A DNA stretch of 64,000 bases from a virus, in the IMG/VR virus record IMGVR_UViG_3300046170_000347, positions 5,400-69,399 of that record; one strand, given 5' to 3'. Below are positions 1 through 64,000 of this stretch, piece by piece. The first letter of the stretch is position 1, and each line of letters starts with the position of its first letter. The notes under the pieces were generated by a model. It made no database searches and had not been told where the DNA came from. It saw only the letters and a list, made by a program, of their open reading frames with translations. Position numbers and translations under genes: made by a program.

Positions 1-442
1 TCCGTTGTCTGAACTTAATACTTGACCTGTCGAGCCAGCGTCACCGTTCTTGTCTAGTAAGGCGTCTGTCTGCAAGGTGCTAATACTAGCATAAGAAGAT
101 ACGTTTAAAGTAAACGTGTTAATCGCGCCATTGTTTATAATAACCTGGTTTGCAGAGCCAGGAGTAAATTTAACTATGGAATTAAATGTAAATGCATTAA
201 CTCCGTCATAAGTAAGTAATGAATCACCGATAGTAGTGGATCCGGTAAAAATAGGTACTGTATTTAGCGTGCCAGATCCTGTAATACCGCTTGTTGATGA
301 TACAACATACGATGCTAAATTGTCTATTGTTAGGCTTTTTGTCCGATTTTTATTAGGAGCTAGTTGCTCTGAATCGGTTATAACTAAAAAGTCTCCACCC
401 TGCTGGTGATGTTTTTTCTGGGTAACTATATATTATAGCCAT
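1..442 (-). CDS. Tail fibre N-terminal part (allele A of 60195..62294), runs off the window; one likely sequencing frameshift near 400
   Basis: 128-442 aligns to 61981-62294 with scattered substitutions (MAIIYSYPEK start); 1-127 encodes a diverged but homologous continuation (GQVLSS motif). Confidence 0.8.
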
Positions 443-443
443 A

Positions 444-992
444 TTAAGATAATATTTTGTATGTTATATATAAATCACATCCTCCATTAGCTGTACCACT
501 GTTGGTTGGATCTGCATCGTCAGATGTTCCAAACTTTAAACTTGCATTTGTTCTCATACTTCCACTAGATATAGGCACTGCGTCAACACCCACTACCGGT
601 GATCCCCCTATTTGATTCATTATAGTTGTTGGGATTACAGCTTCATGTATTGAAGTTGAATTTCCTGGATCCCAGGATATTACCCCTGTACCTGTAAAAG
701 TATAATTTTGCCCTATAACTGTACCATTTGGTTGTATAGCAACAGAAATCATTTGTATTACTTTTCCGCTAGACGGTAAGGTAACTAAAGTTACGTTAGA
801 TGTTCCAAGAGTTTGAATTTGAGCATCTGTTATAGATATTTTAGTTGTAACTATTTCTGGAGTGCTAGCTATAGCGTTTATACTGCCGATGCTTGCTGTT
901 TTAGTTGGATTACCTTCTACCGACGTGTCTGATATAAGTACTAAATCACTTGACTTTGGCGTTATTGTGGGATAAGAATTAATTATTGCCAT
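444..992 (-). CDS. Small fibre/accessory virion protein, allele A (182 aa)
   Basis: First ~40 aa (MAIINSYP...DLVLISDTSVEGNPTKTA) shared with 62296..62748; C-terminal domain unrelated. Confidence 0.7.
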   Translation of the reverse strand: MAIINSYPTITPKSSDLVLISDTSVEGNPTKTASIGSINAIASTPEIVTTKISITDAQIQTLGTSNVTLVTLPSSGKVIQMISVAIQPNGTVIGQNYTFTGTGVISWDPGNSTSIHEAVIPTTIMNQIGGSPVVGVDAVPISSGSMRTNASLKFGTSDDADPTNSGTANGGCDLYITYKILS

Positions 993-998
993 GTTTTT

Positions 999-1249
999 CT
1001 AAGTTTTTTCTAATCTGTTTGTCTCTGGGTTGTATTCATGAGTATGCACGCTTTCATCAGCTCTGTCAAATGCACGTTCTTCAGCTGCTCATGCTGTTTC
1101 TTTTATGGAATTTATCGCTAAGTGTACCGTCTAGGTTTAAAAATCCGTTTTTCTTCATCATTTTTAAAGCAAATGCGCGATCACCACCGAGTTGTTCTAT
1201 TAATCTAGGGATAAGCTCCCCGGGGTCCTGTGAATCTAGTAGTTTCCAT
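999..1249 (-). CDS. Hypothetical protein, allele A of 62752..63000 (apparent frameshift errors)
   Basis: METTRFTGP start and near-identical DNA down to ~1087; diverged C-terminus ERAFDRADESVHTHEY vs ARAHDRAGTTPHTHTY. Confidence 0.65.
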
Positions 1250-1255
1250 ATTACT

Positions 1256-1285
1256 ATATACTTACATATAAAGGCGAAAACTTAC
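1256..1285 (-). promoter_or_regulatory. Class II (middle/late) promoter candidate at start of the late arm
   Basis: Minus strand reads GTAAGT-N14-GTAAGTATATA, same architecture as sites at 10372, 35276, 42671, 52216 and 60165. Confidence 0.55.
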
Positions 1286-1290
1286 AAAGT

Positions 1291-1335
1291 GTGACAATAG
1301 GGTACTACTTATATACCTTAGAAGGCTAATGTCAC
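1291..1335. promoter_or_regulatory. 45-bp dyad operator candidate GTGACA-N33-TGTCAC
   Basis: Same arms, spacing and AGGCTAATGTCAC half-site recur at 8940-8984. Confidence 0.6.
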
Positions 1336-1380
1336 TGTATAAAACTAGGGGCCATAGCAAATAGAGAGTATTGGTGTTGA

Positions 1381-1500
1381 ATTTTACTATTTTTTTTTTA
1401 GTTTTTTTGTAAAATCGTTTAATTTAACCCAGCCCTACGTCCATATCCCTGATCATATCATATCATTTTAACATTTAATCTGATCATATCATAATCATAT
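1381..1500. repeat. Candidate origin/packaging region: T-tract in ATTTTAC/GTAAAAT inverted repeat, plus CTGATCATATCATA x2
   Basis: Direct repeats at 1449-1462 and 1480-1493 (31-bp period) in the non-coding gap between the divergent arms. Confidence 0.45.
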
Positions 1501-1539
1501 TTAGGCGTTTCATTATAACTAACAAATTCATTTTAGTAA

Positions 1540-1572
1540 TTACAAACAAAATACTTTATTAATTGGATAATA
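1540..1572 (+). promoter_or_regulatory. Class I early promoter motif, copy 1
   Basis: TACAAACAAAATA...TGGATAATA with TACAAA to GGATAAT offset of exactly 24 nt in all 7 copies. Confidence 0.75.
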
Positions 1573-1586
1573 ATATAAACAAAACT

Positions 1587-1754
1587 ATGCTACTTATAAA
1601 TAAATTTCAAATAAAATTAACTTACAACTTATTAACAAATAATTATATTTCATTAACATTTATAAATAACAAACTTATAATTTTAAATAACAATTCAAAT
1701 ATTGATATTCCAAAATTACTTACAAAAAATAATATTACTTACAAAATAATATAA
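1587..1754 (+). CDS. Small early hypothetical protein
   Basis: ATG just downstream of promoter motif; the ORF-track start at 1563 lies inside the motif. Confidence 0.5.
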   Translation: MLLINKFQIKLTYNLLTNNYISLTFINNKLIILNNNSNIDIPKLLTKNNITYKII

Positions 1755-1757
1755 TAA

Positions 1758-1790
1758 TTACAAACAAAATTAATTCTTAATTGGATAATA
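1758..1790 (+). promoter_or_regulatory. Class I early promoter motif, copy 2
   Basis: TTACAAACAAAATT...TTGGATAATA, same spacing. Confidence 0.75.
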
Positions 1791-1829
1791 TAATAAACTA
1801 ATAAATACTAATATAAATACATAATAACT

Positions 1830-2057
1830 ATGCAAACTTTAAATTCAAAAAGATTTGTTGTCAGAAAATCACTTATTGGCACAAATACAATTATCAATGT
1901 CACTTTCAAAAATGGCAAAACTTACAAATATTCACATGATAAAGTATTCAATATCATGAAAAGTAAACTAGAAACTATGCCTTGTTTTCTAAAATACAAG
2001 TCATACACTTCAAGTACTTCAGTACCTGTAGTTCTAAGAGATAAAGAGGTAGTATAA
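1830..2057 (+). CDS. Early hypothetical protein (75 aa)
   Basis: ORF after promoter motif, followed by hairpin; identical protein in repeat copy. Confidence 0.75.
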   Translation: MQTLNSKRFVVRKSLIGTNTIINVTFKNGKTYKYSHDKVFNIMKSKLETMPCFLKYKSYTSSTSVPVVLRDKEVV

Positions 2058-2071
2058 TACTACTTCTTTAT
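2043..2071 (+). terminator. Hairpin/terminator candidate
   Basis: AAAGAGGTAGTA-TAA-TACTACTTCTTT. Confidence 0.5.
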
Positions 2072-2151
2072 TACTCACAGTTAAACTTGGAGTAGTACCT
2101 TTACTATAAATTAAACTAATAAATAATAATACACCTATAAATAATACTTAT

Positions 2152-2253
2152 ATGAGAAAATTCATTCACACTATAATCTTGAAAATCAGTAGCTTTAAAC
2201 TCTCTGACTACATAGAAGTTGGCAGTGCACCTGATGAAACAACTTGGAGATAA
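2152..2253 (+). CDS. 33-aa early ORF (MRKFIHTIILK...)
   Basis: Read by hand; AT-rich leader; ends just before next promoter motif. Confidence 0.45.
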   Translation: MRKFIHTIILKISSFKLSDYIEVGSAPDETTWR

Positions 2254-2258
2254 CAACT

Positions 2259-2291
2259 TCACAAACAAAATACAATATCCTTTGGATAATA
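2259..2291 (+). promoter_or_regulatory. Class I early promoter motif, copy 3
   Basis: CACAAACAAAATA...TTGGATAATA. Confidence 0.7.
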
Positions 2292-2323
2292 TAATAAATA
2301 CTAATTAATAAAATAATAATACT

Positions 2324-2443
2324 ATGTCTAACAAATCTTACACCTTACTAAAAATATCTCTCAGAATATTCAAAAAACATTATCTTGAACTCACTGATGA
2401 GCAAAAGTCTGAAGTGTTAGATATATACTATGACTTTTATTAA
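2324..2443 (+). CDS. 39-aa early ORF (MSNKSYTLLK...)
   Basis: Read by hand; follows promoter motif. Confidence 0.55.
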   Translation: MSNKSYTLLKISLRIFKKHYLELTDEQKSEVLDIYYDFY

Positions 2444-2450
2444 AACAACT

Positions 2451-2575
2451 GGAGTGAATGGCTTGGTAGTAAATCTAGAAGTGCTTAATACAGATGAAAG
2501 ACTCTGTGGGTATTTACCAAAATACTAGGTAAATCTTGCTAGTGTATAAGGGAGGTTCAATTCCTCTACACTCCA
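2451..2575 (+). ncRNA. Anticodon-less tRNA-like RNA
   Basis: Acceptor GGAGTG/CACTCC-A, T-arm GGAGG-TTCAATT-CCTCT, internal helices CTAG/CTAG, ACAGA/TCTGT, ATTTACC/GGTAAAT; intergenic. Confidence 0.7.
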
Positions 2576-2579
2576 CTAA

Positions 2580-2612
2580 TTACAAATAAAATAAAATATC
2601 CTTTGGATAATA
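2580..2612 (+). promoter_or_regulatory. Class I early promoter motif, copy 4
   Basis: TTACAAATAAAATA...TTGGATAATA. Confidence 0.75.
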
Positions 2613-2626
2613 ATATAAAATAAACT

Positions 2627-2776
2627 ATGCAAAATACTATTACAATACAAATAGATGAAGACAATGATATCTTTGAGCTCACTGTTGACAATAAAACTTA
2701 TGACTTATATAATGTCTATGACTCAAAATATGGTGACTTCTTTGATGAACTAAATATACTAATTGATACACTATAA
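2627..2776 (+). CDS. 49-aa acidic early ORF (MQNTITIQIDEDNDIFEL...)
   Basis: Read by hand; follows promoter motif; Asp/Glu-rich. Confidence 0.55.
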   Translation: MQNTITIQIDEDNDIFELTVDNKTYDLYNVYDSKYGDFFDELNILIDTL

Positions 2777-2780
2777 TACT

Positions 2781-3035
2781 ATGCAACACAGAAATGTACC
2801 TTACAAATATGAAAAGTGGACATCTTTTGATGGCACAGAGTGTTCTGCATTTACATGCAAATACTTCAACTTTCACCCTTATCACATTATGTCTTTCTCT
2901 ACAGAACTAGAACAAGATATGATCGCTCAAATCGATGAGTACATAGATAACAGAGAAGTTTACAAAATCAAGAAAGATCTGTCTACTCAAGCAGCAGCAG
3001 ACTTCTACAAAATATTAAACTATAAAGGTGATTAA
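2781..3035 (+). CDS. Early hypothetical protein
   Basis: ORF track 2763..3035; ATG at 2781 follows the preceding stop. Confidence 0.6.
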   Translation: MQHRNVPYKYEKWTSFDGTECSAFTCKYFNFHPYHIMSFSTELEQDMIAQIDEYIDNREVYKIKKDLSTQAAADFYKILNYKGD

Positions 3036-3529
3036 CTATGCAATTTATACAAATAACTAATGGTAAAGAGATAGACATGACTTCTCTTATAATAAAACAA
3101 ATACAAGGTGAGATCACTAGAGATGAAGTCTTACAGGTAATTAATGATAATATAGTAAAAAATTCAGATGAGATATAATATAATATATTGGTGTAATGGC
3201 ACCTATGAACCAGAAATAATAGATCAAGCATTAACTAAAAGCTCAGCTCTTTACCTTGTACAAGAGTACAGAATTGCTTTTAAATCAACTAACATAAGCT
3301 ATCAAAGAATATGAAAACACTTAAATTAACAGAAAATGATTGCATTTTTGTGCACTATGTACTAAGAATGTATGCTACAACTACAGAAGGATTAGATCAA
3401 GAAGACAAAGAAGAAATATATGAAGTCGCAGCTAAATTCAAATAAAAGAAGACATAAGCACACTAAGCTACTACAAGTACAGATCAGAATGATTGAAGAC
3501 GAGTGGTATGATCGCTTAAATAAAAGTAT

Positions 3530-3562
3530 TTACAAACAAAATACAAACACTATTGGATAATA
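3530..3562 (+). promoter_or_regulatory. Class I early promoter motif, copy 5
   Basis: TTACAAACAAAATA...TTGGATAATA. Confidence 0.75.
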
Positions 3563-3576
3563 TAATAAACAAAACT

Positions 3577-3768
3577 ATGCAACAAATAAAATTCTTACCC
3601 AACAACCATATTCGCCTCGGCAATAAAACTTACAAAGGTTACCATGTCGGCGAGCTACCACCTAAATTTGCTTTTATCTACAATGAAGATCAAGACAAAG
3701 ACGGTGTAAGCGAATGGTTTAACTACAAAGGTTTAACTTACATTGAAAAAGTTGACTTACCATGGTAG
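3577..3768 (+). CDS. Early hypothetical protein
   Basis: ATG downstream of promoter motif; coupled to next ORF. Confidence 0.65.
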   Translation: MQQIKFLPNNHIRLGNKTYKGYHVGELPPKFAFIYNEDQDKDGVSEWFNYKGLTYIEKVDLPW

Positions 3769-4013
3769 TAACTAACATGAGACAACTGCTAATCTATGCA
3801 GAGCAGCAAAAGAAACTACGTGCAAGCGAGCATAGGCGTAAGCACGCACATGACGGCAAGTGTAGTGGACTTAGCGATGCTGAGTACAATCGAGTTAAGC
3901 ATCCTCAGAAGTCTACCTTTACGAAGGCTAGAAAGTTCACTCACAACCGTATGTGGCGAGATCACACAAAGAAATTTACAGTAGAACAACTAAAACAAAT
4001 AAAAACCCTATGA
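3762..4013 (+). CDS. Basic hypothetical protein
   Basis: Overlapping start/stop with neighbours. Confidence 0.6.
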   Translation: MVVTNMRQLLIYAEQQKKLRASEHRRKHAHDGKCSGLSDAEYNRVKHPQKSTFTKARKFTHNRMWRDHTKKFTVEQLKQIKTL

Positions 4014-4453
4014 CAAATTGGCAAAAAGAGCAGTTTATGCTCGAAGAACAGTTCGTAAAGCGTATGCTTATCGACTACAATATCAGAGAAGTAACAACAC
4101 AGCGGCAGGCTAAAAACAGTACTCGCGAGTTTGAGTTTCCTGTGCCTGCATATACTAAACAAAGACTTAAGTGGCATGCTAAACGAAGTAATATAAAAGA
4201 TCTACCAAGATTACGCATTGCTTGTTTCAAATCAGGCTATGTACGTAAGCAAAACGGTGCAGACAGAGCTTATCAACTAAATCCTACATACAATCAAGAA
4301 CAAAGATATGTGTGGATGCGACAAGGTGAGTTCACTGAAAGCTCAGGGTTATATACATCAAAGTTTACTACTAAAGCTCGTGCGCTTATAACATCACCTC
4401 TTGTACGACTAAACTTTATGTTAAACTATTACCTTAAAAACTACGCAAAATGA
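4010..4453 (+). CDS. Hypothetical protein
   Basis: ATGA overlap with upstream stop; long ORF in operon. Confidence 0.7.
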   Translation: MTNWQKEQFMLEEQFVKRMLIDYNIREVTTQRQAKNSTREFEFPVPAYTKQRLKWHAKRSNIKDLPRLRIACFKSGYVRKQNGADRAYQLNPTYNQEQRYVWMRQGEFTESSGLYTSKFTTKARALITSPLVRLNFMLNYYLKNYAK

Positions 4454-4641
4454 AAGAATATATAGATAACGAACTAAAAAAACTAGATCGAGCAATTGTA
4501 GCTACGCCTACAGAAGAGTATCTTGATGACTTTGCTAAATGTAATCAAGGAAGTAATGACTTTTTACTAATGCAAATGGCTAAGAACTATGGCTATCAAC
4601 TAGCTTTACTTAACATTAAAAACAAATTAAATGGTAACTGA
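4450..4641 (+). CDS. Hypothetical protein
   Basis: Translationally coupled ORF. Confidence 0.65.
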   Translation: MKEYIDNELKKLDRAIVATPTEEYLDDFAKCNQGSNDFLLMQMAKNYGYQLALLNIKNKLNGN

Positions 4642-4840
4642 AAAAGCTACATACTATGTAGAAACATGGATAAATGGTAATAAAAACCACGTAATAAAAA
4701 CACTTGCTTACTTGCTTACTAGTGATTCAATAGCAAATAGAATAGATTATACTAATATATTATCAAAGTTTATTGCTTATGATAGTGACTTAGCTCTAAC
4801 AGTGATTGATAGAGTTTTAAATAAAATATATGGAAAATGA
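4631..4840 (+). CDS. Hypothetical protein
   Basis: Translationally coupled ORF. Confidence 0.6.
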   Translation: MVTEKATYYVETWINGNKNHVIKTLAYLLTSDSIANRIDYTNILSKFIAYDSDLALTVIDRVLNKIYGK

Positions 4841-5031
4841 GTAAAATGAAAGAAATAGATTCGATAGCACAAGGTGTAGCGGATCACTGCTGGGAAATAC
4901 TATATGACAGTGTTGCTTGGCAAATAGCAGACGAACCTGTAAACGGTGATGATTACAATGATCTTCACGCTGATGTAATGGATCGAGCAATCGAATACCT
5001 TTACAAACAAAATACAATCGCTAATGGATAA
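4837..5031 (+). CDS. Acidic hypothetical protein
   Basis: ATGA overlap; C-terminus encoded by promoter motif copy 6. Confidence 0.65.
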   Translation: MSKMKEIDSIAQGVADHCWEILYDSVAWQIADEPVNGDDYNDLHADVMDRAIEYLYKQNTIANG

Positions 5032-5033
5032 TA
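5001..5033 (+). promoter_or_regulatory. Class I early promoter motif, copy 6 (upstream of Zn-finger gene and RNA cluster)
   Basis: TTACAAACAAAATA...ATGGATAATA. Confidence 0.75.
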
Positions 5034-5048
5034 TAATAAAATAAAAAT

Positions 5049-5237
5049 ATGTATTGTAAATGTGGACAAACAGTGCATCCGGTGCGCTTAGAATTAGGAT
5101 ATAAAACATGCGTTTCATGTAGTACAACTCAAACGTACTCTTATGTACCTATCATAGAGCATAAAACAGGTAATACAATACAAATCGTCAGCCAAGAAGT
5201 AAGCGCATCAGTGCACAGAGCTTGGCGGCGTAAATGA
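5049..5237 (+). CDS. DksA/TraR-like C4 zinc-finger protein
   Basis: CKCG...RLELG..TCVSC pattern resembles the DksA/TraR Zn finger. Confidence 0.6.
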   Translation: MYCKCGQTVHPVRLELGYKTCVSCSTTQTYSYVPIIEHKTGNTIQIVSQEVSASVHRAWRRK

Positions 5238-5348
5238 TGGAAGCACCGTAATGGTCCATCAAATAGCTAGACGAGTAGCTTAATTAGGTTAAGACAGTAT
5301 CTCAGATTTATCTGTTTAAGTATCTTAACACATAAGTGAATAGCTAGC
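5235..5348 (+). ncRNA. Structured intergenic RNA candidate
   Basis: Helices TGATGGA/TCCATCA, GTTAAGA/TCTTAAC, CAGAT/ATCTG; no convincing ORF. Confidence 0.35.
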
Positions 5349-5350
5349 GG

Positions 5351-5445
5351 GAACTAGGTCAGGTAAGACGCGCACCGGTCAAAAGACAGTGGTGCACCGC
5401 GCTTAGGCTACCGACGGGTATGAGGTTCGAATCCTCACTAGTTAC
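5351..5445 (+). ncRNA. Anticodon-less tRNA-like RNA
   Basis: Acceptor AACTAG/CTAGTT, perfect T-arm TGAGG-TTCGAAT-CCTCA, 12-nt GTCAGGTAAGAC segment, long arm capped GTC-AAAA-GAC, extra TACC-GACG-GGTA hairpin. Confidence 0.7.
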
Positions 5446-5598
5446 AAATCGTACAGTATCACGGATTGCAGAGTAATTAACTGCATGCACGGTGGAAGTC
5501 CGACTGCGGATGTGATGAGTAATAATGCAAGTGTATGAGGTTCTTAGCCCTCCACTAAAAATACTCAAAGAGAATTTGCATAGATAACTGTACTTTTT

Positions 5599-5701
5599 GG
5601 GCGTGAAATGGTTAGACTATTGGAAGTTAGCGCGTAAATCTGCAAGACAGTAGCCCACTAACTCATATATAGTAACGCAGGTTCGACTCCTGCCACGTCC
5701 A
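5599..5701 (+). ncRNA. Minimal tmRNA-like RNA (tRNA-like domain with 27-nt loop)
   Basis: Acceptor GGGCGTG/CACGTCC with G3.U70 and A73; stemless loop AAATGGTTAGAC; helices ACTAT/ATAGT and AGTTAG/CTAACT; T-arm GCAGG-TTCGACT-CCTGC. Confidence 0.8.
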
Positions 5702-5706
5702 CTAAT

Positions 5707-5790
5707 AGAGAGATGGCAGATATGCAGTTCATGGCTTGTCCAACACAAACCCTAACGGGAAATCGAAGTGCTTCGTGGACACATCTCTCT
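5707..5790 (+). ncRNA. Structured RNA candidate (multi-branch hairpin)
   Basis: AGAGAGATG/CATCTCTCT, TGTCCA/TGGACA, CCC-TAAC-GGG, CGAA-GTGC-TTCG. Confidence 0.5.
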
Positions 5791-5803
5791 TATAATATTA
5801 CAT

Positions 5804-5876
5804 CGCGCTGTAGAGCAGTGGCCAGCTCGCAAGGCTCATAACCTTGAGGTCGTCGGTTCGAATCCGGCCAGCGCAA
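5804..5876 (+). tRNA. Initiator tRNA-fMet (CAT); CCA not encoded
   Basis: Full cloverleaf, C1:A72 mismatch, anticodon arm CAAGG-CTCATAA-CCTTG, GGTTCGAATCC T-arm. Confidence 0.93.
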
Positions 5877-5897
5877 CTAATTTTAAAACAAGAATAA

Positions 5898-6095
5898 ATG
5901 CCAAATATGAGTTATTGTCGGTTTGAAAACACCGTCACAGACATGAGAGATTGCATAAATGCGATCGAAGATCGAGAAACAGATGAGCTTAGCAACTATG
6001 AAGTTAATGCTCTTTCAAATTTTTTAGATCTTGCGAGAGAAATTACTAACCTCGAATATGAAATCGAAGAAATACTAGGTGAATATGACAGCTAA
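5898..6095 (+). CDS. Phage hypothetical protein (NMSYCRFENT type)
   Basis: ORF with N-terminal motif familiar from many phages; acidic. Confidence 0.75.
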   Translation: MPNMSYCRFENTVTDMRDCINAIEDRETDELSNYEVNALSNFLDLAREITNLEYEIEEILGEYDS

Positions 6096-6357
6096 AGTTA
6101 GACAAATGAAGAGTGTTAGATCAGGTAATCCTGCAGCTAATCAATTTATTATATACACTGACGAAGGTAATTACTTTCAAAGCTATGACAGCGTTATTGC
6201 TTTTAGAGGTGAGGACAATAAAATTACACTAGACGAGTACTATTGGGATTACTCTCGTACTACAAGTAAATACCGCAACCAGTTTTTAGGTGAAAGTATT
6301 GTAGATACAAGAGCTAAGATAGAATCAGGTGAGTATAAGCTAGCAGATCTTAATTAA
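6085..6357 (+). CDS. Phage hypothetical protein (FQSYDSVIA ... YSRTTSKYRNQF type)
   Basis: Coupled ORF; motif familiar from phage early regions. Confidence 0.75.
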   Translation: MTAKVRQMKSVRSGNPAANQFIIYTDEGNYFQSYDSVIAFRGEDNKITLDEYYWDYSRTTSKYRNQFLGESIVDTRAKIESGEYKLADLN

Positions 6358-6554
6358 TGAAAGATTTTGTTAAATTTACTGTCGTATGGATCAGTCAAAA
6401 CCTTGCAATACCTTTCTGGGTTGTAGGTCATATACACTTATCTATACATACCTTTCATGATCTTTATGAAGGGTTAGCTAGCTTATGTCTACATTTAATT
6501 GTAGGTGTAGGCTTCTATATAGATTACAAACAAAATAAAAACACTAATGGATAA
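6357..6554 (+). CDS. Small membrane protein
   Basis: Two hydrophobic segments; TAATG overlap. Confidence 0.65.
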   Translation: MKDFVKFTVVWISQNLAIPFWVVGHIHLSIHTFHDLYEGLASLCLHLIVGVGFYIDYKQNKNTNG

Positions 6555-6556
6555 TA
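6524..6556 (+). promoter_or_regulatory. Class I early promoter motif, copy 7
   Basis: TTACAAACAAAATA...ATGGATAATA, inside upstream CDS. Confidence 0.75.
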
Positions 6557-6561
6557 ATAAT

Positions 6562-6792
6562 ATGAAAAATACAAAACGATTAAACTTATGGAAACGGCTA
6601 AAGCCCGAGTACAAGAAAAACATAAAAGAAGCAAACCACAAGTATTCTTGGAAAATGGACAGTATTAAAAAAGAGCTTAAAAACGAATACTGGTTTACAG
6701 AAGTAAAATACGGTATTGCTTTTGATGTAATGACACCTAACAAGCTAACGTTTCTTGGCGATGCTTTTAATTCTAGTTATGCAGATGAATAA
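6562..6792 (+). CDS. Basic hypothetical protein
   Basis: ORF downstream of motif. Confidence 0.6.
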   Translation: MKNTKRLNLWKRLKPEYKKNIKEANHKYSWKMDSIKKELKNEYWFTEVKYGIAFDVMTPNKLTFLGDAFNSSYADE

Positions 6793-6994
6793 AGATATAA
6801 AAGAACGAGCTAGACATAAAGCTTTTGCTAAAATTAGCTTTATAGAACTAGAAAACAGAACATACAGACGAGACATTAAAGCAGGTGGTGATGGTAGATT
6901 ATCAATTGATCTACTAAAAACCTGTTTAAGATCTAATGAAAGAGAATTACTAACATGGCAATACATTGCTAAACTAATAGAAATAGATGAGTAA
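6785..6994 (+). CDS. Hypothetical protein
   Basis: Coupled ORF. Confidence 0.6.
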   Translation: MNKDIKERARHKAFAKISFIELENRTYRRDIKAGGDGRLSIDLLKTCLRSNERELLTWQYIAKLIEIDE

Positions 6995-7433
6995 AACACT
7001 AACAGACGAACTAATAATAAAAGAGCTAACAAAACAAGGTTGGCTAGATATAAACGAAGTTGATCAAGAAGATCAAAAAAAACTAGTACTTGATCATTAC
7101 GAAGTAGAACTTACAGACAGGTTTGATAACAACTGTGGCTTCTATATATACGGCGAAACAACTAGAGATGGTTACGAAGTATATGTTGCGGCCGACAGCG
7201 TGAGAAATGTATGTATATCAGAAGATTTATACTACTATGACAGTGATCTTCATGATGCCTTAATTGATGCAATAAAAGATGAGCTTTCACCTATTTACTT
7301 AGATGATGAAGATGCTGACTTTGTTGAATACGCTATTGAACAACTATACGAGCTTACGTATGACGAAAAATACGCAGAAGCTGAATCAGAGCTTGAAGAT
7401 CAAGGATATAAATGGCCAGATGAAGAAGAATAA
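6987..7433 (+). CDS. Highly acidic protein, possible DNA mimic
   Basis: About 44 D/E vs 11 K/R in 148 aa by hand count; Tyr-rich. Confidence 0.7.
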   Translation: MSKTLTDELIIKELTKQGWLDINEVDQEDQKKLVLDHYEVELTDRFDNNCGFYIYGETTRDGYEVYVAADSVRNVCISEDLYYYDSDLHDALIDAIKDELSPIYLDDEDADFVEYAIEQLYELTYDEKYAEAESELEDQGYKWPDEEE

Positions 7434-7505
7434 TCTAACTAAAGCACTTATAATTACGTATTCTTTACTGGCAATACTAGGTATTATTTGCTTAAATAAA
7501 CTATT

Positions 7506-7736
7506 ATGACAGAAGAAGAAATGGAAAACATAGCAAACCTAGTGGTACAAAAGCTAGTTAAGCTACAACAAGACGGTGAAATATACCTAGGCTTAGCACA
7601 AGAAGAGGTATTGCTTGCAGAAATAGCAAGACTTACTACCCTATTGTCTATGTATGAAGAGCGTGAACAGTATGAAGCTGCCGCTATTATACACAATAAA
7701 ATTAAAAACTTAGAATCTAAACTTAATAACATATGA
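7506..7736 (+). CDS. UVR (UvrB/UvrC coiled-coil) motif protein
   Basis: C-terminal EEREQYEAAAIIHNKIKNLE matches the UVR pattern. Confidence 0.65.
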   Translation: MTEEEMENIANLVVQKLVKLQQDGEIYLGLAQEEVLLAEIARLTTLLSMYEEREQYEAAAIIHNKIKNLESKLNNI

Positions 7737-8560
7737 TAAAACCAATGCTTGCACACAAAGTCGGTAAAAAAGAAGTCGACTGGTCTGCAAAGAATTTTAT
7801 ACAACCAAAGCTTGATGGCGTACGTTGTGTATTTACTAAGGTTGGTGCGTATTCTCGTACTGGCAAAGAATTTAAAAACGTAGCTCATCTTGAAGAAGAT
7901 CTTAAAGACTTTTTCTGGAATAACCCTAATGCTATACTTGACGGCGAGCTGTATAATCACGATCTAAAGCATGATTTTGAAAAGATCATATCTTTGGTCA
8001 GAAAACAAAAACCAACTGAAGACGACAGGTCTGAGGCTGCTAATCTTGTACAATATCACGTGTATGATACTATATGGCAAGATGTAACATATGAAGACAG
8101 ATACAATTGGTTAAGAACTAACTTACCTATTGCAAAAACTATGACATTAATCGCTAATACTACAGTTGATTGTATGGCTGAAGCTAAAACAATGCACAGT
8201 CTACATCTAGCTCAAGGCTACGAAGGCTCTATGCTACGTACTAATGGCTTGTATGAGCGCAAACGATCTTACAACTTACAAAAGTTTAAAGACTTCCACG
8301 ATACGGAAGCAACTATTACAGGATATGAAGAAGGTAAAGGTAAGCGACAAGGCACGCTTGGCAAGTTTCTGATGACAGATGACGAAGGTATACAGTTCGG
8401 TTGTCCACCGGGCAAAGGCTATACTTACAAGGATCTGGCAAACATGCTACTTAACATTCATGACTACATTGGTCAGCGTGCTACCTTTACTTATTTTCAA
8501 CGAACACAAGCAGGTTCTTACAGACACCCGCTATTTAAAACACTTAGAAACTATGAGTAA
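7733..8560 (+). CDS. ATP-dependent DNA ligase
   Basis: KLDGVRC, LDGELY, YHVYD, EGSMLR, QKFK motifs and C-terminal OB fold. Confidence 0.95.
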   Translation: MIKPMLAHKVGKKEVDWSAKNFIQPKLDGVRCVFTKVGAYSRTGKEFKNVAHLEEDLKDFFWNNPNAILDGELYNHDLKHDFEKIISLVRKQKPTEDDRSEAANLVQYHVYDTIWQDVTYEDRYNWLRTNLPIAKTMTLIANTTVDCMAEAKTMHSLHLAQGYEGSMLRTNGLYERKRSYNLQKFKDFHDTEATITGYEEGKGKRQGTLGKFLMTDDEGIQFGCPPGKGYTYKDLANMLLNIHDYIGQRATFTYFQRTQAGSYRHPLFKTLRNYE

Positions 8561-8777
8561 ATGGCCAAACAGAGACAAGCATATATGGGAAGGCTGGACG
8601 GTAGGTGACTTTATTGATGACGTTGAAGTTATGTTTAACGTACGCGATAAGTATTACCGAAACGCTGGTTTTAATAATAAAGAAGAACTAAAAGACTGGG
8701 TTAAAGATCATCAACCTTATTACAAAAAGCATATACCAGAAGTTTATAGATATTTTTTATACAAAACAACATTATGA
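8553..8777 (+). CDS. Hypothetical protein
   Basis: ATG at 8553 overlaps ligase end. Confidence 0.65.
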   Translation: MSKWPNRDKHIWEGWTVGDFIDDVEVMFNVRDKYYRNAGFNNKEELKDWVKDHQPYYKKHIPEVYRYFLYKTTL

Positions 8778-8939
8778 GCAAATTAATATGGAAATTATAT
8801 CATCAGAATATGATAAGCGAAGAAGTAGTAGGAATTTTATTAGACAAACTATATGAGTAGACTAAAGACGTATAAGCATCTAATTCAAACAGATGCATTC
8901 GGAATAAGAACCAAAATTAAGAATTTTGTTAAACCAAGG

Positions 8940-8984
8940 GTGACAAAAGCCCGTAAAGATACTAAAGTAAGAGGCTAATGTCAC
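8940..8984. promoter_or_regulatory. 45-bp dyad operator candidate overlapping start of HTH gene
   Basis: GTGACAAAAGCC...GGCTAATGTCAC; same geometry as 1291-1335. Confidence 0.6.
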
Positions 8985-9607
8985 ATGAAAGAAATATAAA
9001 ATGGCTAAACGATAGGCGCATTATCTACAGGAGAGATCCGTGGAGTGATGTGCCTACCGTTGAAACGCCTTATTATAAGTTCTATGAAAAAGGCACGCAT
9101 CAATGTTATCACTTGTTTAATAGCACGGCTAAAATAACTACATACAGATCATTGAAGTGGCATTTTTATGTTTTGTATTTTCTTAATCAAGACATGCATA
9201 AAGATGAAAACGCTTTGCCGTTTTTTATGTTATTCAAGTTTATAGCTAACAAAGATAATGGTTTTGTAACATTTTTTATAAGTGATAAAAAACTAGAAGA
9301 AATAATCAGAGATGTTTTAACTAACGGTGGGGAACCACCTGTAAACAAAAAACGTAAGATTATATTTAAACCTTGGACGCCACTAACACCTGAAGATAAA
9401 ATGCGTATTGTCGGCGAGCTTATAGGTAGATCAAGACGTATTGATGAAGAAGCCATTTATCAATGCATGTTAGATCTAAACGAGTATGGCAAAAAAATTA
9501 CCGTAGGACGCGTAGCAGGCTTGCTTAACTGTTCAACGAGAACTATACATAGAAATATGTGTAAAGAGTTAAACAAAGAAAAACAATACTTAAACAATCA
9601 ATTATGA
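8978..9607 (+). CDS. DNA-binding protein with C-terminal HTH
   Basis: ITVGRVAGLLNCSTRTIHRNM helix-turn-helix pattern. Confidence 0.75.
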   Translation: MSHERNIKWLNDRRIIYRRDPWSDVPTVETPYYKFYEKGTHQCYHLFNSTAKITTYRSLKWHFYVLYFLNQDMHKDENALPFFMLFKFIANKDNGFVTFFISDKKLEEIIRDVLTNGGEPPVNKKRKIIFKPWTPLTPEDKMRIVGELIGRSRRIDEEAIYQCMLDLNEYGKKITVGRVAGLLNCSTRTIHRNMCKELNKEKQYLNNQL

Positions 9608-10362
9608 AAAAGTATAATGTACAGAATTATATAAGATATAAAAACGATCTTAAAAAGTCTATGCCACCTGATAAGTTCTATGACTACTATACGCGTGATG
9701 AACTAATAGTAAAGTTCTTACCGCTTGTAGAAAACTTAGCAAGAAAATTTTCAACAACACAACAAGCATCAGGCGTACTTAGCATTAATGATCTTATACA
9801 GATAGGATCTGAAGGACTAATTAAAGCCGTAGATAAACTTGACTGGGCAGAAAGACTAGCTGAAACAGAAGACATAGAAAAAACATTAAAGTCGTTCTTT
9901 GCAAAACGAATAAAAGGAATCATTAGACGCCGCATAGACATGGCTAGGGGCGGCATACGTATACCAGAGCATAAGCTAAATGAAATACGTAAAAACCCTA
10001 AAGACAAAAAAATGGTTGAGCTATTTTTTAATAGTATGTTTTTAAGCATAGATGCGCAACCGACTAACAACGACGAAGAAAACATGATCTATCAAATAGC
10101 AGATAAATCAGAGCCGTATAACATACAGATACTTAATATTTATTTAAAAGGTTTAATGCAAAAACACCTTAACAAAAACGAATACGAAGTGCTAAGATTG
10201 AGCTACGGTCTTGACTGTGACAAACACTCTGCAAACGAAATAGCAGACAAAATTAAGATCAAAGGACCAAGCGCTTATGTGCGTGTTTCAGAGCTTAAAA
10301 AACAAGCCGTAGAAAAACTAATTGACAGTGTTGATCACTCGCAAGTGCTTGACTTTCTGTAA
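9604..10362 (+). CDS. Phage sigma-70 family RNA polymerase sigma factor
   Basis: Region 2 (FLPLVENLARKF...DLIQIGSEGLIKAVDK) and region 4 (LNKNEYEVLRLSYGL...EIADKI...VSELKKQAVEKL). Confidence 0.92.
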   Translation: MKKYNVQNYIRYKNDLKKSMPPDKFYDYYTRDELIVKFLPLVENLARKFSTTQQASGVLSINDLIQIGSEGLIKAVDKLDWAERLAETEDIEKTLKSFFAKRIKGIIRRRIDMARGGIRIPEHKLNEIRKNPKDKKMVELFFNSMFLSIDAQPTNNDEENMIYQIADKSEPYNIQILNIYLKGLMQKHLNKNEYEVLRLSYGLDCDKHSANEIADKIKIKGPSAYVRVSELKKQAVEKLIDSVDHSQVLDFL

Positions 10363-10371
10363 GTTACAAAT

Positions 10372-10402
10372 GTAAAACATCAAATCAATGTGTAATTATA
10401 TT
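10372..10402 (+). promoter_or_regulatory. Class II promoter candidate for replication operon
   Basis: GTAAAA-N14-GTAATTATA right after the sigma gene. Confidence 0.6.
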
Positions 10403-10425
10403 AATAACTAAAACCAATAAACCAT

Positions 10426-10962
10426 ATGACCATAAATGAAAAACTGGCAACGATCCAGACAAAGTTTAAATCTAAAAAATCTAGATTTAACTCGTTCGGC
10501 AAATATTACTTCAGATCAGCCGAAGACATTCTCGAAGCAACAAAACCCTTTCTATTAGAGTTAGGAGTATCAGTAACGATTAATGAAGAACTAATCGATA
10601 ACCACGTTATGCCTATAATTCAAACAACTGCGACTGTATCTGATGGCGAAAATGCTATACACGCTACAGCTTTAGTTGGTGTAGACATTAATCAAAAAGG
10701 TATGCAAACACCTCAGCAATTTGGCAGCGCATCGAGCTATGGCAAGAAGTACGCGTTAGGCAATTTATTTCTAATTGACGACACGCAAGACAGCGATGCC
10801 ACTAACAATCACGGCAAAGCTAAACAACCTACCTTAACATCTAAAAAAGATCCGGCTTATAACAAAGCTGTTGAATATGTAACTGCAGGTGGTAAGATAG
10901 AAGCTATCAAACAGAAATATAAACTAAGTGCTGAAATTGAAGGAGCACTACAAACCTTGTAA
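10426..10962 (+). CDS. ERF family ssDNA-annealing protein
   Basis: FGKYYFRSAEDIL and GSASSYGKKYAL...LIDDTQDSD motifs. Confidence 0.9.
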   Translation: MTINEKLATIQTKFKSKKSRFNSFGKYYFRSAEDILEATKPFLLELGVSVTINEELIDNHVMPIIQTTATVSDGENAIHATALVGVDINQKGMQTPQQFGSASSYGKKYALGNLFLIDDTQDSDATNNHGKAKQPTLTSKKDPAYNKAVEYVTAGGKIEAIKQKYKLSAEIEGALQTL

Positions 10963-11694
10963 ATGGATAAAAAACAGGTTATAGAAAAGCTGCGTGATGA
11001 TCAGAGCTACTACGGCGACTTTGGTAAAAAGTACCTTAGTAATTCTGACATCGGCACGCTGCTTACAAACCCTTTAGCGTTAGGTCAACCATCAAAGCCA
11101 TCACCGGCTTTCTTAGTTGGCGGGTATTTTCATACGGCTATACTTGAACCAGATAAGATTAAAAACTTTAAGGTTATTGAAGCTAGTACTAGAAATACAA
11201 AAGCGTATAAAGAGATATCTGACGGTGAACTATGTTTATTGCAAAGCGAAGTCGACAAGATCGAACTAATGACCGATAAGGTATTAGCTAACAATGTGTG
11301 TAAAGATCTTATTCGCGGCAACAACATAGAATATGAACAACCAGGTATAACAGAGCTAGAAGGTCTTATGTGGAAAGGTAAGGCAGATATTGTAAACCAC
11401 GACGAAAAGCTGATCATTGATTTGAAGACGACGGCTGATCTTAACAAGTTTAGATGGTCTGCAAACAAATACAACTACGACAGTCAAGCTTACATTTACA
11501 GTAATCTATTTGGCTATGAATTTATATTTATAGTAATAGACAAAACAACGCATCAAATAGGTATATTTGACTGCTCACCACAGTTCTATGAACGTGGTAA
11601 AGACAAGGTTGAAAGAGCGGCTGAACAATACAAGCTGTTCTATCAATCAGAGGATTTTGATCCTCAACAATTTTTTATAAACCAAACACTATAA
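10963..11694 (+). CDS. PD-(D/E)XK exonuclease (RecE/ExoVIII-like)
   Basis: GGYFHTAILEP, KGKADIV, IIDLKTT, YDSQAYIY. Confidence 0.88.
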   Translation: MDKKQVIEKLRDDQSYYGDFGKKYLSNSDIGTLLTNPLALGQPSKPSPAFLVGGYFHTAILEPDKIKNFKVIEASTRNTKAYKEISDGELCLLQSEVDKIELMTDKVLANNVCKDLIRGNNIEYEQPGITELEGLMWKGKADIVNHDEKLIIDLKTTADLNKFRWSANKYNYDSQAYIYSNLFGYEFIFIVIDKTTHQIGIFDCSPQFYERGKDKVERAAEQYKLFYQSEDFDPQQFFINQTL

Positions 11695-11697
11695 CAA

Positions 11698-11877
11698 ATG
11701 GCAAGAACCAGAAAAAACCAAACTAAAGTATGCAGCGTAACAGGATTAGAAACTAGCATAAACAATTTCTATGCTAATCAAACTCATGTTAAAGCTGTAG
11801 ATAATCTGCGCCGTAATAGCAATGCTACTAAAGAGCAGATGCAACGCATGTTTAATCAATTAAATCAATACGTATAA
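11698..11877 (+). CDS. Small hypothetical protein (MARTRKNQTK...)
   Basis: Read by hand; fills gap with TAATG coupling to next gene. Confidence 0.6.
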   Translation: MARTRKNQTKVCSVTGLETSINNFYANQTHVKAVDNLRRNSNATKEQMQRMFNQLNQYV

Positions 11878-12179
11878 TGGCAAGTATAATAGCAACTAGT
11901 ATTGACCTTAATAAAATACCAAAAGATAAAATTATCGATGGTAAAAAAGGTAAATACTTACCGATTACTATTACATTGAACGATGAACTAGATCAATTTG
12001 GCAATAGCGGGCCTGTTGTAGTACAGCAGACCAAAGAGGAGCGCGAAGCTAAAGTTGCTAAAGTTTATTTAGGCAATGTTAAAGTAGTATGGACAAACGG
12101 TGATAATGTAGCCGTGACACCAAAAGACAATGTACAACCAGCTGCACCAGCTAAGGCTGAAGTAGATTTACCATTTTAA
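11877..12179 (+). CDS. Single-stranded DNA-binding protein
   Basis: Position in replication module; acidic C-terminal DLPF tail. Confidence 0.75.
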   Translation: MASIIATSIDLNKIPKDKIIDGKKGKYLPITITLNDELDQFGNSGPVVVQQTKEEREAKVAKVYLGNVKVVWTNGDNVAVTPKDNVQPAAPAKAEVDLPF

Positions 12180-12188
12180 TTAAATTAA

Positions 12189-13896
12189 ATGCAGACAACA
12201 GAGATCAATGGATTTGTGATTGATGAGTTCAATCAACATGGCCTTGAAGAAGGTAAGAAACAAGGTGTATGCCCGAAGTCTACCGTATGCAGGCAACCTA
12301 AAAATCATAAGAAGAAATGTGCTTCGTATGATTGGGAACGAGGTCTCGGTACTTGTCATAATTGTAACGAATCATTTCAACTACACACGTATAAACGTAA
12401 AGGCGAAACTGTAAAGGTTTATGAAAAACCTAAGTATGCAGGCATTGCGCCAAAGACTAAAGTAGTTGAGTGGTTTAAATCAAGAGGTATATCTCAGAAA
12501 ACCCTTACCGATTTAAAAGTCGGTGAGGGATCTGAATATATGCCGCAAACCGGTAAAACCGAGAACGCAATAAAGTTCAATTATTTTATAGGCGGTGAGT
12601 TAATAAACATTAAGTACCGCGATGGAAGAAAGAACTTTAAATTATTTAAAGGAGCTGAAAAAGTATTTTACAATATTGATAGCATTGTAGGTTATGACTC
12701 TTGTGTCATAGTTGAAGGCGAAATGGACGTGCTTGCATTACATGAAGCCGGAGTTACAAATGCTATATCTGTGCCAAACGGCGCTACGTTAAATACTAAT
12801 AATCTAGATTATCTTGACAACTGTATTGATTACTTTGAAGATAAAGAAAAGATTATACTAGCTGTAGATTCAGACGAAGCAGGTCAAGCATTACAAACAG
12901 AGCTTATACGTAGATTAGGATCTGAAGGTATGCTATTTAGCTACGTTTGATGATTGTAAAGATGCTAACGAATACCTACAGAAATATGGAAAACAAAAAT
13001 TGGCAGAGCGTATTAAAGGCTCAAAACCAGTACCGCTCGAAAATGTCACGACATTTAGGGACATTGAAGATGAGGTCACGGACTTTGTTCGTAACGGGTT
13101 TAAACCTGGATATCAAGTTGGCTTGCAAAATTTTGATGATATCTTTTCGACTTATACTGGTCAGTTTATTACTGTTACTGGTATTCCGTCTAGCGGGAAG
13201 TCAGATTTTGTCGACCAAATGGTTGTTGGCTATAACAAAAACTATGGCTGGAAAACGGCGTTTGCTAGTCCTGAAAATATGCCGACTTACCTTCACGCAC
13301 ACAAGCTAATGCGTAAGATATGGCAAGGTATGCCTACGTCTGCAGATATACACGGTGAAAAGTGGAATCAAGTAGCAGATCATTGTAATACAAACTTCTT
13401 TCATATCGACATGGAACGATATACATTAGAGTCTGTATTGCGTAAAGGCGCTGAGCTAGTTAAACGTAAAGGTATTAAATGTTTAGTTATTGATCCATTT
13501 AATAAAGTACGTGACGTTGATTGTAAAACAGAAGACGTTAACAGGTACACAATGGAGTACTTAACTAAAATTGAAATGTTTGCTAAAAAGTTTGACGTTT
13601 TAGTTTTTGTTGTAGCGCATCCAACTAAAATGTATAAAGACAAAGATGGTAAAATTGAAGAACCTAACATGTATAATATCAAAGGCGGTGGTGAATGGTA
13701 TGACGCTAGTTATCATGGCTTATTGGTGCATAGGGATTATGAAGAAAAAACAGTCAAAGCTAAGGTGCTTAAGGTAAAGTTTCAAAACCTCGGTGAAAAC
13801 GGAGCTGAAGCACATTTTAAGTGGGAACCTAAGTCTGGCTGCTTTATACCACATGAGCAAATAAATATTAATGATGATCCAATGCCGTGGGAATAA
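12189..13896 (+). CDS. Twinkle/T7-gp4-like primase-helicase (split by likely sequencing frameshift ~12928)
   Basis: Zn-binding N-terminus, TOPRIM VEGEMD and DSDEAG, Walker A GIPSSGKS, IDPFN, VAHP. Confidence 0.92.
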
Positions 13897-14151
13897 ATGG
13901 CATGGGGTAAAAAGATAAACATGGGTACATATAATCCAACATCAGTTGAGACTAAAGCTTACGCTTGGTGTATAAATAACAAAATATACATTGCACCAAA
14001 AGCTATCAGCGAGACACGTTGGTCTGTTGTTATAACAAACAACGGTGTAACACACGAAGATCCTAATCATTACATTAAAGGTTTAATATGGGAGAAGATT
14101 TATGAATATTATAAATACTATTATGAAAAACACATTTCACAACGCAGATCA
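13897..14151 (+). CDS. Small hypothetical protein (probably fused to next gene by a read error)
   Basis: First ~84 aa of ORF 13897..14535 precede the TS-fold sequence; alternative ATG at 14123. Confidence 0.5.
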
Positions 14152-14764
14152 GCTTATGAAGCTTTGCTTGATGAGGTTATTATAAACGGTATAGAATTTG
14201 ATGGTACGCAGGCTATATTTAACTGCGGCTTTTATATGATAGACCCACAAGATAACCATATTAAAAACGTAGAACGTAACTGGAGCTTAGAGTATGCTGA
14301 AGCTGAATGGCAGTGGTATTTGTCTGGTGATCCTAGCATTGACAAGCTTGGTGAGTTGTATGGTAAGATACCACCAATATGGGAACGTATGGCCGACAGT
14401 GATCGTAAAGTTAATAGCAACTACGGTTATCAATGGAAACGTAAAGCTCAAATAGACTACGTCTGTGCAAAGCTTAAATCAAATCCTAATACGCGTCATG
14501 CAGCAATTAGTATATATGATGGCAAAGGAATATGATAAATACAAGAAAGACACGCCTTGTACTTATGCAGTTCAGTTTACGATCATAGGCAAACAATTAT
14601 GTATGTCTGTCTATATGCGTTCTAATGACATCTGGTATGGTTTCTGTAATGATCAGTATCAATTCTCATCATTGCAAAAAATGATTGCTTACAGACTGAA
14701 TTTAGAAATTGGTTGGTATTACCATCACGCGCACAACATGCATTTATATAACGATAAATTATAA
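14123..14764 (+). CDS. Thymidylate-synthase-fold enzyme, dCMP hydroxymethylase-like (two apparent frameshifts)
   Basis: VNSNYG, DTPCT, MRSNDIWYGFCND, HNMHLY; Asp at the specificity position as in T4 gp42. Confidence 0.8.
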
Positions 14765-14767
14765 CTT

Positions 14768-15559
14768 ATGTATTATTTGTACCACATACCTGGTAAAAAG
14801 ATCGGCGTTACACGTGATCTTAATAACAGGGTTACCCTTGTGCAAGGTTACAAGGAGAATGAGTATGAAGTTCTTGAACAGTCAGACGATATAGATTATA
14901 TATCAGACCGTGAAATAGAACTTCAAAAGTCTTACGGCTATAAGGTCGATAGAAAACTATATAAACACTTATTTAAAAATATGAAGATAAACGCAACAGA
15001 GCAAACCTCAACGTTTCCTGTACCCGTCAATAAATTAAAAGGACGATTAGAGGACAGCATAGGTCTTACTTGGCAAACAGATCACGGCCAGTTTGAAATT
15101 AACAAACGAACGATCTCATGGATAATGGCTAATGTAAAAGAGTCAATGTATAATCACAACAGGTGTTATGTATACAATAAAGCTTTTCATGAAGCATTTT
15201 TAGATACAAAGCATACGCCAAAGCCTAAGTATAATACTAGCGTAGATAAAATACCAAACCGTTTCGAGCTTATACGTATGTGGGCCAAAGACAGAGGTAT
15301 TTATGATCAAGGTAATTCACATACTCAGTATGTTAAATTACAAGAAGAAGCTGGTGAGCTAGCTGCAGCATTGCTTAACAAGGATAAACCTGAAATACAA
15401 GACGCTATTGGCGATATGATTGTCGTACTTACAAACTTAGCAGAGCTTGAAGGTTTTGTAGTTGAAGATTGTATCGACGCAGCTTATACTGAAATAGCTA
15501 ATCGAACAGGCGTAATGCATAACGGAACATTTGTTAAAACTGGTACATATGAAAATTAG
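14768..15559 (+). CDS. GIY-YIG-like N-terminus fused to MazG-like NTP pyrophosphatase
   Basis: YYLYHIPGKKIGVTRDLNNR...REIEL; C-terminal KLQEEAGEL...DAIGDMIVVL. Confidence 0.75.
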   Translation: MYYLYHIPGKKIGVTRDLNNRVTLVQGYKENEYEVLEQSDDIDYISDREIELQKSYGYKVDRKLYKHLFKNMKINATEQTSTFPVPVNKLKGRLEDSIGLTWQTDHGQFEINKRTISWIMANVKESMYNHNRCYVYNKAFHEAFLDTKHTPKPKYNTSVDKIPNRFELIRMWAKDRGIYDQGNSHTQYVKLQEEAGELAAALLNKDKPEIQDAIGDMIVVLTNLAELEGFVVEDCIDAAYTEIANRTGVMHNGTFVKTGTYEN

Positions 15560-15821
15560 AACCAAAGACGCAATAGTACAGTCTGTGCTTAAAAAAATGG
15601 ACGAACGAAGTTTAATCGGCCAGAAAAAGTACGGAGCTACAATGATGCAAGAGATCGAAGGTCAGGAGAAAGATCTTAATCGTTTCTTAATTGATGTACA
15701 AGAGGAACTAATGGACGCATTGCTTTACATTGAAGCTGCTAAACGATGTTTGACTGATGAGATCGAAGAGGCTATGATAAAACGTTTTGATATAGAAGTT
15801 CATGATGAAACGACCTTATAA
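15549..15821 (+). CDS. All-alpha NTP pyrophosphatase-like protein
   Basis: RSLIGQKKYG...QEELMDALLY pattern. Confidence 0.6.
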   Translation: MKIRTKDAIVQSVLKKMDERSLIGQKKYGATMMQEIEGQEKDLNRFLIDVQEELMDALLYIEAAKRCLTDEIEEAMIKRFDIEVHDETTL

Positions 15822-16260
15822 ACGTAGACGTAAACGCGGACCAGTACAGTCAAAGAAAGTATCGTACGACGGTATTAACTTTGCTTCTGGTCTTGAGCGT
15901 TATATGTATATGGCATTAAAAAATGCAAAGATCAAGTCTAAGTACGAAGGTGAAACCTTTGTGTTATTAGCTGGCTTTCATTTTGATAATGAAGTATACG
16001 AAAGATGTGCTAACGGCAAAGGTGATTACAAAAACAGAGGCTGCAAACGTATACTACCTATTAAATACACACCTGATTTTATTGGTGATGACTTTATAAT
16101 TGAAACAAAAGGTAGAGCTAATGAATCATTTCCAATGCGTTGGAAGTTATTCAAAAGACTAGTTATGACGCAGTTTCCTAATGTAACACTGTATAAACCA
16201 CAAAATCAAAAAGAATGCGACGAGACAGTAAAGCTAATTCTTTCGAGGCGAAGAGGATAG
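15802..16260 (+). CDS. T7 endonuclease I-like Holliday junction resolvase
   Basis: FASGLE, YTPDF, IIETKG. Confidence 0.85.
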   Translation: MMKRPYKRRRKRGPVQSKKVSYDGINFASGLERYMYMALKNAKIKSKYEGETFVLLAGFHFDNEVYERCANGKGDYKNRGCKRILPIKYTPDFIGDDFIIETKGRANESFPMRWKLFKRLVMTQFPNVTLYKPQNQKECDETVKLILSRRRG

Positions 16261-16514
16261 CAAGACAAAAGTATGCTGAGCGTCAAATAGATAAATGGTG
16301 GCGATGGAGCTGGGAAGCGCGAGGCAAAATAAAATATAAAGAACTAATAGAAATACAAAACAAATATGGCATCAAAGCAGAATAAAGGCTGGAGTTTATC
16401 AGTCGGTACATATCCAGGCGTATTGTTTGGAATAAGATCATACGATGAAGATAATCAGGTAACGCATGTAGCTTACCTACCTTTTATAGACATAGCATTA
16501 GAAATATATAAGTA

Positions 16515-17483
16515 ATGGGGTTATTTAAAGAACGTATAGCTTATAAACCTTTTGAGTACCCAGAGTATTACACAGAAGGTTGGTTAAAACAAGCTCAAGC
16601 ATTTTGGTTGCATACTGAAATACCAATGAGCGGTGATGTTAAAGATTGGAACGAAAAATTAAATGACAAAGAAAAGAACTTGGTCGGAAACATATTACTC
16701 GGTTTCGCCCAGACAGAATGTGCAGTCTCGGACTATTGGACGCAGAAAGTTGTCGGATGGTTTCCGAAGCACGAGATACAGCAAATGGCTATGATGTTTG
16801 GTTCGCAAGAAACAATACACGCAGTAGCTTATAGCTATTTAAACGAAACATTAGGACTAGAAGATTATGAAGCATTTTTACATGAGCCGGCAACGGCTGA
16901 AAGGTTTGACAACTTGGTTGCGTACGACGGATCCAATGCTGTGGGTATTGGCAAGTCTCTTGCTGTGTTTAGTGCTTTTGCGGAAGGCGTTAGCCTCTAT
17001 TCTGCTTTTGCTGTACTTTATTCTTTTCAGTTAAGAAATTTACTGAAAGGTATTGGTCAGCAAATGAAGTGGTCAGTAAGAGATGAAAGCCTGCACAGTA
17101 AAATGGGTTGCAAGCTTTTCCGCGATATGTGTAGCGAAAACAATCAATTATTGAATTTATGTCAAGAAGATATAGTAAAAGCTGCAGAAACCATGGTAGA
17201 CCTAGAAACTAAGTATATTAACAAAATGTTTGAGATGGGTGATATCGAAGGTATATCAGCTAATGATCTTACGCATTTTATAAAAAAGAGAGCAAATGAA
17301 AAACTTGTGGAGCTTGGCTACAAAGACTTTGCAGAACATTTCACGTATGACAAAGCGGCAGCAGCTAATCTTGATTGGTTCTATCATCTTACCGGCGGGG
17401 TCACTCATACTGATTTTTTCGCTATACGGCCGACAGACTATAGCAAGGCTAATGAAGGAGAGGACTTTGAAGACATTTGGTAA
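16515..17483 (+). CDS. nrdB: Ribonucleotide reductase class I beta subunit
   Basis: QETIHAVAY, EGVSLYSAF, RDESLH, TDFF. Confidence 0.95.
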   Translation: MGLFKERIAYKPFEYPEYYTEGWLKQAQAFWLHTEIPMSGDVKDWNEKLNDKEKNLVGNILLGFAQTECAVSDYWTQKVVGWFPKHEIQQMAMMFGSQETIHAVAYSYLNETLGLEDYEAFLHEPATAERFDNLVAYDGSNAVGIGKSLAVFSAFAEGVSLYSAFAVLYSFQLRNLLKGIGQQMKWSVRDESLHSKMGCKLFRDMCSENNQLLNLCQEDIVKAAETMVDLETKYINKMFEMGDIEGISANDLTHFIKKRANEKLVELGYKDFAEHFTYDKAAAANLDWFYHLTGGVTHTDFFAIRPTDYSKANEGEDFEDIW

Positions 17484-17530
17484 TGGCTTTGACGTTATAC
17501 TTACACGTAAAGAAATAGAAAAAGACTTAT

Positions 17531-17764
17531 ATGAAGGGAAGTAAACAAAGCAGAACAGATCTGCTAGAAAAAAAAGTACAAGCAACGATTAACATAATTA
17601 AGCAATTATTAGATGAAAATGCTTATTTAAAAGATTTATCTGTTGGTACACTAGAAACAATAAAGCTCATGCCTGGTTACGACAAAGCTATTGAAGAACT
17701 TAAAACTAAATTAAAAGATGGACAGGAAAAGAAGGTGGAAGTACCGGCTGCTAAAGACGCTTAG
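17531..17764 (+). CDS. Coiled-coil hypothetical protein
   Basis: ORF between RNR subunits. Confidence 0.6.
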   Translation: MKGSKQSRTDLLEKKVQATINIIKQLLDENAYLKDLSVGTLETIKLMPGYDKAIEELKTKLKDGQEKKVEVPAAKDA

Positions 17765-17987
17765 ATATACTAACAAGCTTACGTCATATCAAAAAGTAGC
17801 ATCACGTATAGGTTATATGGGTGCTGGCTTTGTTATAGCTGGGCAATGGACTATTGAACCTATATTTTTTATTATAGGTTTTATATGCGTGATAGTACAA
17901 ACGTCATCACGTAAACAATGGAACTTAGTTGCTTTAAACGTTAACGGTTTAATAGCGTGGATCATACACTTAATAAACGGAATATAA
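17718..17987 (+). CDS. Small multi-pass membrane protein
   Basis: Three hydrophobic segments. Confidence 0.6.
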   Translation: MDRKRRWKYRLLKTLRYTNKLTSYQKVASRIGYMGAGFVIAGQWTIEPIFFIIGFICVIVQTSSRKQWNLVALNVNGLIAWIIHLINGI

Positions 17988-19711
17988 ATGTGGAACAATG
18001 AATGGAAAAAAGGAGAAGATTACCCTAAGTGGGGTGATACAGACGTATACAAGAAAACTATATCAGGCGGTTACTTACTTGAAGATGAAACGCCTCGTGA
18101 TGCGTACATGCGAGTTGCTAAAACAGGTTGCGCGTAGACTTTACAAACCTGAGATGGCCGGAGCGTTCTTTGATTATATTTGGAATGGTTGGTTGTGTCT
18201 GGCTAGTCCTGTGTTATCAAATACAGGGACTGATCGCGGTTTACCTATATCTTGCTTTGGCATTGATGTTGCAGACTCGATACAGGACATAGGGCATAAA
18301 AATTTAGAGATGATGCTACTCGCTAAGCACGGCGGTGGAGTTGGCATTGGTATTAATATGATTAGACCCGCCGGCGCTAAAATTACAGGCAATGGAACAA
18401 GTGATGGCGTTGTGCCGTTTTGTAAAATATACGATTCAACAATACTTGCCACTAATCAAGGATCTGTCCGACGAGGAGCTGCATCAGTTAATATCAACAT
18501 TGATCACCCCGATTTCGATGAGTGGCTCGAAATACGTGAACCCAAAGGAGACGTCAATCGTCAATCGCTTAACCTGCATCAGTGCGCTGTTGTCGGTGAT
18601 AAGTTTATGCGACGAATTGAGCAAGGAGATAGAGAAGCTAGAAAACGTTGGGGTAAATTACTTCAAAAGCGAAAAGCTACTGGAGAACCTTATATCTTAT
18701 TTAAGGGAAATACAAATAAGAATAACCCCAGATCATATAAAGACAACGGACTGAAAGTCCATATGACTAACATATGCTCTGAAATTACATTACATACAGA
18801 TGAGAACCACAGCTTTGTTTGTTGTTTGTCATCATTAAATTTAGCTAAATATGAAGAGTGGAAAGGTACAAACCTTATTTATGATGCGATATGGTTCTTG
18901 GATGGAGTCATGGAAGAGTTTATCCAAAGAGCTAAAGGCTTACGAGGTTTCGAGAACGCGGTTAGATCGGCTACAAAAGGCAGAGCCTTGGGGTTGGGAG
19001 TACTTGGTTGGCACACGTACTTGCAAGAAAAAAGTATACCGTTCGAGGGCTTACTTGCGCAGTTTGAAACTAGGAAGATTTTTAGTCAGATTAAAATTGA
19101 ATCTGAAAGAGCTAGTATGGCACTTGCAGAAACTTATGGCGAACCTTTGTGGTGTGCTGGAACTGGTATGCGCAATACTCATCTACGTGCTATTGCACCT
19201 ACTGTTAGCAACAGCAAACTTAGTGGCAATGTGTCGCCAGGCATTGAGCCGTGGGCTGCAAATGTTTTTACCGAGCAAAGCGCGAAAGGCACGTTCATAA
19301 GAAAAAATCCTACATTATTAAAACTATTACGAAAACTTAAAATAAATACAAATGAAACTTGGAGCAAGATTATGGCAGATGGTGGTAGTATTCAAGGTTT
19401 ATCTGAGCTTGACGGGGTTGTGGTTGGATCTCATGACGTACCGGCTAAAGACGTTTTTAAAACGTTTAAAGAGATAAATCAATTAGAACTAGTAAATCAA
19501 GCCTGGTATACGACAGCAGTATATAGATCAGTCTGTTAGTTTAAACCTAGCATTTCCTAGTATAGCTACGCCAAAGTGGATTAATCAGGTGCATATGTCA
19601 GCATGGAAGAAAGGTATTAAAACCTTGTACTATACTAGAACTGAATCAGTACTACGCGGTGATATAGCACAACAAGCTATGAGTGAAGATTGTATTGCCT
19701 GTGACGGATAA
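17988..19711 (+). CDS. nrdA: Ribonucleotide reductase class I alpha subunit (apparent frameshifts ~18126 and ~19503)
   Basis: PISCF, GGGVG, RRGA, TNICSEI, CCLSS, IAPTVS, KTLYY, C-terminal CIACDG. Confidence 0.95.
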
Positions 19712-19718
19712 AAACAAT

Positions 19719-19792
19719 GAAGGGGACCTCGTTTGAGATCCCCTTCGGTTACAGGAACTTTTGGGTATGGTACGCCCAGTTATATTTGTTCC
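19719..19792. terminator. Hairpin pair at convergence of the two genome arms
   Basis: GAAGGGGA...TCCCCTTC followed by GGAAC/TGGGT...GCCCA/GTTCC. Confidence 0.7.
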
Positions 19793-20059
19793 TTATAATT
19801 TATCTGATTTATCTTCTTCATTTTTATTCAATCTTTCTACATAAAAACCTTTATCGTCTTTTCTAATAGAACTATAATCTTGAACTGAAAGCTGTGGATA
19901 ATCTTTAGGTTTACCACCCAACTGTTTAAACTTAGATTCAAAATCATCTTCACTAGGTAAATCACCTACTTTATAATCTCCTTCAAATCTTATTCTTTTA
20001 GGATGCCCTTTAAGTAAAGGACTTTTTGCCATAAATGGACTTGCAAATCTACTACTCAT
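19793..20059 (-). CDS. Small late protein with S-P motif
   Basis: MSSRFASPFMAKSPLLK. Confidence 0.7.
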   Translation of the reverse strand: MSSRFASPFMAKSPLLKGHPKRIRFEGDYKVGDLPSEDDFESKFKQLGGKPKDYPQLSVQDYSSIRKDDKGFYVERLNKNEEDKSDKL

Positions 20060-20064
20060 AATAT

Positions 20065-20206
20065 TTATTTTTTACAAGTGCACTGCGCTATTGGGCACTC
20101 TTCAACATTAACAATTAACTTTGAAACTAAACAGTTCCATTTACACATTAATTTTTTCCACCATAACTGTAGGGCTAAGCCCCATTTTACTAATAATTTT
20201 CCCATT
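20065..20206 (-). CDS. Small Cys-rich protein (MGKLLVKWG...)
   Basis: Internal ATG of ORF 20065..20262 follows upstream stop. Confidence 0.55.
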
Positions 20207-20209
20207 GTT

Positions 20210-20485
20210 TTATATTTTTTTATAAGTTTTAGGTTGGTTAGGAATAGTTTGTAATACTCCATCTTCTGCCTCTACGAATACTTTGTATTCATTACTAAAA
20301 AATTTACCATCAATTCCCCCAAAGTTGTCATAAGCTTGTTTTTTTAATTTTTTTCTATCTTCTTCGCTAACTTTATTTGCATTTTTAGTATATTCTTTTT
20401 GAGTTAGTTCTACAGCGTCTATTACTTTTTTTGGGTCTATAGGACTTTTCATCATAAAAGGTCCTGAGAATTTTGATATCTCCAT
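20210..20485 (-). CDS. Small late protein with S-P motif
   Basis: MEISKFSGPFMMKSPID. Confidence 0.65.
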   Translation of the reverse strand: MEISKFSGPFMMKSPIDPKKVIDAVELTQKEYTKNANKVSEEDRKKLKKQAYDNFGGIDGKFFSNEYKVFVEAEDGVLQTIPNQPKTYKKI

Positions 20486-20486
20486 T

Positions 20487-20765
20487 TTATTTTTCTTTAT
20501 GTTTGTTACAAAAGTTTCTAGCAGCTTCTTTACTTCCAAATCCCCATTTCTTTAATGCCATTTTTAATTTAGTTGGTTCACCTTTAGCATCTTTTAAAGC
20601 GCCAGCCATGCCGCCAAACCTGCAAGCAAACGAAACTCTACGTTTACCTGTACCAGACGTTTGTCTATCACCTAGTGTTTTACCAGTTTCAGACTTGTGC
20701 TTTGATCGCATTTTTCTATTCTGCTTTTCATAAGCAGCTTCTTTTATTTTAAGTGGTGAGTTCAT
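20487..20765 (-). CDS. Small basic late protein
   Basis: MNSPLK; RRVSFACRFGGM...ALKKWG motif familiar from marine phages. Confidence 0.75.
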   Translation of the reverse strand: MNSPLKIKEAAYEKQNRKMRSKHKSETGKTLGDRQTSGTGKRRVSFACRFGGMAGALKDAKGEPTKLKMALKKWGFGSKEAARNFCNKHKEK

Positions 20766-20766
20766 A

Positions 20767-21121
20767 TTAATATGTCCAAATTACGTTTTGTGATTTATTT
20801 TTATCTACGTCTACATGTATAAACGTGCTAGCAACTCCCTATACGATTAAATCCAACTTCTAATAAAGCTGTAAGCATTTCAAATCTATCTTTAGATCTT
20901 ATGCATGCTACATCAATTGCTAGTCCTTTTAGATGAGATGATGAAGATACACCACCTACTTTTTCATTATGACTCTTTGTTCTAAAGCCACTAGTTACTA
21001 CAATAGGTTTACCATATATTTCTCTAGCTTTATCTATCATTACAAGAAGATCTTGATCCATTTGTTTACCACTACCTAATTCATCAGGCGAATCAAACTC
21101 GTCATAGCTAAAGTATTTCAC
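20767..21121 (-). CDS. Peptidase M15 endolysin (frameshift ~20835)
   Basis: SGFRT..HN..VGG, SSHLKGLAID, FIHVD after frame correction. Confidence 0.88.
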
Positions 21122-21280
21122 TTTTTGTTTTCTTTTTTAATGTTAACCCATTTTGATATAGTATATCCAATAGTTATTAGCAACAACAAAACTTTCAAAC
21201 CATCTTCTATTTGTGTAAAGGTAGGTAACACCTAGCGCACCCGCGTTCATAGCGTATAGCTTCATATCTGATAAAGTCAT
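21118..21280 (-). CDS. Small membrane protein, holin candidate (frameshift ~21222)
   Basis: Hydrophobic LKVLLLLITIGYTI with basic tail, coupled to endolysin. Confidence 0.5.
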
Positions 21281-21281
21281 T

Positions 21282-21806
21282 TTATTCTCCACATTTTTTA
21301 GATGGATCACCAACTTGTCTCCAGTCTTGTTCTAGCCAAGTTTTTAAACTTCCACCACTACTAGTTCCACTAACGTTACTCTTGCTAGATCTTTTATACT
21401 TACCTTTAGCAGCAGCCGCTTTTTTAGCGTTAATAACTTTTTGTCTTTCTTCTTGGCTCATGCTAGCTATCTTAGCTTTAGGCAAACACACTTTAGTGGT
21501 GCCACCTCCTTTAGTTTTTTTAGTAGCAGGAGAACCTTTTTTCATTTCTTCTATGTGTCCTTCTACTATTTTAGCTTGACCTAAGTGCATTTTAGAAGCT
21601 TTTCGTAACTGACCAGCTACGTCTTTTAATGTTTCTTTTTTAGCCAAAGGAGTTGATCTAAGTTTTTCAGCTTGAGATATACTAGATTTATTGCTTGCGC
21701 CTCTACCCGATATAGCTGCTGTTCTATTTCTCATTTTATTCCACGGCTTTGAGTGCATTATAGTTGCAGCACAATGCTGGAAAGGAGTTCCTTGTTCGTA
21801 TGCCAT
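21282..21806 (-). CDS. Basic late protein
   Basis: VCLPKAK, GSLKTWLEQDW; TPF/TPL/SPA motifs. Confidence 0.7.
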   Translation of the reverse strand: MAYEQGTPFQHCAATIMHSKPWNKMRNRTAAISGRGASNKSSISQAEKLRSTPLAKKETLKDVAGQLRKASKMHLGQAKIVEGHIEEMKKGSPATKKTKGGGTTKVCLPKAKIASMSQEERQKVINAKKAAAAKGKYKRSSKSNVSGTSSGGSLKTWLEQDWRQVGDPSKKCGE

Positions 21807-22048
21807 TATTTCTTATCTAATTTACGCATAGCTTTATTTCTAGCACACTTCATTTTTTTAGCGTAGCTAGGATTTTTCTTGCGGTTAAACACTATTTGCT
21901 GGTTTAAACTACCAACAATTTTTTTCTTATTACCTTTGCGGCTTTTAATCATCCAATCAGCTAAAGCTTCACAACTAAGATCTCTAAATTTACCTTTAGC
22001 ATCTGGTGCATCAGAGTCTTTCCACTCAGGTCTTTTTTCTTTTGCCAT
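21806..22048 (-). CDS. Small basic protein
   Basis: Coupled ORF. Confidence 0.65.
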   Translation of the reverse strand: MAKEKRPEWKDSDAPDAKGKFRDLSCEALADWMIKSRKGNKKKIVGSLNQQIVFNRKKNPSYAKKMKCARNKAMRKLDKK

Positions 22049-22205
22049 TACAGTCTTGCATATTTATAAACCAGTTAGCTAATTGTTTGTCACGGCCAGT
22101 AGCTTCTTTTCTAGCTTTTAATTTTTTAACTTTAGCACACGTTACATCGCCTCCATATAGTTTATTTATACGAGCTTTTAAAACACCACGATATGCTTTA
22201 GCCAT
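22026..22205 (-). CDS. Small basic protein (MAKAYRGVLK...)
   Basis: Read by hand; fills gap. Confidence 0.55.
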   Translation of the reverse strand: MAKAYRGVLKARINKLYGGDVTCAKVKKLKARKEATGRDKQLANWFINMQDCNGKRKKT

Positions 22206-22574
22206 TTAACATTTTCCTTTTTTCTGTTGCTTTGAAGCCCAGATGTTAGCGTATGCGCTAGGATATACCTTAAATTTCTTTTTTGCCGCTGCTTTGCAAG
22301 AAGCAGATAGCTTTTTAAATATAGGACCTTCACCACCTTCAGCACTTTGTACTCGATTAGATCCAAAAGTTCTTCTAAGAACTTGGCCTAATTTAGTTCC
22401 TTCTGTTTGTCTAGCTGCTTTATTATGTTTTCCTGTTTCATTTATTTTAATATCTGCAACTTGCCCAGCTGTTTTAGCATATTTATCTAGCTTTCTTTGA
22501 CTTCTTGTTTCAAAATATTGTTCTTTTGTTTTATTTAGTTTTTTTTCTTTTCTTTCAAGCTTACCTTTTCCCAT
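22206..22574 (-). CDS. Basic late protein
   Basis: KKKFKVYPSAYAN motif. Confidence 0.7.
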   Translation of the reverse strand: MGKGKLERKEKKLNKTKEQYFETRSQRKLDKYAKTAGQVADIKINETGKHNKAARQTEGTKLGQVLRRTFGSNRVQSAEGGEGPIFKKLSASCKAAAKKKFKVYPSAYANIWASKQQKKGKC

Positions 22575-22576
22575 AA

Positions 22577-25500
22577 TTAATTATTCATTAGTTCTAAAAT
22601 TTTTTCAACTCTATTTTTTTCATATCTAAGATCTCTTATTTCTTTTTTAGTAAGTCCAAACTTAGTTAACGTTTTTACTTGATCTGGTTTGTTTTCTGCC
22701 TTAATAGAATCAAACTGTCTTCTTAGTTTTTGTTCAGCGGTCTCTGTTGCGGCTTTAGGTTTAAGTGGAGGTTTAGGTTGAGGTGTAGGTTTTGTTTCAG
22801 TTGTGGGTTTTGTTTTTGTTTCCTCAGACTCTTCTGTTGGGCGCATTGGTATCCCGCTTTGTAGTTCAATTATTTTTTTAACTCTAGCATCTTCTTTACC
22901 TAACGCTTTAATTTGTTTCTTAGTAAGACCTAAATCTAAAAGCATATCTATTTGCTCTTGAGTTTTAGTATCTTTCTTCATTGTATCAAATTTCTTTTGC
23001 TCTATCTCTGCGGGCGTTGGATCTGCTACAGCATCCCAACCTCCATAATAAGGAAGACCAATATCATATGTTCCATAACCTGCTGCTAAAGATATTTTTT
23101 GCCACTCAGCTGTTTGCTCGCTTAGTATACCTCTTATGTTATTAGTTTTCTTAACAACACGATCTAAAGGTATATTAGTAAAAGCTGTAAATATCTGAGC
23201 ACCTGCTAAGTAAGCTGGGTTGTCTAGGCTAAAACCTTTTTCTTTCATTTCCTTAGCGTTCCAGCTAAAACTTTTTAAACCACCTACAATTTTTCTATAC
23301 TTAGAACTAATAGCCGGTGAAAAGCTTAGCGCTTCAATTGCGGCTTTTTCATACTCAGGTCTTTTCTTACCAGACTCTTCAATTATTTTTAGTACTGTAT
23401 TTTTAGCAGCAACCATAGCGTTACCTGCAATACCTAAACCTTTTAACTGAGAGTCAATCATGCCGTTAGCAACTCTAGTTATTTTCTTTTCGTTTCTAGC
23501 TTTTATCTTAGGATCTTTTTCGTCTTCATCGCTGCCAAAACCAATAGCAAATAAGGCTTGCTGTAGTGAATTAAATATTAAATTTTGTATAGCACCATAA
23601 TAAGCTATTTTAGATACATTTGTTTTCCAATCACCTCTGCCGTTTATAAGATCTTGAGCGGCTCTTTTTTGTATTCTAACATACTGCATCGGCGTGTTAG
23701 CCCAGTTAAGTATAACACGACCAGCACCAGACGCTTGCTGCATACTAATCTTAGAAGCGTCACTAGACTGTTGGCTTTCTTCTGCAACATCTTTAAAGTC
23801 TGCAAAAGCTTGTTGTTCAGCAAGTTCTGTGCTCATGCCTTCTTTGACATACTTTTTAATTCTGTTTCTATAAAAAGTAGAACCACCAGAAGCTATGGCA
23901 AAACTATCCGCGTATCTAGTAAGAACAAAACCTTTACTAAGTAAATAAGATATAGCTGCGTTTACTTTATTCTTAGAATCTTTTACAGCATCTGCTATTT
24001 CAGATTCACTTACATTTATTTTAAGTCCATTACGACGTTGCACTAAGTAATCAGAATTCATTAGTTTCATAAAGTCTCCCCAAAACTGTTTCTGATTTGC
24101 AAACGCTTTGCCTGCGGCTATAGGATTATTATCACCCCAATTTAAAAAGTTTACAGCAGATATAGTTTGAAGCAGTGCAGATCTAGTATTTAAAAACATT
24201 ACAGCACCAACAGAGTTGTTAGTCCAGTCTAATACCTTATTGGTTATTTCACTACCACCAATTGGTCTGTTACTGCCAGACTTCATTCTGCGAAGAGTAT
24301 CTTCTAAAGCTTTACGCCAGCGAGTACCATATGCAGCCTCCATTTTATTTAAGTTTTCAGGTGAAAATATAATATCTACATTTTCTCTAAAAGTCTTTTG
24401 ATATTCTGCTCTGTTTACCTTGTTTATACCACCTATAATATCTGTAGTTAAATTACCAGCTAGCCAGTCTTTACCAGGCTCTGGATACATTTTACCTTTT
24501 TGACTTACTATAAGTTGATCGGCAAACGTTTGAAGCTCAGCGCTATCAGTAACAAACTTATTTAATTTCGCTGCGTCTGCTTTTGATAGACCAGGTATTG
24601 ACATACCTTGTTTGGTCCACATATAAGTTCTAAGAGCATGCTGATATGTAAACTTACCTACACCAGTTTCTTTTTTAAGTGTAGTGGGTATAGTCTTATA
24701 CATAGACTTTAGCGCCATGAAATCATTGGCAGCAGATATCTTAGCTTGTATAGCTGAGTCTTCTGCTCTATTGTAAGGATCAATAAGATTGTTTTTAAGG
24801 AATTCAAAATGCGCCTCACCTTGCTTGCCTTTTCCTATCATTTTATACAATAAACCCTTAAAGTCTTCAGCTGATGAGGCCATTGTAAGCCAATCAAACC
24901 TACCTTTGTTTTGACCTAATGTTTTAGCTTTAGCAGCAGAGAAAGTTTTATAAGCTTCAATACCACTACTAGCTTCTATCATTTCGTTAGTTATAGTATT
25001 AAAAGTTTTAGCATTACTAAATTTAGCTTGTTGCACCTTGCCTTTAACATCAGCTTGATCTAATATTTCTTTGACAGCTTCTACATTTTTAAGCGCATCA
25101 TCAGCAAAATAAAAATCATTATAACCTTCAGATACTTTATCCATGATCCAGCGGCCTTTGGCACTAGCCTTGCCATCTGCTAAGCCAGTTATATTTTTTA
25201 AAGGTATATCAATACCTAGAGCTTTCATAAACTCTTTTATAGGCCCAGCAGCATCCTGAGGTCTAGCTGTTAATATAAATAAATCTTCTGTGCCTCTTTT
25301 TTCTGCTATTCTTTTCATCACATCAAACAAAGGTCCTTTTTTTCCATCAACTACTTTGCTAAAATCACTAAAATCAAACTTAGCACCTTCTTGTTCTAGC
25401 TGAGCTGATTTTTCTGCAAATTCTGCGGCATCTATTTTAAAAGTTTTGCCACTTGGAAAATCTTTTAAAACTCTTGCTTGCTGCTCTTCGTTTAAATTTT

Positions 25501-28500
25501 CAAAGTTTTGTTTAGAACTAGGCTTGTTTTCAAATTCTTTTTTAAATATTCTTCTAGCGGCAATATCAAGCATTTCTATATCAATTGGTCGACCTGGCAC
25601 TTCAACTAAAATTTTACTTTTCGTAATAGCCGCGGTGTAATCAAAATCAAATACTCTAATTTTCCTTTCTTTCTTAGGCACAGGCTTACCGTTCTCAATA
25701 TTTAAAGATCTTGATAATTCTAACGCTGCATCAGCTCCTCTTAAATTCTCAACAACAGCTTCATTTGTAGCAGCTTTATCAAATCTAAAAGAACTAGAAG
25801 CTAGGTCATTCATTTTTTCTGCACTCTTAGCTTTTGGATCTACAACTCTTTGTAGCTCTTGATAGTCTTTTTTAGCTCTTTCTCTTGTTATTTCTCCTGT
25901 TAAAACTTTTGTTATTAATTCATTAACAACTTTAGAGTTTTCTAATATCTCAAAAGGTGTTGTTACTTTTTTAGATTTACCTACAAAAAACTCACCGATG
26001 GATTTTTGTGTTTCAGTAAACGCATAAGCAAAAGGATCAATAGTATTTTCAATAGTATACCTAATAAGAGACGCTGTGCCTTGTGGTAAAAAATCTAACT
26101 TACCTTCTCTTACGGCTTTAAGAACTTTATCATAGTATTCAGGAGGTAAATTTTTATCAAGAAAAACAGATAAAGCTTTATCGTCGTTATATCTTAAAGC
26201 TCCTTGACCATATATAGCTTTTATATCTTTAAACTCTTCTTTGACAGTTCCTCTTTTGGCTGCTTCTAAAAGCATTAATCCTATTTTATTAACAGGAGCC
26301 ATATGCTCTTCTTTTACTTTAACAGAAACTGCCTTGCCAGTTAAAGGATTTATAGGATAAAAAACAAGTGCTGCTCCAAATCTATTTAAATGACCTTGAC
26401 CTTTTGCGCTGTCTCTTAAAAACTGTTCAAATATTCTATACTTGCCTTTACCTTCTTTTGTTTTTAGAAACTCTTGTACTTTTAAATAAAAATTTTCTAT
26501 TTCATCTAATCTAAACTTATTGTTTCTAAGAATACTACCATCTCTTAAACCTTTATTGACTTTACCAGCTAAAAACATTTCAGTGGCGGCATATGTAAAT
26601 CTAGTTGCTTTATTATCTCTATTGCTTTTTCCAAACAAGCTTTCAAAATTTGGAATATCTCTAAAAGTTAAATCTCTTCCACCTGTCATGCTTTGCTCTA
26701 CATATCTTTTACCTTCAGGGTAGAATTCAAAAAATGATTTAAAATCTTTTACAGCCGCTTTGTACTCAGGAGATTTTGTATCTATAATAGTATAACCTTT
26801 TAATGCACCTGTTTTTTTAGACTTTTCAAAAATTTTATCTCTAACAAAAGATGGTTGAGTATATTTTAACTCTTCGCGCTCTTTACCTGTTGTAATCTTA
26901 GGCACTTTTTTATCTTCACTAAACTTAGCGCCTAGTTTTGCTCTTTGACCTGCATCACCTTTTAAGTATTCTAAAGCATTGTTTTTAAAATAAGAGGCTA
27001 ATACTACTTTTAGTGGTTGAGATCTTCTATATAAAGGCACTGGCCTACCGTTTTCAAGTGGATTAAACTCTATAGACTTACCGTCATAACCTTCTACTGT
27101 TATATTTTTACCTGAAATTATATCTCTAAGTGTTTTTAAAGATCCAGGTTTTAAATCGCCTTTGTCATTTAATAAAGCTTTACCTACTTTTGTTTGCTTA
27201 AATCCAGGTGTATTAATTCTAGAGTGTATAGCTTGTAGATTGTCTAATATAAATTGCTTAGCTCTAGTCGCTGCAGCTTTTTCACCAGCAGGAAAATTCC
27301 TATTAGGTATCATTAAAGCTTTTATACCAGCCTCAGACTCAATACCGAGCATCTTAGCATAAAACTCTGCTAATGATCTAGGTGTTTTTAAGTCTTTATA
27401 TTTATTAATATCTACATCTTTAAAGCTGTCTAGTACTTGAGTTTTTAAAGCCTCTTGTATTGCTTGCTCAGGTGTCTGGCCTTCTTTTACTTCAATGCCT
27501 AGGTTTTCTACAAACTCAGGTTTCATTTTAACTTCAGAGGGCAATCGCTTAGTTGCAGTTACTTTTTCTTCTTCTTTAATTGTTTCCTCAACAGCGACAT
27601 CTTTTAGACCAACTAAATCATCTACAGAAGTATCAAACTCTTTACCTAAATTTCTATCAGCTATTTCTATATATCTTTTAAATCCAGTTTTAGTAGAAAA
27701 ACTATTATTTAAAAACAAAGATAATTCTTTTACTTTTTCACCCTTTTCAACTTTAGCAGCATAGTCATTAATAACGTCTAGCATACCTCTTTTGCCTGTC
27801 ATTATTTCGTCGACAAGTAATTCCTCATCATATCGTGGTCGGTTTTTAAATCTTCTTGCCAAAGATGTAGCTGTAGGTCTTAACAATTCTAGTATTTCAA
27901 AACTTGCGTCTTTACCTTTTTCAGCAAATAATCTATTAACGGTGTTTGAATCTTTTTTAGCTAAACTAAACCTTCCTGATGGAGTAGCTAATTCTAAGTT
28001 TTCTGCAGTTGTTTCAACTTCAACTTTTTTAGGTGTTTCTTTTATTTCAACCCTGCCAAGATCTTGGGCTTTGAGCATTTCAAAAATACCTTTACCTGTT
28101 TCAGGATTTACTTCTATATTGGGTAAGAAGCTTTTAAACGCAGGTACTAAACCAGCTAAGCCTTCACCGAAACTTCTGCTAAATTCTATTTCACCTCTTT
28201 TAATAAGCTCAGCTAGTACAGTTATGTTTTCTTCGTACCATTTTTCTTTAGATTGACCTACGTCATATCTAGAGGCTAACTCTTCGTCTAATACTTGTTT
28301 TTGTCTTGGTGTAAGTTTACCTAATACTCCATCGATCATTTCTATACCTTCAGGTGTTACATTGCCTTCAGCGTCTTTAAAAGAATCTTTTAATATTGAG
28401 TGAGGTATTTCATGAGTAACTGGTGTAAAGTTTCTTTGTTGTAAAGCAAACTCCCTATTAATAACTTTATTACCGTCTTTATCTGTAAAAGCTATTTTAC

Positions 28501-31500
28501 CTTTGACATCTTCTTTTTTAAATCCAGACTCATCATAGCGTTTTTGAAACTCTTCTGGTGTTCTAGCTTCAACTACTTTACCTTCAGAAGGATCTGCTTG
28601 CTTCACATCTTTCTCATAAGCCGTAATAGCAGCACCTTGTATTTCTGACTGTATGTTATTATACAGTTCACCGCCTTTTATATACTTACTTAGCTCTTGC
28701 TCGGCGCTTTTTATAGCTTCTTTGTTTTCAAGAAGTTCAGATTCTGATAAATTAGTTTTATCTAAATTTTTTAATCTATAAATTCTTTCGTTAAGCTCTT
28801 GTTTTTTTAATAAAAACTCTCTAGCGTTTTGTCTAGCAGTTGTTCCTTTTGGTGATACAAACTCTACAGGATTCAAGGGTTGTAGACCATACGGTGTTAA
28901 CATAAAAGACTTACCATTTAGTTGAGCTTCTATTAAAGATTCGTTTAATATTAAATTTTGTAAATAAGAATCATTGACAGAATTTTTTTGTATACCTAAT
29001 CTTTTATAAAGCATGCCCACGCCATCTAGCCCATAGTAAGACAATACTTCTCCATCTCTATCGTTTAGTTTTTCTCCGTTTTTTATTTTTTGAGATACTA
29101 AATAAAACTCAGATTCTCTTGGAGCATTGCCTGCATTTTTCTCTGCTTGAATTAGTTCATAAGCAGCATTGACAGCTATTTGAGTATCAACTACTCTGTA
29201 ATCTTCTTTTAACCTTTTAAATTCAGCGTCAGCCTCTTGTTTAGTTATCTTACCTTCTCTTTTTCTTTTTAGTAGATCGTTTACTTTATTTTCAAAAGCG
29301 TCATTAAGTTCTGCCTGCGCATTTTCTTGATCAACTTCAAATCCTTCTTTTTCTAATAATCCACCTTCTTTTACTTTCACGCCTAATCTTTGAGCAGATT
29401 CTTTAGCTTCTAAATCTAATCTACCGCTAGTTTTAGCATTTATAACATCGCTTTTAAATTCTTTGCCAATGCTGCGCATGTTAGGAACAGACTTAGTTAA
29501 AGTCCCAGCTATAATCATTTTTATAGTTTCTACAGCTTGAGTATGCAATGAAACAGTTAAATTACCTTGCTCGTCAAATAAACCTCCGGCAGCTACAGCG
29601 CTTCCAAACTGATATGTTGTTGCACCACCAAATGCACTACCAACAGATCTTGAAACTCTTCTATAAGTGTTAGGAGCGTATTTTGTTAAAGCATTTACAA
29701 CTGGAGAGAAGATTCTACCTATTTTAGATTTACCTAAAAATTTAACAAAAGGATCATACATAGCATGACCTACGGCTAATGAAGATCCAAAACCTGCTGA
29801 ACTAGGTAAAGATTCTAAGTCAAAATCTCCTGTTCTATATTGGCCAACTATGCTACCACCAGTAAAAGTTACGGCTTGACCAAGAACTGAGTTTACTGTT
29901 TTAAAAGCAGGTAGCGCGTATGGTATTTTTGAAAATCTTTTACTTTGAGTAGCTAGTTTATTTGCCCATTTTTGTGTTTTACCTACAATATTACCACTAC
30001 CTCTAGTGAATAAATATACATCACCCATCCAAGCTAATAGATCTGGTGCAGTAGCACCAATTTCTTGACCTGTGTTTTCTGGTGATATAAAACCACCTCC
30101 CGGTATTTGTATAGCTAAAGAGTTATCTAGAGCTTCTTTGCTTGGAGTAAAACCATTAGTTTGCATCCAATTTAAATAATTATCTTTAACTTGTCTATCT
30201 GTAGGAGCCGCGTCACCGCCTAATAAATTAACCGTAGCAGCGTAAAATTCATCAGTAAAACCTCCTTGTTCTGTTGTTAAAGGATCTCTATCTAGCTGAA
30301 AAGCTCTGTTTACTATTTTATAATTTTCTACAGCGTCATTAAAAGCTTTTATAAGAGGATGACCATCTTCGTCGTTTATAGCTCTAACGTCTAATTTTTC
30401 TAAATAACCAGGTAGTCTACCATTTAAAGCTATTTCCTCTACTAAGCTAGATATATCTTTAGTCCATTCAAATCCTTTTTGACCTTTATAACCTCCATTT
30501 TTACTAAAAAAACTAGGATCATTTGCGGCGCCACTGTTTGCTTTATCCCAGTTATATATTTCTTGAGCTAATCCAACAATTTTAAAATAATCATTATTTA
30601 GTTTTTGCTTTAAAACATCTTTTTCTGTTGTATCCGCTAATTTTTTAGCTTTTTGAAAAAGTTCTATTTCAGATTCTTGTACTTTATCGAGGTCTATGTT
30701 TTTTATCTCATCTCCAAAAAATAATCTTTCGCCATAATTTTCTTTAGAAGCCTCTTTGTCTTGCTCTTCCGGGCTTAATTCTAAAAACTTTAATTCATTT
30801 TTAGTAAGAAACTGCTTGCCATCTTTTAAAACATCGTCAATACTTACGTCATTAAATTGTAAATTAGCTTGAGATCCTAAGTAATCAGTTCTATAATTTT
30901 GCACACTAGGAATACTTATAGCCTTAGATCTATCGTTTCTTTCTTTTTCAGCTTCTCTAGTACTTTTAATTGTAGGAAAATAACTACTTCCTACAGAGTT
31001 ACCGTATTCATCTAAAGACGCTTGTATAGCAAGTTCATTGTTTGTTTCCCATACTTGATTGCCTAGTTGATTGTTTAATTCTACAGGATCATATTTTTGA
31101 ATTAAAACCTCATCTAAAACAGTAGTAGTTCCTTCCATTGGCATAGAACTATAATTTATTATCTCAGCGTTAGGATTTGATTTAACATAATCAGCAACCG
31201 TTGAAACGTTTTCAAAGCCAGGTTGATTACTGTCAATCATTTGTTGAATTTGATTAAAAGTAAATTCTTTTGAAGATCCTTCTTTAAACCTTGTTCCTTT
31301 TGGAGGTTGAATTAAAACTCTAGTATCATATTTAATTTCTCCACTTTTTATTGCTTTAATGCCTTCTTCCTGCGATTGTTTTTTAGATTCAAAATCTTTT
31401 TTAAGTTTATTGTATTCTGCCTTTTTATTTTCGTAATCTTCTAAAGATAAACCGCCTCTAAACAAGTCATCAGATATGTTTCTACCTATGTCATCTAAGC

Positions 31501-31771
31501 TTTGGTTATAAGGATTTGTAAATGGCAATACTGATCCGCCAATTCCAAATTCGCCAATCCCGCTTAAAGCTGCTTGCACGTTTGGTGTTGCCGTTGCTAC
31601 AGTCGTGCTCTCCTCTGTAACAACAGGCGGCTTTCCCTCTTCTACTACTTCAACAGTTTCAGACTTGGGCGCGTGTGTTTGTTTCCACTCATTAGCTCTT
31701 GCTATTTTCTCATCGCGAGTTAAACTTTGTGGAAGTTCAGCTATGTATTCTTCTAATGTAATATGACTCAT
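22577..31771 (-). CDS. Giant 3064-aa putative internal/ejected polyvalent protein (zincin, sigma-region-2-like, HAD domains)
   Basis: Follows tail genes; HEIPH ~aa1120; HAD motifs FDFDYT/ILTAR/K/FADD ~aa2040-2235; duplicated C-terminal GLTKK repeat. Confidence 0.8.
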   Translation of the reverse strand: MSHITLEEYIAELPQSLTRDEKIARANEWKQTHAPKSETVEVVEEGKPPVVTEESTTVATATPNVQAALSGIGEFGIGGSVLPFTNPYNQSLDDIGRNISDDLFRGGLSLEDYENKKAEYNKLKKDFESKKQSQEEGIKAIKSGEIKYDTRVLIQPPKGTRFKEGSSKEFTFNQIQQMIDSNQPGFENVSTVADYVKSNPNAEIINYSSMPMEGTTTVLDEVLIQKYDPVELNNQLGNQVWETNNELAIQASLDEYGNSVGSSYFPTIKSTREAEKERNDRSKAISIPSVQNYRTDYLGSQANLQFNDVSIDDVLKDGKQFLTKNELKFLELSPEEQDKEASKENYGERLFFGDEIKNIDLDKVQESEIELFQKAKKLADTTEKDVLKQKLNNDYFKIVGLAQEIYNWDKANSGAANDPSFFSKNGGYKGQKGFEWTKDISSLVEEIALNGRLPGYLEKLDVRAINDEDGHPLIKAFNDAVENYKIVNRAFQLDRDPLTTEQGGFTDEFYAATVNLLGGDAAPTDRQVKDNYLNWMQTNGFTPSKEALDNSLAIQIPGGGFISPENTGQEIGATAPDLLAWMGDVYLFTRGSGNIVGKTQKWANKLATQSKRFSKIPYALPAFKTVNSVLGQAVTFTGGSIVGQYRTGDFDLESLPSSAGFGSSLAVGHAMYDPFVKFLGKSKIGRIFSPVVNALTKYAPNTYRRVSRSVGSAFGGATTYQFGSAVAAGGLFDEQGNLTVSLHTQAVETIKMIIAGTLTKSVPNMRSIGKEFKSDVINAKTSGRLDLEAKESAQRLGVKVKEGGLLEKEGFEVDQENAQAELNDAFENKVNDLLKRKREGKITKQEADAEFKRLKEDYRVVDTQIAVNAAYELIQAEKNAGNAPRESEFYLVSQKIKNGEKLNDRDGEVLSYYGLDGVGMLYKRLGIQKNSVNDSYLQNLILNESLIEAQLNGKSFMLTPYGLQPLNPVEFVSPKGTTARQNAREFLLKKQELNERIYRLKNLDKTNLSESELLENKEAIKSAEQELSKYIKGGELYNNIQSEIQGAAITAYEKDVKQADPSEGKVVEARTPEEFQKRYDESGFKKEDVKGKIAFTDKDGNKVINREFALQQRNFTPVTHEIPHSILKDSFKDAEGNVTPEGIEMIDGVLGKLTPRQKQVLDEELASRYDVGQSKEKWYEENITVLAELIKRGEIEFSRSFGEGLAGLVPAFKSFLPNIEVNPETGKGIFEMLKAQDLGRVEIKETPKKVEVETTAENLELATPSGRFSLAKKDSNTVNRLFAEKGKDASFEILELLRPTATSLARRFKNRPRYDEELLVDEIMTGKRGMLDVINDYAAKVEKGEKVKELSLFLNNSFSTKTGFKRYIEIADRNLGKEFDTSVDDLVGLKDVAVEETIKEEEKVTATKRLPSEVKMKPEFVENLGIEVKEGQTPEQAIQEALKTQVLDSFKDVDINKYKDLKTPRSLAEFYAKMLGIESEAGIKALMIPNRNFPAGEKAAATRAKQFILDNLQAIHSRINTPGFKQTKVGKALLNDKGDLKPGSLKTLRDIISGKNITVEGYDGKSIEFNPLENGRPVPLYRRSQPLKVVLASYFKNNALEYLKGDAGQRAKLGAKFSEDKKVPKITTGKEREELKYTQPSFVRDKIFEKSKKTGALKGYTIIDTKSPEYKAAVKDFKSFFEFYPEGKRYVEQSMTGGRDLTFRDIPNFESLFGKSNRDNKATRFTYAATEMFLAGKVNKGLRDGSILRNNKFRLDEIENFYLKVQEFLKTKEGKGKYRIFEQFLRDSAKGQGHLNRFGAALVFYPINPLTGKAVSVKVKEEHMAPVNKIGLMLLEAAKRGTVKEEFKDIKAIYGQGALRYNDDKALSVFLDKNLPPEYYDKVLKAVREGKLDFLPQGTASLIRYTIENTIDPFAYAFTETQKSIGEFFVGKSKKVTTPFEILENSKVVNELITKVLTGEITRERAKKDYQELQRVVDPKAKSAEKMNDLASSSFRFDKAATNEAVVENLRGADAALELSRSLNIENGKPVPKKERKIRVFDFDYTAAITKSKILVEVPGRPIDIEMLDIAARRIFKKEFENKPSSKQNFENLNEEQQARVLKDFPSGKTFKIDAAEFAEKSAQLEQEGAKFDFSDFSKVVDGKKGPLFDVMKRIAEKRGTEDLFILTARPQDAAGPIKEFMKALGIDIPLKNITGLADGKASAKGRWIMDKVSEGYNDFYFADDALKNVEAVKEILDQADVKGKVQQAKFSNAKTFNTITNEMIEASSGIEAYKTFSAAKAKTLGQNKGRFDWLTMASSAEDFKGLLYKMIGKGKQGEAHFEFLKNNLIDPYNRAEDSAIQAKISAANDFMALKSMYKTIPTTLKKETGVGKFTYQHALRTYMWTKQGMSIPGLSKADAAKLNKFVTDSAELQTFADQLIVSQKGKMYPEPGKDWLAGNLTTDIIGGINKVNRAEYQKTFRENVDIIFSPENLNKMEAAYGTRWRKALEDTLRRMKSGSNRPIGGSEITNKVLDWTNNSVGAVMFLNTRSALLQTISAVNFLNWGDNNPIAAGKAFANQKQFWGDFMKLMNSDYLVQRRNGLKINVSESEIADAVKDSKNKVNAAISYLLSKGFVLTRYADSFAIASGGSTFYRNRIKKYVKEGMSTELAEQQAFADFKDVAEESQQSSDASKISMQQASGAGRVILNWANTPMQYVRIQKRAAQDLINGRGDWKTNVSKIAYYGAIQNLIFNSLQQALFAIGFGSDEDEKDPKIKARNEKKITRVANGMIDSQLKGLGIAGNAMVAAKNTVLKIIEESGKKRPEYEKAAIEALSFSPAISSKYRKIVGGLKSFSWNAKEMKEKGFSLDNPAYLAGAQIFTAFTNIPLDRVVKKTNNIRGILSEQTAEWQKISLAAGYGTYDIGLPYYGGWDAVADPTPAEIEQKKFDTMKKDTKTQEQIDMLLDLGLTKKQIKALGKEDARVKKIIELQSGIPMRPTEESEETKTKPTTETKPTPQPKPPLKPKAATETAEQKLRRQFDSIKAENKPDQVKTLTKFGLTKKEIRDLRYEKNRVEKILELMNN

Positions 31772-31782
31772 TTAATTAAATT

Positions 31783-32880
31783 TTATAAGTTATTATCAGC
31801 AATAAACTTTTGGGCTTGAGCTTTTTTAGCTTCTGCTAAATCAAATACAGCAGCGTCTTCTTTTACTGTAGGAAATTTGTTTGTAATAAACTGCTTTATG
31901 TAGTTGTTCATAAAATATTCTTTATATTTACTTTCAAATAATATTTTATTGTCTTGCGATAGTGGCAAGTCTTTTTCATAACTCCAAGCTTTAGATCCAG
32001 CATTAGCATTTTGAACCATTTGATCATCTTCCTCTACACTAGTACCTTGAGCTATATAAACGTTCCAAGCAGCTACAGCCTCTTGCTCTTGGGATAGTAA
32101 GCCTGATACTTCTGCGTTTATAAAAGGATCAGCTTTTTTTCTTATTTTGTCTAGATCAAATTTTAAAATATTCCTACCTTTACCACCACCTATATCTATT
32201 ATTTCATAATCAAACGTACCGTCTTGGTTTTTTAAAATAAACTCATCTTGTATCATGGCCATAGGTGATAAGTTACCATCTTTTAATATATCTTTAGCTG
32301 CAAACAAACCTACCTTAGTAAGCAAAGCTAGCATGCCTTTGTTGATATCTGGTGTAGAAGCTATAAAAGCGCTACCAGCTTGCAGTATAGCACTTAAAGC
32401 CGTGTTGTTAACTACAAAAGGTTTTTCCAGCATTGGTCCTTCAAAAACAATAGTTTGACTACCGTCTACATTCAAGTAAAGATTTAAGTTGTAACCATCT
32501 GTTTTAGAGAATCCAGGCTTAGCAGTGATAATAGAATTTGCTACTATGTATTGGTAATTATTGTTAACGTCGTAGTTAGGAGTTTCTGTTACAGAAAGCT
32601 CACCAATCAAGTCTTCTATAAAAGTTATTGAAGTAGTAGGTGCATCATCTAACTGTTTTAACATTTTCTTTTCAGCAACACAGCCAGGCTCAGAACACTT
32701 GTTATTTTGTATAGCTATTTTTAAGTCAGCATATATTTTAACGGTATCTTGATAAGCATTATCTAATATTTTAAAATCATAGTTAGAGGCTACACCTATA
32801 AATCTTTTGTCGTAGGCTATAGCGTTACTTTCATTAAACTGCTTTATAGCAAGATTATTTAATATGTTTTTATCTTCCAT
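31783..32880 (-). CDS. Hypothetical, probable internal virion protein
   Basis: Long ORF between pilot-like gene and giant gene. Confidence 0.65.
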   Translation of the reverse strand: MEDKNILNNLAIKQFNESNAIAYDKRFIGVASNYDFKILDNAYQDTVKIYADLKIAIQNNKCSEPGCVAEKKMLKQLDDAPTTSITFIEDLIGELSVTETPNYDVNNNYQYIVANSIITAKPGFSKTDGYNLNLYLNVDGSQTIVFEGPMLEKPFVVNNTALSAILQAGSAFIASTPDINKGMLALLTKVGLFAAKDILKDGNLSPMAMIQDEFILKNQDGTFDYEIIDIGGGKGRNILKFDLDKIRKKADPFINAEVSGLLSQEQEAVAAWNVYIAQGTSVEEDDQMVQNANAGSKAWSYEKDLPLSQDNKILFESKYKEYFMNNYIKQFITNKFPTVKEDAAVFDLAEAKKAQAQKFIADNNL

Positions 32881-32888
32881 AATTATCC

Positions 32889-33557
32889 TTATTTACCAAA
32901 AAGCCCCCCTGCTATTTGTCCTATACTACCTATAGCACCTGTTATAGCAGCTGTTGAATCAGCAGCAGCCATACCGGCAGCGGCTCTAGCAGCTTGCATC
33001 TCAGAGTATGTTCTATCTATTTGCCCTTGCTCTCTACCTTCTCTTACACCAAACATAAATTGAGCACCAGAAACATCTGCTTGTTGCAGTCTTTGCTGTT
33101 CTGACATTAACCTCATTTGCTGTTGATTTTCACCCTCTGCTCTCATTTTTTCATTTTGAACTTCTTGTTGTTCTATAGAAGCAGCTACGCTTTGTTTGCT
33201 TTTTAGCGCTGCATTAGCTAAGGCAGTAGCGCCTCCTGCTGAAGCACCAGTAGATCTTATTGTATCTAATGTGTTTGCTAAAGAAACATCAGCCTCTTCT
33301 ATTTGCATTTCAGCAGCTTTAGTCGCTACGCTTAGTTGACTAAAAGGATTTGTTATCATAGAAGATAGATCCGCCACTGCTGCGTAAGGATCTATTATAT
33401 CTTGTCTGTTAGCTTCTAAAGAGTTTAATTTTTTTTGTAATTTTTTAGCTCTAGCCGCAGCCGCTCTTTGAGCTGCTTTTGCTGCGCTTGAACCAAAAAT
33501 ACCCCCTATAATACTTGAAGCACCTCCTATAACTGCTGCTGCTACTGGTAAAGGCAT
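32889..33557 (-). CDS. DNA ejection/pilot-like protein
   Basis: Gly/Ala hydrophobic termini with Gln/Ala-rich helical core. Confidence 0.7.
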   Translation of the reverse strand: MPLPVAAAVIGGASSIIGGIFGSSAAKAAQRAAAARAKKLQKKLNSLEANRQDIIDPYAAVADLSSMITNPFSQLSVATKAAEMQIEEADVSLANTLDTIRSTGASAGGATALANAALKSKQSVAASIEQQEVQNEKMRAEGENQQQMRLMSEQQRLQQADVSGAQFMFGVREGREQGQIDRTYSEMQAARAAAGMAAADSTAAITGAIGSIGQIAGGLFGK

Positions 33558-33575
33558 AATTTTATTTTTTTATTA

Positions 33576-35273
33576 TTAATATCCATTGTTCATAGTGTAT
33601 TCTGTTCCTACTTGAAACAATTGTTTTTCACCTCCAAGATCTGTAGAAGAATCAGTTGACATAGTTACTACTGCGTAAAATCCTTTTACACCTGTCATTT
33701 CACGTCCAAAGTGAACTTCATATTCAGCAGGAGAGCTATTGTTTATGAGATTTGCATAATATTTATTTTCTTTACGATAAAATCCAGCTCTAAAGATATT
33801 ACCAACTAAAGTGTTAGGATACGTTTGTCCACTAGAGTCGTAAGCACCTTCTTCATAGCTATAAACTTTGTTTGTATTATCTCTAGAAGAAGAATAATCA
33901 AAACCATTATTAAGTGTATTTCTGCCAGTCGGGTCTGAAACAAAAGAGTCTACAAGCCAACCATTAAATCCTTCGTATTCTATAGTTTTAAACGTTTTAC
34001 TTAAATCAGGATTATCATTAAAAACAAAAGTAACTGAAGAAGGATAATTAGTACCGTAAAAATTATTTCTTAAATTAGATATAAACTGTAAAGAAACATT
34101 GTCTTGCAAGGTGTTTGGTTTTGAAAGTATTAATTCTACATAAGTAGGTTGATTATTTATAGATAAAACTACAGTACCAGGCGCTATATTAAGACCTTTA
34201 ACTAGATTACCTAGAGTAATATTACCAACAACATTGTCTACTCTTATTTGAACAGAATTAGAAACAGCGCCTTGCAGTGTTGCTTGAGAGTCTCTGTTTT
34301 CCTGGTTATGATGAAGCCACAAACTACCATTGTTAGTTGTATACATTTGGTTTCTTATACTAACTATTTGACTTGGATTATAATCAAAAAAGCTTGTCCA
34401 ACCGTTTATTCTTTCGTCAAAAGCAAGAGTGTTATATTGAGCTTGTTCATTTGTAGATGTTAAAGTAATATTTCTTTTTGTGTTTATAATATATTGACTC
34501 GTATATATATCCCATCCACCTAAAATAACACCGGGTTTAGAAGCAACTTTTATTCTATTTATTTCATCTCTAAAATAATCCTTCATACCAATAGATGATA
34601 TTTCATCAATGCCGCTTCTTGAAAGTCTAAGTATAGCGTTTTTATTTGCGTCTGCAAAATATTTATTGTAACCATAAATAGCAAAACTTTCTGGATTAGT
34701 TCCAATCCCATATTCACCTAGGTAAGGCTGAATAGCACCTATAACTAAATTAGAAGACGTAACCGTACCACCCCCTTCTGCTGAATATATAGCGTCTTTA
34801 TCTATTAAAGCTCTACTTACTTTTAACTCTTGAAATATATTTAAATTAGTATCTTCAGCATAAAGCTTTTGTATTGATCCATTTGCAGGATCTAAACTTT
34901 TAGTTATATCTTCACCAACACTAAATACATTTGTATTATTTATACCAGTTCTTGAGTTAAATATACCAGAATATATTAAAGTGTTTATTCTTTTAGACTG
35001 GTTTGGATCATCTTCTACTAAATAAGCTTTAGCGCCATAGTCTGTTGAGGTATTGTTGTAGCCGCCTCTAATTCTAGCTTCTTCTATGCACCAATTACCA
35101 TCAGAAGCATTGTTTGCTTGTTGAGGAGAAGTTCTAGGATAACCACCTATAGCACTAGGTATGCCAAAAGAACCATTCCACATAGGTGTGTCTGGATCAG
35201 CAGAACTACTATCAGAGTTTGTCTTTTTAAGAATAAAAGTATTAAAATATTTCACTTCTATTATCGCCGCCAT
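33576..35273 (-). CDS. Tail stabilization/nozzle protein (C-terminal-type subunit)
   Basis: YGIGTNPESFA, GWTSFFDY, KTFKTIEYEG, RKENKYYA motifs of crAss-like tail proteins. Confidence 0.75.
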   Translation of the reverse strand: MAAIIEVKYFNTFILKKTNSDSSSADPDTPMWNGSFGIPSAIGGYPRTSPQQANNASDGNWCIEEARIRGGYNNTSTDYGAKAYLVEDDPNQSKRINTLIYSGIFNSRTGINNTNVFSVGEDITKSLDPANGSIQKLYAEDTNLNIFQELKVSRALIDKDAIYSAEGGGTVTSSNLVIGAIQPYLGEYGIGTNPESFAIYGYNKYFADANKNAILRLSRSGIDEISSIGMKDYFRDEINRIKVASKPGVILGGWDIYTSQYIINTKRNITLTSTNEQAQYNTLAFDERINGWTSFFDYNPSQIVSIRNQMYTTNNGSLWLHHNQENRDSQATLQGAVSNSVQIRVDNVVGNITLGNLVKGLNIAPGTVVLSINNQPTYVELILSKPNTLQDNVSLQFISNLRNNFYGTNYPSSVTFVFNDNPDLSKTFKTIEYEGFNGWLVDSFVSDPTGRNTLNNGFDYSSSRDNTNKVYSYEEGAYDSSGQTYPNTLVGNIFRAGFYRKENKYYANLINNSSPAEYEVHFGREMTGVKGFYAVVTMSTDSSTDLGGEKQLFQVGTEYTMNNGY

Positions 35274-35275
35274 AG

Positions 35276-35306
35276 TTTATTATTACTTGTTTTTTTTATA
35301 ATTTAA
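35276..35306 (-). promoter_or_regulatory. Class II promoter candidate
   Basis: TTAAAT-N14-GTAATAATA on minus strand. Confidence 0.45.
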
Positions 35307-38300
35307 GGACAATTAAGGGTGTCTGGATCACAACCAAAGTCTAGACCATTGCAAATAGCCCCACCGTTTATGCTAGAGTTAAATGAAGCTGGAGCACCTA
35401 TGCTGCAGTTAAGAAAATCGCCGCTACCATAAACTACTGGACAAACAGATAATATTCCTTCTTCAGCAACAGCAAGATACGAGCTAAAACCAGGAGTTCC
35501 AGGTCCTCCAGGTACGTCTACATTTTCATAATCTAAAAGTATTAAAGGCGTACAATAACAGGGTACTGTACTTGTTCCTGCGATATTCTGGTTTGTTGTG
35601 CAAAAATCTAAACTGTTACTAAATGTCCAATCACTTGGATTTGCTGGCGTAGTTGTTCCAGGTACCAAAAACGGAAAAGTAAAACTAGCAAAAGTATTAG
35701 GTCTCATTACAAAATCACACGCAGCATTGTGAGAGTTTAAAGTTGAAACTTTCCACTGACCACAAGCAAAAACAACATCTGTAACACCAGTTAAATCTAT
35801 ATTATCTACTGTTGTAATTGCTGCTTTATTTCCGTATGGTTCTGGACCTGTAACTATTACGCCATTACTATTATATGTAGGCTCTGGAATATCAGTGTAC
35901 GTAACATTTGAAACCTGACCTAACAAGTTGCCATTAGATTTGTCATATATTCTTGAGTTTGGCGTTAGAAAAACATAATTTGGATCTCCTATATTACCAT
36001 ACTGTGTATTTATTGTAAAATTACCAGCACCTCCGTTAGAATCACCTTCAGCTATACCTGAGTTTATTGGAGTTGGAGGAACGAAAATTGATCCGTCAGG
36101 CAAGGTATCAGTGTTAGTTCCAAAAGGATTAATATATACAATGTCTTTTACGCTAAAATCTTTAACTCCAAAAACAGTATCTACAGTTGCTTCAGAATCT
36201 TTTGCAAAATTAGGATCGGAATAAGCAGGTATACCTTTGGGGGTTCTCATTCTTGCTACCCAAGCTTTGTCTACATAAGCAGTATTAGCTTTTATTATTA
36301 CTTTACACGTGGGCGCGGTATAAGACGCGTCACTACCATTTGCGTCTTTTAGTCTTAATTTTAAAATAGTTACTCCATAATGGTGCGGATCTGTTTTAAC
36401 TATTCTTAAAGAACTAACGCCGCTATTAAATGTGTCATTATCTAAGTTTACATTTTCTTGATCTAAAGCATAACGGTCTACTTGGAGGATTTCTTCAATA
36501 TAATTTTCTCCAAAGGTATTATAAAGATAAGAACCATTAGCTATAGTTCCAGATGGATCTTCTTCAGGACCTGGGTATTGAGAATATAATTCCCAAACTA
36601 ACCCTTCACTAGATCTATGCGTTTGGTTTGTAGAACTACCATCGTCATAAAATCTAGAGCCGTTTTCAGATTCAAAATTAGCTACAGCTACAGAATCTAA
36701 TTGCTCTATGGTTACTAACGCTGGATTAGCTGTACCATCCGGTAAAAGTTCAAATGCACCTTCTGGAGAACATATGCTTCTTAAAACACCGCTTTCTCTA
36801 GACCCTAATATTACTGGAAGTTGATTTTCTAACACTACTGTTTCTTCAAAAATAGATATAGCGTCTGGTTCAACACCTGTAGAATCTATAACTGTGCATT
36901 TAAAAGTAAAGAAAAAAGTTCTATCGCCTGGATCTGCATTGTAAACAAACATAGAGGCTGTCTTTATATTAAATGATCCCGTAGCTGCACTTGATATCTC
37001 TAAGTCAAAATCCGAAGATCTATCAATGCCATTTAAATCTATGCATGATTCAATTTGCAAGGTAAAATCTGTACCGGCATTTAAAAGGTTTGCACCAAAA
37101 ACATTTCCTACAAAAAACGGTGATGAATTAATAAAATCACCTATAGTTATACCTTCATTAAAGTTGTTAAAATCAAAGCCGTTTAAGCCCGCAGCCCCAT
37201 TACTGTCATAAAGCACAGCGTCATTTAAGTCTGATATTAAACCACTTGAAGATGTTTCCCAAAATATATCTAACAAACTTTCAACAGGTTCTGTTTCGTA
37301 AACAGCTAAATGCTGAAGCCCGGGCGTTTCTGGCTGAAAGAAACTAAGTAAAGCACCATCAGGTATAAATGTAACAGGGGTAGTACCACCACCACCAGAT
37401 CCAACATCTACACTTACAGAAATAACCTGTACAGGTGAGCTTAAGCCTGTAACTGTTGTACCGTCTGGTAAATTTCCACCTCTTACTATCATGTCAACGG
37501 CTATAGATCCTTGTATAGTATTTTGTTGAAGCGTAATTTGATTATTAAGAGCAGCTGGTGGAGTATTGTCAGAATCAACAAAAGCTGTTGCGGTTTCAAA
37601 ACCTGTATCAGCTGTAATACCTATTTGTTTTTGCGTAGTAATTCTAGCTATTAATGGGTTTGAATTAAAGTTATAAAATTGTGGAAAATAATCTGGGCGC
37701 GTAGCTGTTAAAGGTGAAAAATCAAAAAGCTCATCTATTGTAGATATAACACTTACTGTGTCTGATTTTATATTTGGGTAATACTGCTCGTTGTTTTCAA
37801 CGCCCGTGCTAAAATCTAAGTTTTGAACTCTACCAAAAAGCTGTACTGAACTTCTAAATTGTTTTTGCTGAGGCCCTACTTCACTTAAATCTCTAGGTAT
37901 TTTATTAATATTGTCATTTATAAGTACAGTATGAGATGTTTTACCTATTTCTTTTGTTACGTCTTTAGGATAAGCAGCCATTATACCCGGTAAGTAAACA
38001 TTGTAATATTCTTGCTCTGTTTGTTTTACTACAATTTTCCAAGAATACCAACCTAGTGGATTATAATCAGCGCTAGTTGAATCTCCGTTATACAAACCAG
38101 GCCAGCCAGTTCTAGTGTTTTTATTTTTTGGGCCTATAGTATTATTGAAAGATATTTTTAAAGAGTCTCCTGGCCATGTAGAATTAGTTATTTCGCCAAA
38201 TGAATTATAAGGAGAAAATATAGTAGAACCAACAAACTCTGTTTGATTAACAGTAACAGAACTTAAACTACTAGAAAGTAAGGTACTAGACTGTCTTCCG

Positions 38301-40405
38301 TATCTGTCAGATAAAACAAATCCTACTTGGTAGTTTCTATTTTGTTTTACAGAGTGGTTTGGATATTCTATTAGACTAGTAGATTTTTGCACATCACTAC
38401 CAGGTGTCACTATAACTATGTCTGAAGCGCTGATAGTAATATTATTGGTCAGCGTTATTACACCAGTAGTTGAATCAAAAGAAACTATTAAAGTGCCTTC
38501 TGGAATAGTAGCGCCAATAGCTGTTGTAGTCAAAATGCAACCTATTACATCACCAGAAGTCCATACATCACCTTTAGTTCCAGTTACCGTAATAGTGTTA
38601 GTATTAGTCGCGCCTACAGAAACAGTTGCACTTCCTTCTAAAGTGTTAAAATCAGCTTTAGGACTAGTATTAACATTGTAGTCTAAACTAGCTGGAGGCG
38701 TATGCTTGTTTTGAAAATTACCATAAACTATTCTATTGCTAATAACTTCTTGAGCTAAAGCTCTAACTGGCGTTTTATCGTAAACTCTAGTTAGTTGATC
38801 TTCAGGTAAAACCTTAGTAGGCTTTCTTGACTGATATTCATATATATAAAAATCCGGATCACCAATTGTTATTGTAGAATCGTCTGGAAGAGTTCCTGTT
38901 ATAGCGTCGCTTAAAACTAAAATTCCACCTAGATTCGGATTAGTAGTACTTATTGGTGTAAAGCTTTCAACTGTTACGTTAAATTGTATTACACCTCCTG
39001 TAACTATTGCACCAACCTGTATTCCACCTTGAATATTGTCTATGTTAAAAGTAGTTCCTCCTGTTGTAGATCCATTTATTTGAGCAATTGCAGAAGAGTT
39101 AGTTATAGTATCTATTGATATTTCTTCTATTACTTTAACAGCTGTTTGATTCGACTCTTTATATAAAACATCTATAGAGTTTACATTTAGTTTTTCAGCT
39201 AAATTATAATTTTTAAAAGGTAAAGGAATATAAAGAAATATATTGTTTACTTTATTTTCCATAAACTCTACAACCGTACTAGTGTATGCTTGTTTTTGAT
39301 CGTCATTAACAACTGTTTGTCCCGTAGGCGTTACTTGTTTAAAATAACCATCTTGCTTAGGTATAAAAGTAGGTTGTGTAAAAGGTGCAAAAATAGAATT
39401 TTCATTATCACCAAATGTAAACCTATAACTAAATCTAATAAATTTATTTTCTAAGTAATTAGGATCGCCGTTGTAAGAAGCATCGTAATAAGGATTAGGT
39501 TCAAATATTAATTCTTTATCTATAGCAGAAGGAGATGTTGAGCCTGGACCTTCAATTGTAATGTTTTGATCTAATTGAATTTTAATAGGACTCACTGTTT
39601 CATCTATAGCAGTAACTTTAGTTCCTGTGGGTACTGTTGAAGACCCGGTTCCTTTTACAACTGAATCTATATATATTTTACCTACAGTATCAACAATTTC
39701 TATGTCGGTTCCAGCTGTATAAGTTGTAGCACTAGTAGTGTTTACTTGTGTGGTACCTCCGTTGGGATAAAATTTACTAACAACATCTAACATAGTTGTT
39801 TCGTAATTCAACGCCGCACCTGTACTGGCTAGTTGACTTTCTCTAAAAAGTTGAATACACTTATATGGATTGTAAGTTGCTACAGATATTTGATCTTCAT
39901 TGTTATAATAACTGCTGTCTTCTGTGGCAAGATTTATATTTAGTTTTCTAGGTTGATTTCTATTGTCAGTCCAAAATAATATATCTTCTAACACGTTAAT
40001 CGCATAGATAAAATTGGTTTTTGAAAAATTTAAAAAACCACCTTGAACTAGCATAGTTGCTACGCTTGTTACTGTATTATACGAGTATATAAAGTTATTA
40101 GAGTCTTTGTTATAAGTAAAATTGCTAGGAGAAGGATCTGTATAGTCTGTTAAGAATAAATAAATATTATTATTAATGTCATCTGCAAAAGCACCTATGC
40201 AAGTTAAGTCACTAATACCTGTTAAAACTTTAAAATCAGCGGCCAACGAATTACCTAAAACATTTTCTAAAGAACCTACGCCGTCTCCTTCTGATCTGCT
40301 TATTTGAACGTTTCTAGCATCTCGATATTCTCCACTAGGAATTATTCTTGCGTCTATGTCTTTGTTCATTTTAGAACGCAAAAAAGTATTTTTAGCTTTA
40401 GCCAT
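35303..40405 (-). CDS. Tail stabilization/nozzle protein with inserted beta domains (1700 aa)
   Basis: KMNKDID...GEYRDARN, FWTDNRNQPRKLN, RFSYRF, NRIVYGNF, DRYGRQS. Confidence 0.8.
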   Translation of the reverse strand: MAKAKNTFLRSKMNKDIDARIIPSGEYRDARNVQISRSEGDGVGSLENVLGNSLAADFKVLTGISDLTCIGAFADDINNNIYLFLTDYTDPSPSNFTYNKDSNNFIYSYNTVTSVATMLVQGGFLNFSKTNFIYAINVLEDILFWTDNRNQPRKLNINLATEDSSYYNNEDQISVATYNPYKCIQLFRESQLASTGAALNYETTMLDVVSKFYPNGGTTQVNTTSATTYTAGTDIEIVDTVGKIYIDSVVKGTGSSTVPTGTKVTAIDETVSPIKIQLDQNITIEGPGSTSPSAIDKELIFEPNPYYDASYNGDPNYLENKFIRFSYRFTFGDNENSIFAPFTQPTFIPKQDGYFKQVTPTGQTVVNDDQKQAYTSTVVEFMENKVNNIFLYIPLPFKNYNLAEKLNVNSIDVLYKESNQTAVKVIEEISIDTITNSSAIAQINGSTTGGTTFNIDNIQGGIQVGAIVTGGVIQFNVTVESFTPISTTNPNLGGILVLSDAITGTLPDDSTITIGDPDFYIYEYQSRKPTKVLPEDQLTRVYDKTPVRALAQEVISNRIVYGNFQNKHTPPASLDYNVNTSPKADFNTLEGSATVSVGATNTNTITVTGTKGDVWTSGDVIGCILTTTAIGATIPEGTLIVSFDSTTGVITLTNNITISASDIVIVTPGSDVQKSTSLIEYPNHSVKQNRNYQVGFVLSDRYGRQSSTLLSSSLSSVTVNQTEFVGSTIFSPYNSFGEITNSTWPGDSLKISFNNTIGPKNKNTRTGWPGLYNGDSTSADYNPLGWYSWKIVVKQTEQEYYNVYLPGIMAAYPKDVTKEIGKTSHTVLINDNINKIPRDLSEVGPQQKQFRSSVQLFGRVQNLDFSTGVENNEQYYPNIKSDTVSVISTIDELFDFSPLTATRPDYFPQFYNFNSNPLIARITTQKQIGITADTGFETATAFVDSDNTPPAALNNQITLQQNTIQGSIAVDMIVRGGNLPDGTTVTGLSSPVQVISVSVDVGSGGGGTTPVTFIPDGALLSFFQPETPGLQHLAVYETEPVESLLDIFWETSSSGLISDLNDAVLYDSNGAAGLNGFDFNNFNEGITIGDFINSSPFFVGNVFGANLLNAGTDFTLQIESCIDLNGIDRSSDFDLEISSAATGSFNIKTASMFVYNADPGDRTFFFTFKCTVIDSTGVEPDAISIFEETVVLENQLPVILGSRESGVLRSICSPEGAFELLPDGTANPALVTIEQLDSVAVANFESENGSRFYDDGSSTNQTHRSSEGLVWELYSQYPGPEEDPSGTIANGSYLYNTFGENYIEEILQVDRYALDQENVNLDNDTFNSGVSSLRIVKTDPHHYGVTILKLRLKDANGSDASYTAPTCKVIIKANTAYVDKAWVARMRTPKGIPAYSDPNFAKDSEATVDTVFGVKDFSVKDIVYINPFGTNTDTLPDGSIFVPPTPINSGIAEGDSNGGAGNFTINTQYGNIGDPNYVFLTPNSRIYDKSNGNLLGQVSNVTYTDIPEPTYNSNGVIVTGPEPYGNKAAITTVDNIDLTGVTDVVFACGQWKVSTLNSHNAACDFVMRPNTFASFTFPFLVPGTTTPANPSDWTFSNSLDFCTTNQNIAGTSTVPCYCTPLILLDYENVDVPGGPGTPGFSSYLAVAEEGILSVCPVVYGSGDFLNCSIGAPASFNSSINGGAICNGLDFGCDPDTLNCP

Positions 40406-40411
40406 TAAATT

Positions 40412-41623
40412 TTAGTGTTTTATCCATTTAGATTTACCTCTCATAACCTGTACTATTTCATCAAGTTTAATGTTAGATAATCTTATTTTAGCATTTCTTA
40501 ATTTAGCTGATCTATCTCTTTTTAATCTTTGAACTATAAACTCTTGTTGACCAGATCTTGTAGATACAATATTGTATAGTATAGAAGCATATAAAGCATC
40601 TTCTGCTAGCTTAGGTATTTTGCTATCTTTATCATGTGCTAAGCCATCAGATATATATTCTAATACAATTAACTTATTTACTAGATTACTTGAAAAAGCT
40701 ATTTTGCCTTCTCTGTAATTCATATTAAACCAACCATTTCTTTGCGCGTACTGTGGGTCTATACCATATTGCTGGCCGTAAAAAAAACTATTATCAAAAC
40801 CATAGTAATTAGCCCAGTAAGCGTAATCATCTAAGTTGTTAAAAAATGTTTGATTTAAAAAAGTGTCATTTGCTTTTTTCCATCTTTCCTCTGTTATTGA
40901 AGTGCCTTCTATATTTGAACCGAAATTGTCTTGCACTGGCTTACCTGAGGCATCTTGCACTAGGTTTTCGTAAGGACTTGTTGTTAAGTTGTTTGCTGGA
41001 TATATAGGTATTTTAACACCTAATTCATCTATATAACAAACGCTTACATAGTTTACATAGTCTTGAGGAAGAGCTAAACTTAAGTTAGCTGGTATTGTAA
41101 GTTCTTGAGAATGTATACTTTTAAGAGTATCATAACTAAATTCTTGCAAAGATCTTTTAGCAAAAAATAAAACATCAGACTTAGACGCAGTTTGTAAAAT
41201 TTTACCGTCACCAACATAACCAACCATAAAGTTGTCTATAGCATCATTTAATGTTACATATTCATATCCGCCGTAATTTTCTTCAACAGTATTTCCAAAA
41301 GCATTTTGACCTCCATAGTTACCACCATCTAGCGTTTTTAATTGAACAACAACATAGGTGTTATTGACTAGCCCTGCTATTGTAATACCATTACTACTTA
41401 CGGTATATGTTGTAGTGTATTCCGTAAAAGTACCAGGTAATCCGCTAGTACTAGTATATAACTTAAAATTGTTTAAAGCGTAATTAGTTATTGTAGGATC
41501 AAAAGATCCAAAAACTAAATTAGTGTCAAATGTGGTTGTAAATGTTTCAGAAGCCGAGCCATCAGATATAAAAACCTGTGCGCCTTGGTAGTATTGTTGA
41601 TTTGTTTCTGTTACTAAACTCAT
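40412..41623 (-). CDS. Tail ring/tubular protein
   Basis: LPQDYVNYV, LEYISDGL; position after head genes. Confidence 0.7.
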   Translation of the reverse strand: MSLVTETNQQYYQGAQVFISDGSASETFTTTFDTNLVFGSFDPTITNYALNNFKLYTSTSGLPGTFTEYTTTYTVSSNGITIAGLVNNTYVVVQLKTLDGGNYGGQNAFGNTVEENYGGYEYVTLNDAIDNFMVGYVGDGKILQTASKSDVLFFAKRSLQEFSYDTLKSIHSQELTIPANLSLALPQDYVNYVSVCYIDELGVKIPIYPANNLTTSPYENLVQDASGKPVQDNFGSNIEGTSITEERWKKANDTFLNQTFFNNLDDYAYWANYYGFDNSFFYGQQYGIDPQYAQRNGWFNMNYREGKIAFSSNLVNKLIVLEYISDGLAHDKDSKIPKLAEDALYASILYNIVSTRSGQQEFIVQRLKRDRSAKLRNAKIRLSNIKLDEIVQVMRGKSKWIKH

Positions 41624-41627
41624 TTAT

Positions 41628-42626
41628 TTAAGATTTTTCGTTAACTTCTGTTGCTTGAGCTTCTTGAGCGGCAGCTTGTATTATTAATGGATCGTTAATA
41701 ATTATACCACAATATTTTAAAATATTTACAATTATATTTGTTTGTTCAGATATATCTAATTCAAAATCTACAGAAGTAGAACCTGTAACACCAACTGGTT
41801 GAAAAATGTATTGATTTAAGCTTCCGCTTGTAAAACCCCAATTTGGAGTACCAGGGTTAGTTAGACAATCGACAAAAACTGTATCTCCACTAGTGCTTGG
41901 CAAAGGAGATATTTTTAAAACTAATTGAGTAATTGGTGTAATAGTGATACTCGCGCTTGTAGTTCCCCCTGCTATGGTTAGTACATCTCCAGCAGAATAA
42001 CCAGAACCGTAATCAGTAACTAAAACAGATGAAACAATGCCACCCGTACCAGTTGTTACTGTAACTGTAAAACCACTACCTGTACCACCGGTAGTACCAT
42101 GACTAGATCCGTTAACATAACCCAAACCAGGAGTATTTATGTTAACAGAGGCGTTAAATATATTATTGTTTTCAGTGTAAAATAAAGGATAAGACTTTGT
42201 AGGTGCAGTTAATTTAGATCTAGTTATTTTATTAAAATCTTTTTTACTAACTAGTTGAGTTATAGAAGAATAACTAGGTTGTCCGCCGTAGTTAGTTATA
42301 ACTTGACCTATTTTATATATTGTAGGATTAGTAGATGCGCTGTAATTGCAAGAACCAGATGAGCTATAAGTAAACTCAAGTGTTTTTTCAAAGGGATATA
42401 ATTTATAATTTATATCTTTGAACATGTTAAAGAACTCAGTATCGTTTTGAGTATTGTTTTGATTAAACCTATTTACCTGATTACCATCTGGAAAGTATGA
42501 TTCAAAAATTTCTTGCTGAACTTGAGCAGCTAAACTATTAAACTCAGCAGGTGTTATATAACCTCTTTGTTCTTTGTTTAATATATACAAGACTGTTTGA
42601 TATACTGTGTTTACGCTTACTGCCAT
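41628..42626 (-). CDS. Tail ring/head-tail adaptor with Gly/Thr-rich insertion
   Basis: NKEQRGYITPAEFNSLA N-terminus; FELDISEQ C-terminus. Confidence 0.7.
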   Translation of the reverse strand: MAVSVNTVYQTVLYILNKEQRGYITPAEFNSLAAQVQQEIFESYFPDGNQVNRFNQNNTQNDTEFFNMFKDINYKLYPFEKTLEFTYSSSGSCNYSASTNPTIYKIGQVITNYGGQPSYSSITQLVSKKDFNKITRSKLTAPTKSYPLFYTENNNIFNASVNINTPGLGYVNGSSHGTTGGTGSGFTVTVTTGTGGIVSSVLVTDYGSGYSAGDVLTIAGGTTSASITITPITQLVLKISPLPSTSGDTVFVDCLTNPGTPNWGFTSGSLNQYIFQPVGVTGSTSVDFELDISEQTNIIVNILKYCGIIINDPLIIQAAAQEAQATEVNEKS

Positions 42627-42649
42627 AAGTTTTTTTTATAGTGATAATA

Positions 42650-42669
42650 AAGGCGGCCTAAACCGCCTT
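42650..42669 (-). terminator. GC hairpin in intergenic leader
   Basis: AAGGCGG-CCTAAA-CCGCCTT. Confidence 0.5.
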
Positions 42670-42670
42670 A

Positions 42671-42702
42671 TATTAATATCACTTGTTTTTATAGTTTTTT
42701 AT
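42671..42702 (-). promoter_or_regulatory. Class II promoter candidate
   Basis: ATAAAA-N14-GTGATATTA on minus strand. Confidence 0.5.
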
Positions 42703-43508
42703 CTATAGATTTGTATATTTCAACTCCTTCATCTGTCTTTAAAAAAGCAGCAAATGCTGAATAAGGATTTTCATCAAAAGGTACATTCATTAGTTTTCTA
42801 TCGTTAGATCCCCATGTAAAGGTTCTTTGATCTCCTGATAGTCTAATTATACCAGCTTCAGCAGCTCTAATAGCAAAGTTTCTTAACTGTACATTATCAT
42901 CGTTAGCAAGGCTTATAAAAGTTCTAGGATTGTTTCTAGCAAACAAAAGTAAATCTCTTTTAAGTTCTTTTGAACTCATTTTACTAACTTTAGAACCTAA
43001 CTCAACTCTCATTATAGCTTCTGCAAAATCTATATCCATGTTTCTAGCTGCATTGAGCGCGTCTATTTGAAGATCTAAAATATCTAATTCATCTTCTGCT
43101 TTAGCAACAGCACTAAACTCTTGATAAATTCTACCTTTTAAAGGGGTGATACAATGAAAGAAGTTTTTGTAAGTTTTGTTTTTCTTTAGAAACATTTAGT
43201 GTTCCATCAAAAAACCTTATATGACCTAATGTTACTTCTCCTTTTTGTTCATCTACTAGAGGTGAATCTTGATTAGTAGCATACCTTATTTCTCTTTGCT
43301 TTCCAGCTTCTTTGTCAAAGTACAAAAGAGCATGCTTTTTAGTATGTCTACCTGGTATTGTTAAAGTCAAAGGACTTCTGTTTCCAGTTAAGTAATATAC
43401 TCTATCTTTTATTTCCCACGCGTCTTTTGCGGGTTTAGGTGGTGTTTTTGTAACCACGGGCTGAGGTGCAACCTCAACAGTTGTTTCTGCTGTAGCTTTT
43501 TTAGCCAT
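42689..43508 (-). CDS. Conserved protein downstream of capsid gene (single gene, frameshift ~43143)
   Basis: ORFs 43131..43508 and 42689..43195 join on removing one base in a G/C run. Confidence 0.75.
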
Positions 43509-43533
43509 AATATAATAAAATTAAATAGTTAAT

Positions 43534-43574
43534 AAAAAATCCTAGGGCCACTCTCACGTTGTGACCCTAAGATT
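43534..43574 (-). terminator. Intrinsic terminator after major capsid gene
   Basis: Minus strand AATCTTAGGGTCAC/GTGGCCCTAGGATT followed by T run. Confidence 0.75.
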
Positions 43575-43589
43575 TAATTTAAGAAGTAA

Positions 43590-45062
43590 TTATACTCCTT
43601 GGAATAATACAAAGTTGTTAGCAGCTTGTACAACTAAACATCTTTCAGATAGGAAGTTTACCTCCATAGCATCAAGAGTAGATGTAAATGCACCACCAGC
43701 AGAACCAGTTAACCAAGACTTCATACGACGATCATCAGCTTGTGAAGCTCTGTATCGCACGTGTAAGAAAGGTCTACGTATATTAGTCCCTAGTACTTGA
43801 TCGTAAACAGTTGAAGTTCCAGCTGGAATTAAAACACCCTCTACAGAGCTAATTCCATCAAAACCACCACGCGTAGAAGCGTCGTTCAAATATTTCCAAT
43901 CAGTTTTATAGAAATCATAAGATCCTCTTCGGAAACCACTAAATCCAAGATTTAATGCCATTTCCTCAGAATTTTCAAATAAACCAAATGCAGTACCACC
44001 GGCAGTTCCACCAGAGATTGCAGCTAGCATATCATCAAAATCAAGAGCTGTTTGTCTTTGTAAGAAAAGCATGTTTTCTTCAATAGCTCCTTGAGTATCT
44101 AAGTTTTTCAAAATTGCATCAAATTCATCTAAGCCGTTAGCAGCAGTAAATCCTACTTCTACATTACCTCTAGATTTCATTGCAGCAAACAAACCTTCAG
44201 TTCCAGGTAGCTTAGCTTTTGTAGCAGCTACTTGGTTGTACTCACCTTCTACCAATGCCATTTCTAAGTAATCTTCAAAACGTAAACGAGTTTCAGATTC
44301 AGCTTTTAAATACCATAAGTATCCAGATGTTCCGTCTTCAGTTGCAACTTCAACCCAACCAATTTGAGCCATATCAGATCCAGAAATTGAATACTGGCTT
44401 CTAATGATAATAGGTGAGTTAGAATATTGAGTAAACTGAGGCGTTACAGACACATAACCATTAGCGTTAGCTCCATTAGCTGCTGTGTTAGCGTTTAATG
44501 ATTGACCTTTTTCGTAAGCAGAACCATATACAAAAACTTTAAAGTTTCCGTCAGATCCAGCTCCTGATGTCATACCAATAGCAGCGTTATCAAGTGCAAC
44601 ACCTTGGAAAGGTTGTACTGTAATTTCACCACCACCTGCAGCGGTGCTACCTAATTTACTTACTGTTACGATACACTTTGCTTCTATACCCGTGTTTTTT
44701 TCCATAATAACAATAGTGTCATTTACAGAAACTACGTTTTCTAGCTCAGCGTTTGCATCTATAGTAATAACATTTGTTGTACCTACTGCAGCTGCTAAAT
44801 CGCAATTGTCATAAGATACATGTAGTCTATTTTGCTCAGACCAAATTACTTGATCAGATGTTAAAGGCATTTCTGCCCCGACCATACGCAAGAAGCCAGA
44901 TAACGTTCTGTTTCCATAACGCTCTACTTCTTGTTCGTAGATCTCAGGAAGATACTGTTGAGCGAAGTCATTAGTACCGTCGTTGAATTGTAGGTAGTTT
45001 GAATCTAGCAATTGTTGTTTTTGCGATGGAATCAAAGTACCAAATTGAGGAGTTAAACTCAT
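43590..45062 (-). CDS. Major capsid protein
   Basis: Order terminase-portal-scaffold-this gene; 490 aa; followed by terminator. Confidence 0.88.
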   Translation of the reverse strand: MSLTPQFGTLIPSQKQQLLDSNYLQFNDGTNDFAQQYLPEIYEQEVERYGNRTLSGFLRMVGAEMPLTSDQVIWSEQNRLHVSYDNCDLAAAVGTTNVITIDANAELENVVSVNDTIVIMEKNTGIEAKCIVTVSKLGSTAAGGGEITVQPFQGVALDNAAIGMTSGAGSDGNFKVFVYGSAYEKGQSLNANTAANGANANGYVSVTPQFTQYSNSPIIIRSQYSISGSDMAQIGWVEVATEDGTSGYLWYLKAESETRLRFEDYLEMALVEGEYNQVAATKAKLPGTEGLFAAMKSRGNVEVGFTAANGLDEFDAILKNLDTQGAIEENMLFLQRQTALDFDDMLAAISGGTAGGTAFGLFENSEEMALNLGFSGFRRGSYDFYKTDWKYLNDASTRGGFDGISSVEGVLIPAGTSTVYDQVLGTNIRRPFLHVRYRASQADDRRMKSWLTGSAGGAFTSTLDAMEVNFLSERCLVVQAANNFVLFQGV

Positions 45063-45078
45063 AATTAATAGTTTTTAA

Positions 45079-46281
45079 TTAGTTAAATTTTTTAGTTTTT
45101 ATTTTAAGTCTTGTAGAATCAGCGCCTGAAATTGCTTTAACTTTAATGCCGTTTAAAAATACTTCACCTTGAGTAGTCCTAGCTTTAGTGTCACTAAGGT
45201 TTTTTGATTTATTTACAACGTCTTTTACAGCGTCTGCTTTTCCTTGCTCATAAAAATGAGCGGCAATTTTATCTACATTTTCAGCAGCATACATGGCCTT
45301 GTGATAACCATTAACGTCTTTAACATTACCAGATTCATCTAGGAACTTCCCAACGAGGTTTGTTATATTAGACTGGTTTTCTGCAACTTTATCTTTGTTT
45401 TGAATATTATACTTGTACTTCTTTTCACCAACGTTGATATCAAAACCTTTGAAATCATTGCTAAAAAGCTTTCTTGTATTGTCTTTAAACAAATCATGTT
45501 GTTGCTTAGCTTGTTCTTGCTCCTTGTTATATCTATTGAAAAAGTCCATAGCTTTTTGTTGTTCCTGAGTAACGCCCGGTCTCAACTTGATCTCGTCGTA
45601 ATATTTACTCTTAGTTTCCTCTAAAAAGTTTTTGGCTTTTGCAACTTCTTCTTTAAACGCAAGCTTCTTTTTGCGTATATCTCTTTCCTCATCTACATCT
45701 TCATCATATACAAAATCTTCTAACAGAAGATCTAAATCTGAATTATCTAAATAAGGTTTATTTTTTTTATAATACTCTTTTATTAAAGTGACATCGTCTA
45801 CAGTAGAGTAGTCAGCGTTTAATCTAGTGTAGTCTTCTATTGTTCCACCTGTTTCTTCCATAAAAGAAACTAGCTTTTCAATATTTTCAGGTAATGGTTT
45901 ACCTAATATTTTTTCATCTCTTATAGCTTCTTTAACTTCGGCTTCTACTTGTTTAACTTCAGCTTCAGTTACTTCTTGGATCGGAGAAAACCCTTCAGTA
46001 GTCTCGTTGGACTCTGGTAAAGATTCTTCCACCTTGTCGCTATTTCCGGATGATGTATCTCCAGGTACTTTTTCTGTTTCTCCGATTTGAATGGCATCTT
46101 CCTCTTGTTTTGGTATTTCAACTTTTACTACATCTGGTTGTATTTCACCTGTAGCTTCTGGTTTTGTTAAATCTACTTTAACAGGTTCGTTTTTATTGTT
46201 ACCTAGATTTTTAGGTTTAGTTTTTTTAATTTTAAATTCACCTTCTTGTTTAACAGGTGCATCTGTTTTTATTTCTGACAT
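45079..46281 (-). CDS. Capsid scaffolding protein
   Basis: Acidic, helical, between portal and capsid. Confidence 0.75.
   Translation of the reverse strand: MSEIKTDAPVKQEGEFKIKKTKPKNLGNNKNEPVKVDLTKPEATGEIQPDVVKVEIPKQEEDAIQIGETEKVPGDTSSGNSDKVEESLPESNETTEGFSPIQEVTEAEVKQVEAEVKEAIRDEKILGKPLPENIEKLVSFMEETGGTIEDYTRLNADYSTVDDVTLIKEYYKKNKPYLDNSDLDLLLEDFVYDEDVDEERDIRKKKLAFKEEVAKAKNFLEETKSKYYDEIKLRPGVTQEQQKAMDFFNRYNKEQEQAKQQHDLFKDNTRKLFSNDFKGFDINVGEKKYKYNIQNKDKVAENQSNITNLVGKFLDESGNVKDVNGYHKAMYAAENVDKIAAHFYEQGKADAVKDVVNKSKNLSDTKARTTQGEVFLNGIKVKAISGADSTRLKIKTKKFN
45969..46097 (-). CDS. Overprinted 42-aa ORF in +1 frame of scaffold gene (MPFKSEKQKKYLEIHHPEIATRW...)
   Basis: Hand translation; resembles a small phage peptide type MPFKSEKQ...PEIA..W recalled from marine phages. 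Confidence 0.6.
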   Translation of the reverse strand: MPFKSEKQKKYLEIHHPEIATRWKNLYQSPTRLLKGFLRSKK

Positions 46282-46312
46282 AATATAATATAATTAAATA
46301 ATTAAATAACGT

Positions 46313-48694
46313 TTACATAAAAGCGTTAACGTCTTCTTGTTGTTCAAAGTTTATTGGTAAGCCATCATTTTTACGCTGACTTATCATTTCACTTTGCTGC
46401 GTACCTTCCATCTTTATACGCTGATCTTTTCTATTTTCTTTTTCTTGATTACTTTGATTGTTAGATTGACCCTGCATTTGAGCTAATCTTAAATCAAATT
46501 GATGCTGTATTTGCATTTTTTGTTGATCAAGCTTAGCCTGAACTTCCATTTTTTGTATTTCCATTTGTGTTCTAGCCTGTTCATACTGAACCTTAGAGCC
46601 ACTAATAGCCTCTTGTTTTTGTACTTCGGCCATTGCTGTTTTCTCAGCAGTAGAAGCTTGCGCATCTGCTTGAGCTTGTATGTTAGACTGTTGAACTTGA
46701 ATATCTCTAGCTTCTTTTATCTTACGCTTAACTTTAAGCATTTGATTAGCTAGTTTAATATTTTTTATTTGTCTAACGTCTATAGCATCATCTAGTTGTA
46801 TACCGCCATTTTGTAAGGCAACTTGTATATTTTGCTCTAGCTTAGCCTCTTCTTCTTCGTCTGGTTCTAGTTCTAAGAATATGCCAAAATCGTGAAGATT
46901 TAAATTTACTATTTCTTGAAGCGTTTTAACATTAAAGTTGGATATAGAATTTTTTAAAGATTCAGCTGTCAAAGGAAACGCTAAAGCATCTGCTACTTTT
47001 AAAGATATATTTTCAGCCATTCTAAGAGTTAAATATAAACTAGCTTGATTTATATGTTTTGTAGCGGTGTTAGAAGCGTTAGCGGCTAGTTTCTGTAAAC
47101 CTACTAATGTGTTTCTGTCTGGCAAACTACCATCTCTTGCTTCGTTTAGCCCTGTTACATCTCGTATCATTTGTAAATAGTATTGATACGTTGTAATTAA
47201 GCTTTGAATTTTTGCGCCACCATTACTACTCTGCAACTCTTGAATTGGTACTTTACCTCTATTGATTTCACCATCTTGAGTAAGTGATCTACCTACAATA
47301 GAACCTGTTTGAAAATACATGTTTAAAGCTTCTGCTGGATTGTAGTTAGTTCCATTACCAAGATCAACTTCAGCTAGTCCGTCCATGTCTAAGTAAACAC
47401 CATCTGGCACCATGCGAGATAATACTTGTTGCAATTTTAAATGCGTGAGTTGTATCATGTCTGCAAAACCTACACATTTACTAACTAAAGATTCTATTCT
47501 ACCTTTGTATATTCTGGGTGCACAAATAGAATAATTCATTTCAACTTTTGTAGTGTCAGACATAGGTCTTGACATATTCTTTGCTAATTCCCACTTTAGC
47601 ATTGTGTCTGTTCCTAAAACTTTAGCTCCGCTATACAAGACCTCTATAGATCTTGAAACTCTTTCAAACATATCATTTTCAGGCGGATTAAAAGTATCAG
47701 GCTTTTCAATAGCTTTCATTAATCCTTGATCTGTTTGTTTTATTTTAAAAACTTGATCATTATATGTTTTGTAATCAAAGTACAAAACCTGTACAGTGTT
47801 TTCATCATATCCACCCCAACCAGTTATATACTGTCTATTGCCTGGCATTTTCTGTATACGCTCTAATTCTTTTTCAGATATATTTGGAAATTCTTTTTTA
47901 AGCTCTGGTATAGTTATAGATTTTATTTCACCAACATAATATATGTCTTCAAAGTTTGGATCTTCTGTGTAAGAATAAACTAAATAAGCTGGATCTACGT
48001 AGTCCACTTTAATACCATTAGACGTATTAAAGTTGGTTTTACACGCGGCAATACCTATAGTAACTAGATCCATATTTAATCTACGTCTAGTAAGATTGTA
48101 CTTATTTTGAGCCATTACCGTAGATATAGCTTCTTCTTCAGCTATTTCAATAGCTTGCTTATACTTTAACTGCATGTGAAGTTGAAGCTCTTCTTCTGAT
48201 TCCGGTATTAAAGAAGGATCTGCTGTTTGATATAAATCAATGCCTAGAGTATTTTTAATATTTTCTATATACTCTTTAGATATCATGTCTTCATATATCT
48301 TAGAAGCATATTCAGTTCTTTTTTTAACAGACTCAGGATCTTGAGCGTAAGCCTTTACTTCGTATGCTTTTTGTGATATACCGTTAACTACTATATCAAC
48401 AAACTTAGACAAAATAGGTACTGGTTTCCAGTCTAAGTTAAGATAAGACAAATCACCGTTTATAGACAATTCATCTTTATATTTTTGTATAGGTTGCTCG
48501 CCCCTAGCATATAATCTCAAAGAGTGGTAATTATTCCAGTTTGTTAAATACCTATTACCATTAGTTCTACCAGATTTAAACCACTCGTATTCAATAGCCA
48601 TTGCAACCTGACTACCATATTCTATGGTACTTTTTTCAGCATTGCTAACGACTTGACTAGGAAACGCGCTATTTGAATTAGTATATATATTCAT
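46313..48694 (-). CDS. Portal protein
   Basis: 793 aa after terminase; DVTGLNEARDG motif; Gln-rich coiled-coil C-terminus. Confidence 0.88.
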   Translation of the reverse strand: MNIYTNSNSAFPSQVVSNAEKSTIEYGSQVAMAIEYEWFKSGRTNGNRYLTNWNNYHSLRLYARGEQPIQKYKDELSINGDLSYLNLDWKPVPILSKFVDIVVNGISQKAYEVKAYAQDPESVKKRTEYASKIYEDMISKEYIENIKNTLGIDLYQTADPSLIPESEEELQLHMQLKYKQAIEIAEEEAISTVMAQNKYNLTRRRLNMDLVTIGIAACKTNFNTSNGIKVDYVDPAYLVYSYTEDPNFEDIYYVGEIKSITIPELKKEFPNISEKELERIQKMPGNRQYITGWGGYDENTVQVLYFDYKTYNDQVFKIKQTDQGLMKAIEKPDTFNPPENDMFERVSRSIEVLYSGAKVLGTDTMLKWELAKNMSRPMSDTTKVEMNYSICAPRIYKGRIESLVSKCVGFADMIQLTHLKLQQVLSRMVPDGVYLDMDGLAEVDLGNGTNYNPAEALNMYFQTGSIVGRSLTQDGEINRGKVPIQELQSSNGGAKIQSLITTYQYYLQMIRDVTGLNEARDGSLPDRNTLVGLQKLAANASNTATKHINQASLYLTLRMAENISLKVADALAFPLTAESLKNSISNFNVKTLQEIVNLNLHDFGIFLELEPDEEEEAKLEQNIQVALQNGGIQLDDAIDVRQIKNIKLANQMLKVKRKIKEARDIQVQQSNIQAQADAQASTAEKTAMAEVQKQEAISGSKVQYEQARTQMEIQKMEVQAKLDQQKMQIQHQFDLRLAQMQGQSNNQSNQEKENRKDQRIKMEGTQQSEMISQRKNDGLPINFEQQEDVNAFM

Positions 48695-50904
48695 TAATTT
48701 ATTATTTTTGATATAGTACCTTTATTGTCGTATCTTTTTATTCCAAGATCAACTGGTTCTAACTTAATTTTATTAACTGGAGAATACCTATGCTTGTTAC
48801 AAGCCATTAGAGCTAGACCAGAACTTATAGAAGCATCATGTTTTGTTCTATTATTTATGTTAAATTTAGCCCAATCTTCTAGCGTTTGTTGAAAATACAT
48901 ATTACCATACCCAGACTCTTTTAAGCCTACAAATGTTTCTATGTAAGTTTCAATAGCAGAAGCGTGAGCTTGCTTTATATCTTCACTTGAATTTGGTATA
49001 CCGCCTAACTCTCTTTCTGTTATAGATAATTTACTGTATTTTTTATCAGGTCTATTCATGCAGAAACCTCTATAACCTCTTTTTTTAAAATAATAAAGTA
49101 TTCTAGGTTTATTGTTTTCTATTAAAATAGGCATACCGTAAAAAGCACAAGCCATAAGTACATCTTCAAAAAATATTTCAGCTGTTTGAGGTCTAGCTAT
49201 ATACTCTAAAAAAAATTGATTTAAAGGCGCGTCTTCCATAGAAAACTTAGTAAGGCCATGCAAAGAACCTTTTGAACCTCTTTTATCTACCGTGCCTGAG
49301 ATATCATATGGGTCACAACCAAAAGCGCCTATATGTTCATTGCCTGGAAAATAAGAATTATTTTTTCTATATTTTTTATTTTGCAAATGTGCTGGTGGAA
49401 CCCAACTAATTTTAAATCTTCCGCTGTTGTTGGGAACAAAAATAACATTAGTATCTTTCTCAGAGTTCTGCCATTGAAAACTTCCCTGCGTTATGTTGAG
49501 CGAGTTTTTTAAATCTTCATTGAAATCTATTTGTTCGTAGATTTTAGTTAAATTAAAAAGAGACTCTTTAGATTCATCTCTAAAAGCATGCTTGGTTGTT
49601 CTTGGAAATTGCCTGTAAAATTCATTTAAAGCGTCTTGATCTTGCTTTAATCCAGCCACTTCGTTGTCCCAATACTCTATAACACCTTGCTCAATTGTCT
49701 CGCCTTGCGGTCCGCTAATTTTTCTGCCTGGGGTGTCGAATACAGGTAGGCCATAAGAATCGATGTATCCTTCGTAATTCCATTCCATAGGTATGAACAA
49801 GCTATATAGTCCAGAGCGAGTTTGTCCATTTGCATTTCTTTGAGTAACGTCTGAGTCATTATATAATTTTTTAAAATTATCACCGCCTTTGTCTAATGAG
49901 TTGCTAGTTGAACCCATCATACATTTACCTATAATTCTACTACCTAATCGTAAACAGGTTTTCGTGACACGCCAGTTGTTGAGGATGTTCGTCGGGCGCT
50001 CCCATTTACCGCTTTCATCGTGGACGAGTAGTTTGAGTTTCTCACCGTCGTACGAGTTGTCACCGGTATTCTTCCAGTCGATCGTGGTGTCGAGGCCGTC
50101 GAGCTCACGTAACGTCTCGTTGGTCTCGAGTTTCTTACGGGTGAATTTACTGGCTGGTACGCGATAGGCAAGCTCTGTCTTTGGTCTGTCCATACCGTCC
50201 TGTATTGGTTTGAAAAAGAAGGGGTAATTAACCGATATCGGTACCACCTTGTCTGTAAACATCTTCTTCGCATCAGGTCCAGACTTTGATAGTATTCCAA
50301 ACCTAGAGTCGCTTGATATGGTTGCCATATTAACGCACTCCCCGGACGCCATAAATGAGAATCCAGATCGTCTATTTTTAAGATAGCACATTCCGTAAGA
50401 CCTGTGATCGGCCTTACAAGCTTCCCAGAATATGTAGAATAATCTGTTTGACTCGCGGAAGTCAGGTTGACCGACATCAATTTTACTCCACTGCAAGTAC
50501 ATATAGTGAGTACCAGTAATGTAAGTAGCCAGACCCTTATTATAGAACCAAAAGCCTTGTTCTCTTTTATTAAATTCACTATCGATGTAATCATACCATT
50601 TTTCTTTAAAGTCCAATGGGTATTCCTCCCAATCAAATACAGACTTTATTTTTTTCAATACTTTAGGATACTCAGAATATTCCCATGTGTTTGAATCAAA
50701 TTTTTCTACGTTAAACTTTTCAGGTAAAGCTATTTTTAAGTTCTGTATTTCATATACTTCACCTATTTTACCTGTCTTAGATATAACAACTATGTCGTGT
50801 TCTTTGTTATATCCATACTCCCATTTTTTATACCTATTAGTTCTTTTTAAAACTTTAGGCTTTATGTGGTCTTTTAAAACTTTATATAAACTTTGCTCGT
50901 ACAT
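48694..50904 (-). CDS. terL: Terminase large subunit
   Basis: KNRRSGFS Walker A, LVHDESGK Walker B, GSTS, GCDPYD and KHDA nuclease motifs. Confidence 0.93.
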   Translation of the reverse strand: MYEQSLYKVLKDHIKPKVLKRTNRYKKWEYGYNKEHDIVVISKTGKIGEVYEIQNLKIALPEKFNVEKFDSNTWEYSEYPKVLKKIKSVFDWEEYPLDFKEKWYDYIDSEFNKREQGFWFYNKGLATYITGTHYMYLQWSKIDVGQPDFRESNRLFYIFWEACKADHRSYGMCYLKNRRSGFSFMASGECVNMATISSDSRFGILSKSGPDAKKMFTDKVVPISVNYPFFFKPIQDGMDRPKTELAYRVPASKFTRKKLETNETLRELDGLDTTIDWKNTGDNSYDGEKLKLLVHDESGKWERPTNILNNWRVTKTCLRLGSRIIGKCMMGSTSNSLDKGGDNFKKLYNDSDVTQRNANGQTRSGLYSLFIPMEWNYEGYIDSYGLPVFDTPGRKISGPQGETIEQGVIEYWDNEVAGLKQDQDALNEFYRQFPRTTKHAFRDESKESLFNLTKIYEQIDFNEDLKNSLNITQGSFQWQNSEKDTNVIFVPNNSGRFKISWVPPAHLQNKKYRKNNSYFPGNEHIGAFGCDPYDISGTVDKRGSKGSLHGLTKFSMEDAPLNQFFLEYIARPQTAEIFFEDVLMACAFYGMPILIENNKPRILYYFKKRGYRGFCMNRPDKKYSKLSITERELGGIPNSSEDIKQAHASAIETYIETFVGLKESGYGNMYFQQTLEDWAKFNINNRTKHDASISSGLALMACNKHRYSPVNKIKLEPVDLGIKRYDNKGTISKIIN

Positions 50905-51176
50905 TATGTTGATCTGCCTTCTGCAAAACCTTTAAAAGTTCTTTCTTTAACTTCTTTAGGTTTTTCGTTTAATAAGTTTTCTTCTTCTTCAATGCGATTA
51001 AGTATTTCAAAGGCATCGAATATAGCTAGCTTTTTTGTAGCCGCTGCGTTCTTAAGTCTGTCAGCTGATATGTCATCGTCTGAATCAACAATAGCTTCTT
51101 TAGCTACCTTAATTAACTCCTCAACTGCTCTCTGCCCAGCTTGGATTATATTCTTCTTCGTTTCCTTGGTGTTCAT
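50904..51176 (-). CDS. Probable terminase small subunit
   Basis: Helical 90-aa gene coupled upstream of terL. Confidence 0.5.
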   Translation of the reverse strand: MNTKETKKNIIQAGQRAVEELIKVAKEAIVDSDDDISADRLKNAAATKKLAIFDAFEILNRIEEEENLLNEKPKEVKERTFKGFAEGRST

Positions 51177-51726
51177 ACTTAATTACAATATCATTAGATT
51201 TCATACAGTAAAGTCTTTTCCCTTCAACTAAAAACTCCCATTCACCGTTAGGCGTATAGCCGACTAGGTCTCCTGGGTTTATTTTTAGCGCTTCTAAGGA
51301 CTTATTACCATATTTTAATATACCAATAAGTTCACGCTCTTTATCAAGCGTTAGATAATCATTACTTTTTATAGGTGTTATAAAACATCTGTCACCAACA
51401 GTGTTCCAACCTTTTTTATTTCTATATAAATAAACCTGGTCAAGGTTACAGAAATACAAATCATTTTCAAAATAAGATCTGCTTTTCTTTTTTTTACCTT
51501 TCATATCGTAAAAGGTTCTAAACACGTTTTGGTGTATAACTACTTTATCACCTTTTTTTATACCAGATTTAAAAGCTAATGGTGTTTCAATAACTTCAGC
51601 TAATCGGTTTACAAATTTCCAGTTTTCAATTTTAGTATTGACAACTATATCTTTACCTGCTATCTCGACTGTGTTCTTGTATTTGTCACCGATAGGCTTT
51701 ACAATAAAATCGTACAAGCTCTTCAT
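51121..51726 (-). CDS. GroES-like protein (apparently two GroES-like halves)
   Basis: FIVKP...GIKKGDKVV and CFITP...INPGDLVGY...YCMKSNDIV. Confidence 0.6.
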   Translation of the reverse strand: MKSLYDFIVKPIGDKYKNTVEIAGKDIVVNTKIENWKFVNRLAEVIETPLAFKSGIKKGDKVVIHQNVFRTFYDMKGKKKKSRSYFENDLYFCNLDQVYLYRNKKGWNTVGDRCFITPIKSNDYLTLDKERELIGILKYGNKSLEALKINPGDLVGYTPNGEWEFLVEGKRLYCMKSNDIVIKYEHQGNEEEYNPSWAESS

Positions 51727-51953
51727 TAGTACTCTAAATCATACTCAACAGATACAGCCATGTTAGAATTAAATTTCTTCCACGGCAATACTTCATCGTT
51801 TTTCTTTATATGAATATTATAAGATCCATCAGCTTCACTAAATAAAATGTAAGCTATTTCGTGACCTCCGTAAACTTGCTGACCTACAGAGTAATGCATA
51901 GCGTCGTTTTTATAATCAGAACCTATACTGATTTTTCTTATAACAGAATCCAT
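51726..51953 (-). CDS. Phage hypothetical protein
   Basis: IRKISIGSDYKNDAMHY motif; coupled ORF. Confidence 0.7.
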   Translation of the reverse strand: MDSVIRKISIGSDYKNDAMHYSVGQQVYGGHEIAYILFSEADGSYNIHIKKNDEVLPWKKFNSNMAVSVEYDLEY

Positions 51954-52186
51954 TATGCTTCTTCAGTTATTTCAGTATATTCACCAGTTTCAAGGTCAAT
52001 AGATATTTTACCGTAAGCTTCTTCTAAAGTTTTCTTTTCTTTAGCTAAGCTTTCGTTTACTTCTGCAACTTTGTGCAATAAAGCGTGTTTCTGTGTTTCT
52101 AAAATACCTATTTCAGAAATCACTTTATCTAAGTCTTTTTTAATAGAAGTTACAGCTTCTAATTCTTCTTGTTTAATTTTTGCCAT
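51953..52186 (-). CDS. Coiled-coil hypothetical protein
   Basis: Ends YGKISIDLETGEY. Confidence 0.7.
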   Translation of the reverse strand: MAKIKQEELEAVTSIKKDLDKVISEIGILETQKHALLHKVAEVNESLAKEKKTLEEAYGKISIDLETGEYTEITEEA

Positions 52187-52215
52187 TTGATTTAATTTAA
52201 TTTAATTGTTATATT

Positions 52216-52245
52216 TATATAGTTACTTGTATATAAGTTATTTAC
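52216..52245 (-). promoter_or_regulatory. Class II promoter candidate for packaging/head operon
   Basis: GTAAAT-N13-GTAACTATATA on minus strand. Confidence 0.55.
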
Positions 52246-52798
52246 CTGCAATTATGTCAGTAACGGTTGTTGAATCAGATAAAACATAATCTACAACCAC
52301 CGGAAACCACTCTCCTTGTGGTGGATTTACAAAAATCTGAGCTTGAGCGATGCCAGGTAATCCAGGTGACGCTACAACTCTAAACACTGCGTTTTGAGCA
52401 GTAGGGCTTTGATTCACAGTTACTGTATCTCCATTTTTATATCCTGTTCCAGGATCATTTATTGTAATAGATGTTATAACTTGAGTAACCGTGTCAGCAA
52501 CTATGTCTACTTTCAAACCAGAAGAACCAGTGCTTCCACCTAAAGTAGGTACTGCTGTCGCTGTTGTGTATCCTGAACCCATAGATCCAGCAACACCTAT
52601 TGACGATAATCCTGTTACAACACTTGGCCCTACTCTTCCAGCTGGAATTACCTGAATACTACTACCAGGCGGGGTTGATCCTATGTATAATACGGAACCA
52701 TTTAAAGAATCTGCCGCCGTTAAAGATGCTGCAGCCACAGGCGATACGGGCTGTATGTCATTTGTTATAAAATCAGGTTGATTTGCGTATTGTCCCAT
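52238..52798 (-). CDS. Structural/decoration protein with GxGY module
   Basis: GSGY...ITSITINDPGTGYKNGDTVTV, similar to insert in 41628..42626. Confidence 0.65.
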   Translation of the reverse strand: MGQYANQPDFITNDIQPVSPVAAASLTAADSLNGSVLYIGSTPPGSSIQVIPAGRVGPSVVTGLSSIGVAGSMGSGYTTATAVPTLGGSTGSSGLKVDIVADTVTQVITSITINDPGTGYKNGDTVTVNQSPTAQNAVFRVVASPGLPGIAQAQIFVNPPQGEWFPVVVDYVLSDSTTVTDIIAGK

Positions 52799-52800
52799 TT

Positions 52801-53199
52801 TTATTTATTTTTTATAATTTGTTTTGTTTTTTCCCAGCTACGACCTACAAAATATGCACCGTATACTGTTACTAATAATGTTTGAAATATTGGTATATAT
52901 TCTTCAGCTATTTTAAACTGACCTATGTTGCCATCAAAAAAAGCACAAGCAGTGAATATAACTGTCAAGTATATAAGCACCATTGGTCTTATGTTTTTAG
53001 ATAGTTTACTATCTGATGTCATATCAGCAGCCCAACGAGCACTTACTTGTTCTTGTGCTTCAGTGTCGGCTTTTTGTAGTATTTCTGTTATTAATCTTTG
53101 TGCTTCTAGCTTTTCTTCTTTAGTAGTTGTTAAGTTGTCTAAAACTTCACCAACTTCTTTTATCACATTGCCAGTAAGCCATTGCCATAATTTTTTCAT
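52801..53199 (-). CDS. Holin-like protein (GTA 3TM type)
   Basis: SKNIRP, two TM segments, YFVGRSWEK. Confidence 0.75.
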   Translation of the reverse strand: MKKLWQWLTGNVIKEVGEVLDNLTTTKEEKLEAQRLITEILQKADTEAQEQVSARWAADMTSDSKLSKNIRPMVLIYLTVIFTACAFFDGNIGQFKIAEEYIPIFQTLLVTVYGAYFVGRSWEKTKQIIKNK

Positions 53200-53202
53200 A
53201 TT

Positions 53203-54225
53203 TTAATCGTCAAAATAACCAGTGTCAACGCTTGTGTTAGCAGAGGTAACAACCTTGCCGGTTCTGCCTCCTCCAGTTTTATCACCGTCTAGCATTCTAC
53301 TGTATAAAGTATCGTAAGATTCGTTATACCTTTGCTCCATTTCTGGCGTTGCAAATTTTCCAGATTTAGCAACAGCTCTTTGCTTGTTAGCTAATGCTAG
53401 TGCAGCTAGTTTTTCTTGTTCTAATCTAGCAGGATCATTGTGAGTTGAAAAGTTTTCTCTAGCAGTCGCTATAGCGTCTTTATAGTTTTTGTTTATATAA
53501 CCCATTCCATAGTTTTGACCTAAATCAAAATCATTTTTATTTATTATACCAAGAACTTTACCTTGCTCTGCTTGCCTGTTTCTTGTATCAGTGTCTACAA
53601 GTCCCGCAGAACCACCTTGGTTATATTGCCCATCAATTTTTCTAACAGGCATAACACCAGCGGCTTCATTATCTCGCATTCTTTGTATAATGTTTTTTGA
53701 TTTACGTTGATTATCACTAAAATCATAGTTTTGACTATAACCTTTTGCGCTAAAATCGCTAGCAGTACCCATACCACTTACAATACCTTGATATTCTTTT
53801 TTAGGTGGTGGTGGAGTATCATCTGGTTTAAAACTAGTTTCAATTCTATCGCGCTCGTCGAAATCTCCAATAAACTGGTCTGCAAAATCCGGGTGAATAA
53901 TGTCAGCTTCGACTAAAACACTCCCTGGAACTCCTTTAAATCTCTTTTTTATACCTTCTAGGTATATATCGTCGGGTTCGGTAGTTGGTGTTGGATTTTC
54001 GACAGTTGGAATATCTATATCAAAATCTGCTCTTTCTCTTATATTAGTATCAGTAAAAGTACCTGGTATATTGTTTTCTTTACCTCTTCTAGTTGTTACA
54101 TTTCTACTTATTTCTCTATAATCGGTATCTTTAAAACCAGTTCCTCCTTCGCTCTTAATGTGCTCTGTAGGATCACCGTGAAAAAGAAACGCAGAGTTTC
54201 CAGTGTGTTTTAATTTAAATGCCAT
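53203..54225 (-). CDS. Hypothetical late protein (340 aa)
   Basis: MAFKLK start shared with 54616..54930. Confidence 0.7.
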   Translation of the reverse strand: MAFKLKHTGNSAFLFHGDPTEHIKSEGGTGFKDTDYREISRNVTTRRGKENNIPGTFTDTNIRERADFDIDIPTVENPTPTTEPDDIYLEGIKKRFKGVPGSVLVEADIIHPDFADQFIGDFDERDRIETSFKPDDTPPPPKKEYQGIVSGMGTASDFSAKGYSQNYDFSDNQRKSKNIIQRMRDNEAAGVMPVRKIDGQYNQGGSAGLVDTDTRNRQAEQGKVLGIINKNDFDLGQNYGMGYINKNYKDAIATARENFSTHNDPARLEQEKLAALALANKQRAVAKSGKFATPEMEQRYNESYDTLYSRMLDGDKTGGGRTGKVVTSANTSVDTGYFDD

Positions 54226-54235
54226 AGTTTATTTT

Positions 54236-54604
54236 TTATTTTTTCATGTCATTGGCTCCTTCGCCGTCTACTGCAAACTCAGGTACCATTTTTCCGTCTG
54301 GTCCTTTTACCATAGGCATTTTCTTCTGCGCAGGTGAGTGACCCATCTTCATTGCTGATTTTTGAGCTGTTTCGTCAATAACATCGCCACCGTATTTTAT
54401 ATCAGGATTACTACCTAATCTAGAGTGGTGAGCGTGTTTAGACATCCAAGATCCTTTCATTTGAGCTGGACTGTGATTCATTTTATTTGGGCTATAGTTC
54501 ATTTCTGCTGGGCTGTGACCCATCTCGGCAGGGCTATGCCCCATTTCAGGTCCTCCTTTTTTATTTTTTCCGGCGTCAGGGCCGTATCCAAATCCTTTAG
54601 GCAT
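54236..54604 (-). CDS. Repeat protein with (EMGHSPA)-type heptads
   Basis: EMGHSPAEMGHSPAEMNYSPNKMNHSPAQM...KMGHSPAQ. Confidence 0.75.
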   Translation of the reverse strand: MPKGFGYGPDAGKNKKGGPEMGHSPAEMGHSPAEMNYSPNKMNHSPAQMKGSWMSKHAHHSRLGSNPDIKYGGDVIDETAQKSAMKMGHSPAQKKMPMVKGPDGKMVPEFAVDGEGANDMKK

Positions 54605-54615
54605 AATATTAGTTT

Positions 54616-54930
54616 TTATGAATTTTTATAAGCCTCATCTTCCCAAGGTAACTTAGCATTACCTTCGTCCATTTTAGCTCGTGAATATTTTTTACCTTTC
54701 CAGTACACGTAATCATCATCATAATCAAGATCACCATTTTTCATTTGATCTATGTGAACCATTTCGTGATCTATAACATCTTGTGTTCTAGAAGGGCAAA
54801 CATCTTTGTTTATTATAATAGTTAAATTGTTATTAGCTTTACCCATAACATCGTCTTCCATGCTTACGTGGTAAACCGGAGTACTCATTACTTTTTTATC
54901 GTACGGAGAGTTTGTTAATTTAAAAGCCAT
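54616..54930 (-). CDS. Minimal zincin metallopeptidase
   Basis: HEMVH plus downstream PWEDEAY. Confidence 0.75.
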   Translation of the reverse strand: MAFKLTNSPYDKKVMSTPVYHVSMEDDVMGKANNNLTIIINKDVCPSRTQDVIDHEMVHIDQMKNGDLDYDDDYVYWKGKKYSRAKMDEGNAKLPWEDEAYKNS

Positions 54931-54934
54931 ATGG

Positions 54935-55087
54935 TTATTTGTATGGAAACATTTTATTTAATGCTCCTTTTCTGGCTTCACAACCGCAAGGGATGTTTAA
55001 CCCCTTGCTAATTGTGTCTACCATTTTTTTGATACCAGTGGCTTTTGTAAACTTTTCTATGTCGTCTCCTAAACCTGTTGATCTCAT
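54935..55087 (-). CDS. Small phage protein (GLGD...CGC..RK)
   Basis: Read by hand: MRSTGLGDDIEKFTKATGIKK...PCGCEARK. Confidence 0.7.
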   Translation of the reverse strand: MRSTGLGDDIEKFTKATGIKKMVDTISKGLNIPCGCEARKGALNKMFPYK

Positions 55088-55089
55088 AA

Positions 55090-55500
55090 TTACGCGCTGT
55101 ATGTACAGGTTTTAAACTGATTGTATATAGCTGGTTGTGTAACTAAAATACTACCTTTTTGACCTGATTGAGCAGCTGGTGCTTGCAATACAGTTACTGG
55201 TGGTACTAAAGTTGAAACAACTCCTCCTGGATTTGCTACTAAAGCAGCGTTTACAGCGTCAGCTAATTGCTTCTCTCTAGTTGCAGCTGTAAATCCTGTA
55301 GAACCATCTACTGGAGCATCAACAACAATTGCATATGTTCCTGGAGTTCCGCTGTTCATGGTTATGGTTGCAGTTGTTATAGCTGATGAAGTAGCGCCTG
55401 ATGATGCTACACCAACTCCTGCTATACCATCTATTGGTATTAATGTTTCAATGCCGTCACCTTCTACAGGTCCTGCTTTTACTTTTAAAAATTTTGCCAT
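55090..55500 (-). CDS. Probable capsid decoration/structural protein
   Basis: Ala/Thr/Gly-rich; ALVANPGGV motif. Confidence 0.6.
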   Translation of the reverse strand: MAKFLKVKAGPVEGDGIETLIPIDGIAGVGVASSGATSSAITTATITMNSGTPGTYAIVVDAPVDGSTGFTAATREKQLADAVNAALVANPGGVVSTLVPPVTVLQAPAAQSGQKGSILVTQPAIYNQFKTCTYSA

Positions 55501-55565
55501 TTTTGTTAGTGTTAATGTTAGTGTTAGTGTTATTTGTTTGACTGGGTTTTACAGATCCCTACTGT

Positions 55566-55877
55566 TTATTTCATACAATGACCTTCTAGCGGACTGTCTT
55601 CGTCTTTTTCTAATTTAGCTGGTGATCCATGATGTTTTTTATCATACTTCATATCACCCGCTAGTTTTGAAATGTGCTTTTCATCAGCAGTCATTTTTTT
55701 GTCACTGTGTCCGTGGTGATCATCATAAAGCACATCTCGCTTTAAATAATCAATATGCGCAGCGTCATCTCTTTCTGCGGCTTTATAGTTTTCACTCGTA
55801 ACACGAGTATGTGCATGATCCATGCAGCATCTTGCATTACCTGTGTATTTTCCGTAATGTCCTTTTGAGTATCCCAT
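55566..55877 (-). CDS. His/Asp-rich late protein
   Basis: Internal repeat DxxHIxxL; GSPAK/DSPLE motifs. Confidence 0.7.
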   Translation of the reverse strand: MGYSKGHYGKYTGNARCCMDHAHTRVTSENYKAAERDDAAHIDYLKRDVLYDDHHGHSDKKMTADEKHISKLAGDMKYDKKHHGSPAKLEKDEDSPLEGHCMK

Positions 55878-55880
55878 TTT

Positions 55881-56531
55881 TTATGATAGATTTAAAGATT
55901 TAAATTTTAATTGTTTTTCTACATCAGTAGATTTTTTGCCCTCAGGAGTATTAAGCCAATCGTTATATTTTTTAACATCTTCAGGATTGTTTTGTCTTAA
56001 GCTTTGCATGGCCTGATATTGATCTAATTTTCTCTGCATATCTGCATCTGCTTTGTCTTGAAATCCTTTTTGTCTTCCTTTTATTTTTTCAGTTTCTAAC
56101 TCAAACTTGCTTATTTTTTTTGGATTATCAACACTGATTTTTTTATTTGGATCGAAATTAGGATTATCAGCCATTGGTTCTGTTAACTTATTGTCTTTAA
56201 CTCGCTTTTCTCTCCTTGTTTTTCTTTTCGCTCTCTTATCAAGTCTTCTGCCTAGTCTGTCAGCTTGAGTTTGAGGATCTTTTAATCCTTCAATAGCAGC
56301 TAGAGTTCCTTTAGTAATACCATCAAACATGTTTTGAAGAGACGCTCTAGTTGAAACATAACCAGACTCTGTTCCGTAATCTGTATAGTCTACCATTGTT
56401 AAAGGAGTTTCTTTTTTTTCTTCTTTTTTAGCAATTTCTTTAACTAAATTAGGCGGCAAGTTATCCTCTTGCTTTTGTGTTAATGATATTGGGTTTTTGC
56501 TTAAAAAACTTTTACTAAAAGGTGAACTCAT
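55881..56531 (-). CDS. Late protein with S-P motif
   Basis: MSSPFSKSFLSKNP start. Confidence 0.7.
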   Translation of the reverse strand: MSSPFSKSFLSKNPISLTQKQEDNLPPNLVKEIAKKEEKKETPLTMVDYTDYGTESGYVSTRASLQNMFDGITKGTLAAIEGLKDPQTQADRLGRRLDKRAKRKTRREKRVKDNKLTEPMADNPNFDPNKKISVDNPKKISKFELETEKIKGRQKGFQDKADADMQRKLDQYQAMQSLRQNNPEDVKKYNDWLNTPEGKKSTDVEKQLKFKSLNLS

Positions 56532-56532
56532 A

Positions 56533-56742
56533 TTATTTTCTTTTACAGCCAAAGTTCTTGGCATAGTTAGCCATCTTTACGACAGAAGAACTATACTTGT
56601 CTTTTGACTTCATTACAGCGCTAGCAGCAGCACACGTTGATTTACCTGGCATATTTTTCTTTACCCAAGCAGTAAACTTACCTTTGTTTTCCTCTTTTAT
56701 TTCAGGAAAATCTTCTTTTTTTAAAAATGGTGATCCGTACAT
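56533..56742 (-). CDS. Small basic late protein
   Basis: MYGSPFLKK; IKEENKGKFTAW...KMANYAKN. Confidence 0.75.
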   Translation of the reverse strand: MYGSPFLKKEDFPEIKEENKGKFTAWVKKNMPGKSTCAAASAVMKSKDKYSSSVVKMANYAKNFGCKRK

Positions 56743-56744
56743 AA

Positions 56745-56957
56745 TTACATTTTTTTAGCAACCTCTGTAATAGGCATTCCTTTATAGTATGTTTTAGCTT
56801 TTAAAACTTGCATACCAGTAATTCCAGAACTAGAACCTACACCGTGAGGTCTTCCAGTTTGATCTAATGGTCCGTCCCATATTGTGTTTTCACCTACAAC
56901 TCCGTGAACGTTTTTTGACGCCATTGTTGCGTTGTAATTGTCATCTGTTTTATGCAT
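56745..56957 (-). CDS. Small late protein
   Basis: Tightly packed ORF. Confidence 0.65.
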   Translation of the reverse strand: MHKTDDNYNATMASKNVHGVVGENTIWDGPLDQTGRPHGVGSSSGITGMQVLKAKTYYKGMPITEVAKKM

Positions 56958-56960
56958 AAC

Positions 56961-57560
56961 TTATTTTTTATTTTTATATTTACACGCTCTTTTCGCAAGC
57001 GCACTACCCATTGAATTTTGTCTATCAAATAAAGAACCAAAAGTTCCGCCTATAGCTCCTTGGGCTTGTAGTCCAAAAGGGTTGACAAGACTAGAAGTAG
57101 GTTCAGGCATGCTATTAATAGTGTCATCTACTTGAGATTCATTTAGATCTATCATGCCTCTTCTTCTTCTTCTTTCTGAATCACTACCTGCTTTTCCTAA
57201 TTCTTCTCCTTCACCTAATACATACCTACGTTGCGTGCCATAATTTTCACTAGTCCTTCCACTTGTTTTATCGTAAAGAAGATTACCATCGCCTTCGTAA
57301 TTTTCAAATCCTTTAGCAGCAATGTCACCATATTTAGAAAAACCTAAAGATTGAATATTAGAAGCATTTAAATCTCCAGCTTGAGCCGCGGCTTTCATAG
57401 CGGCTTGTTTTGCCCCAAGCGCCCGCATGCCTTTTGAAAAATCAGCTGAACGCAAACCGTCTAAGGCACTAGTATTAATATTGCCTCCTAAGTCTCCTCC
57501 AAAACTTCCTATGTTTAAACTCCCTAAGGGCATTATCATTTTTAAAGGACTATTGCTCAT
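56961..57560 (-). CDS. Late protein with S-P motif
   Basis: MSNSPLKM start. Confidence 0.65.
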   Translation of the reverse strand: MSNSPLKMIMPLGSLNIGSFGGDLGGNINTSALDGLRSADFSKGMRALGAKQAAMKAAAQAGDLNASNIQSLGFSKYGDIAAKGFENYEGDGNLLYDKTSGRTSENYGTQRRYVLGEGEELGKAGSDSERRRRRGMIDLNESQVDDTINSMPEPTSSLVNPFGLQAQGAIGGTFGSLFDRQNSMGSALAKRACKYKNKK

Positions 57561-57997
57561 CTGTTTTTATCTTTATTCACATTATAAATAGCTTTTGTCA
57601 TAACTTTATCAGTGTACGTGTCGCCATTAATTATTTTATTTCTTCTACCTGTGTTTATATCTTCTTCTCCAAGCATAACTTTATATATTCTAGTTATAAG
57701 CTGCTTACCTTTAAAAGATACTTTATATATATGGTACTTTTGAGTTGTTCTGTTTCTGTGTCTCCACACAACTATCCAACCTTCTTTTAATAGTCTATTC
57801 CATCGGCGGTTGTCCCAGCTGTAAGAATAAACCCCCATCTCAAAATCTTTTTTAGTAAAAAAATCTATACAATCAAGATATATAAGAAGTTCTAGATCTG
57901 CATCGTTTAAATCATTATTTCTACAAGCCCATTTTCTTATAATGCGGTAGTGTTTCAAGAGGTTTAGTTCTCTGATGTCACTAGCGTCTAATCTCAT
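57557..57997 (-). CDS. Winged-helix-like protein
   Basis: LNDADLELLIYL...RLLKEGWIV...YKVSFKGK resembles MarR-type wHTH. Confidence 0.6.
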   Translation of the reverse strand: MRLDASDIRELNLLKHYRIIRKWACRNNDLNDADLELLIYLDCIDFFTKKDFEMGVYSYSWDNRRWNRLLKEGWIVVWRHRNRTTQKYHIYKVSFKGKQLITRIYKVMLGEEDINTGRRNKIINGDTYTDKVMTKAIYNVNKDKNR

Positions 57998-58257
57998 AAT
58001 ACAACGACTATATCACCTGACTTTATAACGTGATAAGATTGTTTATCAACTTCTATTTTGTGACCAGCGTGTCGATCAAAATATATTACATCTCTTGGTT
58101 TAACACCTGCTACTTCACTTCCTGCAGAAACTACGGTAGCTTTAATGTAGCGTATGTCGTCTCTTTGGTTTTCAGCAAGAAGTAGACCACCTTCTGTTTT
58201 AGTAGTACCCTCTCTTGCTTTGTTTATTATTAAGTTTCTACCTATTGCTTTCATCAA
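57994..58257 (-). CDS. groES: Co-chaperonin GroES
   Basis: KTEGGLLL, VVSAG, VKPRDVIYF, DIVVV. Confidence 0.9.
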   Translation of the reverse strand: MMKAIGRNLIINKAREGTTKTEGGLLLAENQRDDIRYIKATVVSAGSEVAGVKPRDVIYFDRHAGHKIEVDKQSYHVIKSGDIVVVL

Positions 58258-59791
58258 CTCTTAAATTATTAATTACACAATCAGTAGATAATATTGTTGT
58301 TGCTACAGAGGCTGCATTTTGAAGAGCGCTCTTGGTGACGAGTAGTGGATCTATTATACCCGACTCGATCATATTTACCATTTTTCCTGTAACCACATTG
58401 TAGCCTTGTCCTTTGATAGTTGGTGTTTTTAAGTTGTCAACACCAGCGTTTTCAAGTATAGTTTTAAAAGGTGCTTTAATAGCTTCTAATAAAACTGTTT
58501 CGCCTTTAGACTTAGCTGTTATATTTGTTGCAGCGTTTAATAGAGCAATACCACCACCAGGAACAATCCCTTCTTTAATAGCAGCTTTAGTAGCACAGAT
58601 AGCATCTTCTACTCTATCTGTTTTTTCTTTTAATTCTATTTCTGAATTAGCACCTACTTTTACAATAGCTATTTTAGCAGACAGCATTGCTAATCTTTTT
58701 TCTAACTTTATAATTTTGTTAGAGTTTTTTTCTTTTAAAAGCTTTTTATTTATTTCTTTAATAACGCTTTTAACTTCCTTGTTTGAGTCTTCTATTTGTA
58801 ATATAGTTTCTTGATGCGATGTAACACTTTTTAAGCATGCACCTAAATAATCCAAGGTTATCATATCCATGTCGTCACCAAGATCTTCGTTTACAATAGT
58901 AGCACCTGTTAGTAATGAAAGATCTTGAAGCATCTGTTGTTTGTTAACTCCGTATGTTGGAGCATCAATAACGTTTACTTTTATATTACCTTTCATTTTA
59001 TTCATAGCTAGAGCTGATAAAACACCCTGTTCTAAATCGCCTATAATAAGCAAGGGTTTATTGTTTTTTATTACGTGCTCTAGCACCGACTGTATTTGTC
59101 TTATTGTTTCAACCGGTGACTCAAGTATTAATACTAGAGGATTTTCTAGTTCTGCGGTCTTACTAGCTTGATTAGTTATAAAGTGAGAGTTTTTTAAACC
59201 TTTATCATATTGCACACCATCTATAACTTCTACTTTAGTATCGCCTTCAGTTGTTTCAAGCATAACAACGCCTGTATTATCTACGGCTCTAAAAGCATCT
59301 GCTATAAGTTTACCAAGCGCAGGTTCGTTGTTTGTAGATATAGTAGCTATGTTGTCTATCATATCGCCTTCTACGTCTACTTTAAGTAGCTTTAAATAAC
59401 TAACTACTTTATCAACTGCTGAGTTAATACCTTCTTTTAACTCTCTTGCGTTTGTTTTATCAACTACTTTGTAAGCTTCTTCAAGTATTGCATGGGCAAG
59501 TACTGTGGCTGTAGTTGTGCCGTCGCCAGCTTCTTGCACTGTTTTGCGCGCTGCTTCTTTCAGAAGCGTGGCGCCCATATTCTCTACAGGATCTCGCAGT
59601 ATAATAGAATCTGCGACTGTAACTCCGTCTTTTGTAATAACAGGTCTACCTGTATTATCTTCAAGTATAACGCATTTGCCGCTAGCCCCGAGCGTGGAGC
59701 TAACAGCTTGCGTTAGTTTTTCAATTCCTTTAAATACATTATCTCTGGCTTCAATACCAAAGTTAAGGTTCTTGACTATTGCGTCTGACAT
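58238..59791 (-). CDS. groEL: Chaperonin GroEL
   Basis: ITKDGVTVA, AGDGTTTATVLA, GIVPGGG, GIIDP; lacks GGM tail. Confidence 0.97.
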   Translation of the reverse strand: MSDAIVKNLNFGIEARDNVFKGIEKLTQAVSSTLGASGKCVILEDNTGRPVITKDGVTVADSIILRDPVENMGATLLKEAARKTVQEAGDGTTTATVLAHAILEEAYKVVDKTNARELKEGINSAVDKVVSYLKLLKVDVEGDMIDNIATISTNNEPALGKLIADAFRAVDNTGVVMLETTEGDTKVEVIDGVQYDKGLKNSHFITNQASKTAELENPLVLILESPVETIRQIQSVLEHVIKNNKPLLIIGDLEQGVLSALAMNKMKGNIKVNVIDAPTYGVNKQQMLQDLSLLTGATIVNEDLGDDMDMITLDYLGACLKSVTSHQETILQIEDSNKEVKSVIKEINKKLLKEKNSNKIIKLEKRLAMLSAKIAIVKVGANSEIELKEKTDRVEDAICATKAAIKEGIVPGGGIALLNAATNITAKSKGETVLLEAIKAPFKTILENAGVDNLKTPTIKGQGYNVVTGKMVNMIESGIIDPLLVTKSALQNAASVATTILSTDCVINNLRVDESNR

Positions 59792-59823
59792 ATTTGATTA
59801 AATTAAATTTAAGTGTATTGGTT

Positions 59824-60108
59824 TTATTCAAAGGTTTTAACTACCTTAGGTCCTTTTAAGTAATCTAGCTTTTTAGCGTAATGTTCTACTGAACTATCAA
59901 TTGCTTGTTCGGCGCCTTCTATAGTTTCACGTCTTGTAACGTCGGCCCACTCATCTTCTAGAGTATGGTGTTCGGTTTGATAAAAGCCATTTGGTAATTG
60001 CACTATACGCCAGTTTTTCTTTTCGGCTACATGCTCCCATAATTTTCTGGTTTCATCGGATACTTGTGGTTGACTAGACCACGAACTAGTCTGGTAATAA
60101 ATTGTCAT
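59824..60108 (-). CDS. Phage hypothetical protein
   Basis: Clean ORF between fibre and groEL. Confidence 0.7.
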   Translation of the reverse strand: MTIYYQTSSWSSQPQVSDETRKLWEHVAEKKNWRIVQLPNGFYQTEHHTLEDEWADVTRRETIEGAEQAIDSSVEHYAKKLDYLKGPKVVKTFE

Positions 60109-60164
60109 TGGTTTTGGTTTTAATTGTTATTATTGGTTTGCACTTTCCCGTGCCGGGTATATTT

Positions 60165-60195
60165 TATATACTCACTTGGTTTTGGTGATTTTTAC
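60165..60195 (-). promoter_or_regulatory. Class II promoter candidate for groEL operon
   Basis: GTAAAA-N14-GTGAGTATATA on minus strand. Confidence 0.6.
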
Positions 60196-62294
60196 TATGT
60201 CTGCTGATTTAGTATATACCATTCTGTTCCATCGCTCCAGAATTTTATACTTTGATACTTGCCTGTTATTGTTTTACTTGTAACACCGTTTATGAATCCA
60301 GCGCCAGATACAGTAAAATCAACAGATCTAGCGGCACTAAAAGTACCGTCAGTTAAATACTCTACTAATCTGTTAGACATAACAGGAGTAGAGGTATCAC
60401 CAGCTTCAGGTAGAGTTATACTGTAACCACCGTCCGCACCTGTCCACGTTAGCTTTGTAAATCTAGCAATATTAGGGCCTTCAAAACTTGAGCCTCCAGC
60501 AGAGCAAGTTAATGTTGAACTTGGTTGATAGGCGGCACCGTTTTGAAAAGCATTCGCTGGTGTTTTATATACTAAACCATTAGGTTGTATAACTAAAAGC
60601 TCATAATTAAAAGAGCTGTTTGCAGTTGTAAAATTAGAAGGATATTGAGCTAATCTTATTTGACTAGTATTCATTACTTCAAAAGCATTTTTTCTATTTG
60701 CGTTTGAAAATCCTGAACCTACTATAAACTTAGTATTTGTATTAGAAACATTGTATCTACCCACTACAACTTGATTAGCGCCTGCTACATTTAAGTTAGA
60801 TCCTAGAGCCATACCTGCAGAGCCAACACCTGTTATGTCGTTATCAAAGCCACCAAGTATTGCACCGCCTGTTGCACCAGCTGCAATCGTATTATTATGA
60901 CCTGCACCTATAAAACTAGCAATGCCTGACGCTGAATTTGCATAACCGCCTATTAAAGCGCTATGTTCTCCAATAGCCGAATTAGTGGCAAACGTAGTTG
61001 TATTGACCGTTGATATATTGGTTGCATAGTTGCTAGCTATACCGCTATCTGAACCTATTTTTATAGAATACTTAGTGTTAGCATTGTTGTTTCCTTGAGC
61101 TCCTCGTCCTATAGCTATATTATGCCCCGCGCTAGTAAAGCCATTGTTAGATCCAAAAAAAGCATTTTGACCTATACCAATGTCATCGCTGCTTACACCT
61201 TTTATTGATTTACCAGAGCCTTGTCCTATAAAGGTAGAATTGTTAATGCTTGTGGCTGTAGAATTTTGCAGCGCTTGAGCGCCTAATAGTATATTTCTTT
61301 GAAAAGATCCTGTAAGAGTGTTTGAATTACCTGCCCCTTTACCTATTACAACATTACCAAATATACCCGTTGATGTTGTGTTTTGAAGGTTTGTACTTCC
61401 TATAACAACATTATCTTCTTGCACGTTAGCTATGTTTAACGCATTAAAGCCTAGAGCTATATTATTATCTGTGGTAACTACTTCTAAAGCTTTTTTGCCA
61501 ATCGCAATATTGTTTTTGCCTACACTAGATGATTTAAGTGTTTCACTACCTATAGCAATGTTATTTGTACCTGTTGTTAATGAGGTTAACGCGCTTACTC
61601 CTATAGCTACGTTTTCGCCTAATGTTCCAGTTGTTCCGCTTACTAAAGCGCCGTAACCAATAGCAACAGAGCTACCTAGGTTTGATTGTTCAATGACGCC
61701 GTTTACAATTAATCTTTTAGTGGTGCCATATGTGCCTCCGCCAAGAGCGAGCGCTTGTTCTACTATAGAATTTTCTATACCTGTACCACCCGTACTCCAC
61801 ATAGTTAAAACATTAGGCGTACCAGTTCCAGTCACAGTCCCACCGCCGTCACTAATCCACTGTAAATCACTTCCAGTAGAACTTAACACTTGACCTGCAG
61901 TACCAACAGAGCCAGTATTATCTATAATTCCTACTATTCTAGAAGGAGATTGAGTTGTAATACTAAACGCGTTAACATTACCACTGTTTATAATAACTTG
62001 GTTTGCAGAGCCAGGAGTAAATTTAACTATTGAATTAAATGTAAATGCATCAACTCCGTTATAAGTAAGTAGTGAATCACCGATAGTAGTGGATCCAGTA
62101 AAAATAGGTACTGTATTTAGCGTGCCAGATCCTGTAATACCACTTGTTGATGATACAACATACGATGCTAAATTATCTATTGTTAGGCTTTTTGTCCGAT
62201 TTTTATTTGGAGCTGCTTGAGCTGAATCGGTTATAACTAAAAAGTCTCCACCGGATGGTGATATTTTTTCTGGGTAACTATATATTATTGCCAT
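60195..62294 (-). CDS. Tail fibre/receptor-binding protein with YadA-head-like repeats (allele B)
   Basis: Multiple N(I/V)AIGxxAL repeats; C-terminal SDGTEWYI domain. Confidence 0.85.
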   Translation of the reverse strand: MAIIYSYPEKISPSGGDFLVITDSAQAAPNKNRTKSLTIDNLASYVVSSTSGITGSGTLNTVPIFTGSTTIGDSLLTYNGVDAFTFNSIVKFTPGSANQVIINSGNVNAFSITTQSPSRIVGIIDNTGSVGTAGQVLSSTGSDLQWISDGGGTVTGTGTPNVLTMWSTGGTGIENSIVEQALALGGGTYGTTKRLIVNGVIEQSNLGSSVAIGYGALVSGTTGTLGENVAIGVSALTSLTTGTNNIAIGSETLKSSSVGKNNIAIGKKALEVVTTDNNIALGFNALNIANVQEDNVVIGSTNLQNTTSTGIFGNVVIGKGAGNSNTLTGSFQRNILLGAQALQNSTATSINNSTFIGQGSGKSIKGVSSDDIGIGQNAFFGSNNGFTSAGHNIAIGRGAQGNNNANTKYSIKIGSDSGIASNYATNISTVNTTTFATNSAIGEHSALIGGYANSASGIASFIGAGHNNTIAAGATGGAILGGFDNDITGVGSAGMALGSNLNVAGANQVVVGRYNVSNTNTKFIVGSGFSNANRKNAFEVMNTSQIRLAQYPSNFTTANSSFNYELLVIQPNGLVYKTPANAFQNGAAYQPSSTLTCSAGGSSFEGPNIARFTKLTWTGADGGYSITLPEAGDTSTPVMSNRLVEYLTDGTFSAARSVDFTVSGAGFINGVTSKTITGKYQSIKFWSDGTEWYILNQQT

Positions 62295-62295
62295 A

Positions 62296-62748
62296 TTAAG
62301 AGTATGTTCTTATTTCTATGTATGCAAGAAATCCATCAAATAGCGAACCGTCTGATAATTTGTAATTACTTAGTGTTAACGGCGATGCTGGATTTATAAG
62401 AGTAACGATTATCTGTGTTGGATTACTTACAGTAGTGTTGCCACCAGTCACTTGTATAAAGCCATTTGTGTAATCAATGGTTGTAGCTGCTGTATAAACC
62501 CCAGGTCCTGTTCTCGCCCAAGTAACTGTTTTGCCCGTATCATTGTGTATTACTGTAGCCACTGGCGCATCGCCACTATTTTGCGATACTCTAGCTACGT
62601 AAGACGTGTAGCCTTTATTAACAAGTGTTGATATTGATCCTACTGTTGCTGTTTTGGTTGGATTACCTTCTACCGATGTATCTGATATAAGTACTAAATC
62701 GTCACTCGTTAAAGTATCTATCTTTGGATAAGAATTAATTATCGCCAT
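62296..62748 (-). CDS. Small fibre/accessory virion protein, allele B (150 aa)
   Basis: Shared N-terminal anchor with 444..992; C-domain WARTGPGVY...IEIRTY. Confidence 0.75.
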   Translation of the reverse strand: MAIINSYPKIDTLTSDDLVLISDTSVEGNPTKTATVGSISTLVNKGYTSYVARVSQNSGDAPVATVIHNDTGKTVTWARTGPGVYTAATTIDYTNGFIQVTGGNTTVSNPTQIIVTLINPASPLTLSNYKLSDGSLFDGFLAYIEIRTYS

Positions 62749-62751
62749 TGT

Positions 62752-63000
62752 TTAATTTTTTTTAACTGTGTTAGTTGTAACGTCATAGGTATGCGTATGA
62801 GGTGTAGTACCTGCTCTGTCGTGTGCGCGAGCACCTGCGCTCATGCTGTTTCTTTTATGGAATTTATCGCTAAGTGTACCGTCTAGGTTTAAAAATCCGT
62901 TTTTCTTCATCATTTTTAAAGCAAATGCGCGATCACCACCGAGTTGTTCTATTAATCTAGGGATAAGCTCCCCGGGTCCTGTGAATCTAGTAGTTTCCAT
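62752..63000 (-). CDS. First late-arm gene, hypothetical (allele B)
   Basis: Intact ORF downstream of class II motif. Confidence 0.7.
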   Translation of the reverse strand: METTRFTGPGELIPRLIEQLGGDRAFALKMMKKNGFLNLDGTLSDKFHKRNSMSAGARAHDRAGTTPHTHTYDVTTNTVKKN

Positions 63001-63581
63001 ATTAATATATACTTACATATAAAGGCGAAAACTTACAAAGTGTGACAATAGGGTACTACTTATATACATTAGAAGGCTAATGTCACTATATAAAACTAAG
63101 GGCCATAGCAAATAGAGAGTGTTGGTGTTGAATTTTACTATTTTTTTTTTAGTTTTTTTGTAAAATCGTTTAATTTAACCCAGCCCTACGTCCATATCCC
63201 TGATCATATCATATCATTTTAACATTTAATCTGATCATATCATAATCATATTTAGGCGTTTCATTATAACTAACAAATTCATTTTAGTAATTACAAACAA
63301 AATACTTTATTAATTGGATAATAATATAAACAAAACTATGCTACTTATAAATAAATTTCAAATAAAATTAACTTACAACTTATTAACAAATAATTATATT
63401 TCATTAACATTTATAAATAACAAACTTATAATTTTAAATAACAATTCAAATATTGATATTCCAAAATTACTTACAAAAAATAATATTACTTACAAAATAA
63501 TATAATAATTACAAACAAAATTAATTCTTAATTGGATAATATAATAAACTAATAAATACTAATAATAAATACATAATAACT

Positions 63582-63809
63582 ATGCAAACTTTAAATTCAA
63601 AAAGATTTGTTGTCAGAAAATCACTTATTGGCACAAATACAATTATCAATGTCACTTTCAAAAATGGCAAAACTTACAAATATTCACATGATAAAGTATT
63701 CAATATCATGAAAAGTAAACTAGAAACTATGCCTTGTTTTCTAAAATACAAGTCATACACTTCAAGTACTTCAGTACCTGTAGTTCTAAGAGATAAAGAG
63801 GTAGTATAA
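63582..63809 (+). CDS. Second copy of 1830..2057
   Basis: Identical translation. Confidence 0.75.
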   Translation: MQTLNSKRFVVRKSLIGTNTIINVTFKNGKTYKYSHDKVFNIMKSKLETMPCFLKYKSYTSSTSVPVVLRDKEVV

Positions 63810-64000
63810 TACTACTTCTTTATTACTCACAGTTAAACTTGGAGTAGTACCTTTACTATAAATTAAACTAATAAATAATAATACACCTATAAATAATACT
63901 TATATGAGAAAATTCATTCACACTATAATCTTGAAAATCAGCAGCTTTAAACTCTCTGACTACATAGAAGTTGGCAGTGCACCTGATGAAACAACTTGGA

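Follow-up and report, generated by a model that had tools for sequence, protein, structure and literature searches.

In its standard one-piece form (Rfam RF00023), tmRNA joins its tRNA-like domain (TLD), including the acceptor stem, D-loop, P2a helix and T-arm, to a resume codon, a tag frame with its stop, helix 5 and pseudoknots. Forms without the tag frame have been described in organelles and in a phage. The organellar CDS-less tmRNAs, found in jakobid and other mitochondria and as ~65-bp plastid forms of Mallomonadaceae, are conserved alongside an SmpB according to passages of PMC11915505, which suggests, by analogy, that a TLD alone can be useful. The phage form is the "TLD only" tmRNA of Mycobacterium phage DS6A (tmRNA Website tmID 11587; JN698994.1 28478-28560), an 83-nt, GC-rich gene of an actinobacterial siphovirus reported as a single case. 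As summarized in PMC4131195 and in PMC11915505, both of which refer to Mao et al. 2009, a TLD-only molecule like that of DS6A strongly inhibits tmRNA in E. coli, and PMC4131195 describes this inhibition as independent of chargeability. For peptidyl transfer to a TLD-only tmRNA in vitro, a passage of PMC3895274 cites Shimizu and Ueda 2006. Resting on one mycobacteriophage and one heterologous test, the published TLD-only phage tmRNA could pass for a decayed gene.

We analyzed a window of 64,000 nt, covering positions 5,400 to 69,399 of the IMG/VR virus record IMGVR_UViG_3300046170_000347, a record of 69,399 bases that is complete by CheckV estimate. The window contains a TLD-only tmRNA gene of 103 nt at 5599-5701 on the + strand, within a small-RNA cluster and 103 nt upstream of a tRNA gene. 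A previous reading of the sequence alone had claimed for it the hallmarks of a tRNA-like domain (7-bp acceptor stem, G3.U70, A73, stemless D-loop, P2 helix, AAC linker and T-arm), and every one of these features is present where it was described. The acceptor stem pairs GGGCGUG (5599-5605) with CACGUCC (5694-5700), so that G3 (5601) and U70 (5698) form a wobble pair, and the discriminator A73 follows at 5701. Alignment to the Rfam tmRNA consensus delimits the D-loop analogue, AAAUGGUUAGA, 11 nt at 5606-5616 without a D-stem, and places in it a GG at 5610-5611 and, at 5615, the equivalent of E. coli G19. Where E. coli tmRNA has A15 and U17, the window element has U14 and A16 instead. The P2a helix, delimited by model R1 and covariation, pairs CUAU (5617-5620) with AUAG (5669-5672) and encloses a variable middle (5621-5668) that is lineage-specific and common to a single relative (L108). 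This middle folds into an internal loop, a 6-bp P2b helix (5625-5630 with 5658-5663, from the single-sequence fold only) and, in the same fold, a 27-nt loop (5631-5657). A UAAC linker (5673-5676), whose A-C (5675-5676) is the counterpart of E. coli A334-C335, leads to the T-arm GCAGG/UUCGACU/CCUGC (5677-5693), a 5-bp stem with a loop of the GUUCRANUC type. Both the Rfam alignment and model R1 recover this T-arm. Downstream lies the 3' trailer CUA (5702-5704); CCA is not encoded and would presumably be added once the RNA has been processed. Nearly all relatives have this trailer (CTA in the DNA) after A73, and the adjoining tRNA-Met gene carries it as well. The single-sequence fold (-29.9 kcal/mol, z -2.32) was only moderately better than those of shuffles, 4 of 200 being as good, and the case for the mini-tmRNA thus weighs mainly on comparison with relatives.

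A search with the tmRNA covariance model had been expected to match the two ends only, and this is what cmsearch returned: RF00023 aligned to 5599-5704 via model positions 1-374, with 326 model positions replaced by 59 nt. The score of 34.2 bits (E 5.6e-12 in an 801-nt search and 1.2e-13 when all 69,399 bases of the genome are searched) puts the tRNA-like domain far outside what chance would yield and lies below the Rfam gathering threshold of 47 bits. Model R1 gave the same element 75.4 bits. Within the Rfam clan the tmRNA model outscored the tRNA model, and no tRNA match was kept in Rfam at 5599-5701; at the gathering threshold, Rfam reported only the tRNA at 5804-5876. The type-I relatives behaved similarly, since 10 of the 16 loci scanned scored 31.5 to 40.4 bits with RF00023, none exceeding 47, and the other 6 gave no tmRNA match at E <= 0.001. 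ARAGORN with default settings called neither a tRNA nor a tmRNA at the mini-tmRNA. Its relaxed modes yielded no tmRNA at 80% thresholds, a meaningless "permuted" call at 70% over positions 153-818 of the sub-sequence, and, in intron mode, a "tRNA-Tyr(ata)" with a 21-nt intron and a poor D-arm; we rejected all of these calls. A two-piece or permuted tmRNA was ruled out, the 5' and 3' acceptor strands standing in the standard gene order; the Rfam tmRNA_permuted model matched the T-arm only, with 11.8 bits and E 5.4. A tRNA-Ala (RF00005) was likewise discarded: it would share G3.U70, A73 and the T-arm, whereas the element has neither a D-stem nor an anticodon arm.

The resemblance to the DS6A form is close. 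Both genes are phage-borne and are devoid of a reading frame and of pseudoknots. In each, the 7-bp acceptor stem contains G3.U70, CUA follows A73, the D-loop has no stem and is of the type GG...GAC, a short hairpin closes the P2 helix, and an AC linker and a T-arm are present. Both also fall just under the Rfam tmRNA cut-off, the DS6A TLD at 43.2 bits and the window element at its 34.2. With a complete TLD, adjacent ends, a short hairpin in place of the message and a phage genome that encodes it, the window element is a further case of the published DS6A-type TLD-only phage tmRNA. The sequence-only reading had treated it as unprecedented, which overlooked that publications on the DS6A "TLD only" tmRNA date back to 2009/2014. 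In contrast to the single DS6A gene, the 103-nt form occurs in dozens of lineages of a marine phage group related to Flavobacteriia podoviruses and has a mosaic middle. The two are related in sequence only through features common to tmRNAs, so that reduction to the TLD was probably independent in DS6A and in the marine phages. Compared with the standard tmRNA, the window element has no resume codon, tag frame, stop, helix 5 or pseudoknots, about 300 nt being replaced by a 55-nt lineage-specific hairpin. It also differs from the organellar CDS-less forms, which are mostly permuted or two-piece and serve the organelle's own ribosomes, in that a virus here supplies the RNA to a host that has a complete tmRNA. 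In two Bacteroidetes MAGs among whose contigs such phages occur, the tmRNAs are normal, with tags ending in YALAA.

Since a full-length tmRNA truncated by a deletion artefact could mimic such a gene, we compared the locus with independent data. The element is no assembly artefact: a 403-nt contig from an independent DNA virome run spans 5451-5852 with 0 other letters and 1 gap, and half or more of the words sampled from 5200-6100 occur in each of 18 runs belonging to 15 studies. Exact contigs over the element in three RNA libraries from three studies attest presence only: they carry the genomic CUA trailer and cannot show a CCA-tailed processed RNA, and DNA carry-over is possible. Two of the RNA contigs end at 5717 and strain variants begin at 5728, and library depth and contig ends are uninformative on transcript ends. 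No partner for the RNA emerged among the proteins, either by Pfam on 10 flanking ORFs, which identified a DNA ligase only, or by PHROGs on 10 large ORFs, which fell into structural, packaging, RNR and GroEL families.

Next to the 61 distinct family copies that we fetched by a DNA pattern, a second sample was anchored on the neighbouring DNA ligase gene and was blind to the RNA (50 contigs with at least 4.9 kb upstream). A copy was present in 40 of these 50 contigs, on the same strand and 1.6-3 kb upstream of the ligase, 39 being found via R1 and 1 more via Rfam. The captured stretch of the remaining 10 held no copy, so the gene is either dispensable or placed elsewhere in these phages. Relatives without G3.U70 would have spoken against the alanine identity claimed for the element; the wobble is in fact kept in 59 of 61 pattern-fetched copies and in 39 of 42 ligase-anchored ones. 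Its neighbours vary by compensatory change. In the ligase-anchored sample, acceptor pair 4:69 covaries (CG 20, GC 13, AU 8), as do T-stem pairs 2-4, with pair 2 occurring as CG 18, AU 13, GC 9 and UA 2. Because the neighbouring pairs covary while 3:70 stays G.U, selection, as read from these alignments, acts on the wobble itself. P2a had been missed by RNAalifold on the MAFFT alignment owing to alignment register and was supplied by hand, then tested: both-side changes affect all 4 pairs, and in the 61-copy set they fill 121 cells against 34 +/- 5 in shuffles, a value that 0 of 500 shuffles reached. Conservation in the same set extends to the D-loop (G12 in 58/61, G13 in 51/61, and G17, the G19 equivalent, in 58/61), to the linker (A76, A77 and C78 each in 60/61, and hence the A334-C335 equivalent) and to A73 (60/61). 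According to passages of PMC8363625, G3.U70 is the identity element for alanyl-tRNA synthetase (AlaRS), G19 is required for SmpB binding to E. coli tmRNA, A334 lines the pocket for SmpB Trp122, and G19 together with A334-C335 are SmpB contact nucleotides. Within the subtype to which the window element belongs, the whole acceptor stem hardly varies (it is identical in 48 of 55 unique sequences), which could reflect another partner besides AlaRS and SmpB. The analysis shows that the mini-tmRNA gene is real, derived from tmRNA, and selected for its acceptor, G.U, D-loop and T-arm features without a conserved message.

SmpB, an RF-1/ArfB-type domain and peptidyl-tRNA hydrolase are all absent from the phage genome, so the RNA would depend on factors of the host. 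We propose, with about even confidence, that the RNA becomes charged with alanine, is bound by host SmpB and rivals the host's tmRNA at stalled ribosomes, and that no tag is made. It would be transcribed with the early/middle + strand genes, within the small-RNA cluster, and trimmed like a tRNA before CCA addition. Host AlaRS would then charge it with alanine via G3.U70 and A73, and host SmpB would dock at the elbow formed by D-loop and linker. SmpB binding may be altered, because U14 and A16 take the place of A15 and U17, two nucleotides that in E. coli line the Trp122 pocket. EF-Tu would deliver the RNA to stalled ribosomes with an empty A site, where the nascent chain could be accepted. As the RNA has no resume codon, reading frame or pseudoknots, no degradation tag would be produced. 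Host tmRNA would thus be outcompeted for SmpB and for stalled ribosomes, ssrA tagging would be suppressed, and the stalled ribosome would be resolved by back-up factors of the host. In this scheme the charging, the docking of SmpB, the entry into the ribosome and any gain for the phage are all putative. Both functions offered by the sequence-only reading, rescue without tagging and an inhibitor that diverts SmpB, agree with the two readings of the DS6A form given in the relevant parts of PMC4131195 and PMC11915505.

The diversion of SmpB might on its own be sufficient. The RNA would then simply titrate host SmpB, perhaps along with RNase P, the CCA enzyme or EF-Tu, and would need neither charging nor ribosome entry. 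The conserved equivalents of G19 and A334-C335, a phage genome without its own SmpB and the E. coli inhibition that did not depend on chargeability (Mao et al., as cited in PMC4131195) would all suit such a role. However, binding alone gives no reason to preserve a G.U wobble, which stayed in place in both samples while pair 4:69 and the T-stem switched between Watson-Crick types, or to preserve A73, and we regard pure titration as unlikely.

The sequence-only reading was sound in seeing a phage-borne tmRNA reduced to its TLD with the alanine identity pair, and went too far in giving it a three-codon reading frame. Its headline, a three-codon, non-degron frame, referred to GCA AGA CAG TAG (Ala-Arg-Gln-stop) at 5642-5653. 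According to this, the ribosome would resume on the GCA of the 27-nt loop and add Ala-Arg-Gln before the stop, making the element a working miniature tmRNA; the tmRNA database contains natural tags as short as 2 residues, as reported in a passage of PMC11915505. The frame is kept in the near-identical L108, whose whole element shares 94.6% identity with that of the window, and is missing from every other lineage. Among 55 unique pattern-fetched relatives, the middle could not be aligned between lineages, 9 have no GCN codon between the D-loop and the T-arm, and no conserved GCA...stop was found in the loops. The fold moreover gives a single hairpin in the only 55 nt between the P2a strands, devoid of pseudoknot PK1, pseudoknot ring and helix 5; no single-stranded run precedes the codon, and the loop is closed by the 6-bp helix. 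A resume codon with a conserved tag frame, as expected of a tagging tmRNA, is thus absent, and translation of this frame is very improbable. The comparison instead bears out the caveat already attached to the claim, that the frame may be coincidental: judged across lineages, it is no more than chance would give.

The middle raises a different question. Among 88 unique sequences we counted 39 middles that share no 10-mer, with lengths of 17-137 nt, no shared motif and no 6-mer enriched over shuffles. Parts of them nevertheless recur: 11 stretches of 30-52 nt that are identical to the middle of one phage lie outside the mini-tmRNA of another, and 35 of 51 such runs are found no farther than 400 nt from the copy which that phage itself carries. 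Sharing of modules was judged on the 11 runs of at least 30 nt only, since single 14-mer matches were at chance level (23-36 matches with shuffled middles). A neighbouring tRNA-like element at 5346-5447 follows the same design, with conserved ends and a variable middle (11 unique versions). These mosaic, mobile hairpins are not accounted for by competition with host tmRNA. They would be explained if the conserved ends served as a tRNA-like support for processing, stability or as a decoy, for example against a host nuclease directed at tRNA or tmRNA, with the middle hairpin as the working part and trans-translation not the target. The unrelated middles, the displaced runs and the neighbouring element speak for this. 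Conversely, the shortest members, of 65-70 nt, have a hairpin of only 17-22 nt, so the domain works without cargo; the middles have neither a motif in common nor short matches beyond chance; and conservation falls on the positions important to AlaRS and SmpB. We therefore rate such a support role as quite improbable. More speculative, and given slimmer credence, are two combined schemes. In one, the TLD may be the chassis and the hypervariable P2 insert its payload; hairpin modules may move among the mini-tmRNA's P2 helix, the tRNA-like RNA nearby and stand-alone sites of the cluster, and each lineage would display its own fast-evolving hairpin on an RNA that, like a tRNA, is processed, stabilized and perhaps taken to the ribosome. 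In the other, there being no message to translate, repeated entry of Ala-TLD and SmpB could add a template-free run of alanines to stalled chains, a phage-driven counterpart of alanine tailing.

Four syntenic homologues of 78-82 nt, which belong to another subtype than the window's, exceeded the RF00023 cut-off of 47 bits (L184, 69.4; L205, 63.9; L199, 60.8; L175, 53.1). Because these syntenic homologues pass the Rfam tmRNA cut-off, descent of the mini-tmRNA from tmRNA is secure. Their D-loop, of the GACCUGGUUUUGAC type, resembles that in the tmRNAs which two Bacteroidetes MAGs carry and in those encoded by Cellulophaga phages phi38:1 and Calle_2. The latter phages encode full-length 360-nt tmRNAs (87 bits), their portal protein is 34% identical to that of the window phage, and the 3' trailer of the phi38:1 tmRNA, CUAA, is the same as the window's. 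The element is best explained as the gene of a TLD-only, tag-less tmRNA of Bacteroidota-type descent that a large group of uncultured marine phages related to Flavobacteriia podoviruses has kept. A dead remnant, whether a decayed tmRNA or tRNA-Ala gene or a host ssrA attachment-site fragment of a temperate phage, could also score below the Rfam cut-off as the window copy does, and the 3' end of ssrA is found in phages that have this gene as their integration site (passages in PMC9004378 and PMC11590407). Yet both halves of the domain are present and pair, the covariation shows selection on the structure, the phage genome contains no integrase, and ARAGORN found no tRNA by default and only the ill-fitting tRNA-Tyr in intron mode. 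Among genomes of 185,579 species, the 25-base 3' end of the element occurred in only 12 stretches, all on MAG contigs and all mini forms or ordinary tRNAs, and never in a full-length bacterial tmRNA. The chance that the gene is such a relic is next to nil.

What is new relative to DS6A is that, in a widespread group of marine phages, most members have the same reduction in the form of a gene conserved in sequence position, with selection visible on exactly the nucleotides read by AlaRS and SmpB. The sister lineage Callevirus still has a full-length phage tmRNA. Full-length, 78-nt and 65-185-nt forms thus make up a natural comparative series for what a virus gains by entering or jamming host ribosome rescue. 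The series bears as well on whether a TLD alone can release a stalled ribosome, a question that the tag-less organellar tmRNAs also raise.

In cultured phages, R1 gave no match above 27 bits in Flavobacterium phage elemoE, Cellulophaga phages phi38:1, phi46:3, phi19:3 and Calle_2, Tenacibaculum phage Gundel_1 or podovirus MW202828, and the R1 matches that we inspected in cultured relatives were tRNAs or other tRNA-like RNAs. MW202828 is a spring-water podovirus. When the element was compared by BLAST with 50,697 phage records, only T-arm/acceptor similarity of about 30 nt appeared. Of the matches followed up, that in Vibrio phage BUCT194 is a tRNA-like RNA with A3-U70 and a D-arm, hence not a TLD, and that in Alcaligenes phage QDWS595 resembles tmRNA at its 3' end and is imperfect in its 5' acceptor. 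TLD-only genes of this kind escape both ARAGORN and Rfam at the gathering threshold, and a match in Microbacterium phage Gack, whose host is Microbacterium foliorum, led us at 39854-39942 of PP978884 to a genuine TLD-only gene that had not been annotated.

The mini-tmRNA gene at 5599-5701 (+) carries each tRNA-like domain (TLD) hallmark listed by the sequence-only reading: a 7-bp acceptor stem (GGGCGUG/CACGUCC) with a G3.U70 wobble and discriminator A73, an 11-nt D-loop analogue with GG and no D-stem, a P2 helix that leaves the elbow, a UAAC linker, and a canonical T-arm. The trailer after A73 is CUA, shared with the adjacent tRNA-Met gene (5804-5877), and CCA is not encoded. As that reading had expected, a tmRNA model matched only the ends: positions 1 to 374 of the Rfam model aligned with 5599-5704, 59 nt standing in for 326 model positions. 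The score of 34.2 bits (E = 5.6e-12 in a local search, 1.2e-13 for the genome) lies below the gathering score of 47 yet beats that of the clan's tRNA model. ARAGORN made no call at 5599-5701 with default settings, its relaxed modes gave nothing usable, and the single-sequence fold beat shuffles by no more than a moderate margin (z = -2.32). The G+C content of the window is ∼34%, and the 69,399-base virus record, of which the window takes up bases 5400-69399, was rated complete by CheckV.

An exact search with the first 19 bases returned 14 stretches in IMG/VR, and a T-arm search with the acceptor left free returned at least 116. Among the 117 T-arm matches listed, 105 had a pairing 5' strand (94 unique), and 55 unique sequences from 59 loci combined the stemless D-loop with a GGGCGUG-type acceptor, with lengths of 68 to 185 nt (median, 100); the remaining unique matches were ordinary tRNAs or something else and do not enter the family counts. 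R1, a covariance model built from 20 family members, scored the window copy at 75.4 bits and found 63 copies, 61 of them distinct, in 61 sources. Since this pattern-fetched set was biased by the search patterns, we also sampled 70 loci by way of the DNA ligase gene (Pfam; 7733-8560), which lies 2 kb downstream of the mini-tmRNA, and based the counts on the 50 that included at least 4.9 kb of upstream sequence. In 39 of these 50 loci, R1 gave a same-strand match (E ≤ 0.01) 1.6 to 3 kb upstream of the ligase; one further locus (L175) was found by Rfam at 53.1 bits, and 10 had no copy by R1 at E ≤ 10 or by Rfam at E ≤ 0.01. Some contigs held two copies each, a few hundred bases apart and with different middles, the middle being the variable stretch between the P2a strands (L010/L196, 341-434 and 825-914 in L010; L159, 5388-5475 and 5545-5647).

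All four pairs of the P2a helix (5617-5620 with 5669-5672) were altered on both sides in the pattern-fetched set. We counted 121 both-side cells versus 34 ± 5 in shuffles (0 of 500 reached 121) on an alignment fitted to the model, and 27 versus 9.7 ± 2.7 (0 of 500) on a plain MAFFT alignment. Sliding the partner strand by 1 to 3 columns reduced pairing from 97.5% to 39-51%. The ligase-anchored set showed three subtypes, in which acceptor GGGCGUG goes with T-stem GCAGG, GGGAGUG with GGCGG, and GGGGGUG with GACAG or GAGAG. Among the 42 distinct ligase-anchored sequences, acceptor pair 4:69 was CG 20 times, GC 13 times, and AU 8 times, and T-stem pairs 2 to 4 covaried. Pair 3:70, described in PMC8363625 as the alanine identity element when G.U, was G.U in 39/42 ligase-anchored and 59/61 pattern-fetched sequences and A-U in the remainder; the earlier reading had hinged on relatives keeping this pair, and they do. 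Because the G.U is kept while neighboring pairs swap Watson-Crick types around it, the pattern points to selection on the wobble itself. A73 was conserved in 60/61 pattern-fetched sequences, the G aligned with E. coli G19 in 58/61, and the A-C aligned with A334-C335 in 60/61. In E. coli, according to PMC8363625, SmpB binding needs G19, and A334 lines the SmpB Trp122 pocket. The two remaining pocket nucleotides, A15 and U17 in E. coli, are U and A here.

The loop had also been proposed to hold a three-codon Ala-Arg-Gln message (GCA AGA CAG TAG, 5642-5653), with the caveat that the frame might be coincidental; comparison of relatives favored the caveat. The frame recurred only in L108, a related locus whose element is 94.6% identical to the window's, and 9/55 unique relatives lacked a GCN codon between the D-loop and T-arm. 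Nor was a GCA...stop conserved in homologues, as 88 unique sequences contained 39 unrelated middles of 17 to 137 nt without a common 10-mer. No 6-mer was enriched in the middles of these 88 sequences (maximum count of 4 versus a 95% null value of 6), and the 78-nt forms have a loop of 15 nt without a stop codon. We therefore regard the message as coincidental.

We found 51 runs of 14 to 52 nt that were identical to one phage's middle but lay outside any mini-tmRNA, in 34 loci; 35 were within 400 nt of the locus's own copy and 11 were 30 to 52 nt long, single 14-mer matches being at chance level (shuffled middles gave 23 to 36 hits). Just upstream of the mini-tmRNA, at 5346-5447 (+), lies a tRNA-like RNA with an acceptor-like helix of 6 to 8 bp, a GG...GAC stretch resembling a D-loop, one long and one small extra hairpin, and a T-arm (GAGG-UUCGAAU-CCUC); its pair 3:70 is A-U, not G.U, and Rfam gave no match at E ≤ 10. 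It resembles the mini-tmRNA in design, with conserved ends and a variable middle (11 unique versions across 14 loci). From the mosaic middles and this shared design, we conclude that hairpin modules move within the small-RNA cluster, perhaps as cargo, perhaps as filler.

Against Rfam tmRNA, the three 78-nt homologues of the GGGGGUG type that were scanned reached 69.4, 63.9, and 60.8 bits, all over the cutoff, with 12 P2 pairs aligned. Judged by these alignments, the mini-tmRNA gene derives from tmRNA. The 78-nt forms share their D-loop type with tmRNAs in two Bacteroidetes MAGs (142 and 174 bits), whose tags end in YALAA, and with the 360-nt tmRNA carried by Cellulophaga phages phi38:1 (NC_021796.1, 26803-27164; 87.6 bits) and Calle_2 (MT732433.1, 42950-43311; 86.6 bits). 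ARAGORN predicted a 22-residue tag for these phage tmRNAs, with an ending unlike the host-type ...YALAA; Bartlau et al. noted "one tmRNA gene" in Calle (PMC8776804). The window's phage is related to these phages: its terminase shares 43% identity with the terminases of Flavobacterium phages (genus Elemovirus), its portal protein is 34% identical to that of phi38:1, and all 87 matched phage records in the cultured collection come from Flavobacteriia or lack an assignment, which makes a Flavobacteriia host probable. One broad phage lineage holds both the reduced gene and a full-length tmRNA.

A deletion artefact, raised earlier as a possible undoing of the case, is ruled out along with other assembly artefacts: an independent DNA virome contig spans 5451-5852, exact bar one gap, and 18 runs from 15 marine studies contained half or more of the words sampled. 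A dead remnant was likewise rejected. No integrase was found in the phage genome, and the 3' 25 bases occurred in 12 stretches of species-representative genomes, all MAG contigs, in which R1 matched mini forms (69 to 103 nt) or ordinary 74-nt tRNAs. Three RNA libraries, each from a different study, yielded contigs that spanned the mini-tmRNA without internal differences (X14, 5586-5922; X17, 5447-5717; X18, 5580-5717), which establishes presence in the libraries and is not proof of transcription, as contigs reveal neither ends nor strand and DNA may have been carried over.

The list published by Hudson, Lau, and Williams includes "Mycobacterium phage DS6A (TLD only)" (PMC4131195), a statement repeated in a 2025 database paper whose viral input was RefSeq only and which also describes CDS-less plastid forms of ∼65 bp and mitochondrial tmRNAs that lack a tag and occur together with SmpB (PMC11915505). 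We located the DS6A element at JN698994 28478-28560 (43.2 bits); its architecture is like that of the mini-tmRNA. A full-text search covering the main text of open-access articles found no published description of the marine family. We conclude that the mini-tmRNA gene is real and conserved, stems from tmRNA, and carries no message, and that the marine copies are a large new family of a TLD-only kind already in print. Cultured Microbacterium phage Gack carries an unannotated TLD-only tmRNA (PP978884.1, 39854-39942; L127, 1501-1589) between tRNA-Asn and tRNA-Gln, with acceptor GGGCCUG/CAGGUCC, G3.U70, and A73 (R1, 52.3 bits). In N4-like Alcaligenes phage vB_Af_QDWS595 (OK149171.2, ∼55259-55332), the 3' end is that of a canonical tmRNA, with GGAC, T-arm, acceptor strand, and ACCA, but the 5' acceptor strand is imperfect; four more weak R1 matches lie close by.

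Beyond the gene's existence and selection, we infer that the RNA is most likely a charged competitor of host tmRNA, because the selected features match those read by RNase P, CCA enzyme, AlaRS, EF-Tu, and SmpB. RNase P and CCA enzyme would recognize the tRNA shape, AlaRS would read G3.U70 and A73, EF-Tu would bind at the acceptor and T-arm, and SmpB would contact the equivalents of G19 and A334-C335. With host SmpB, the alanylated TLD would enter a stalled ribosome and accept the nascent chain, a peptidyl transfer reported in vitro for a TLD-only tmRNA (Shimizu and Ueda 2006, cited in PMC3895274). Trans-translation would stop there, before any tag, and the ribosome would then either be freed by host backup factors, amounting to rescue without tagging, or stay held, amounting to inhibition; the phage genome has no SmpB, RF-1/ArfB-type domain, or peptidyl-tRNA hydrolase. 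The RNA might instead be a mere SmpB sponge, as a DS6A-like molecule is reported to inhibit tmRNA strongly in E. coli whether chargeable or not, perhaps by SmpB titration (Mao et al. 2009, cited in PMC4131195 and again in PMC11915505), but the kept G.U pair speaks against this.

The sole canonical tRNA, tRNA-Met(CAU) at 5804-5877 (+), has a C1xA72 mismatch atop its acceptor stem, a hallmark of bacterial initiator tRNA. Relatives mostly carry this tRNA alone: with a single exception, every same-strand tRNA that ARAGORN called in a family locus was tRNA-Met, and 8/55 relatives have one at a distance of up to 500 nt. Between the two genes, 5707-5790 (+) is a structured element with a 9-bp long-range closing helix (AGAGAGAUG/CAUCUCUCU; z = -2.66, 1 of 200 shuffles equally good) that is 91.7% identical in locus L153. 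Upstream, a 58-nt noncoding stretch (5451-5508, +) folds no better than shuffles and is 100%, 94.6%, and 90% identical in L064, L108, and L032, even though L064 and L032 have mini-tmRNA middles unrelated to the window's. A 28-nt motif at 5261-5288 (+), 100% identical in three loci (L120, L011, and L004), opens the small-RNA cluster, possibly as a regulatory element or promoter. A weak tRNA-like R1 match lies at 2508-2575 (+; 17.1 bits, E = 0.05), with T-arm GGAGG-UUCAAUU-CCUCU and 3' end ...CUCCA. Elsewhere, the phage encodes a ribonucleotide reductase large subunit (17998-19539, +; PHROGs), a 3,064-residue ORF without a PHROG match (22577-31771, -), and a GroEL-type chaperonin (58238-59791, -; phrog_5725, E = 1e-132).

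What the first reader, a model, noticed from the sequence alone, without database searches (positions are those of the whole stretch)
26930..27960. Sigma-70 region-2-like domain inside the giant virion protein: an injected sigma factor?
Seen: LRPTATSLARRF-x10-LVDEIMTGKRGMLDVINDY...KELSLFL aligns by eye with this phage's own sigma, FLPLVENLARKF-x11-INDLIQIGSEGLIKAVDKL...KTLKSFF (P, LAR-F, D, I, GxxG kept). It starts just after the GRFS junction and heads a ~350-aa segment, a sigma-sized piece. Established: crAss-like and N4 phages inject a whole RNA polymerase for early genes; no RNAP catalytic motif is evident here. Inference: this phage instead injects a sigma factor that redirects host core RNAP to the seven non-host class I promoters, which then express the second sigma. 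I know of no described example. A region 4 is not obvious by eye.
Basis: partly seen in the sequence, partly recalled or inferred. Interest (0 to 1): 0.82.

Follow-up and report, generated by a model that had tools for sequence, protein, structure and literature searches.

The report
Sigma-like domain in giant phage protein
A giant protein encoded among the particle genes of an abundant marine phage holds a small, strongly conserved domain that resembles the part of bacterial sigma factors that grips RNA polymerase and opens promoters, which suggests, but does not show, that the phage carries its own transcription starter into the cell.

Summary
The quoted strings are at aa 1297-1354 of a 3064-aa ORF (22577-31771, minus strand). 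The resemblance to sigma-70 region 2 exceeds chance. Profile-profile comparison gives P about 1e-4, and 0 of 250 shuffles reach the real score. It is the best of 42 windows along the protein. The highest-probability fold matches are sigma factors in both PDB and BFVD. A language-model search returns Sigma70_r2 clusters, and sub-threshold NCBIfam hits are mostly sigma families.

It is not a Pfam-level member: 0 of 29 relatives hit Sigma70_r2, and all Foldseek E-values are non-significant. No region 3 or 4 was found. The domain is the most conserved island in the middle of a large family of giant proteins (304 clusters at 50% identity). It sits directly after a conserved HExxH...E zincin motif, so the protein looks like a phage polyvalent protein. 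The nearest relatives carry a different, also sigma-2-like, module in the same slot. A co-fold with Flavobacterium beta-prime clamp helices gave weak support only.

The seven early promoters are real, are not of the host type as I recall it, and are conserved in distant relatives. Packaging into the virion, injection, core binding and promoter use are all untested. Verdict: sigma-2 likeness probable (about 0.8), injected sigma possible (about 0.2).

The parts
22577..31771 (-). Giant ORF, 3064 aa (P0001). It lies in the structural-gene block downstream of terminase, portal and virion structural proteins.
   Evidence: Pfam and PHROGs on the whole protein gave 0 families. There are 134 giant homologues at E<=0.001.
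27587..27970 (-). Sigma-70 region-2-like helical domain, aa 1268-1395. Residues invariant or nearly so are S1275, G1286, D1321, I1323, G1326, G1329, Y1337, N1355, R1366 and F1379.
   Evidence: Alignment A1. AF2 model pLDDT 75.9 with five helices. hhalign. Foldseek PDB and BFVD. ESM Atlas. NCBIfam. Conservation profile.
27758..27901 (-). Core of the match, aa 1291-1338. It aligns with sigma regions 2.1-2.2; D1321/I1323/G1326/G1329/Y1337 pair with E. coli RpoD D403/I405/G408/G411/F419.
   Evidence: hhalign alignments. RpoD numbering was checked on locus L003.
27965..27976 (-). G-R-F-S junction motif, aa 1266-1269, at the N-terminal border of the domain.
26915..26932 (-). G-A-K-F-S-E junction motif, aa 1614-1619. 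K-F-S-like in 30 of 37 aligned relatives. It closes the roughly 349-aa piece.
26924..27499 (-). Second, mostly helical domain of the piece, aa 1425-1616. Fold unassigned; no sigma-3 or sigma-4 likeness.
   Evidence: Alignment A3. AF2 pLDDT 75.4. Foldseek PDB: 0 sigma entries in the rows listed, all prob <=0.14. hhalign P>=0.13. hmmsearch against PDB gave one hit at E=0.15.
28082..28534 (-). Conserved zincin-like metallopeptidase candidate, aa about 1080-1230. H-E-x-x-H at aa 1120-1124 (nt 28400-28414) and invariant E1181.
   Evidence: Invariant columns E1121, H1124, E1181 in at least 35 of 37 sequences. Alignment view. Pfam found nothing there. Motif definition from passages of PMC5512222.
9604..10362 (+). 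The phage's own free-standing sigma factor, 252 aa.
   Evidence: Homologues in 4 of 5 related complete genomes.
1540..6587 (+). Seven class I early promoters: upstream box TTACAAAC(A/T)AAATA, about 10-11 nt, then GGATAATA..., with an ATG a few to about 40 nt downstream. Copies at 1540, 1758, 2259, 2580, 3530, 5001 and 6524.
   Evidence: The same bipartite motif is clustered in relatives G003, G004 and G005.

Best explanation
Window 27587-27970 (aa 1268-1395 of the 3064-aa ORF) encodes a highly diverged sigma-70-family region-2 (sigma-2) domain. It is built into a phage-type polyvalent protein, directly after a zincin-like HExxH peptidase motif.

Shown:
- The sigma-2 likeness.
- The strong conservation of the domain.
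- The neighbouring peptidase motif and the junction motifs.
- The structural-module position of the gene.
- The lack of any recognisable phage RNA polymerase.
- The conserved early promoters, which are not of the host type as I recall it.

Inferred:
- The giant protein is packaged and ejected with the DNA.
- The piece aa 1268-1616 is freed, or exposed, by the peptidase.
- Its region-2.2-like helix (the D-E-I-x-T-G-x-R-G motif, the best conserved part) docks on the beta-prime clamp helices of the host core RNA polymerase.

Most likely outcome: it works as a minimal, sigma-2-only initiation factor in the manner of T4 gp55. It would open the GGATAAT -10-like element of the class I early promoters, so that early genes, among them the phage's complete sigma, are transcribed before any phage protein is made.

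My odds:
- True sigma-2 homologue: about 0.8.
- Engages host RNA polymerase after delivery: about 0.4 (this is the confidence given for this explanation).
- Acts as the initiation factor for class I promoters: about 0.2.
For: (1) Profile-profile comparison. The domain family against RpoD, RpoS, RpoH, FliA and the phage sigma scores 33.7-34.5, P about 1e-4, probability 53%, with 59 columns covering regions 2.1-2.3. Against the six E. coli sigmas alone P is 6e-4 to 1e-3. 0 of 250 composition-preserving shuffles reach the real score (max 23.8).

(2) Unbiased scan of the whole protein. Of 42 windows, 1261-1400 is the best (P=7.6e-4) and the overlapping 1191-1330 is second (P=0.017).

(3) Fold. The AF2 model has pLDDT 75.9. 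In Foldseek PDB, 8 of the 47 rows listed are sigma-factor entries (ranks 2, 3, 4, 14, 17, 21, 26, 28). The best is the SigE N-terminal domain, prob 0.80, TM 0.67 on the target, rmsd 3.2 A. In BFVD, rank 1 is the Tenacibaculum phage PTm1 sigma factor (prob 0.84), and 5 of 50 rows are named sigma factors. The neighbouring domain, used as a control, gives 0 sigma rows.

(4) ESM Atlas. 27 of 30 named hits carry PF04542; top score 0.95.

(5) NCBIfam on 29 members. 5 of the 9 weakly hit families are sigma factors (SigK, SigI, FliA); best E is 0.0068.

(6) Conservation. The domain is the most conserved island in the middle of the protein. It occurs in 304 representative clusters, and those listed are giant proteins or their fragments. 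The most conserved motif coincides with region 2.2, the core-binding helix (that region 2.2 binds core is recalled).

(7) Slot behaviour. Relatives 86-90% identical in the flanks carry an unrelated sequence in the slot. That sequence also looks sigma-2-like: hhalign P=0.014, and the top named Atlas hits are PF04542 clusters at 0.90.

(8) Co-fold with residues 200-360 of RPOC_FLAJ1: weak support.
- Score 0.39 (runs 0.38, 0.39, 0.48); best control 0.01.
- The mark was reached by 58 of 80 solved complexes and 2 of 110 mismatched pairs.
- At 0.60 or under it was reached by only 7 of those 80 solved complexes and by both mismatches that passed.
- The runs agree in at least 29% of contacts; partner pLDDT is at least 64.
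- Sigma/beta-prime complexes are solved, so the pass may reflect likeness only.

(9) Context.
- HExxH...E motif upstream.
- Junction motifs.
- Virion-module neighbours.
- No RNA polymerase found.
- Seven early promoters, with the bipartite motif conserved in relatives whose domain is only 35-36% identical.
- The free sigma co-occurs in 4 of 5 related genomes.
- Polyvalent proteins are proposed to be processed by such peptidases and to jump-start transcription (PMC5512222, abstract and passages).
Against: - HMMER sees nothing. 0 of 29 members hit Pfam Sigma70_r2 at E<=10. No sigma is among the 6 PDB sequences at E<=10. The Pfam model finds only the free sigma in the genome at E<=10.
- All Foldseek E-values are non-significant (>=0.46).
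- The best hhalign figure came after I tried five templates, two settings and a second master sequence. The first runs gave only P=0.015-0.022, and ECF sigmas alone gave P=0.69.
- No region 3 or 4 was found. Yet the promoters have a conserved upstream box that a sigma-2 domain alone could not read.
- W433 and W434 of RpoD are not kept; the window has N and S there. Only the Y430 position stays aromatic.
- Packaging and ejection are not shown. No PHROG or Pfam family marks the protein.
- No isolated phage in the collection has the domain, so no proteome exists.
- The host is inferred only from terminase relatives.
- The co-fold pass is in the weak range.
- The phage has a complete sigma of its own.
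- The slot tolerates replacement by a sequence that the domain's HMM does not recognise.
Confidence: 0.4

Rival explanations
1. Sigma-2 decoy or inhibitor. The delivered domain occupies the beta-prime clamp helices and blocks the host primary sigma. This shuts off host transcription at the moment of entry. It recognises no promoter itself.
For: - The sigma-2 likeness is the same as for the best explanation.
- The best conserved part is the region-2.2-like helix.
- The -10-melting tryptophans are not kept.
- There is no region 4.
- Weak co-fold pass: score 0.39, best control 0.01. The mark was reached by 58 of 80 solved complexes and 2 of 110 mismatched pairs, but at 0.60 or under by only 7 of those 80 solved and by both mismatches that passed. 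Contacts agree in at least 29%; partner pLDDT is at least 64.
- Sigma-like domains are known to serve as mimics in PhyR (search listing only; the mechanism is recalled).
Against: A few injected copies could hardly titrate thousands of polymerase molecules. The region after 2.2 (aa 1350-1380) is as conserved as 2.2 itself, which a pure clamp-helix plug would not need. This reading also leaves the non-host early promoters unexplained.
Confidence: 0.2
2. A sigma-2-derived fold put to another use. Examples are holding single-stranded or end DNA of the phage genome during ejection, or a structural role inside the capsid. There would be no contact with RNA polymerase.
For: - The domain is always embedded in giant proteins and is never seen free. 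The 56 small hits look like fragments on short contigs or of split genes.
- Polyvalent proteins carry many nucleic-acid-binding domains (PMC5512222 abstract).
- Key sigma residues are only partly kept.
Against: The best conserved motif coincides with the core-binding helix of sigma. The co-fold with beta-prime was far above its controls, though weak: score 0.39, best control 0.01. The mark was reached by 58 of 80 solved complexes and 2 of 110 mismatched pairs, but at 0.60 or under by only 7 of those 80 solved and by both mismatches that passed. Contacts agree in at least 29%; partner pLDDT is at least 64.
Confidence: 0.15
3. Chance resemblance. The domain is an ordinary helical bundle, and its heptad-like pattern and G-x-x-G turn mimic region 2.
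For: No HMMER-level hit. Foldseek E-values are >=0.46. Small all-helical domains give many spurious matches. The Atlas tool states that a third of shuffled proteins also get ten hits of one family.
Against: Five different kinds of test point to the same family and the same register. 0 of 250 shuffles come near the real score. The domain is the best of 42 windows. The neighbouring helical domain gives no sigma hit at all.
Confidence: 0.15
4. A late transcription factor of the producing cell. The giant protein is made late, its peptidase frees the sigma-2 piece, and that piece drives late promoters as T4 gp55 does. Packaging would be irrelevant.
For: The gene lies in the late structural block. 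The architecture is sigma-2-only.
Against: The phage already has a complete sigma. Embedding a late factor in a 3064-aa protein of the virion module has no known precedent that I found. The class I motif occurs only in the early region.
Confidence: 0.05

Closest known systems
T4 gp55, the minimal late sigma factor (properties recalled, not tested here)
   Same: A sigma made essentially of a region-2-like domain. It binds the beta-prime clamp helices and reads only a -10-like element. Here too there is a sigma-2-like domain without region 4, and the promoters have an A/T-rich -10-like box.
   Different: gp55 is a free protein of about 185 aa, is made during infection, and needs gp33 and the sliding clamp. 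This domain is embedded in a 3064-aa protein of the virion gene block.
Phage-type polyvalent proteins, including the N4 virion RNA polymerase (Iyer et al. 2017, PMC5512222; abstract and passages read)
   Same: A giant multidomain protein encoded among the late genes, with a zincin-like HExxH...E peptidase hub. Relatives carry kinase domains PF06414/PF13671. The proposed role is to act at entry, including to jump-start transcription.
   Different: Those proteins jump-start transcription with a polymerase. This one has no polymerase motif and instead has a sigma-2-like module. The word 'sigma' occurs 0 times in that paper's main text. Its supplementary domain lists could not be seen.
Free-standing phage sigma factors, including this phage's own 252-aa sigma
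   Same: Same region 2.1-2.2 register. BLASTP E=0.038. hhalign against the phage sigma alone gives P=0.007. The top BFVD hits are phage sigma factors.
   Different: Those have regions 2 and 4 and are early or middle gene products. The domain here falls below every curated threshold and lacks region 4.
PhyR-type sigma-like domains (search listing only; mechanism recalled)
   Same: A sigma-like domain fused to another module.
   Different: PhyR mimics an ECF sigma in order to trap an anti-sigma factor. The domain here resembles group 1-3 sigmas and not ECF sigmas (P=0.69 against ECF), and it sits in a phage giant protein.

Membership tests
Sigma-70 family sigma factor | Region 2 recognised by curated models (Pfam PF04542 or NCBIfam cut-offs) | tested here: not met
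   0 of 29 members hit PF04542 at E<=10. The Pfam model finds only the free sigma in the genome at E<=10. NCBIfam sigma hits have best E=0.0068 and are far below their cut-offs.
Sigma-70 family sigma factor | Region-2 (sigma-2) likeness at profile-profile and fold level | tested here: met
   hhalign P about 1e-4, with 0 of 250 shuffles reaching the score. Best of 42 windows. Sigma entries lead the high-probability Foldseek hits in PDB and BFVD, though E>=0.46. Atlas: 27 of 30 named hits carry PF04542.
Sigma-70 family sigma factor | Region 4 helix-turn-helix (-35 reading, beta-flap binding) | tested here: not met
   No window of the giant protein matches region 4. For aa 1425-1625, Foldseek gives 0 sigma rows and hhalign P>=0.13.
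Sigma-70 family sigma factor | Binding to the beta-prime clamp helices of core RNA polymerase | tested here: inconclusive
   Co-fold with RPOC_FLAJ1 200-360 gave weak support. Score 0.39, best control 0.01. The mark was reached by 58 of 80 solved complexes and 2 of 110 mismatched pairs. At 0.60 or under it was reached by only 7 of those 80 solved and by both mismatches that passed. Contacts agree in at least 29%; partner pLDDT at least 64. The pass may be from memory of solved complexes.
Sigma-70 family sigma factor | Aromatic and polar residues of regions 2.3-2.4 that melt and read the -10 element (RpoD Y430, W433, W434; roles recalled) | tested here: inconclusive
   The Y430 position is F or Y throughout. 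The W433/W434 positions are N-S in the window and K-F in the other subfamily. One subfamily, including the window, has a 5-residue insertion after it.
Sigma-70 family sigma factor | Free, dissociable subunit | tested here: not met
   The domain is embedded at aa 1268-1395 of a 3064-aa ORF. The small hits look like fragments. Release by the upstream peptidase motif is an inference.
Phage-type polyvalent protein (Iyer et al. 2017) | Very large multidomain protein encoded among the late or virion genes | tested here: met
   3064 aa, downstream of terminase, portal and virion structural proteins. A syntenic 3859-aa gene is present in MW202828.1.
Phage-type polyvalent protein (Iyer et al. 2017) | Zincin-like peptidase: HExxH helix plus a downstream glutamate | tested here: met
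   E1121, H1124 and E1181 are invariant in at least 35 of 37 sequences; H1120 is kept in most. This is at motif level only: Pfam finds nothing and the fold was not modelled.
Phage-type polyvalent protein (Iyer et al. 2017) | Packaged in the virion and delivered with the DNA | not testable with these tools
   No cultured relative carries the domain. This rests on gene position only.
Virion RNA polymerase (N4 gp50 type or crAss-like two-barrel type) | Polymerase catalytic domain or motif | tested here: not met
   PF00623 absent, with its control ringing in 14 of 14 genomes. PF00940 absent, but its control rang nowhere. No DxDxD motif in the giant ORF or the 1700-aa ORF.
T4 gp55-type minimal sigma | Sequence homology to gp55 | not tested
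The likeness is in architecture only.

The most novel reading that the evidence does not exclude
This abundant group of marine Flavobacteriia-type podophages has no polymerase of its own. It delivers a sigma-2-only initiation factor inside a self-processing giant virion protein. On entry the freed module captures host core RNA polymerase and opens the conserved early promoters (TTACAAAC...GGATAAT), which are not of the host type. This switches on the phage's complete sigma. It would be the first injected sigma factor. The module is exchangeable between near-identical phages.
Probability: 0.2. Interest if true: 0.9.

Novelty: new variant of a known kind. Interest (0 to 1): 0.68.

Why it matters
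Phages that start infection from promoters their host cannot read are known to solve the problem by injecting a whole RNA polymerase (N4, crAss-like phages; recalled). This phage has such promoters but no detectable polymerase.

A sigma-2 module carried in a virion polyvalent protein would be a third, cheaper solution: bring only the specificity subunit and borrow the host's catalytic core. I found no such case in print. 'Sigma' occurs 0 times in the main text of the polyvalent-protein survey. The phrases 'virion-packaged sigma', 'injected sigma factor', 'virion sigma factor' and 'co-injected sigma' occur in 0 papers.

The family is large (304 clusters at 50% identity). The phage group is very abundant in marine metagenomes: at least 8000 hits to its sigma, the scoring cap, and all 120 listed are 88% identical or more. 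So the answer would bear on early transcription in a major group of uncultured ocean phages.

Even the modest reading is useful: it adds a domain type to polyvalent proteins and gives a named, testable function to the best conserved part of an otherwise unannotated 3064-aa protein.

Tried and rejected
- Pfam and PHROGs on the whole protein: 0 families. Pfam on six segments: only noise.
- hmmsearch of the domain profile against PDB sequences: no sigma.
- Search for small free-standing proteins that would bridge the domain to true sigmas: 56 hits. The 24 I aligned read as fragments of giant proteins. One was labelled a sigma subunit by its source, but Pfam does not confirm it.
- Profile search of 1.84 billion representatives: the 150 listed are all strong family members, so weaker hits could not be seen.
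- Homologues of the phage's own sigma, wanted as a diverse sigma alignment: the 120 listed were all 88% identical or more, so useless for that purpose. I used six E. coli K-12 sigma genes instead.
- Region 3 or 4 in aa 1425-1625: not found.
- Polymerase motifs: none.
- Nearest isolated phages: no DNA or protein match to the domain or to the C-terminal module.
- Co-variation of module type with early-promoter motif. The only contigs with the alternative module (1 viral, 7 metagenomic) end 10 kb or less downstream of the domain and miss the early region, so the test could not be made.
- Frame slips were corrected.
- An Atlas call on a protein over the length limit failed and was redone on a shorter relative.
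The alignment for aa 1425-1625 was then made from locus references.
Full report
**What is there**

The finding lies inside one ORF, window 22577..31771 on the minus strand, 3064 aa. GRFS is at aa 1266-1269. The phage's own sigma is at 9604..10362 on the plus strand, 252 aa. It is a weak but recognisable Pfam Sigma70_r2/r4 protein: E=1.3e-4 (22.2 bits, cut-off 24) and E=0.038. The window is bases 5400-69399 of a 69,399-base virus record that CheckV rates 100% complete.

**The family**

A search with aa 1230-1650 found 134 proteins at E<=0.001 (120 listed). All are 1.7-3.4 thousand residues long and come from metagenomes. Several carry the kinase families PF06414/PF13671.

A full-length alignment of 37 of them has two conserved parts: a large C-terminal module (aa about 2130-2900) and, in the middle, an island at aa 1290-1380.

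A profile of it (alignment A1, 29 sequences) finds 304 representative clusters at E<=0.001 among 1.84 billion proteins. The 150 listed are giant proteins or their fragments. The 24 of the 56 small hits that I aligned read as fragments, not free proteins.

**Is it sigma-like? Negative results first**

- Pfam and PHROGs find nothing in the whole protein.
- 0 of 29 members hit Sigma70_r2 even at E<=10.
- The domain profile finds no sigma among PDB sequences at E<=10.
- The Pfam model finds only the free sigma in the genome at E<=10.
- All Foldseek E-values are 0.46 or worse.

**Is it sigma-like? Positive results**

Profile-profile comparison used an alignment of E. coli RpoD, RpoS, RpoH and FliA (loci) plus the phage sigma. 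My first runs gave only P=0.015-0.022. I then took as master a family member without the subfamily-specific insertion. That gave score 33.7, P=1.3e-4, probability 53%, over 59 columns covering regions 2.1 to 2.3. Against the six E. coli sigmas alone P was 1e-3. Against ECF sigmas alone P was 0.69. I tried five templates and two settings, so these figures need a correction of about tenfold.

Two controls answer that concern:
- An unbiased scan of 42 overlapping windows along the whole protein puts window 1261-1400 first (P=7.6e-4) and its overlapping neighbour second (P=0.017). One further window reached P=0.021 against the E. coli-only template, over 10 columns; all others were P>=0.078.
- 150 column shuffles (max 21.7), 100 block shuffles (max 23.8) and the reversed alignment (13.2) never approach the real score of 34.5.

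Four further lines agree:
- **Fold, PDB.** The AF2 model (pLDDT 75.9, five helices) finds sigma-factor entries in 8 of 47 listed rows. The SigE N-terminal domain is at rank 2 (prob 0.80, TM 0.67 on the target). For three of the eight rows (9a50_A, 9a4r_A, 8dy9_F) I infer from names and lengths that the chain is the sigma.
- **Fold, BFVD.** Rank 1 is the sigma factor of Tenacibaculum phage PTm1 (prob 0.84), and 5 of 50 rows are named sigma factors.
- **ESM Atlas.** 27 of 30 named hits are PF04542 clusters, top score 0.95.
- **NCBIfam.** The weak hits of the 29 members fall on SigK, SigI and FliA models in 5 of 9 families.

The neighbouring helical domain (aa 1425-1625, alignment A3, model pLDDT 75.4) serves as a control. 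It gives no sigma row in Foldseek and P>=0.13 in hhalign.

I conclude that the domain is probably (about 0.8) a diverged sigma-2 domain. It is closer to group 1-3 sigmas than to ECF sigmas.

**Anatomy**

In the hhalign register, D1321, I1323, G1326, G1329 and Y1337 pair with RpoD D403, I405, G408, G411 and F419. So the family's best conserved motif (D-E-I-x-T-G-x-R-G) overlies region 2.2, which from recalled knowledge is the clamp-helix-binding helix. L1350 and F1353 pair with F427 and Y430. The W433/W434 positions are not tryptophans.

There is no region 3 or 4.

Directly upstream, E1121, H1124 and E1181 are invariant, and H1120 is kept in most sequences. That is the HExxH...E signature of zincin peptidases, although Pfam does not see it.

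The piece is closed by G-A-K-F-S at aa 1614-1618, kept in 30 of 37 relatives. A similar motif is at aa 2250 in 22 of 37.

**Context**

The neighbours are terminase, portal and virion structural proteins. The plus-strand block holds ligase, primase, helicase, MazG and ribonucleotide reductase.

No polymerase family and no DxDxD motif were found. The PF00940 control rang nowhere, so that search is uninformative.

Terminase relatives are Flavobacterium (68 records), Cellulophaga (15), Tenacibaculum (2), Maribacter (1) and one uncultured podovirus (1), out of 87 records. The uncultured podovirus, MW202828.1, has a syntenic 3859-aa gene. So the host is probably a member of the Flavobacteriia.

None of the 50,697 phage records matches the domain or the C-terminal module.

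**Promoters**

Seven plus-strand copies of TTACAAAC(A/T)AAATA - about 10-11 nt - GGATAATA... lie at 1540-6587, each shortly upstream of an ATG. The same bipartite motif is clustered in complete relatives G003, G004 and G005, whose domain is only 35-36% identical.

From my recollection of Bacteroidota promoters (TTTG near -33, TAnnTTTG near -7), this motif is not of the host type. Its downstream box resembles a classical -10 hexamer.

The free sigma co-occurs in 4 of 5 related genomes; in one of the four it is split by two stop codons.

**Module swap**

Relatives that are 86-90% identical in the flanking sequence (P0005-P0007, P0009-P0012) have an unrelated sequence in the slot, which the domain's HMM does not hit. 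That sequence also looks sigma-2-like: hhalign P=0.014 in the region 2.1-2.2 register, and its top named Atlas hits are PF04542 clusters at 0.90. This evidence is weak, because the alignment holds only four near-identical sequences.

**Binding**

A co-fold of A1 with residues 200-360 of Flavobacterium johnsoniae beta-prime gave weak support.
- Score 0.39 (runs 0.38, 0.39, 0.48); best control 0.01.
- The mark was reached by 58 of 80 solved complexes and 2 of 110 mismatched pairs.
- At 0.60 or under it was reached by only 7 of those 80 solved complexes and by both mismatches that passed.
- Contacts agree in at least 29%; partner pLDDT is at least 64.
- Sigma/beta-prime complexes are solved, so the pass may show likeness only.

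**Literature**

- The polyvalent-protein survey (PMC5512222; abstract and found passages read) describes giant injected proteins with a zincin hub that is proposed to process them and to jump-start transcription. 'Sigma' occurs 0 times in its main text. Its supplements could not be seen.
- The jumbo-phage overview (PMC7824862, passages) mentions injected polymerases and phage sigmas, but no injected sigma.
- The four phrases for an injected or virion sigma occur in 0 papers.
- Of the papers found, I looked into two (passages). Neither reports one.

**Reading**

The domain is best explained as a sigma-2 module of a polyvalent virion protein that engages host RNA polymerase at entry. Whether it initiates at the class I promoters (about 0.2), merely blocks the host sigma (about 0.2), or has lost contact with polymerase altogether cannot be decided without experiments.

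Noticed in passing
window 28400-28414 (aa 1120-1124) and aa 1181; domain about 28082-28534, minus strand: Conserved HExxH plus a downstream glutamate, a zincin-like peptidase signature, directly upstream of the sigma-like domain. A few subfamilies have the first histidine replaced.
   Followed up: partly
window aa 1266-1269, 1614-1618, 2248-2252 and about 1996 of the giant ORF (nt 27965-27976, 26915-26932, 25013-25030): A recurring G/A-x-K/R-F-S motif at domain borders. It is kept in 30 of 37 relatives at aa 1616 and in 22 of 37 at aa 2250. These may be processing sites.
   Followed up: partly
window 25094-25657, minus strand (aa 2039-2226): By eye, a HAD-phosphatase-like set of motifs (D-F-D-Y-T, then T-A-R-P, then A-D-D). 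Pfam does not confirm it. Some relatives carry zeta-toxin-like/AAA_33 kinase domains instead of, or beside, it.
   Followed up: no
window 26294-26314, minus strand (aa 1820-1826): An invariant E-H pair (E1822, H1823) inside a moderately conserved domain of unknown function.
   Followed up: no
window 1-2250 and 61753-64000: The two ends of the window repeat each other at a spacing of about 61,752 bases, with 77-100% identity in different pieces. The genome unit is therefore nearer 61.8 kb than 69.4 kb. The promoter copies at 63291 and 63509 duplicate those at 1540 and 1758. The partial divergence suggests that strain variants were merged in assembly.
   Followed up: partly
L097 (G005 58300-63000), L098 (G004 55900-60600), L099 and L100 (G003): The bipartite early-promoter motif is conserved and clustered in distant relatives. 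An ATG often lies only 6-20 nt after the GGATAATA box, which suggests leaderless or very short-leader early mRNAs.
   Followed up: partly
G005:C1:65743-66500: The homologue of the free sigma in this 100%-complete relative is split, with two TAA stops in its first part.
   Followed up: no
L088 (MW202828.1, record 741-12320): The nearest deposited relative by terminase (63% identity) has a syntenic 3859-aa gene annotated 'reticulocyte binding/rhoptry protein'. It shows no tblastn match to this protein's sigma-like or C-terminal parts.
   Followed up: no
window 58238-59791 (minus strand), 16515-19539 (plus strand), 5804-5877 (plus strand): A phage-encoded Cpn60/GroEL-type chaperonin, both ribonucleotide reductase subunits, and a tRNA-Met.
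   Followed up: no
The free sigma has at least 8000 database hits (the scoring cap). All 120 listed are 88% identical or more, so this phage group is very abundant in sampled marine metagenomes.
   Followed up: no
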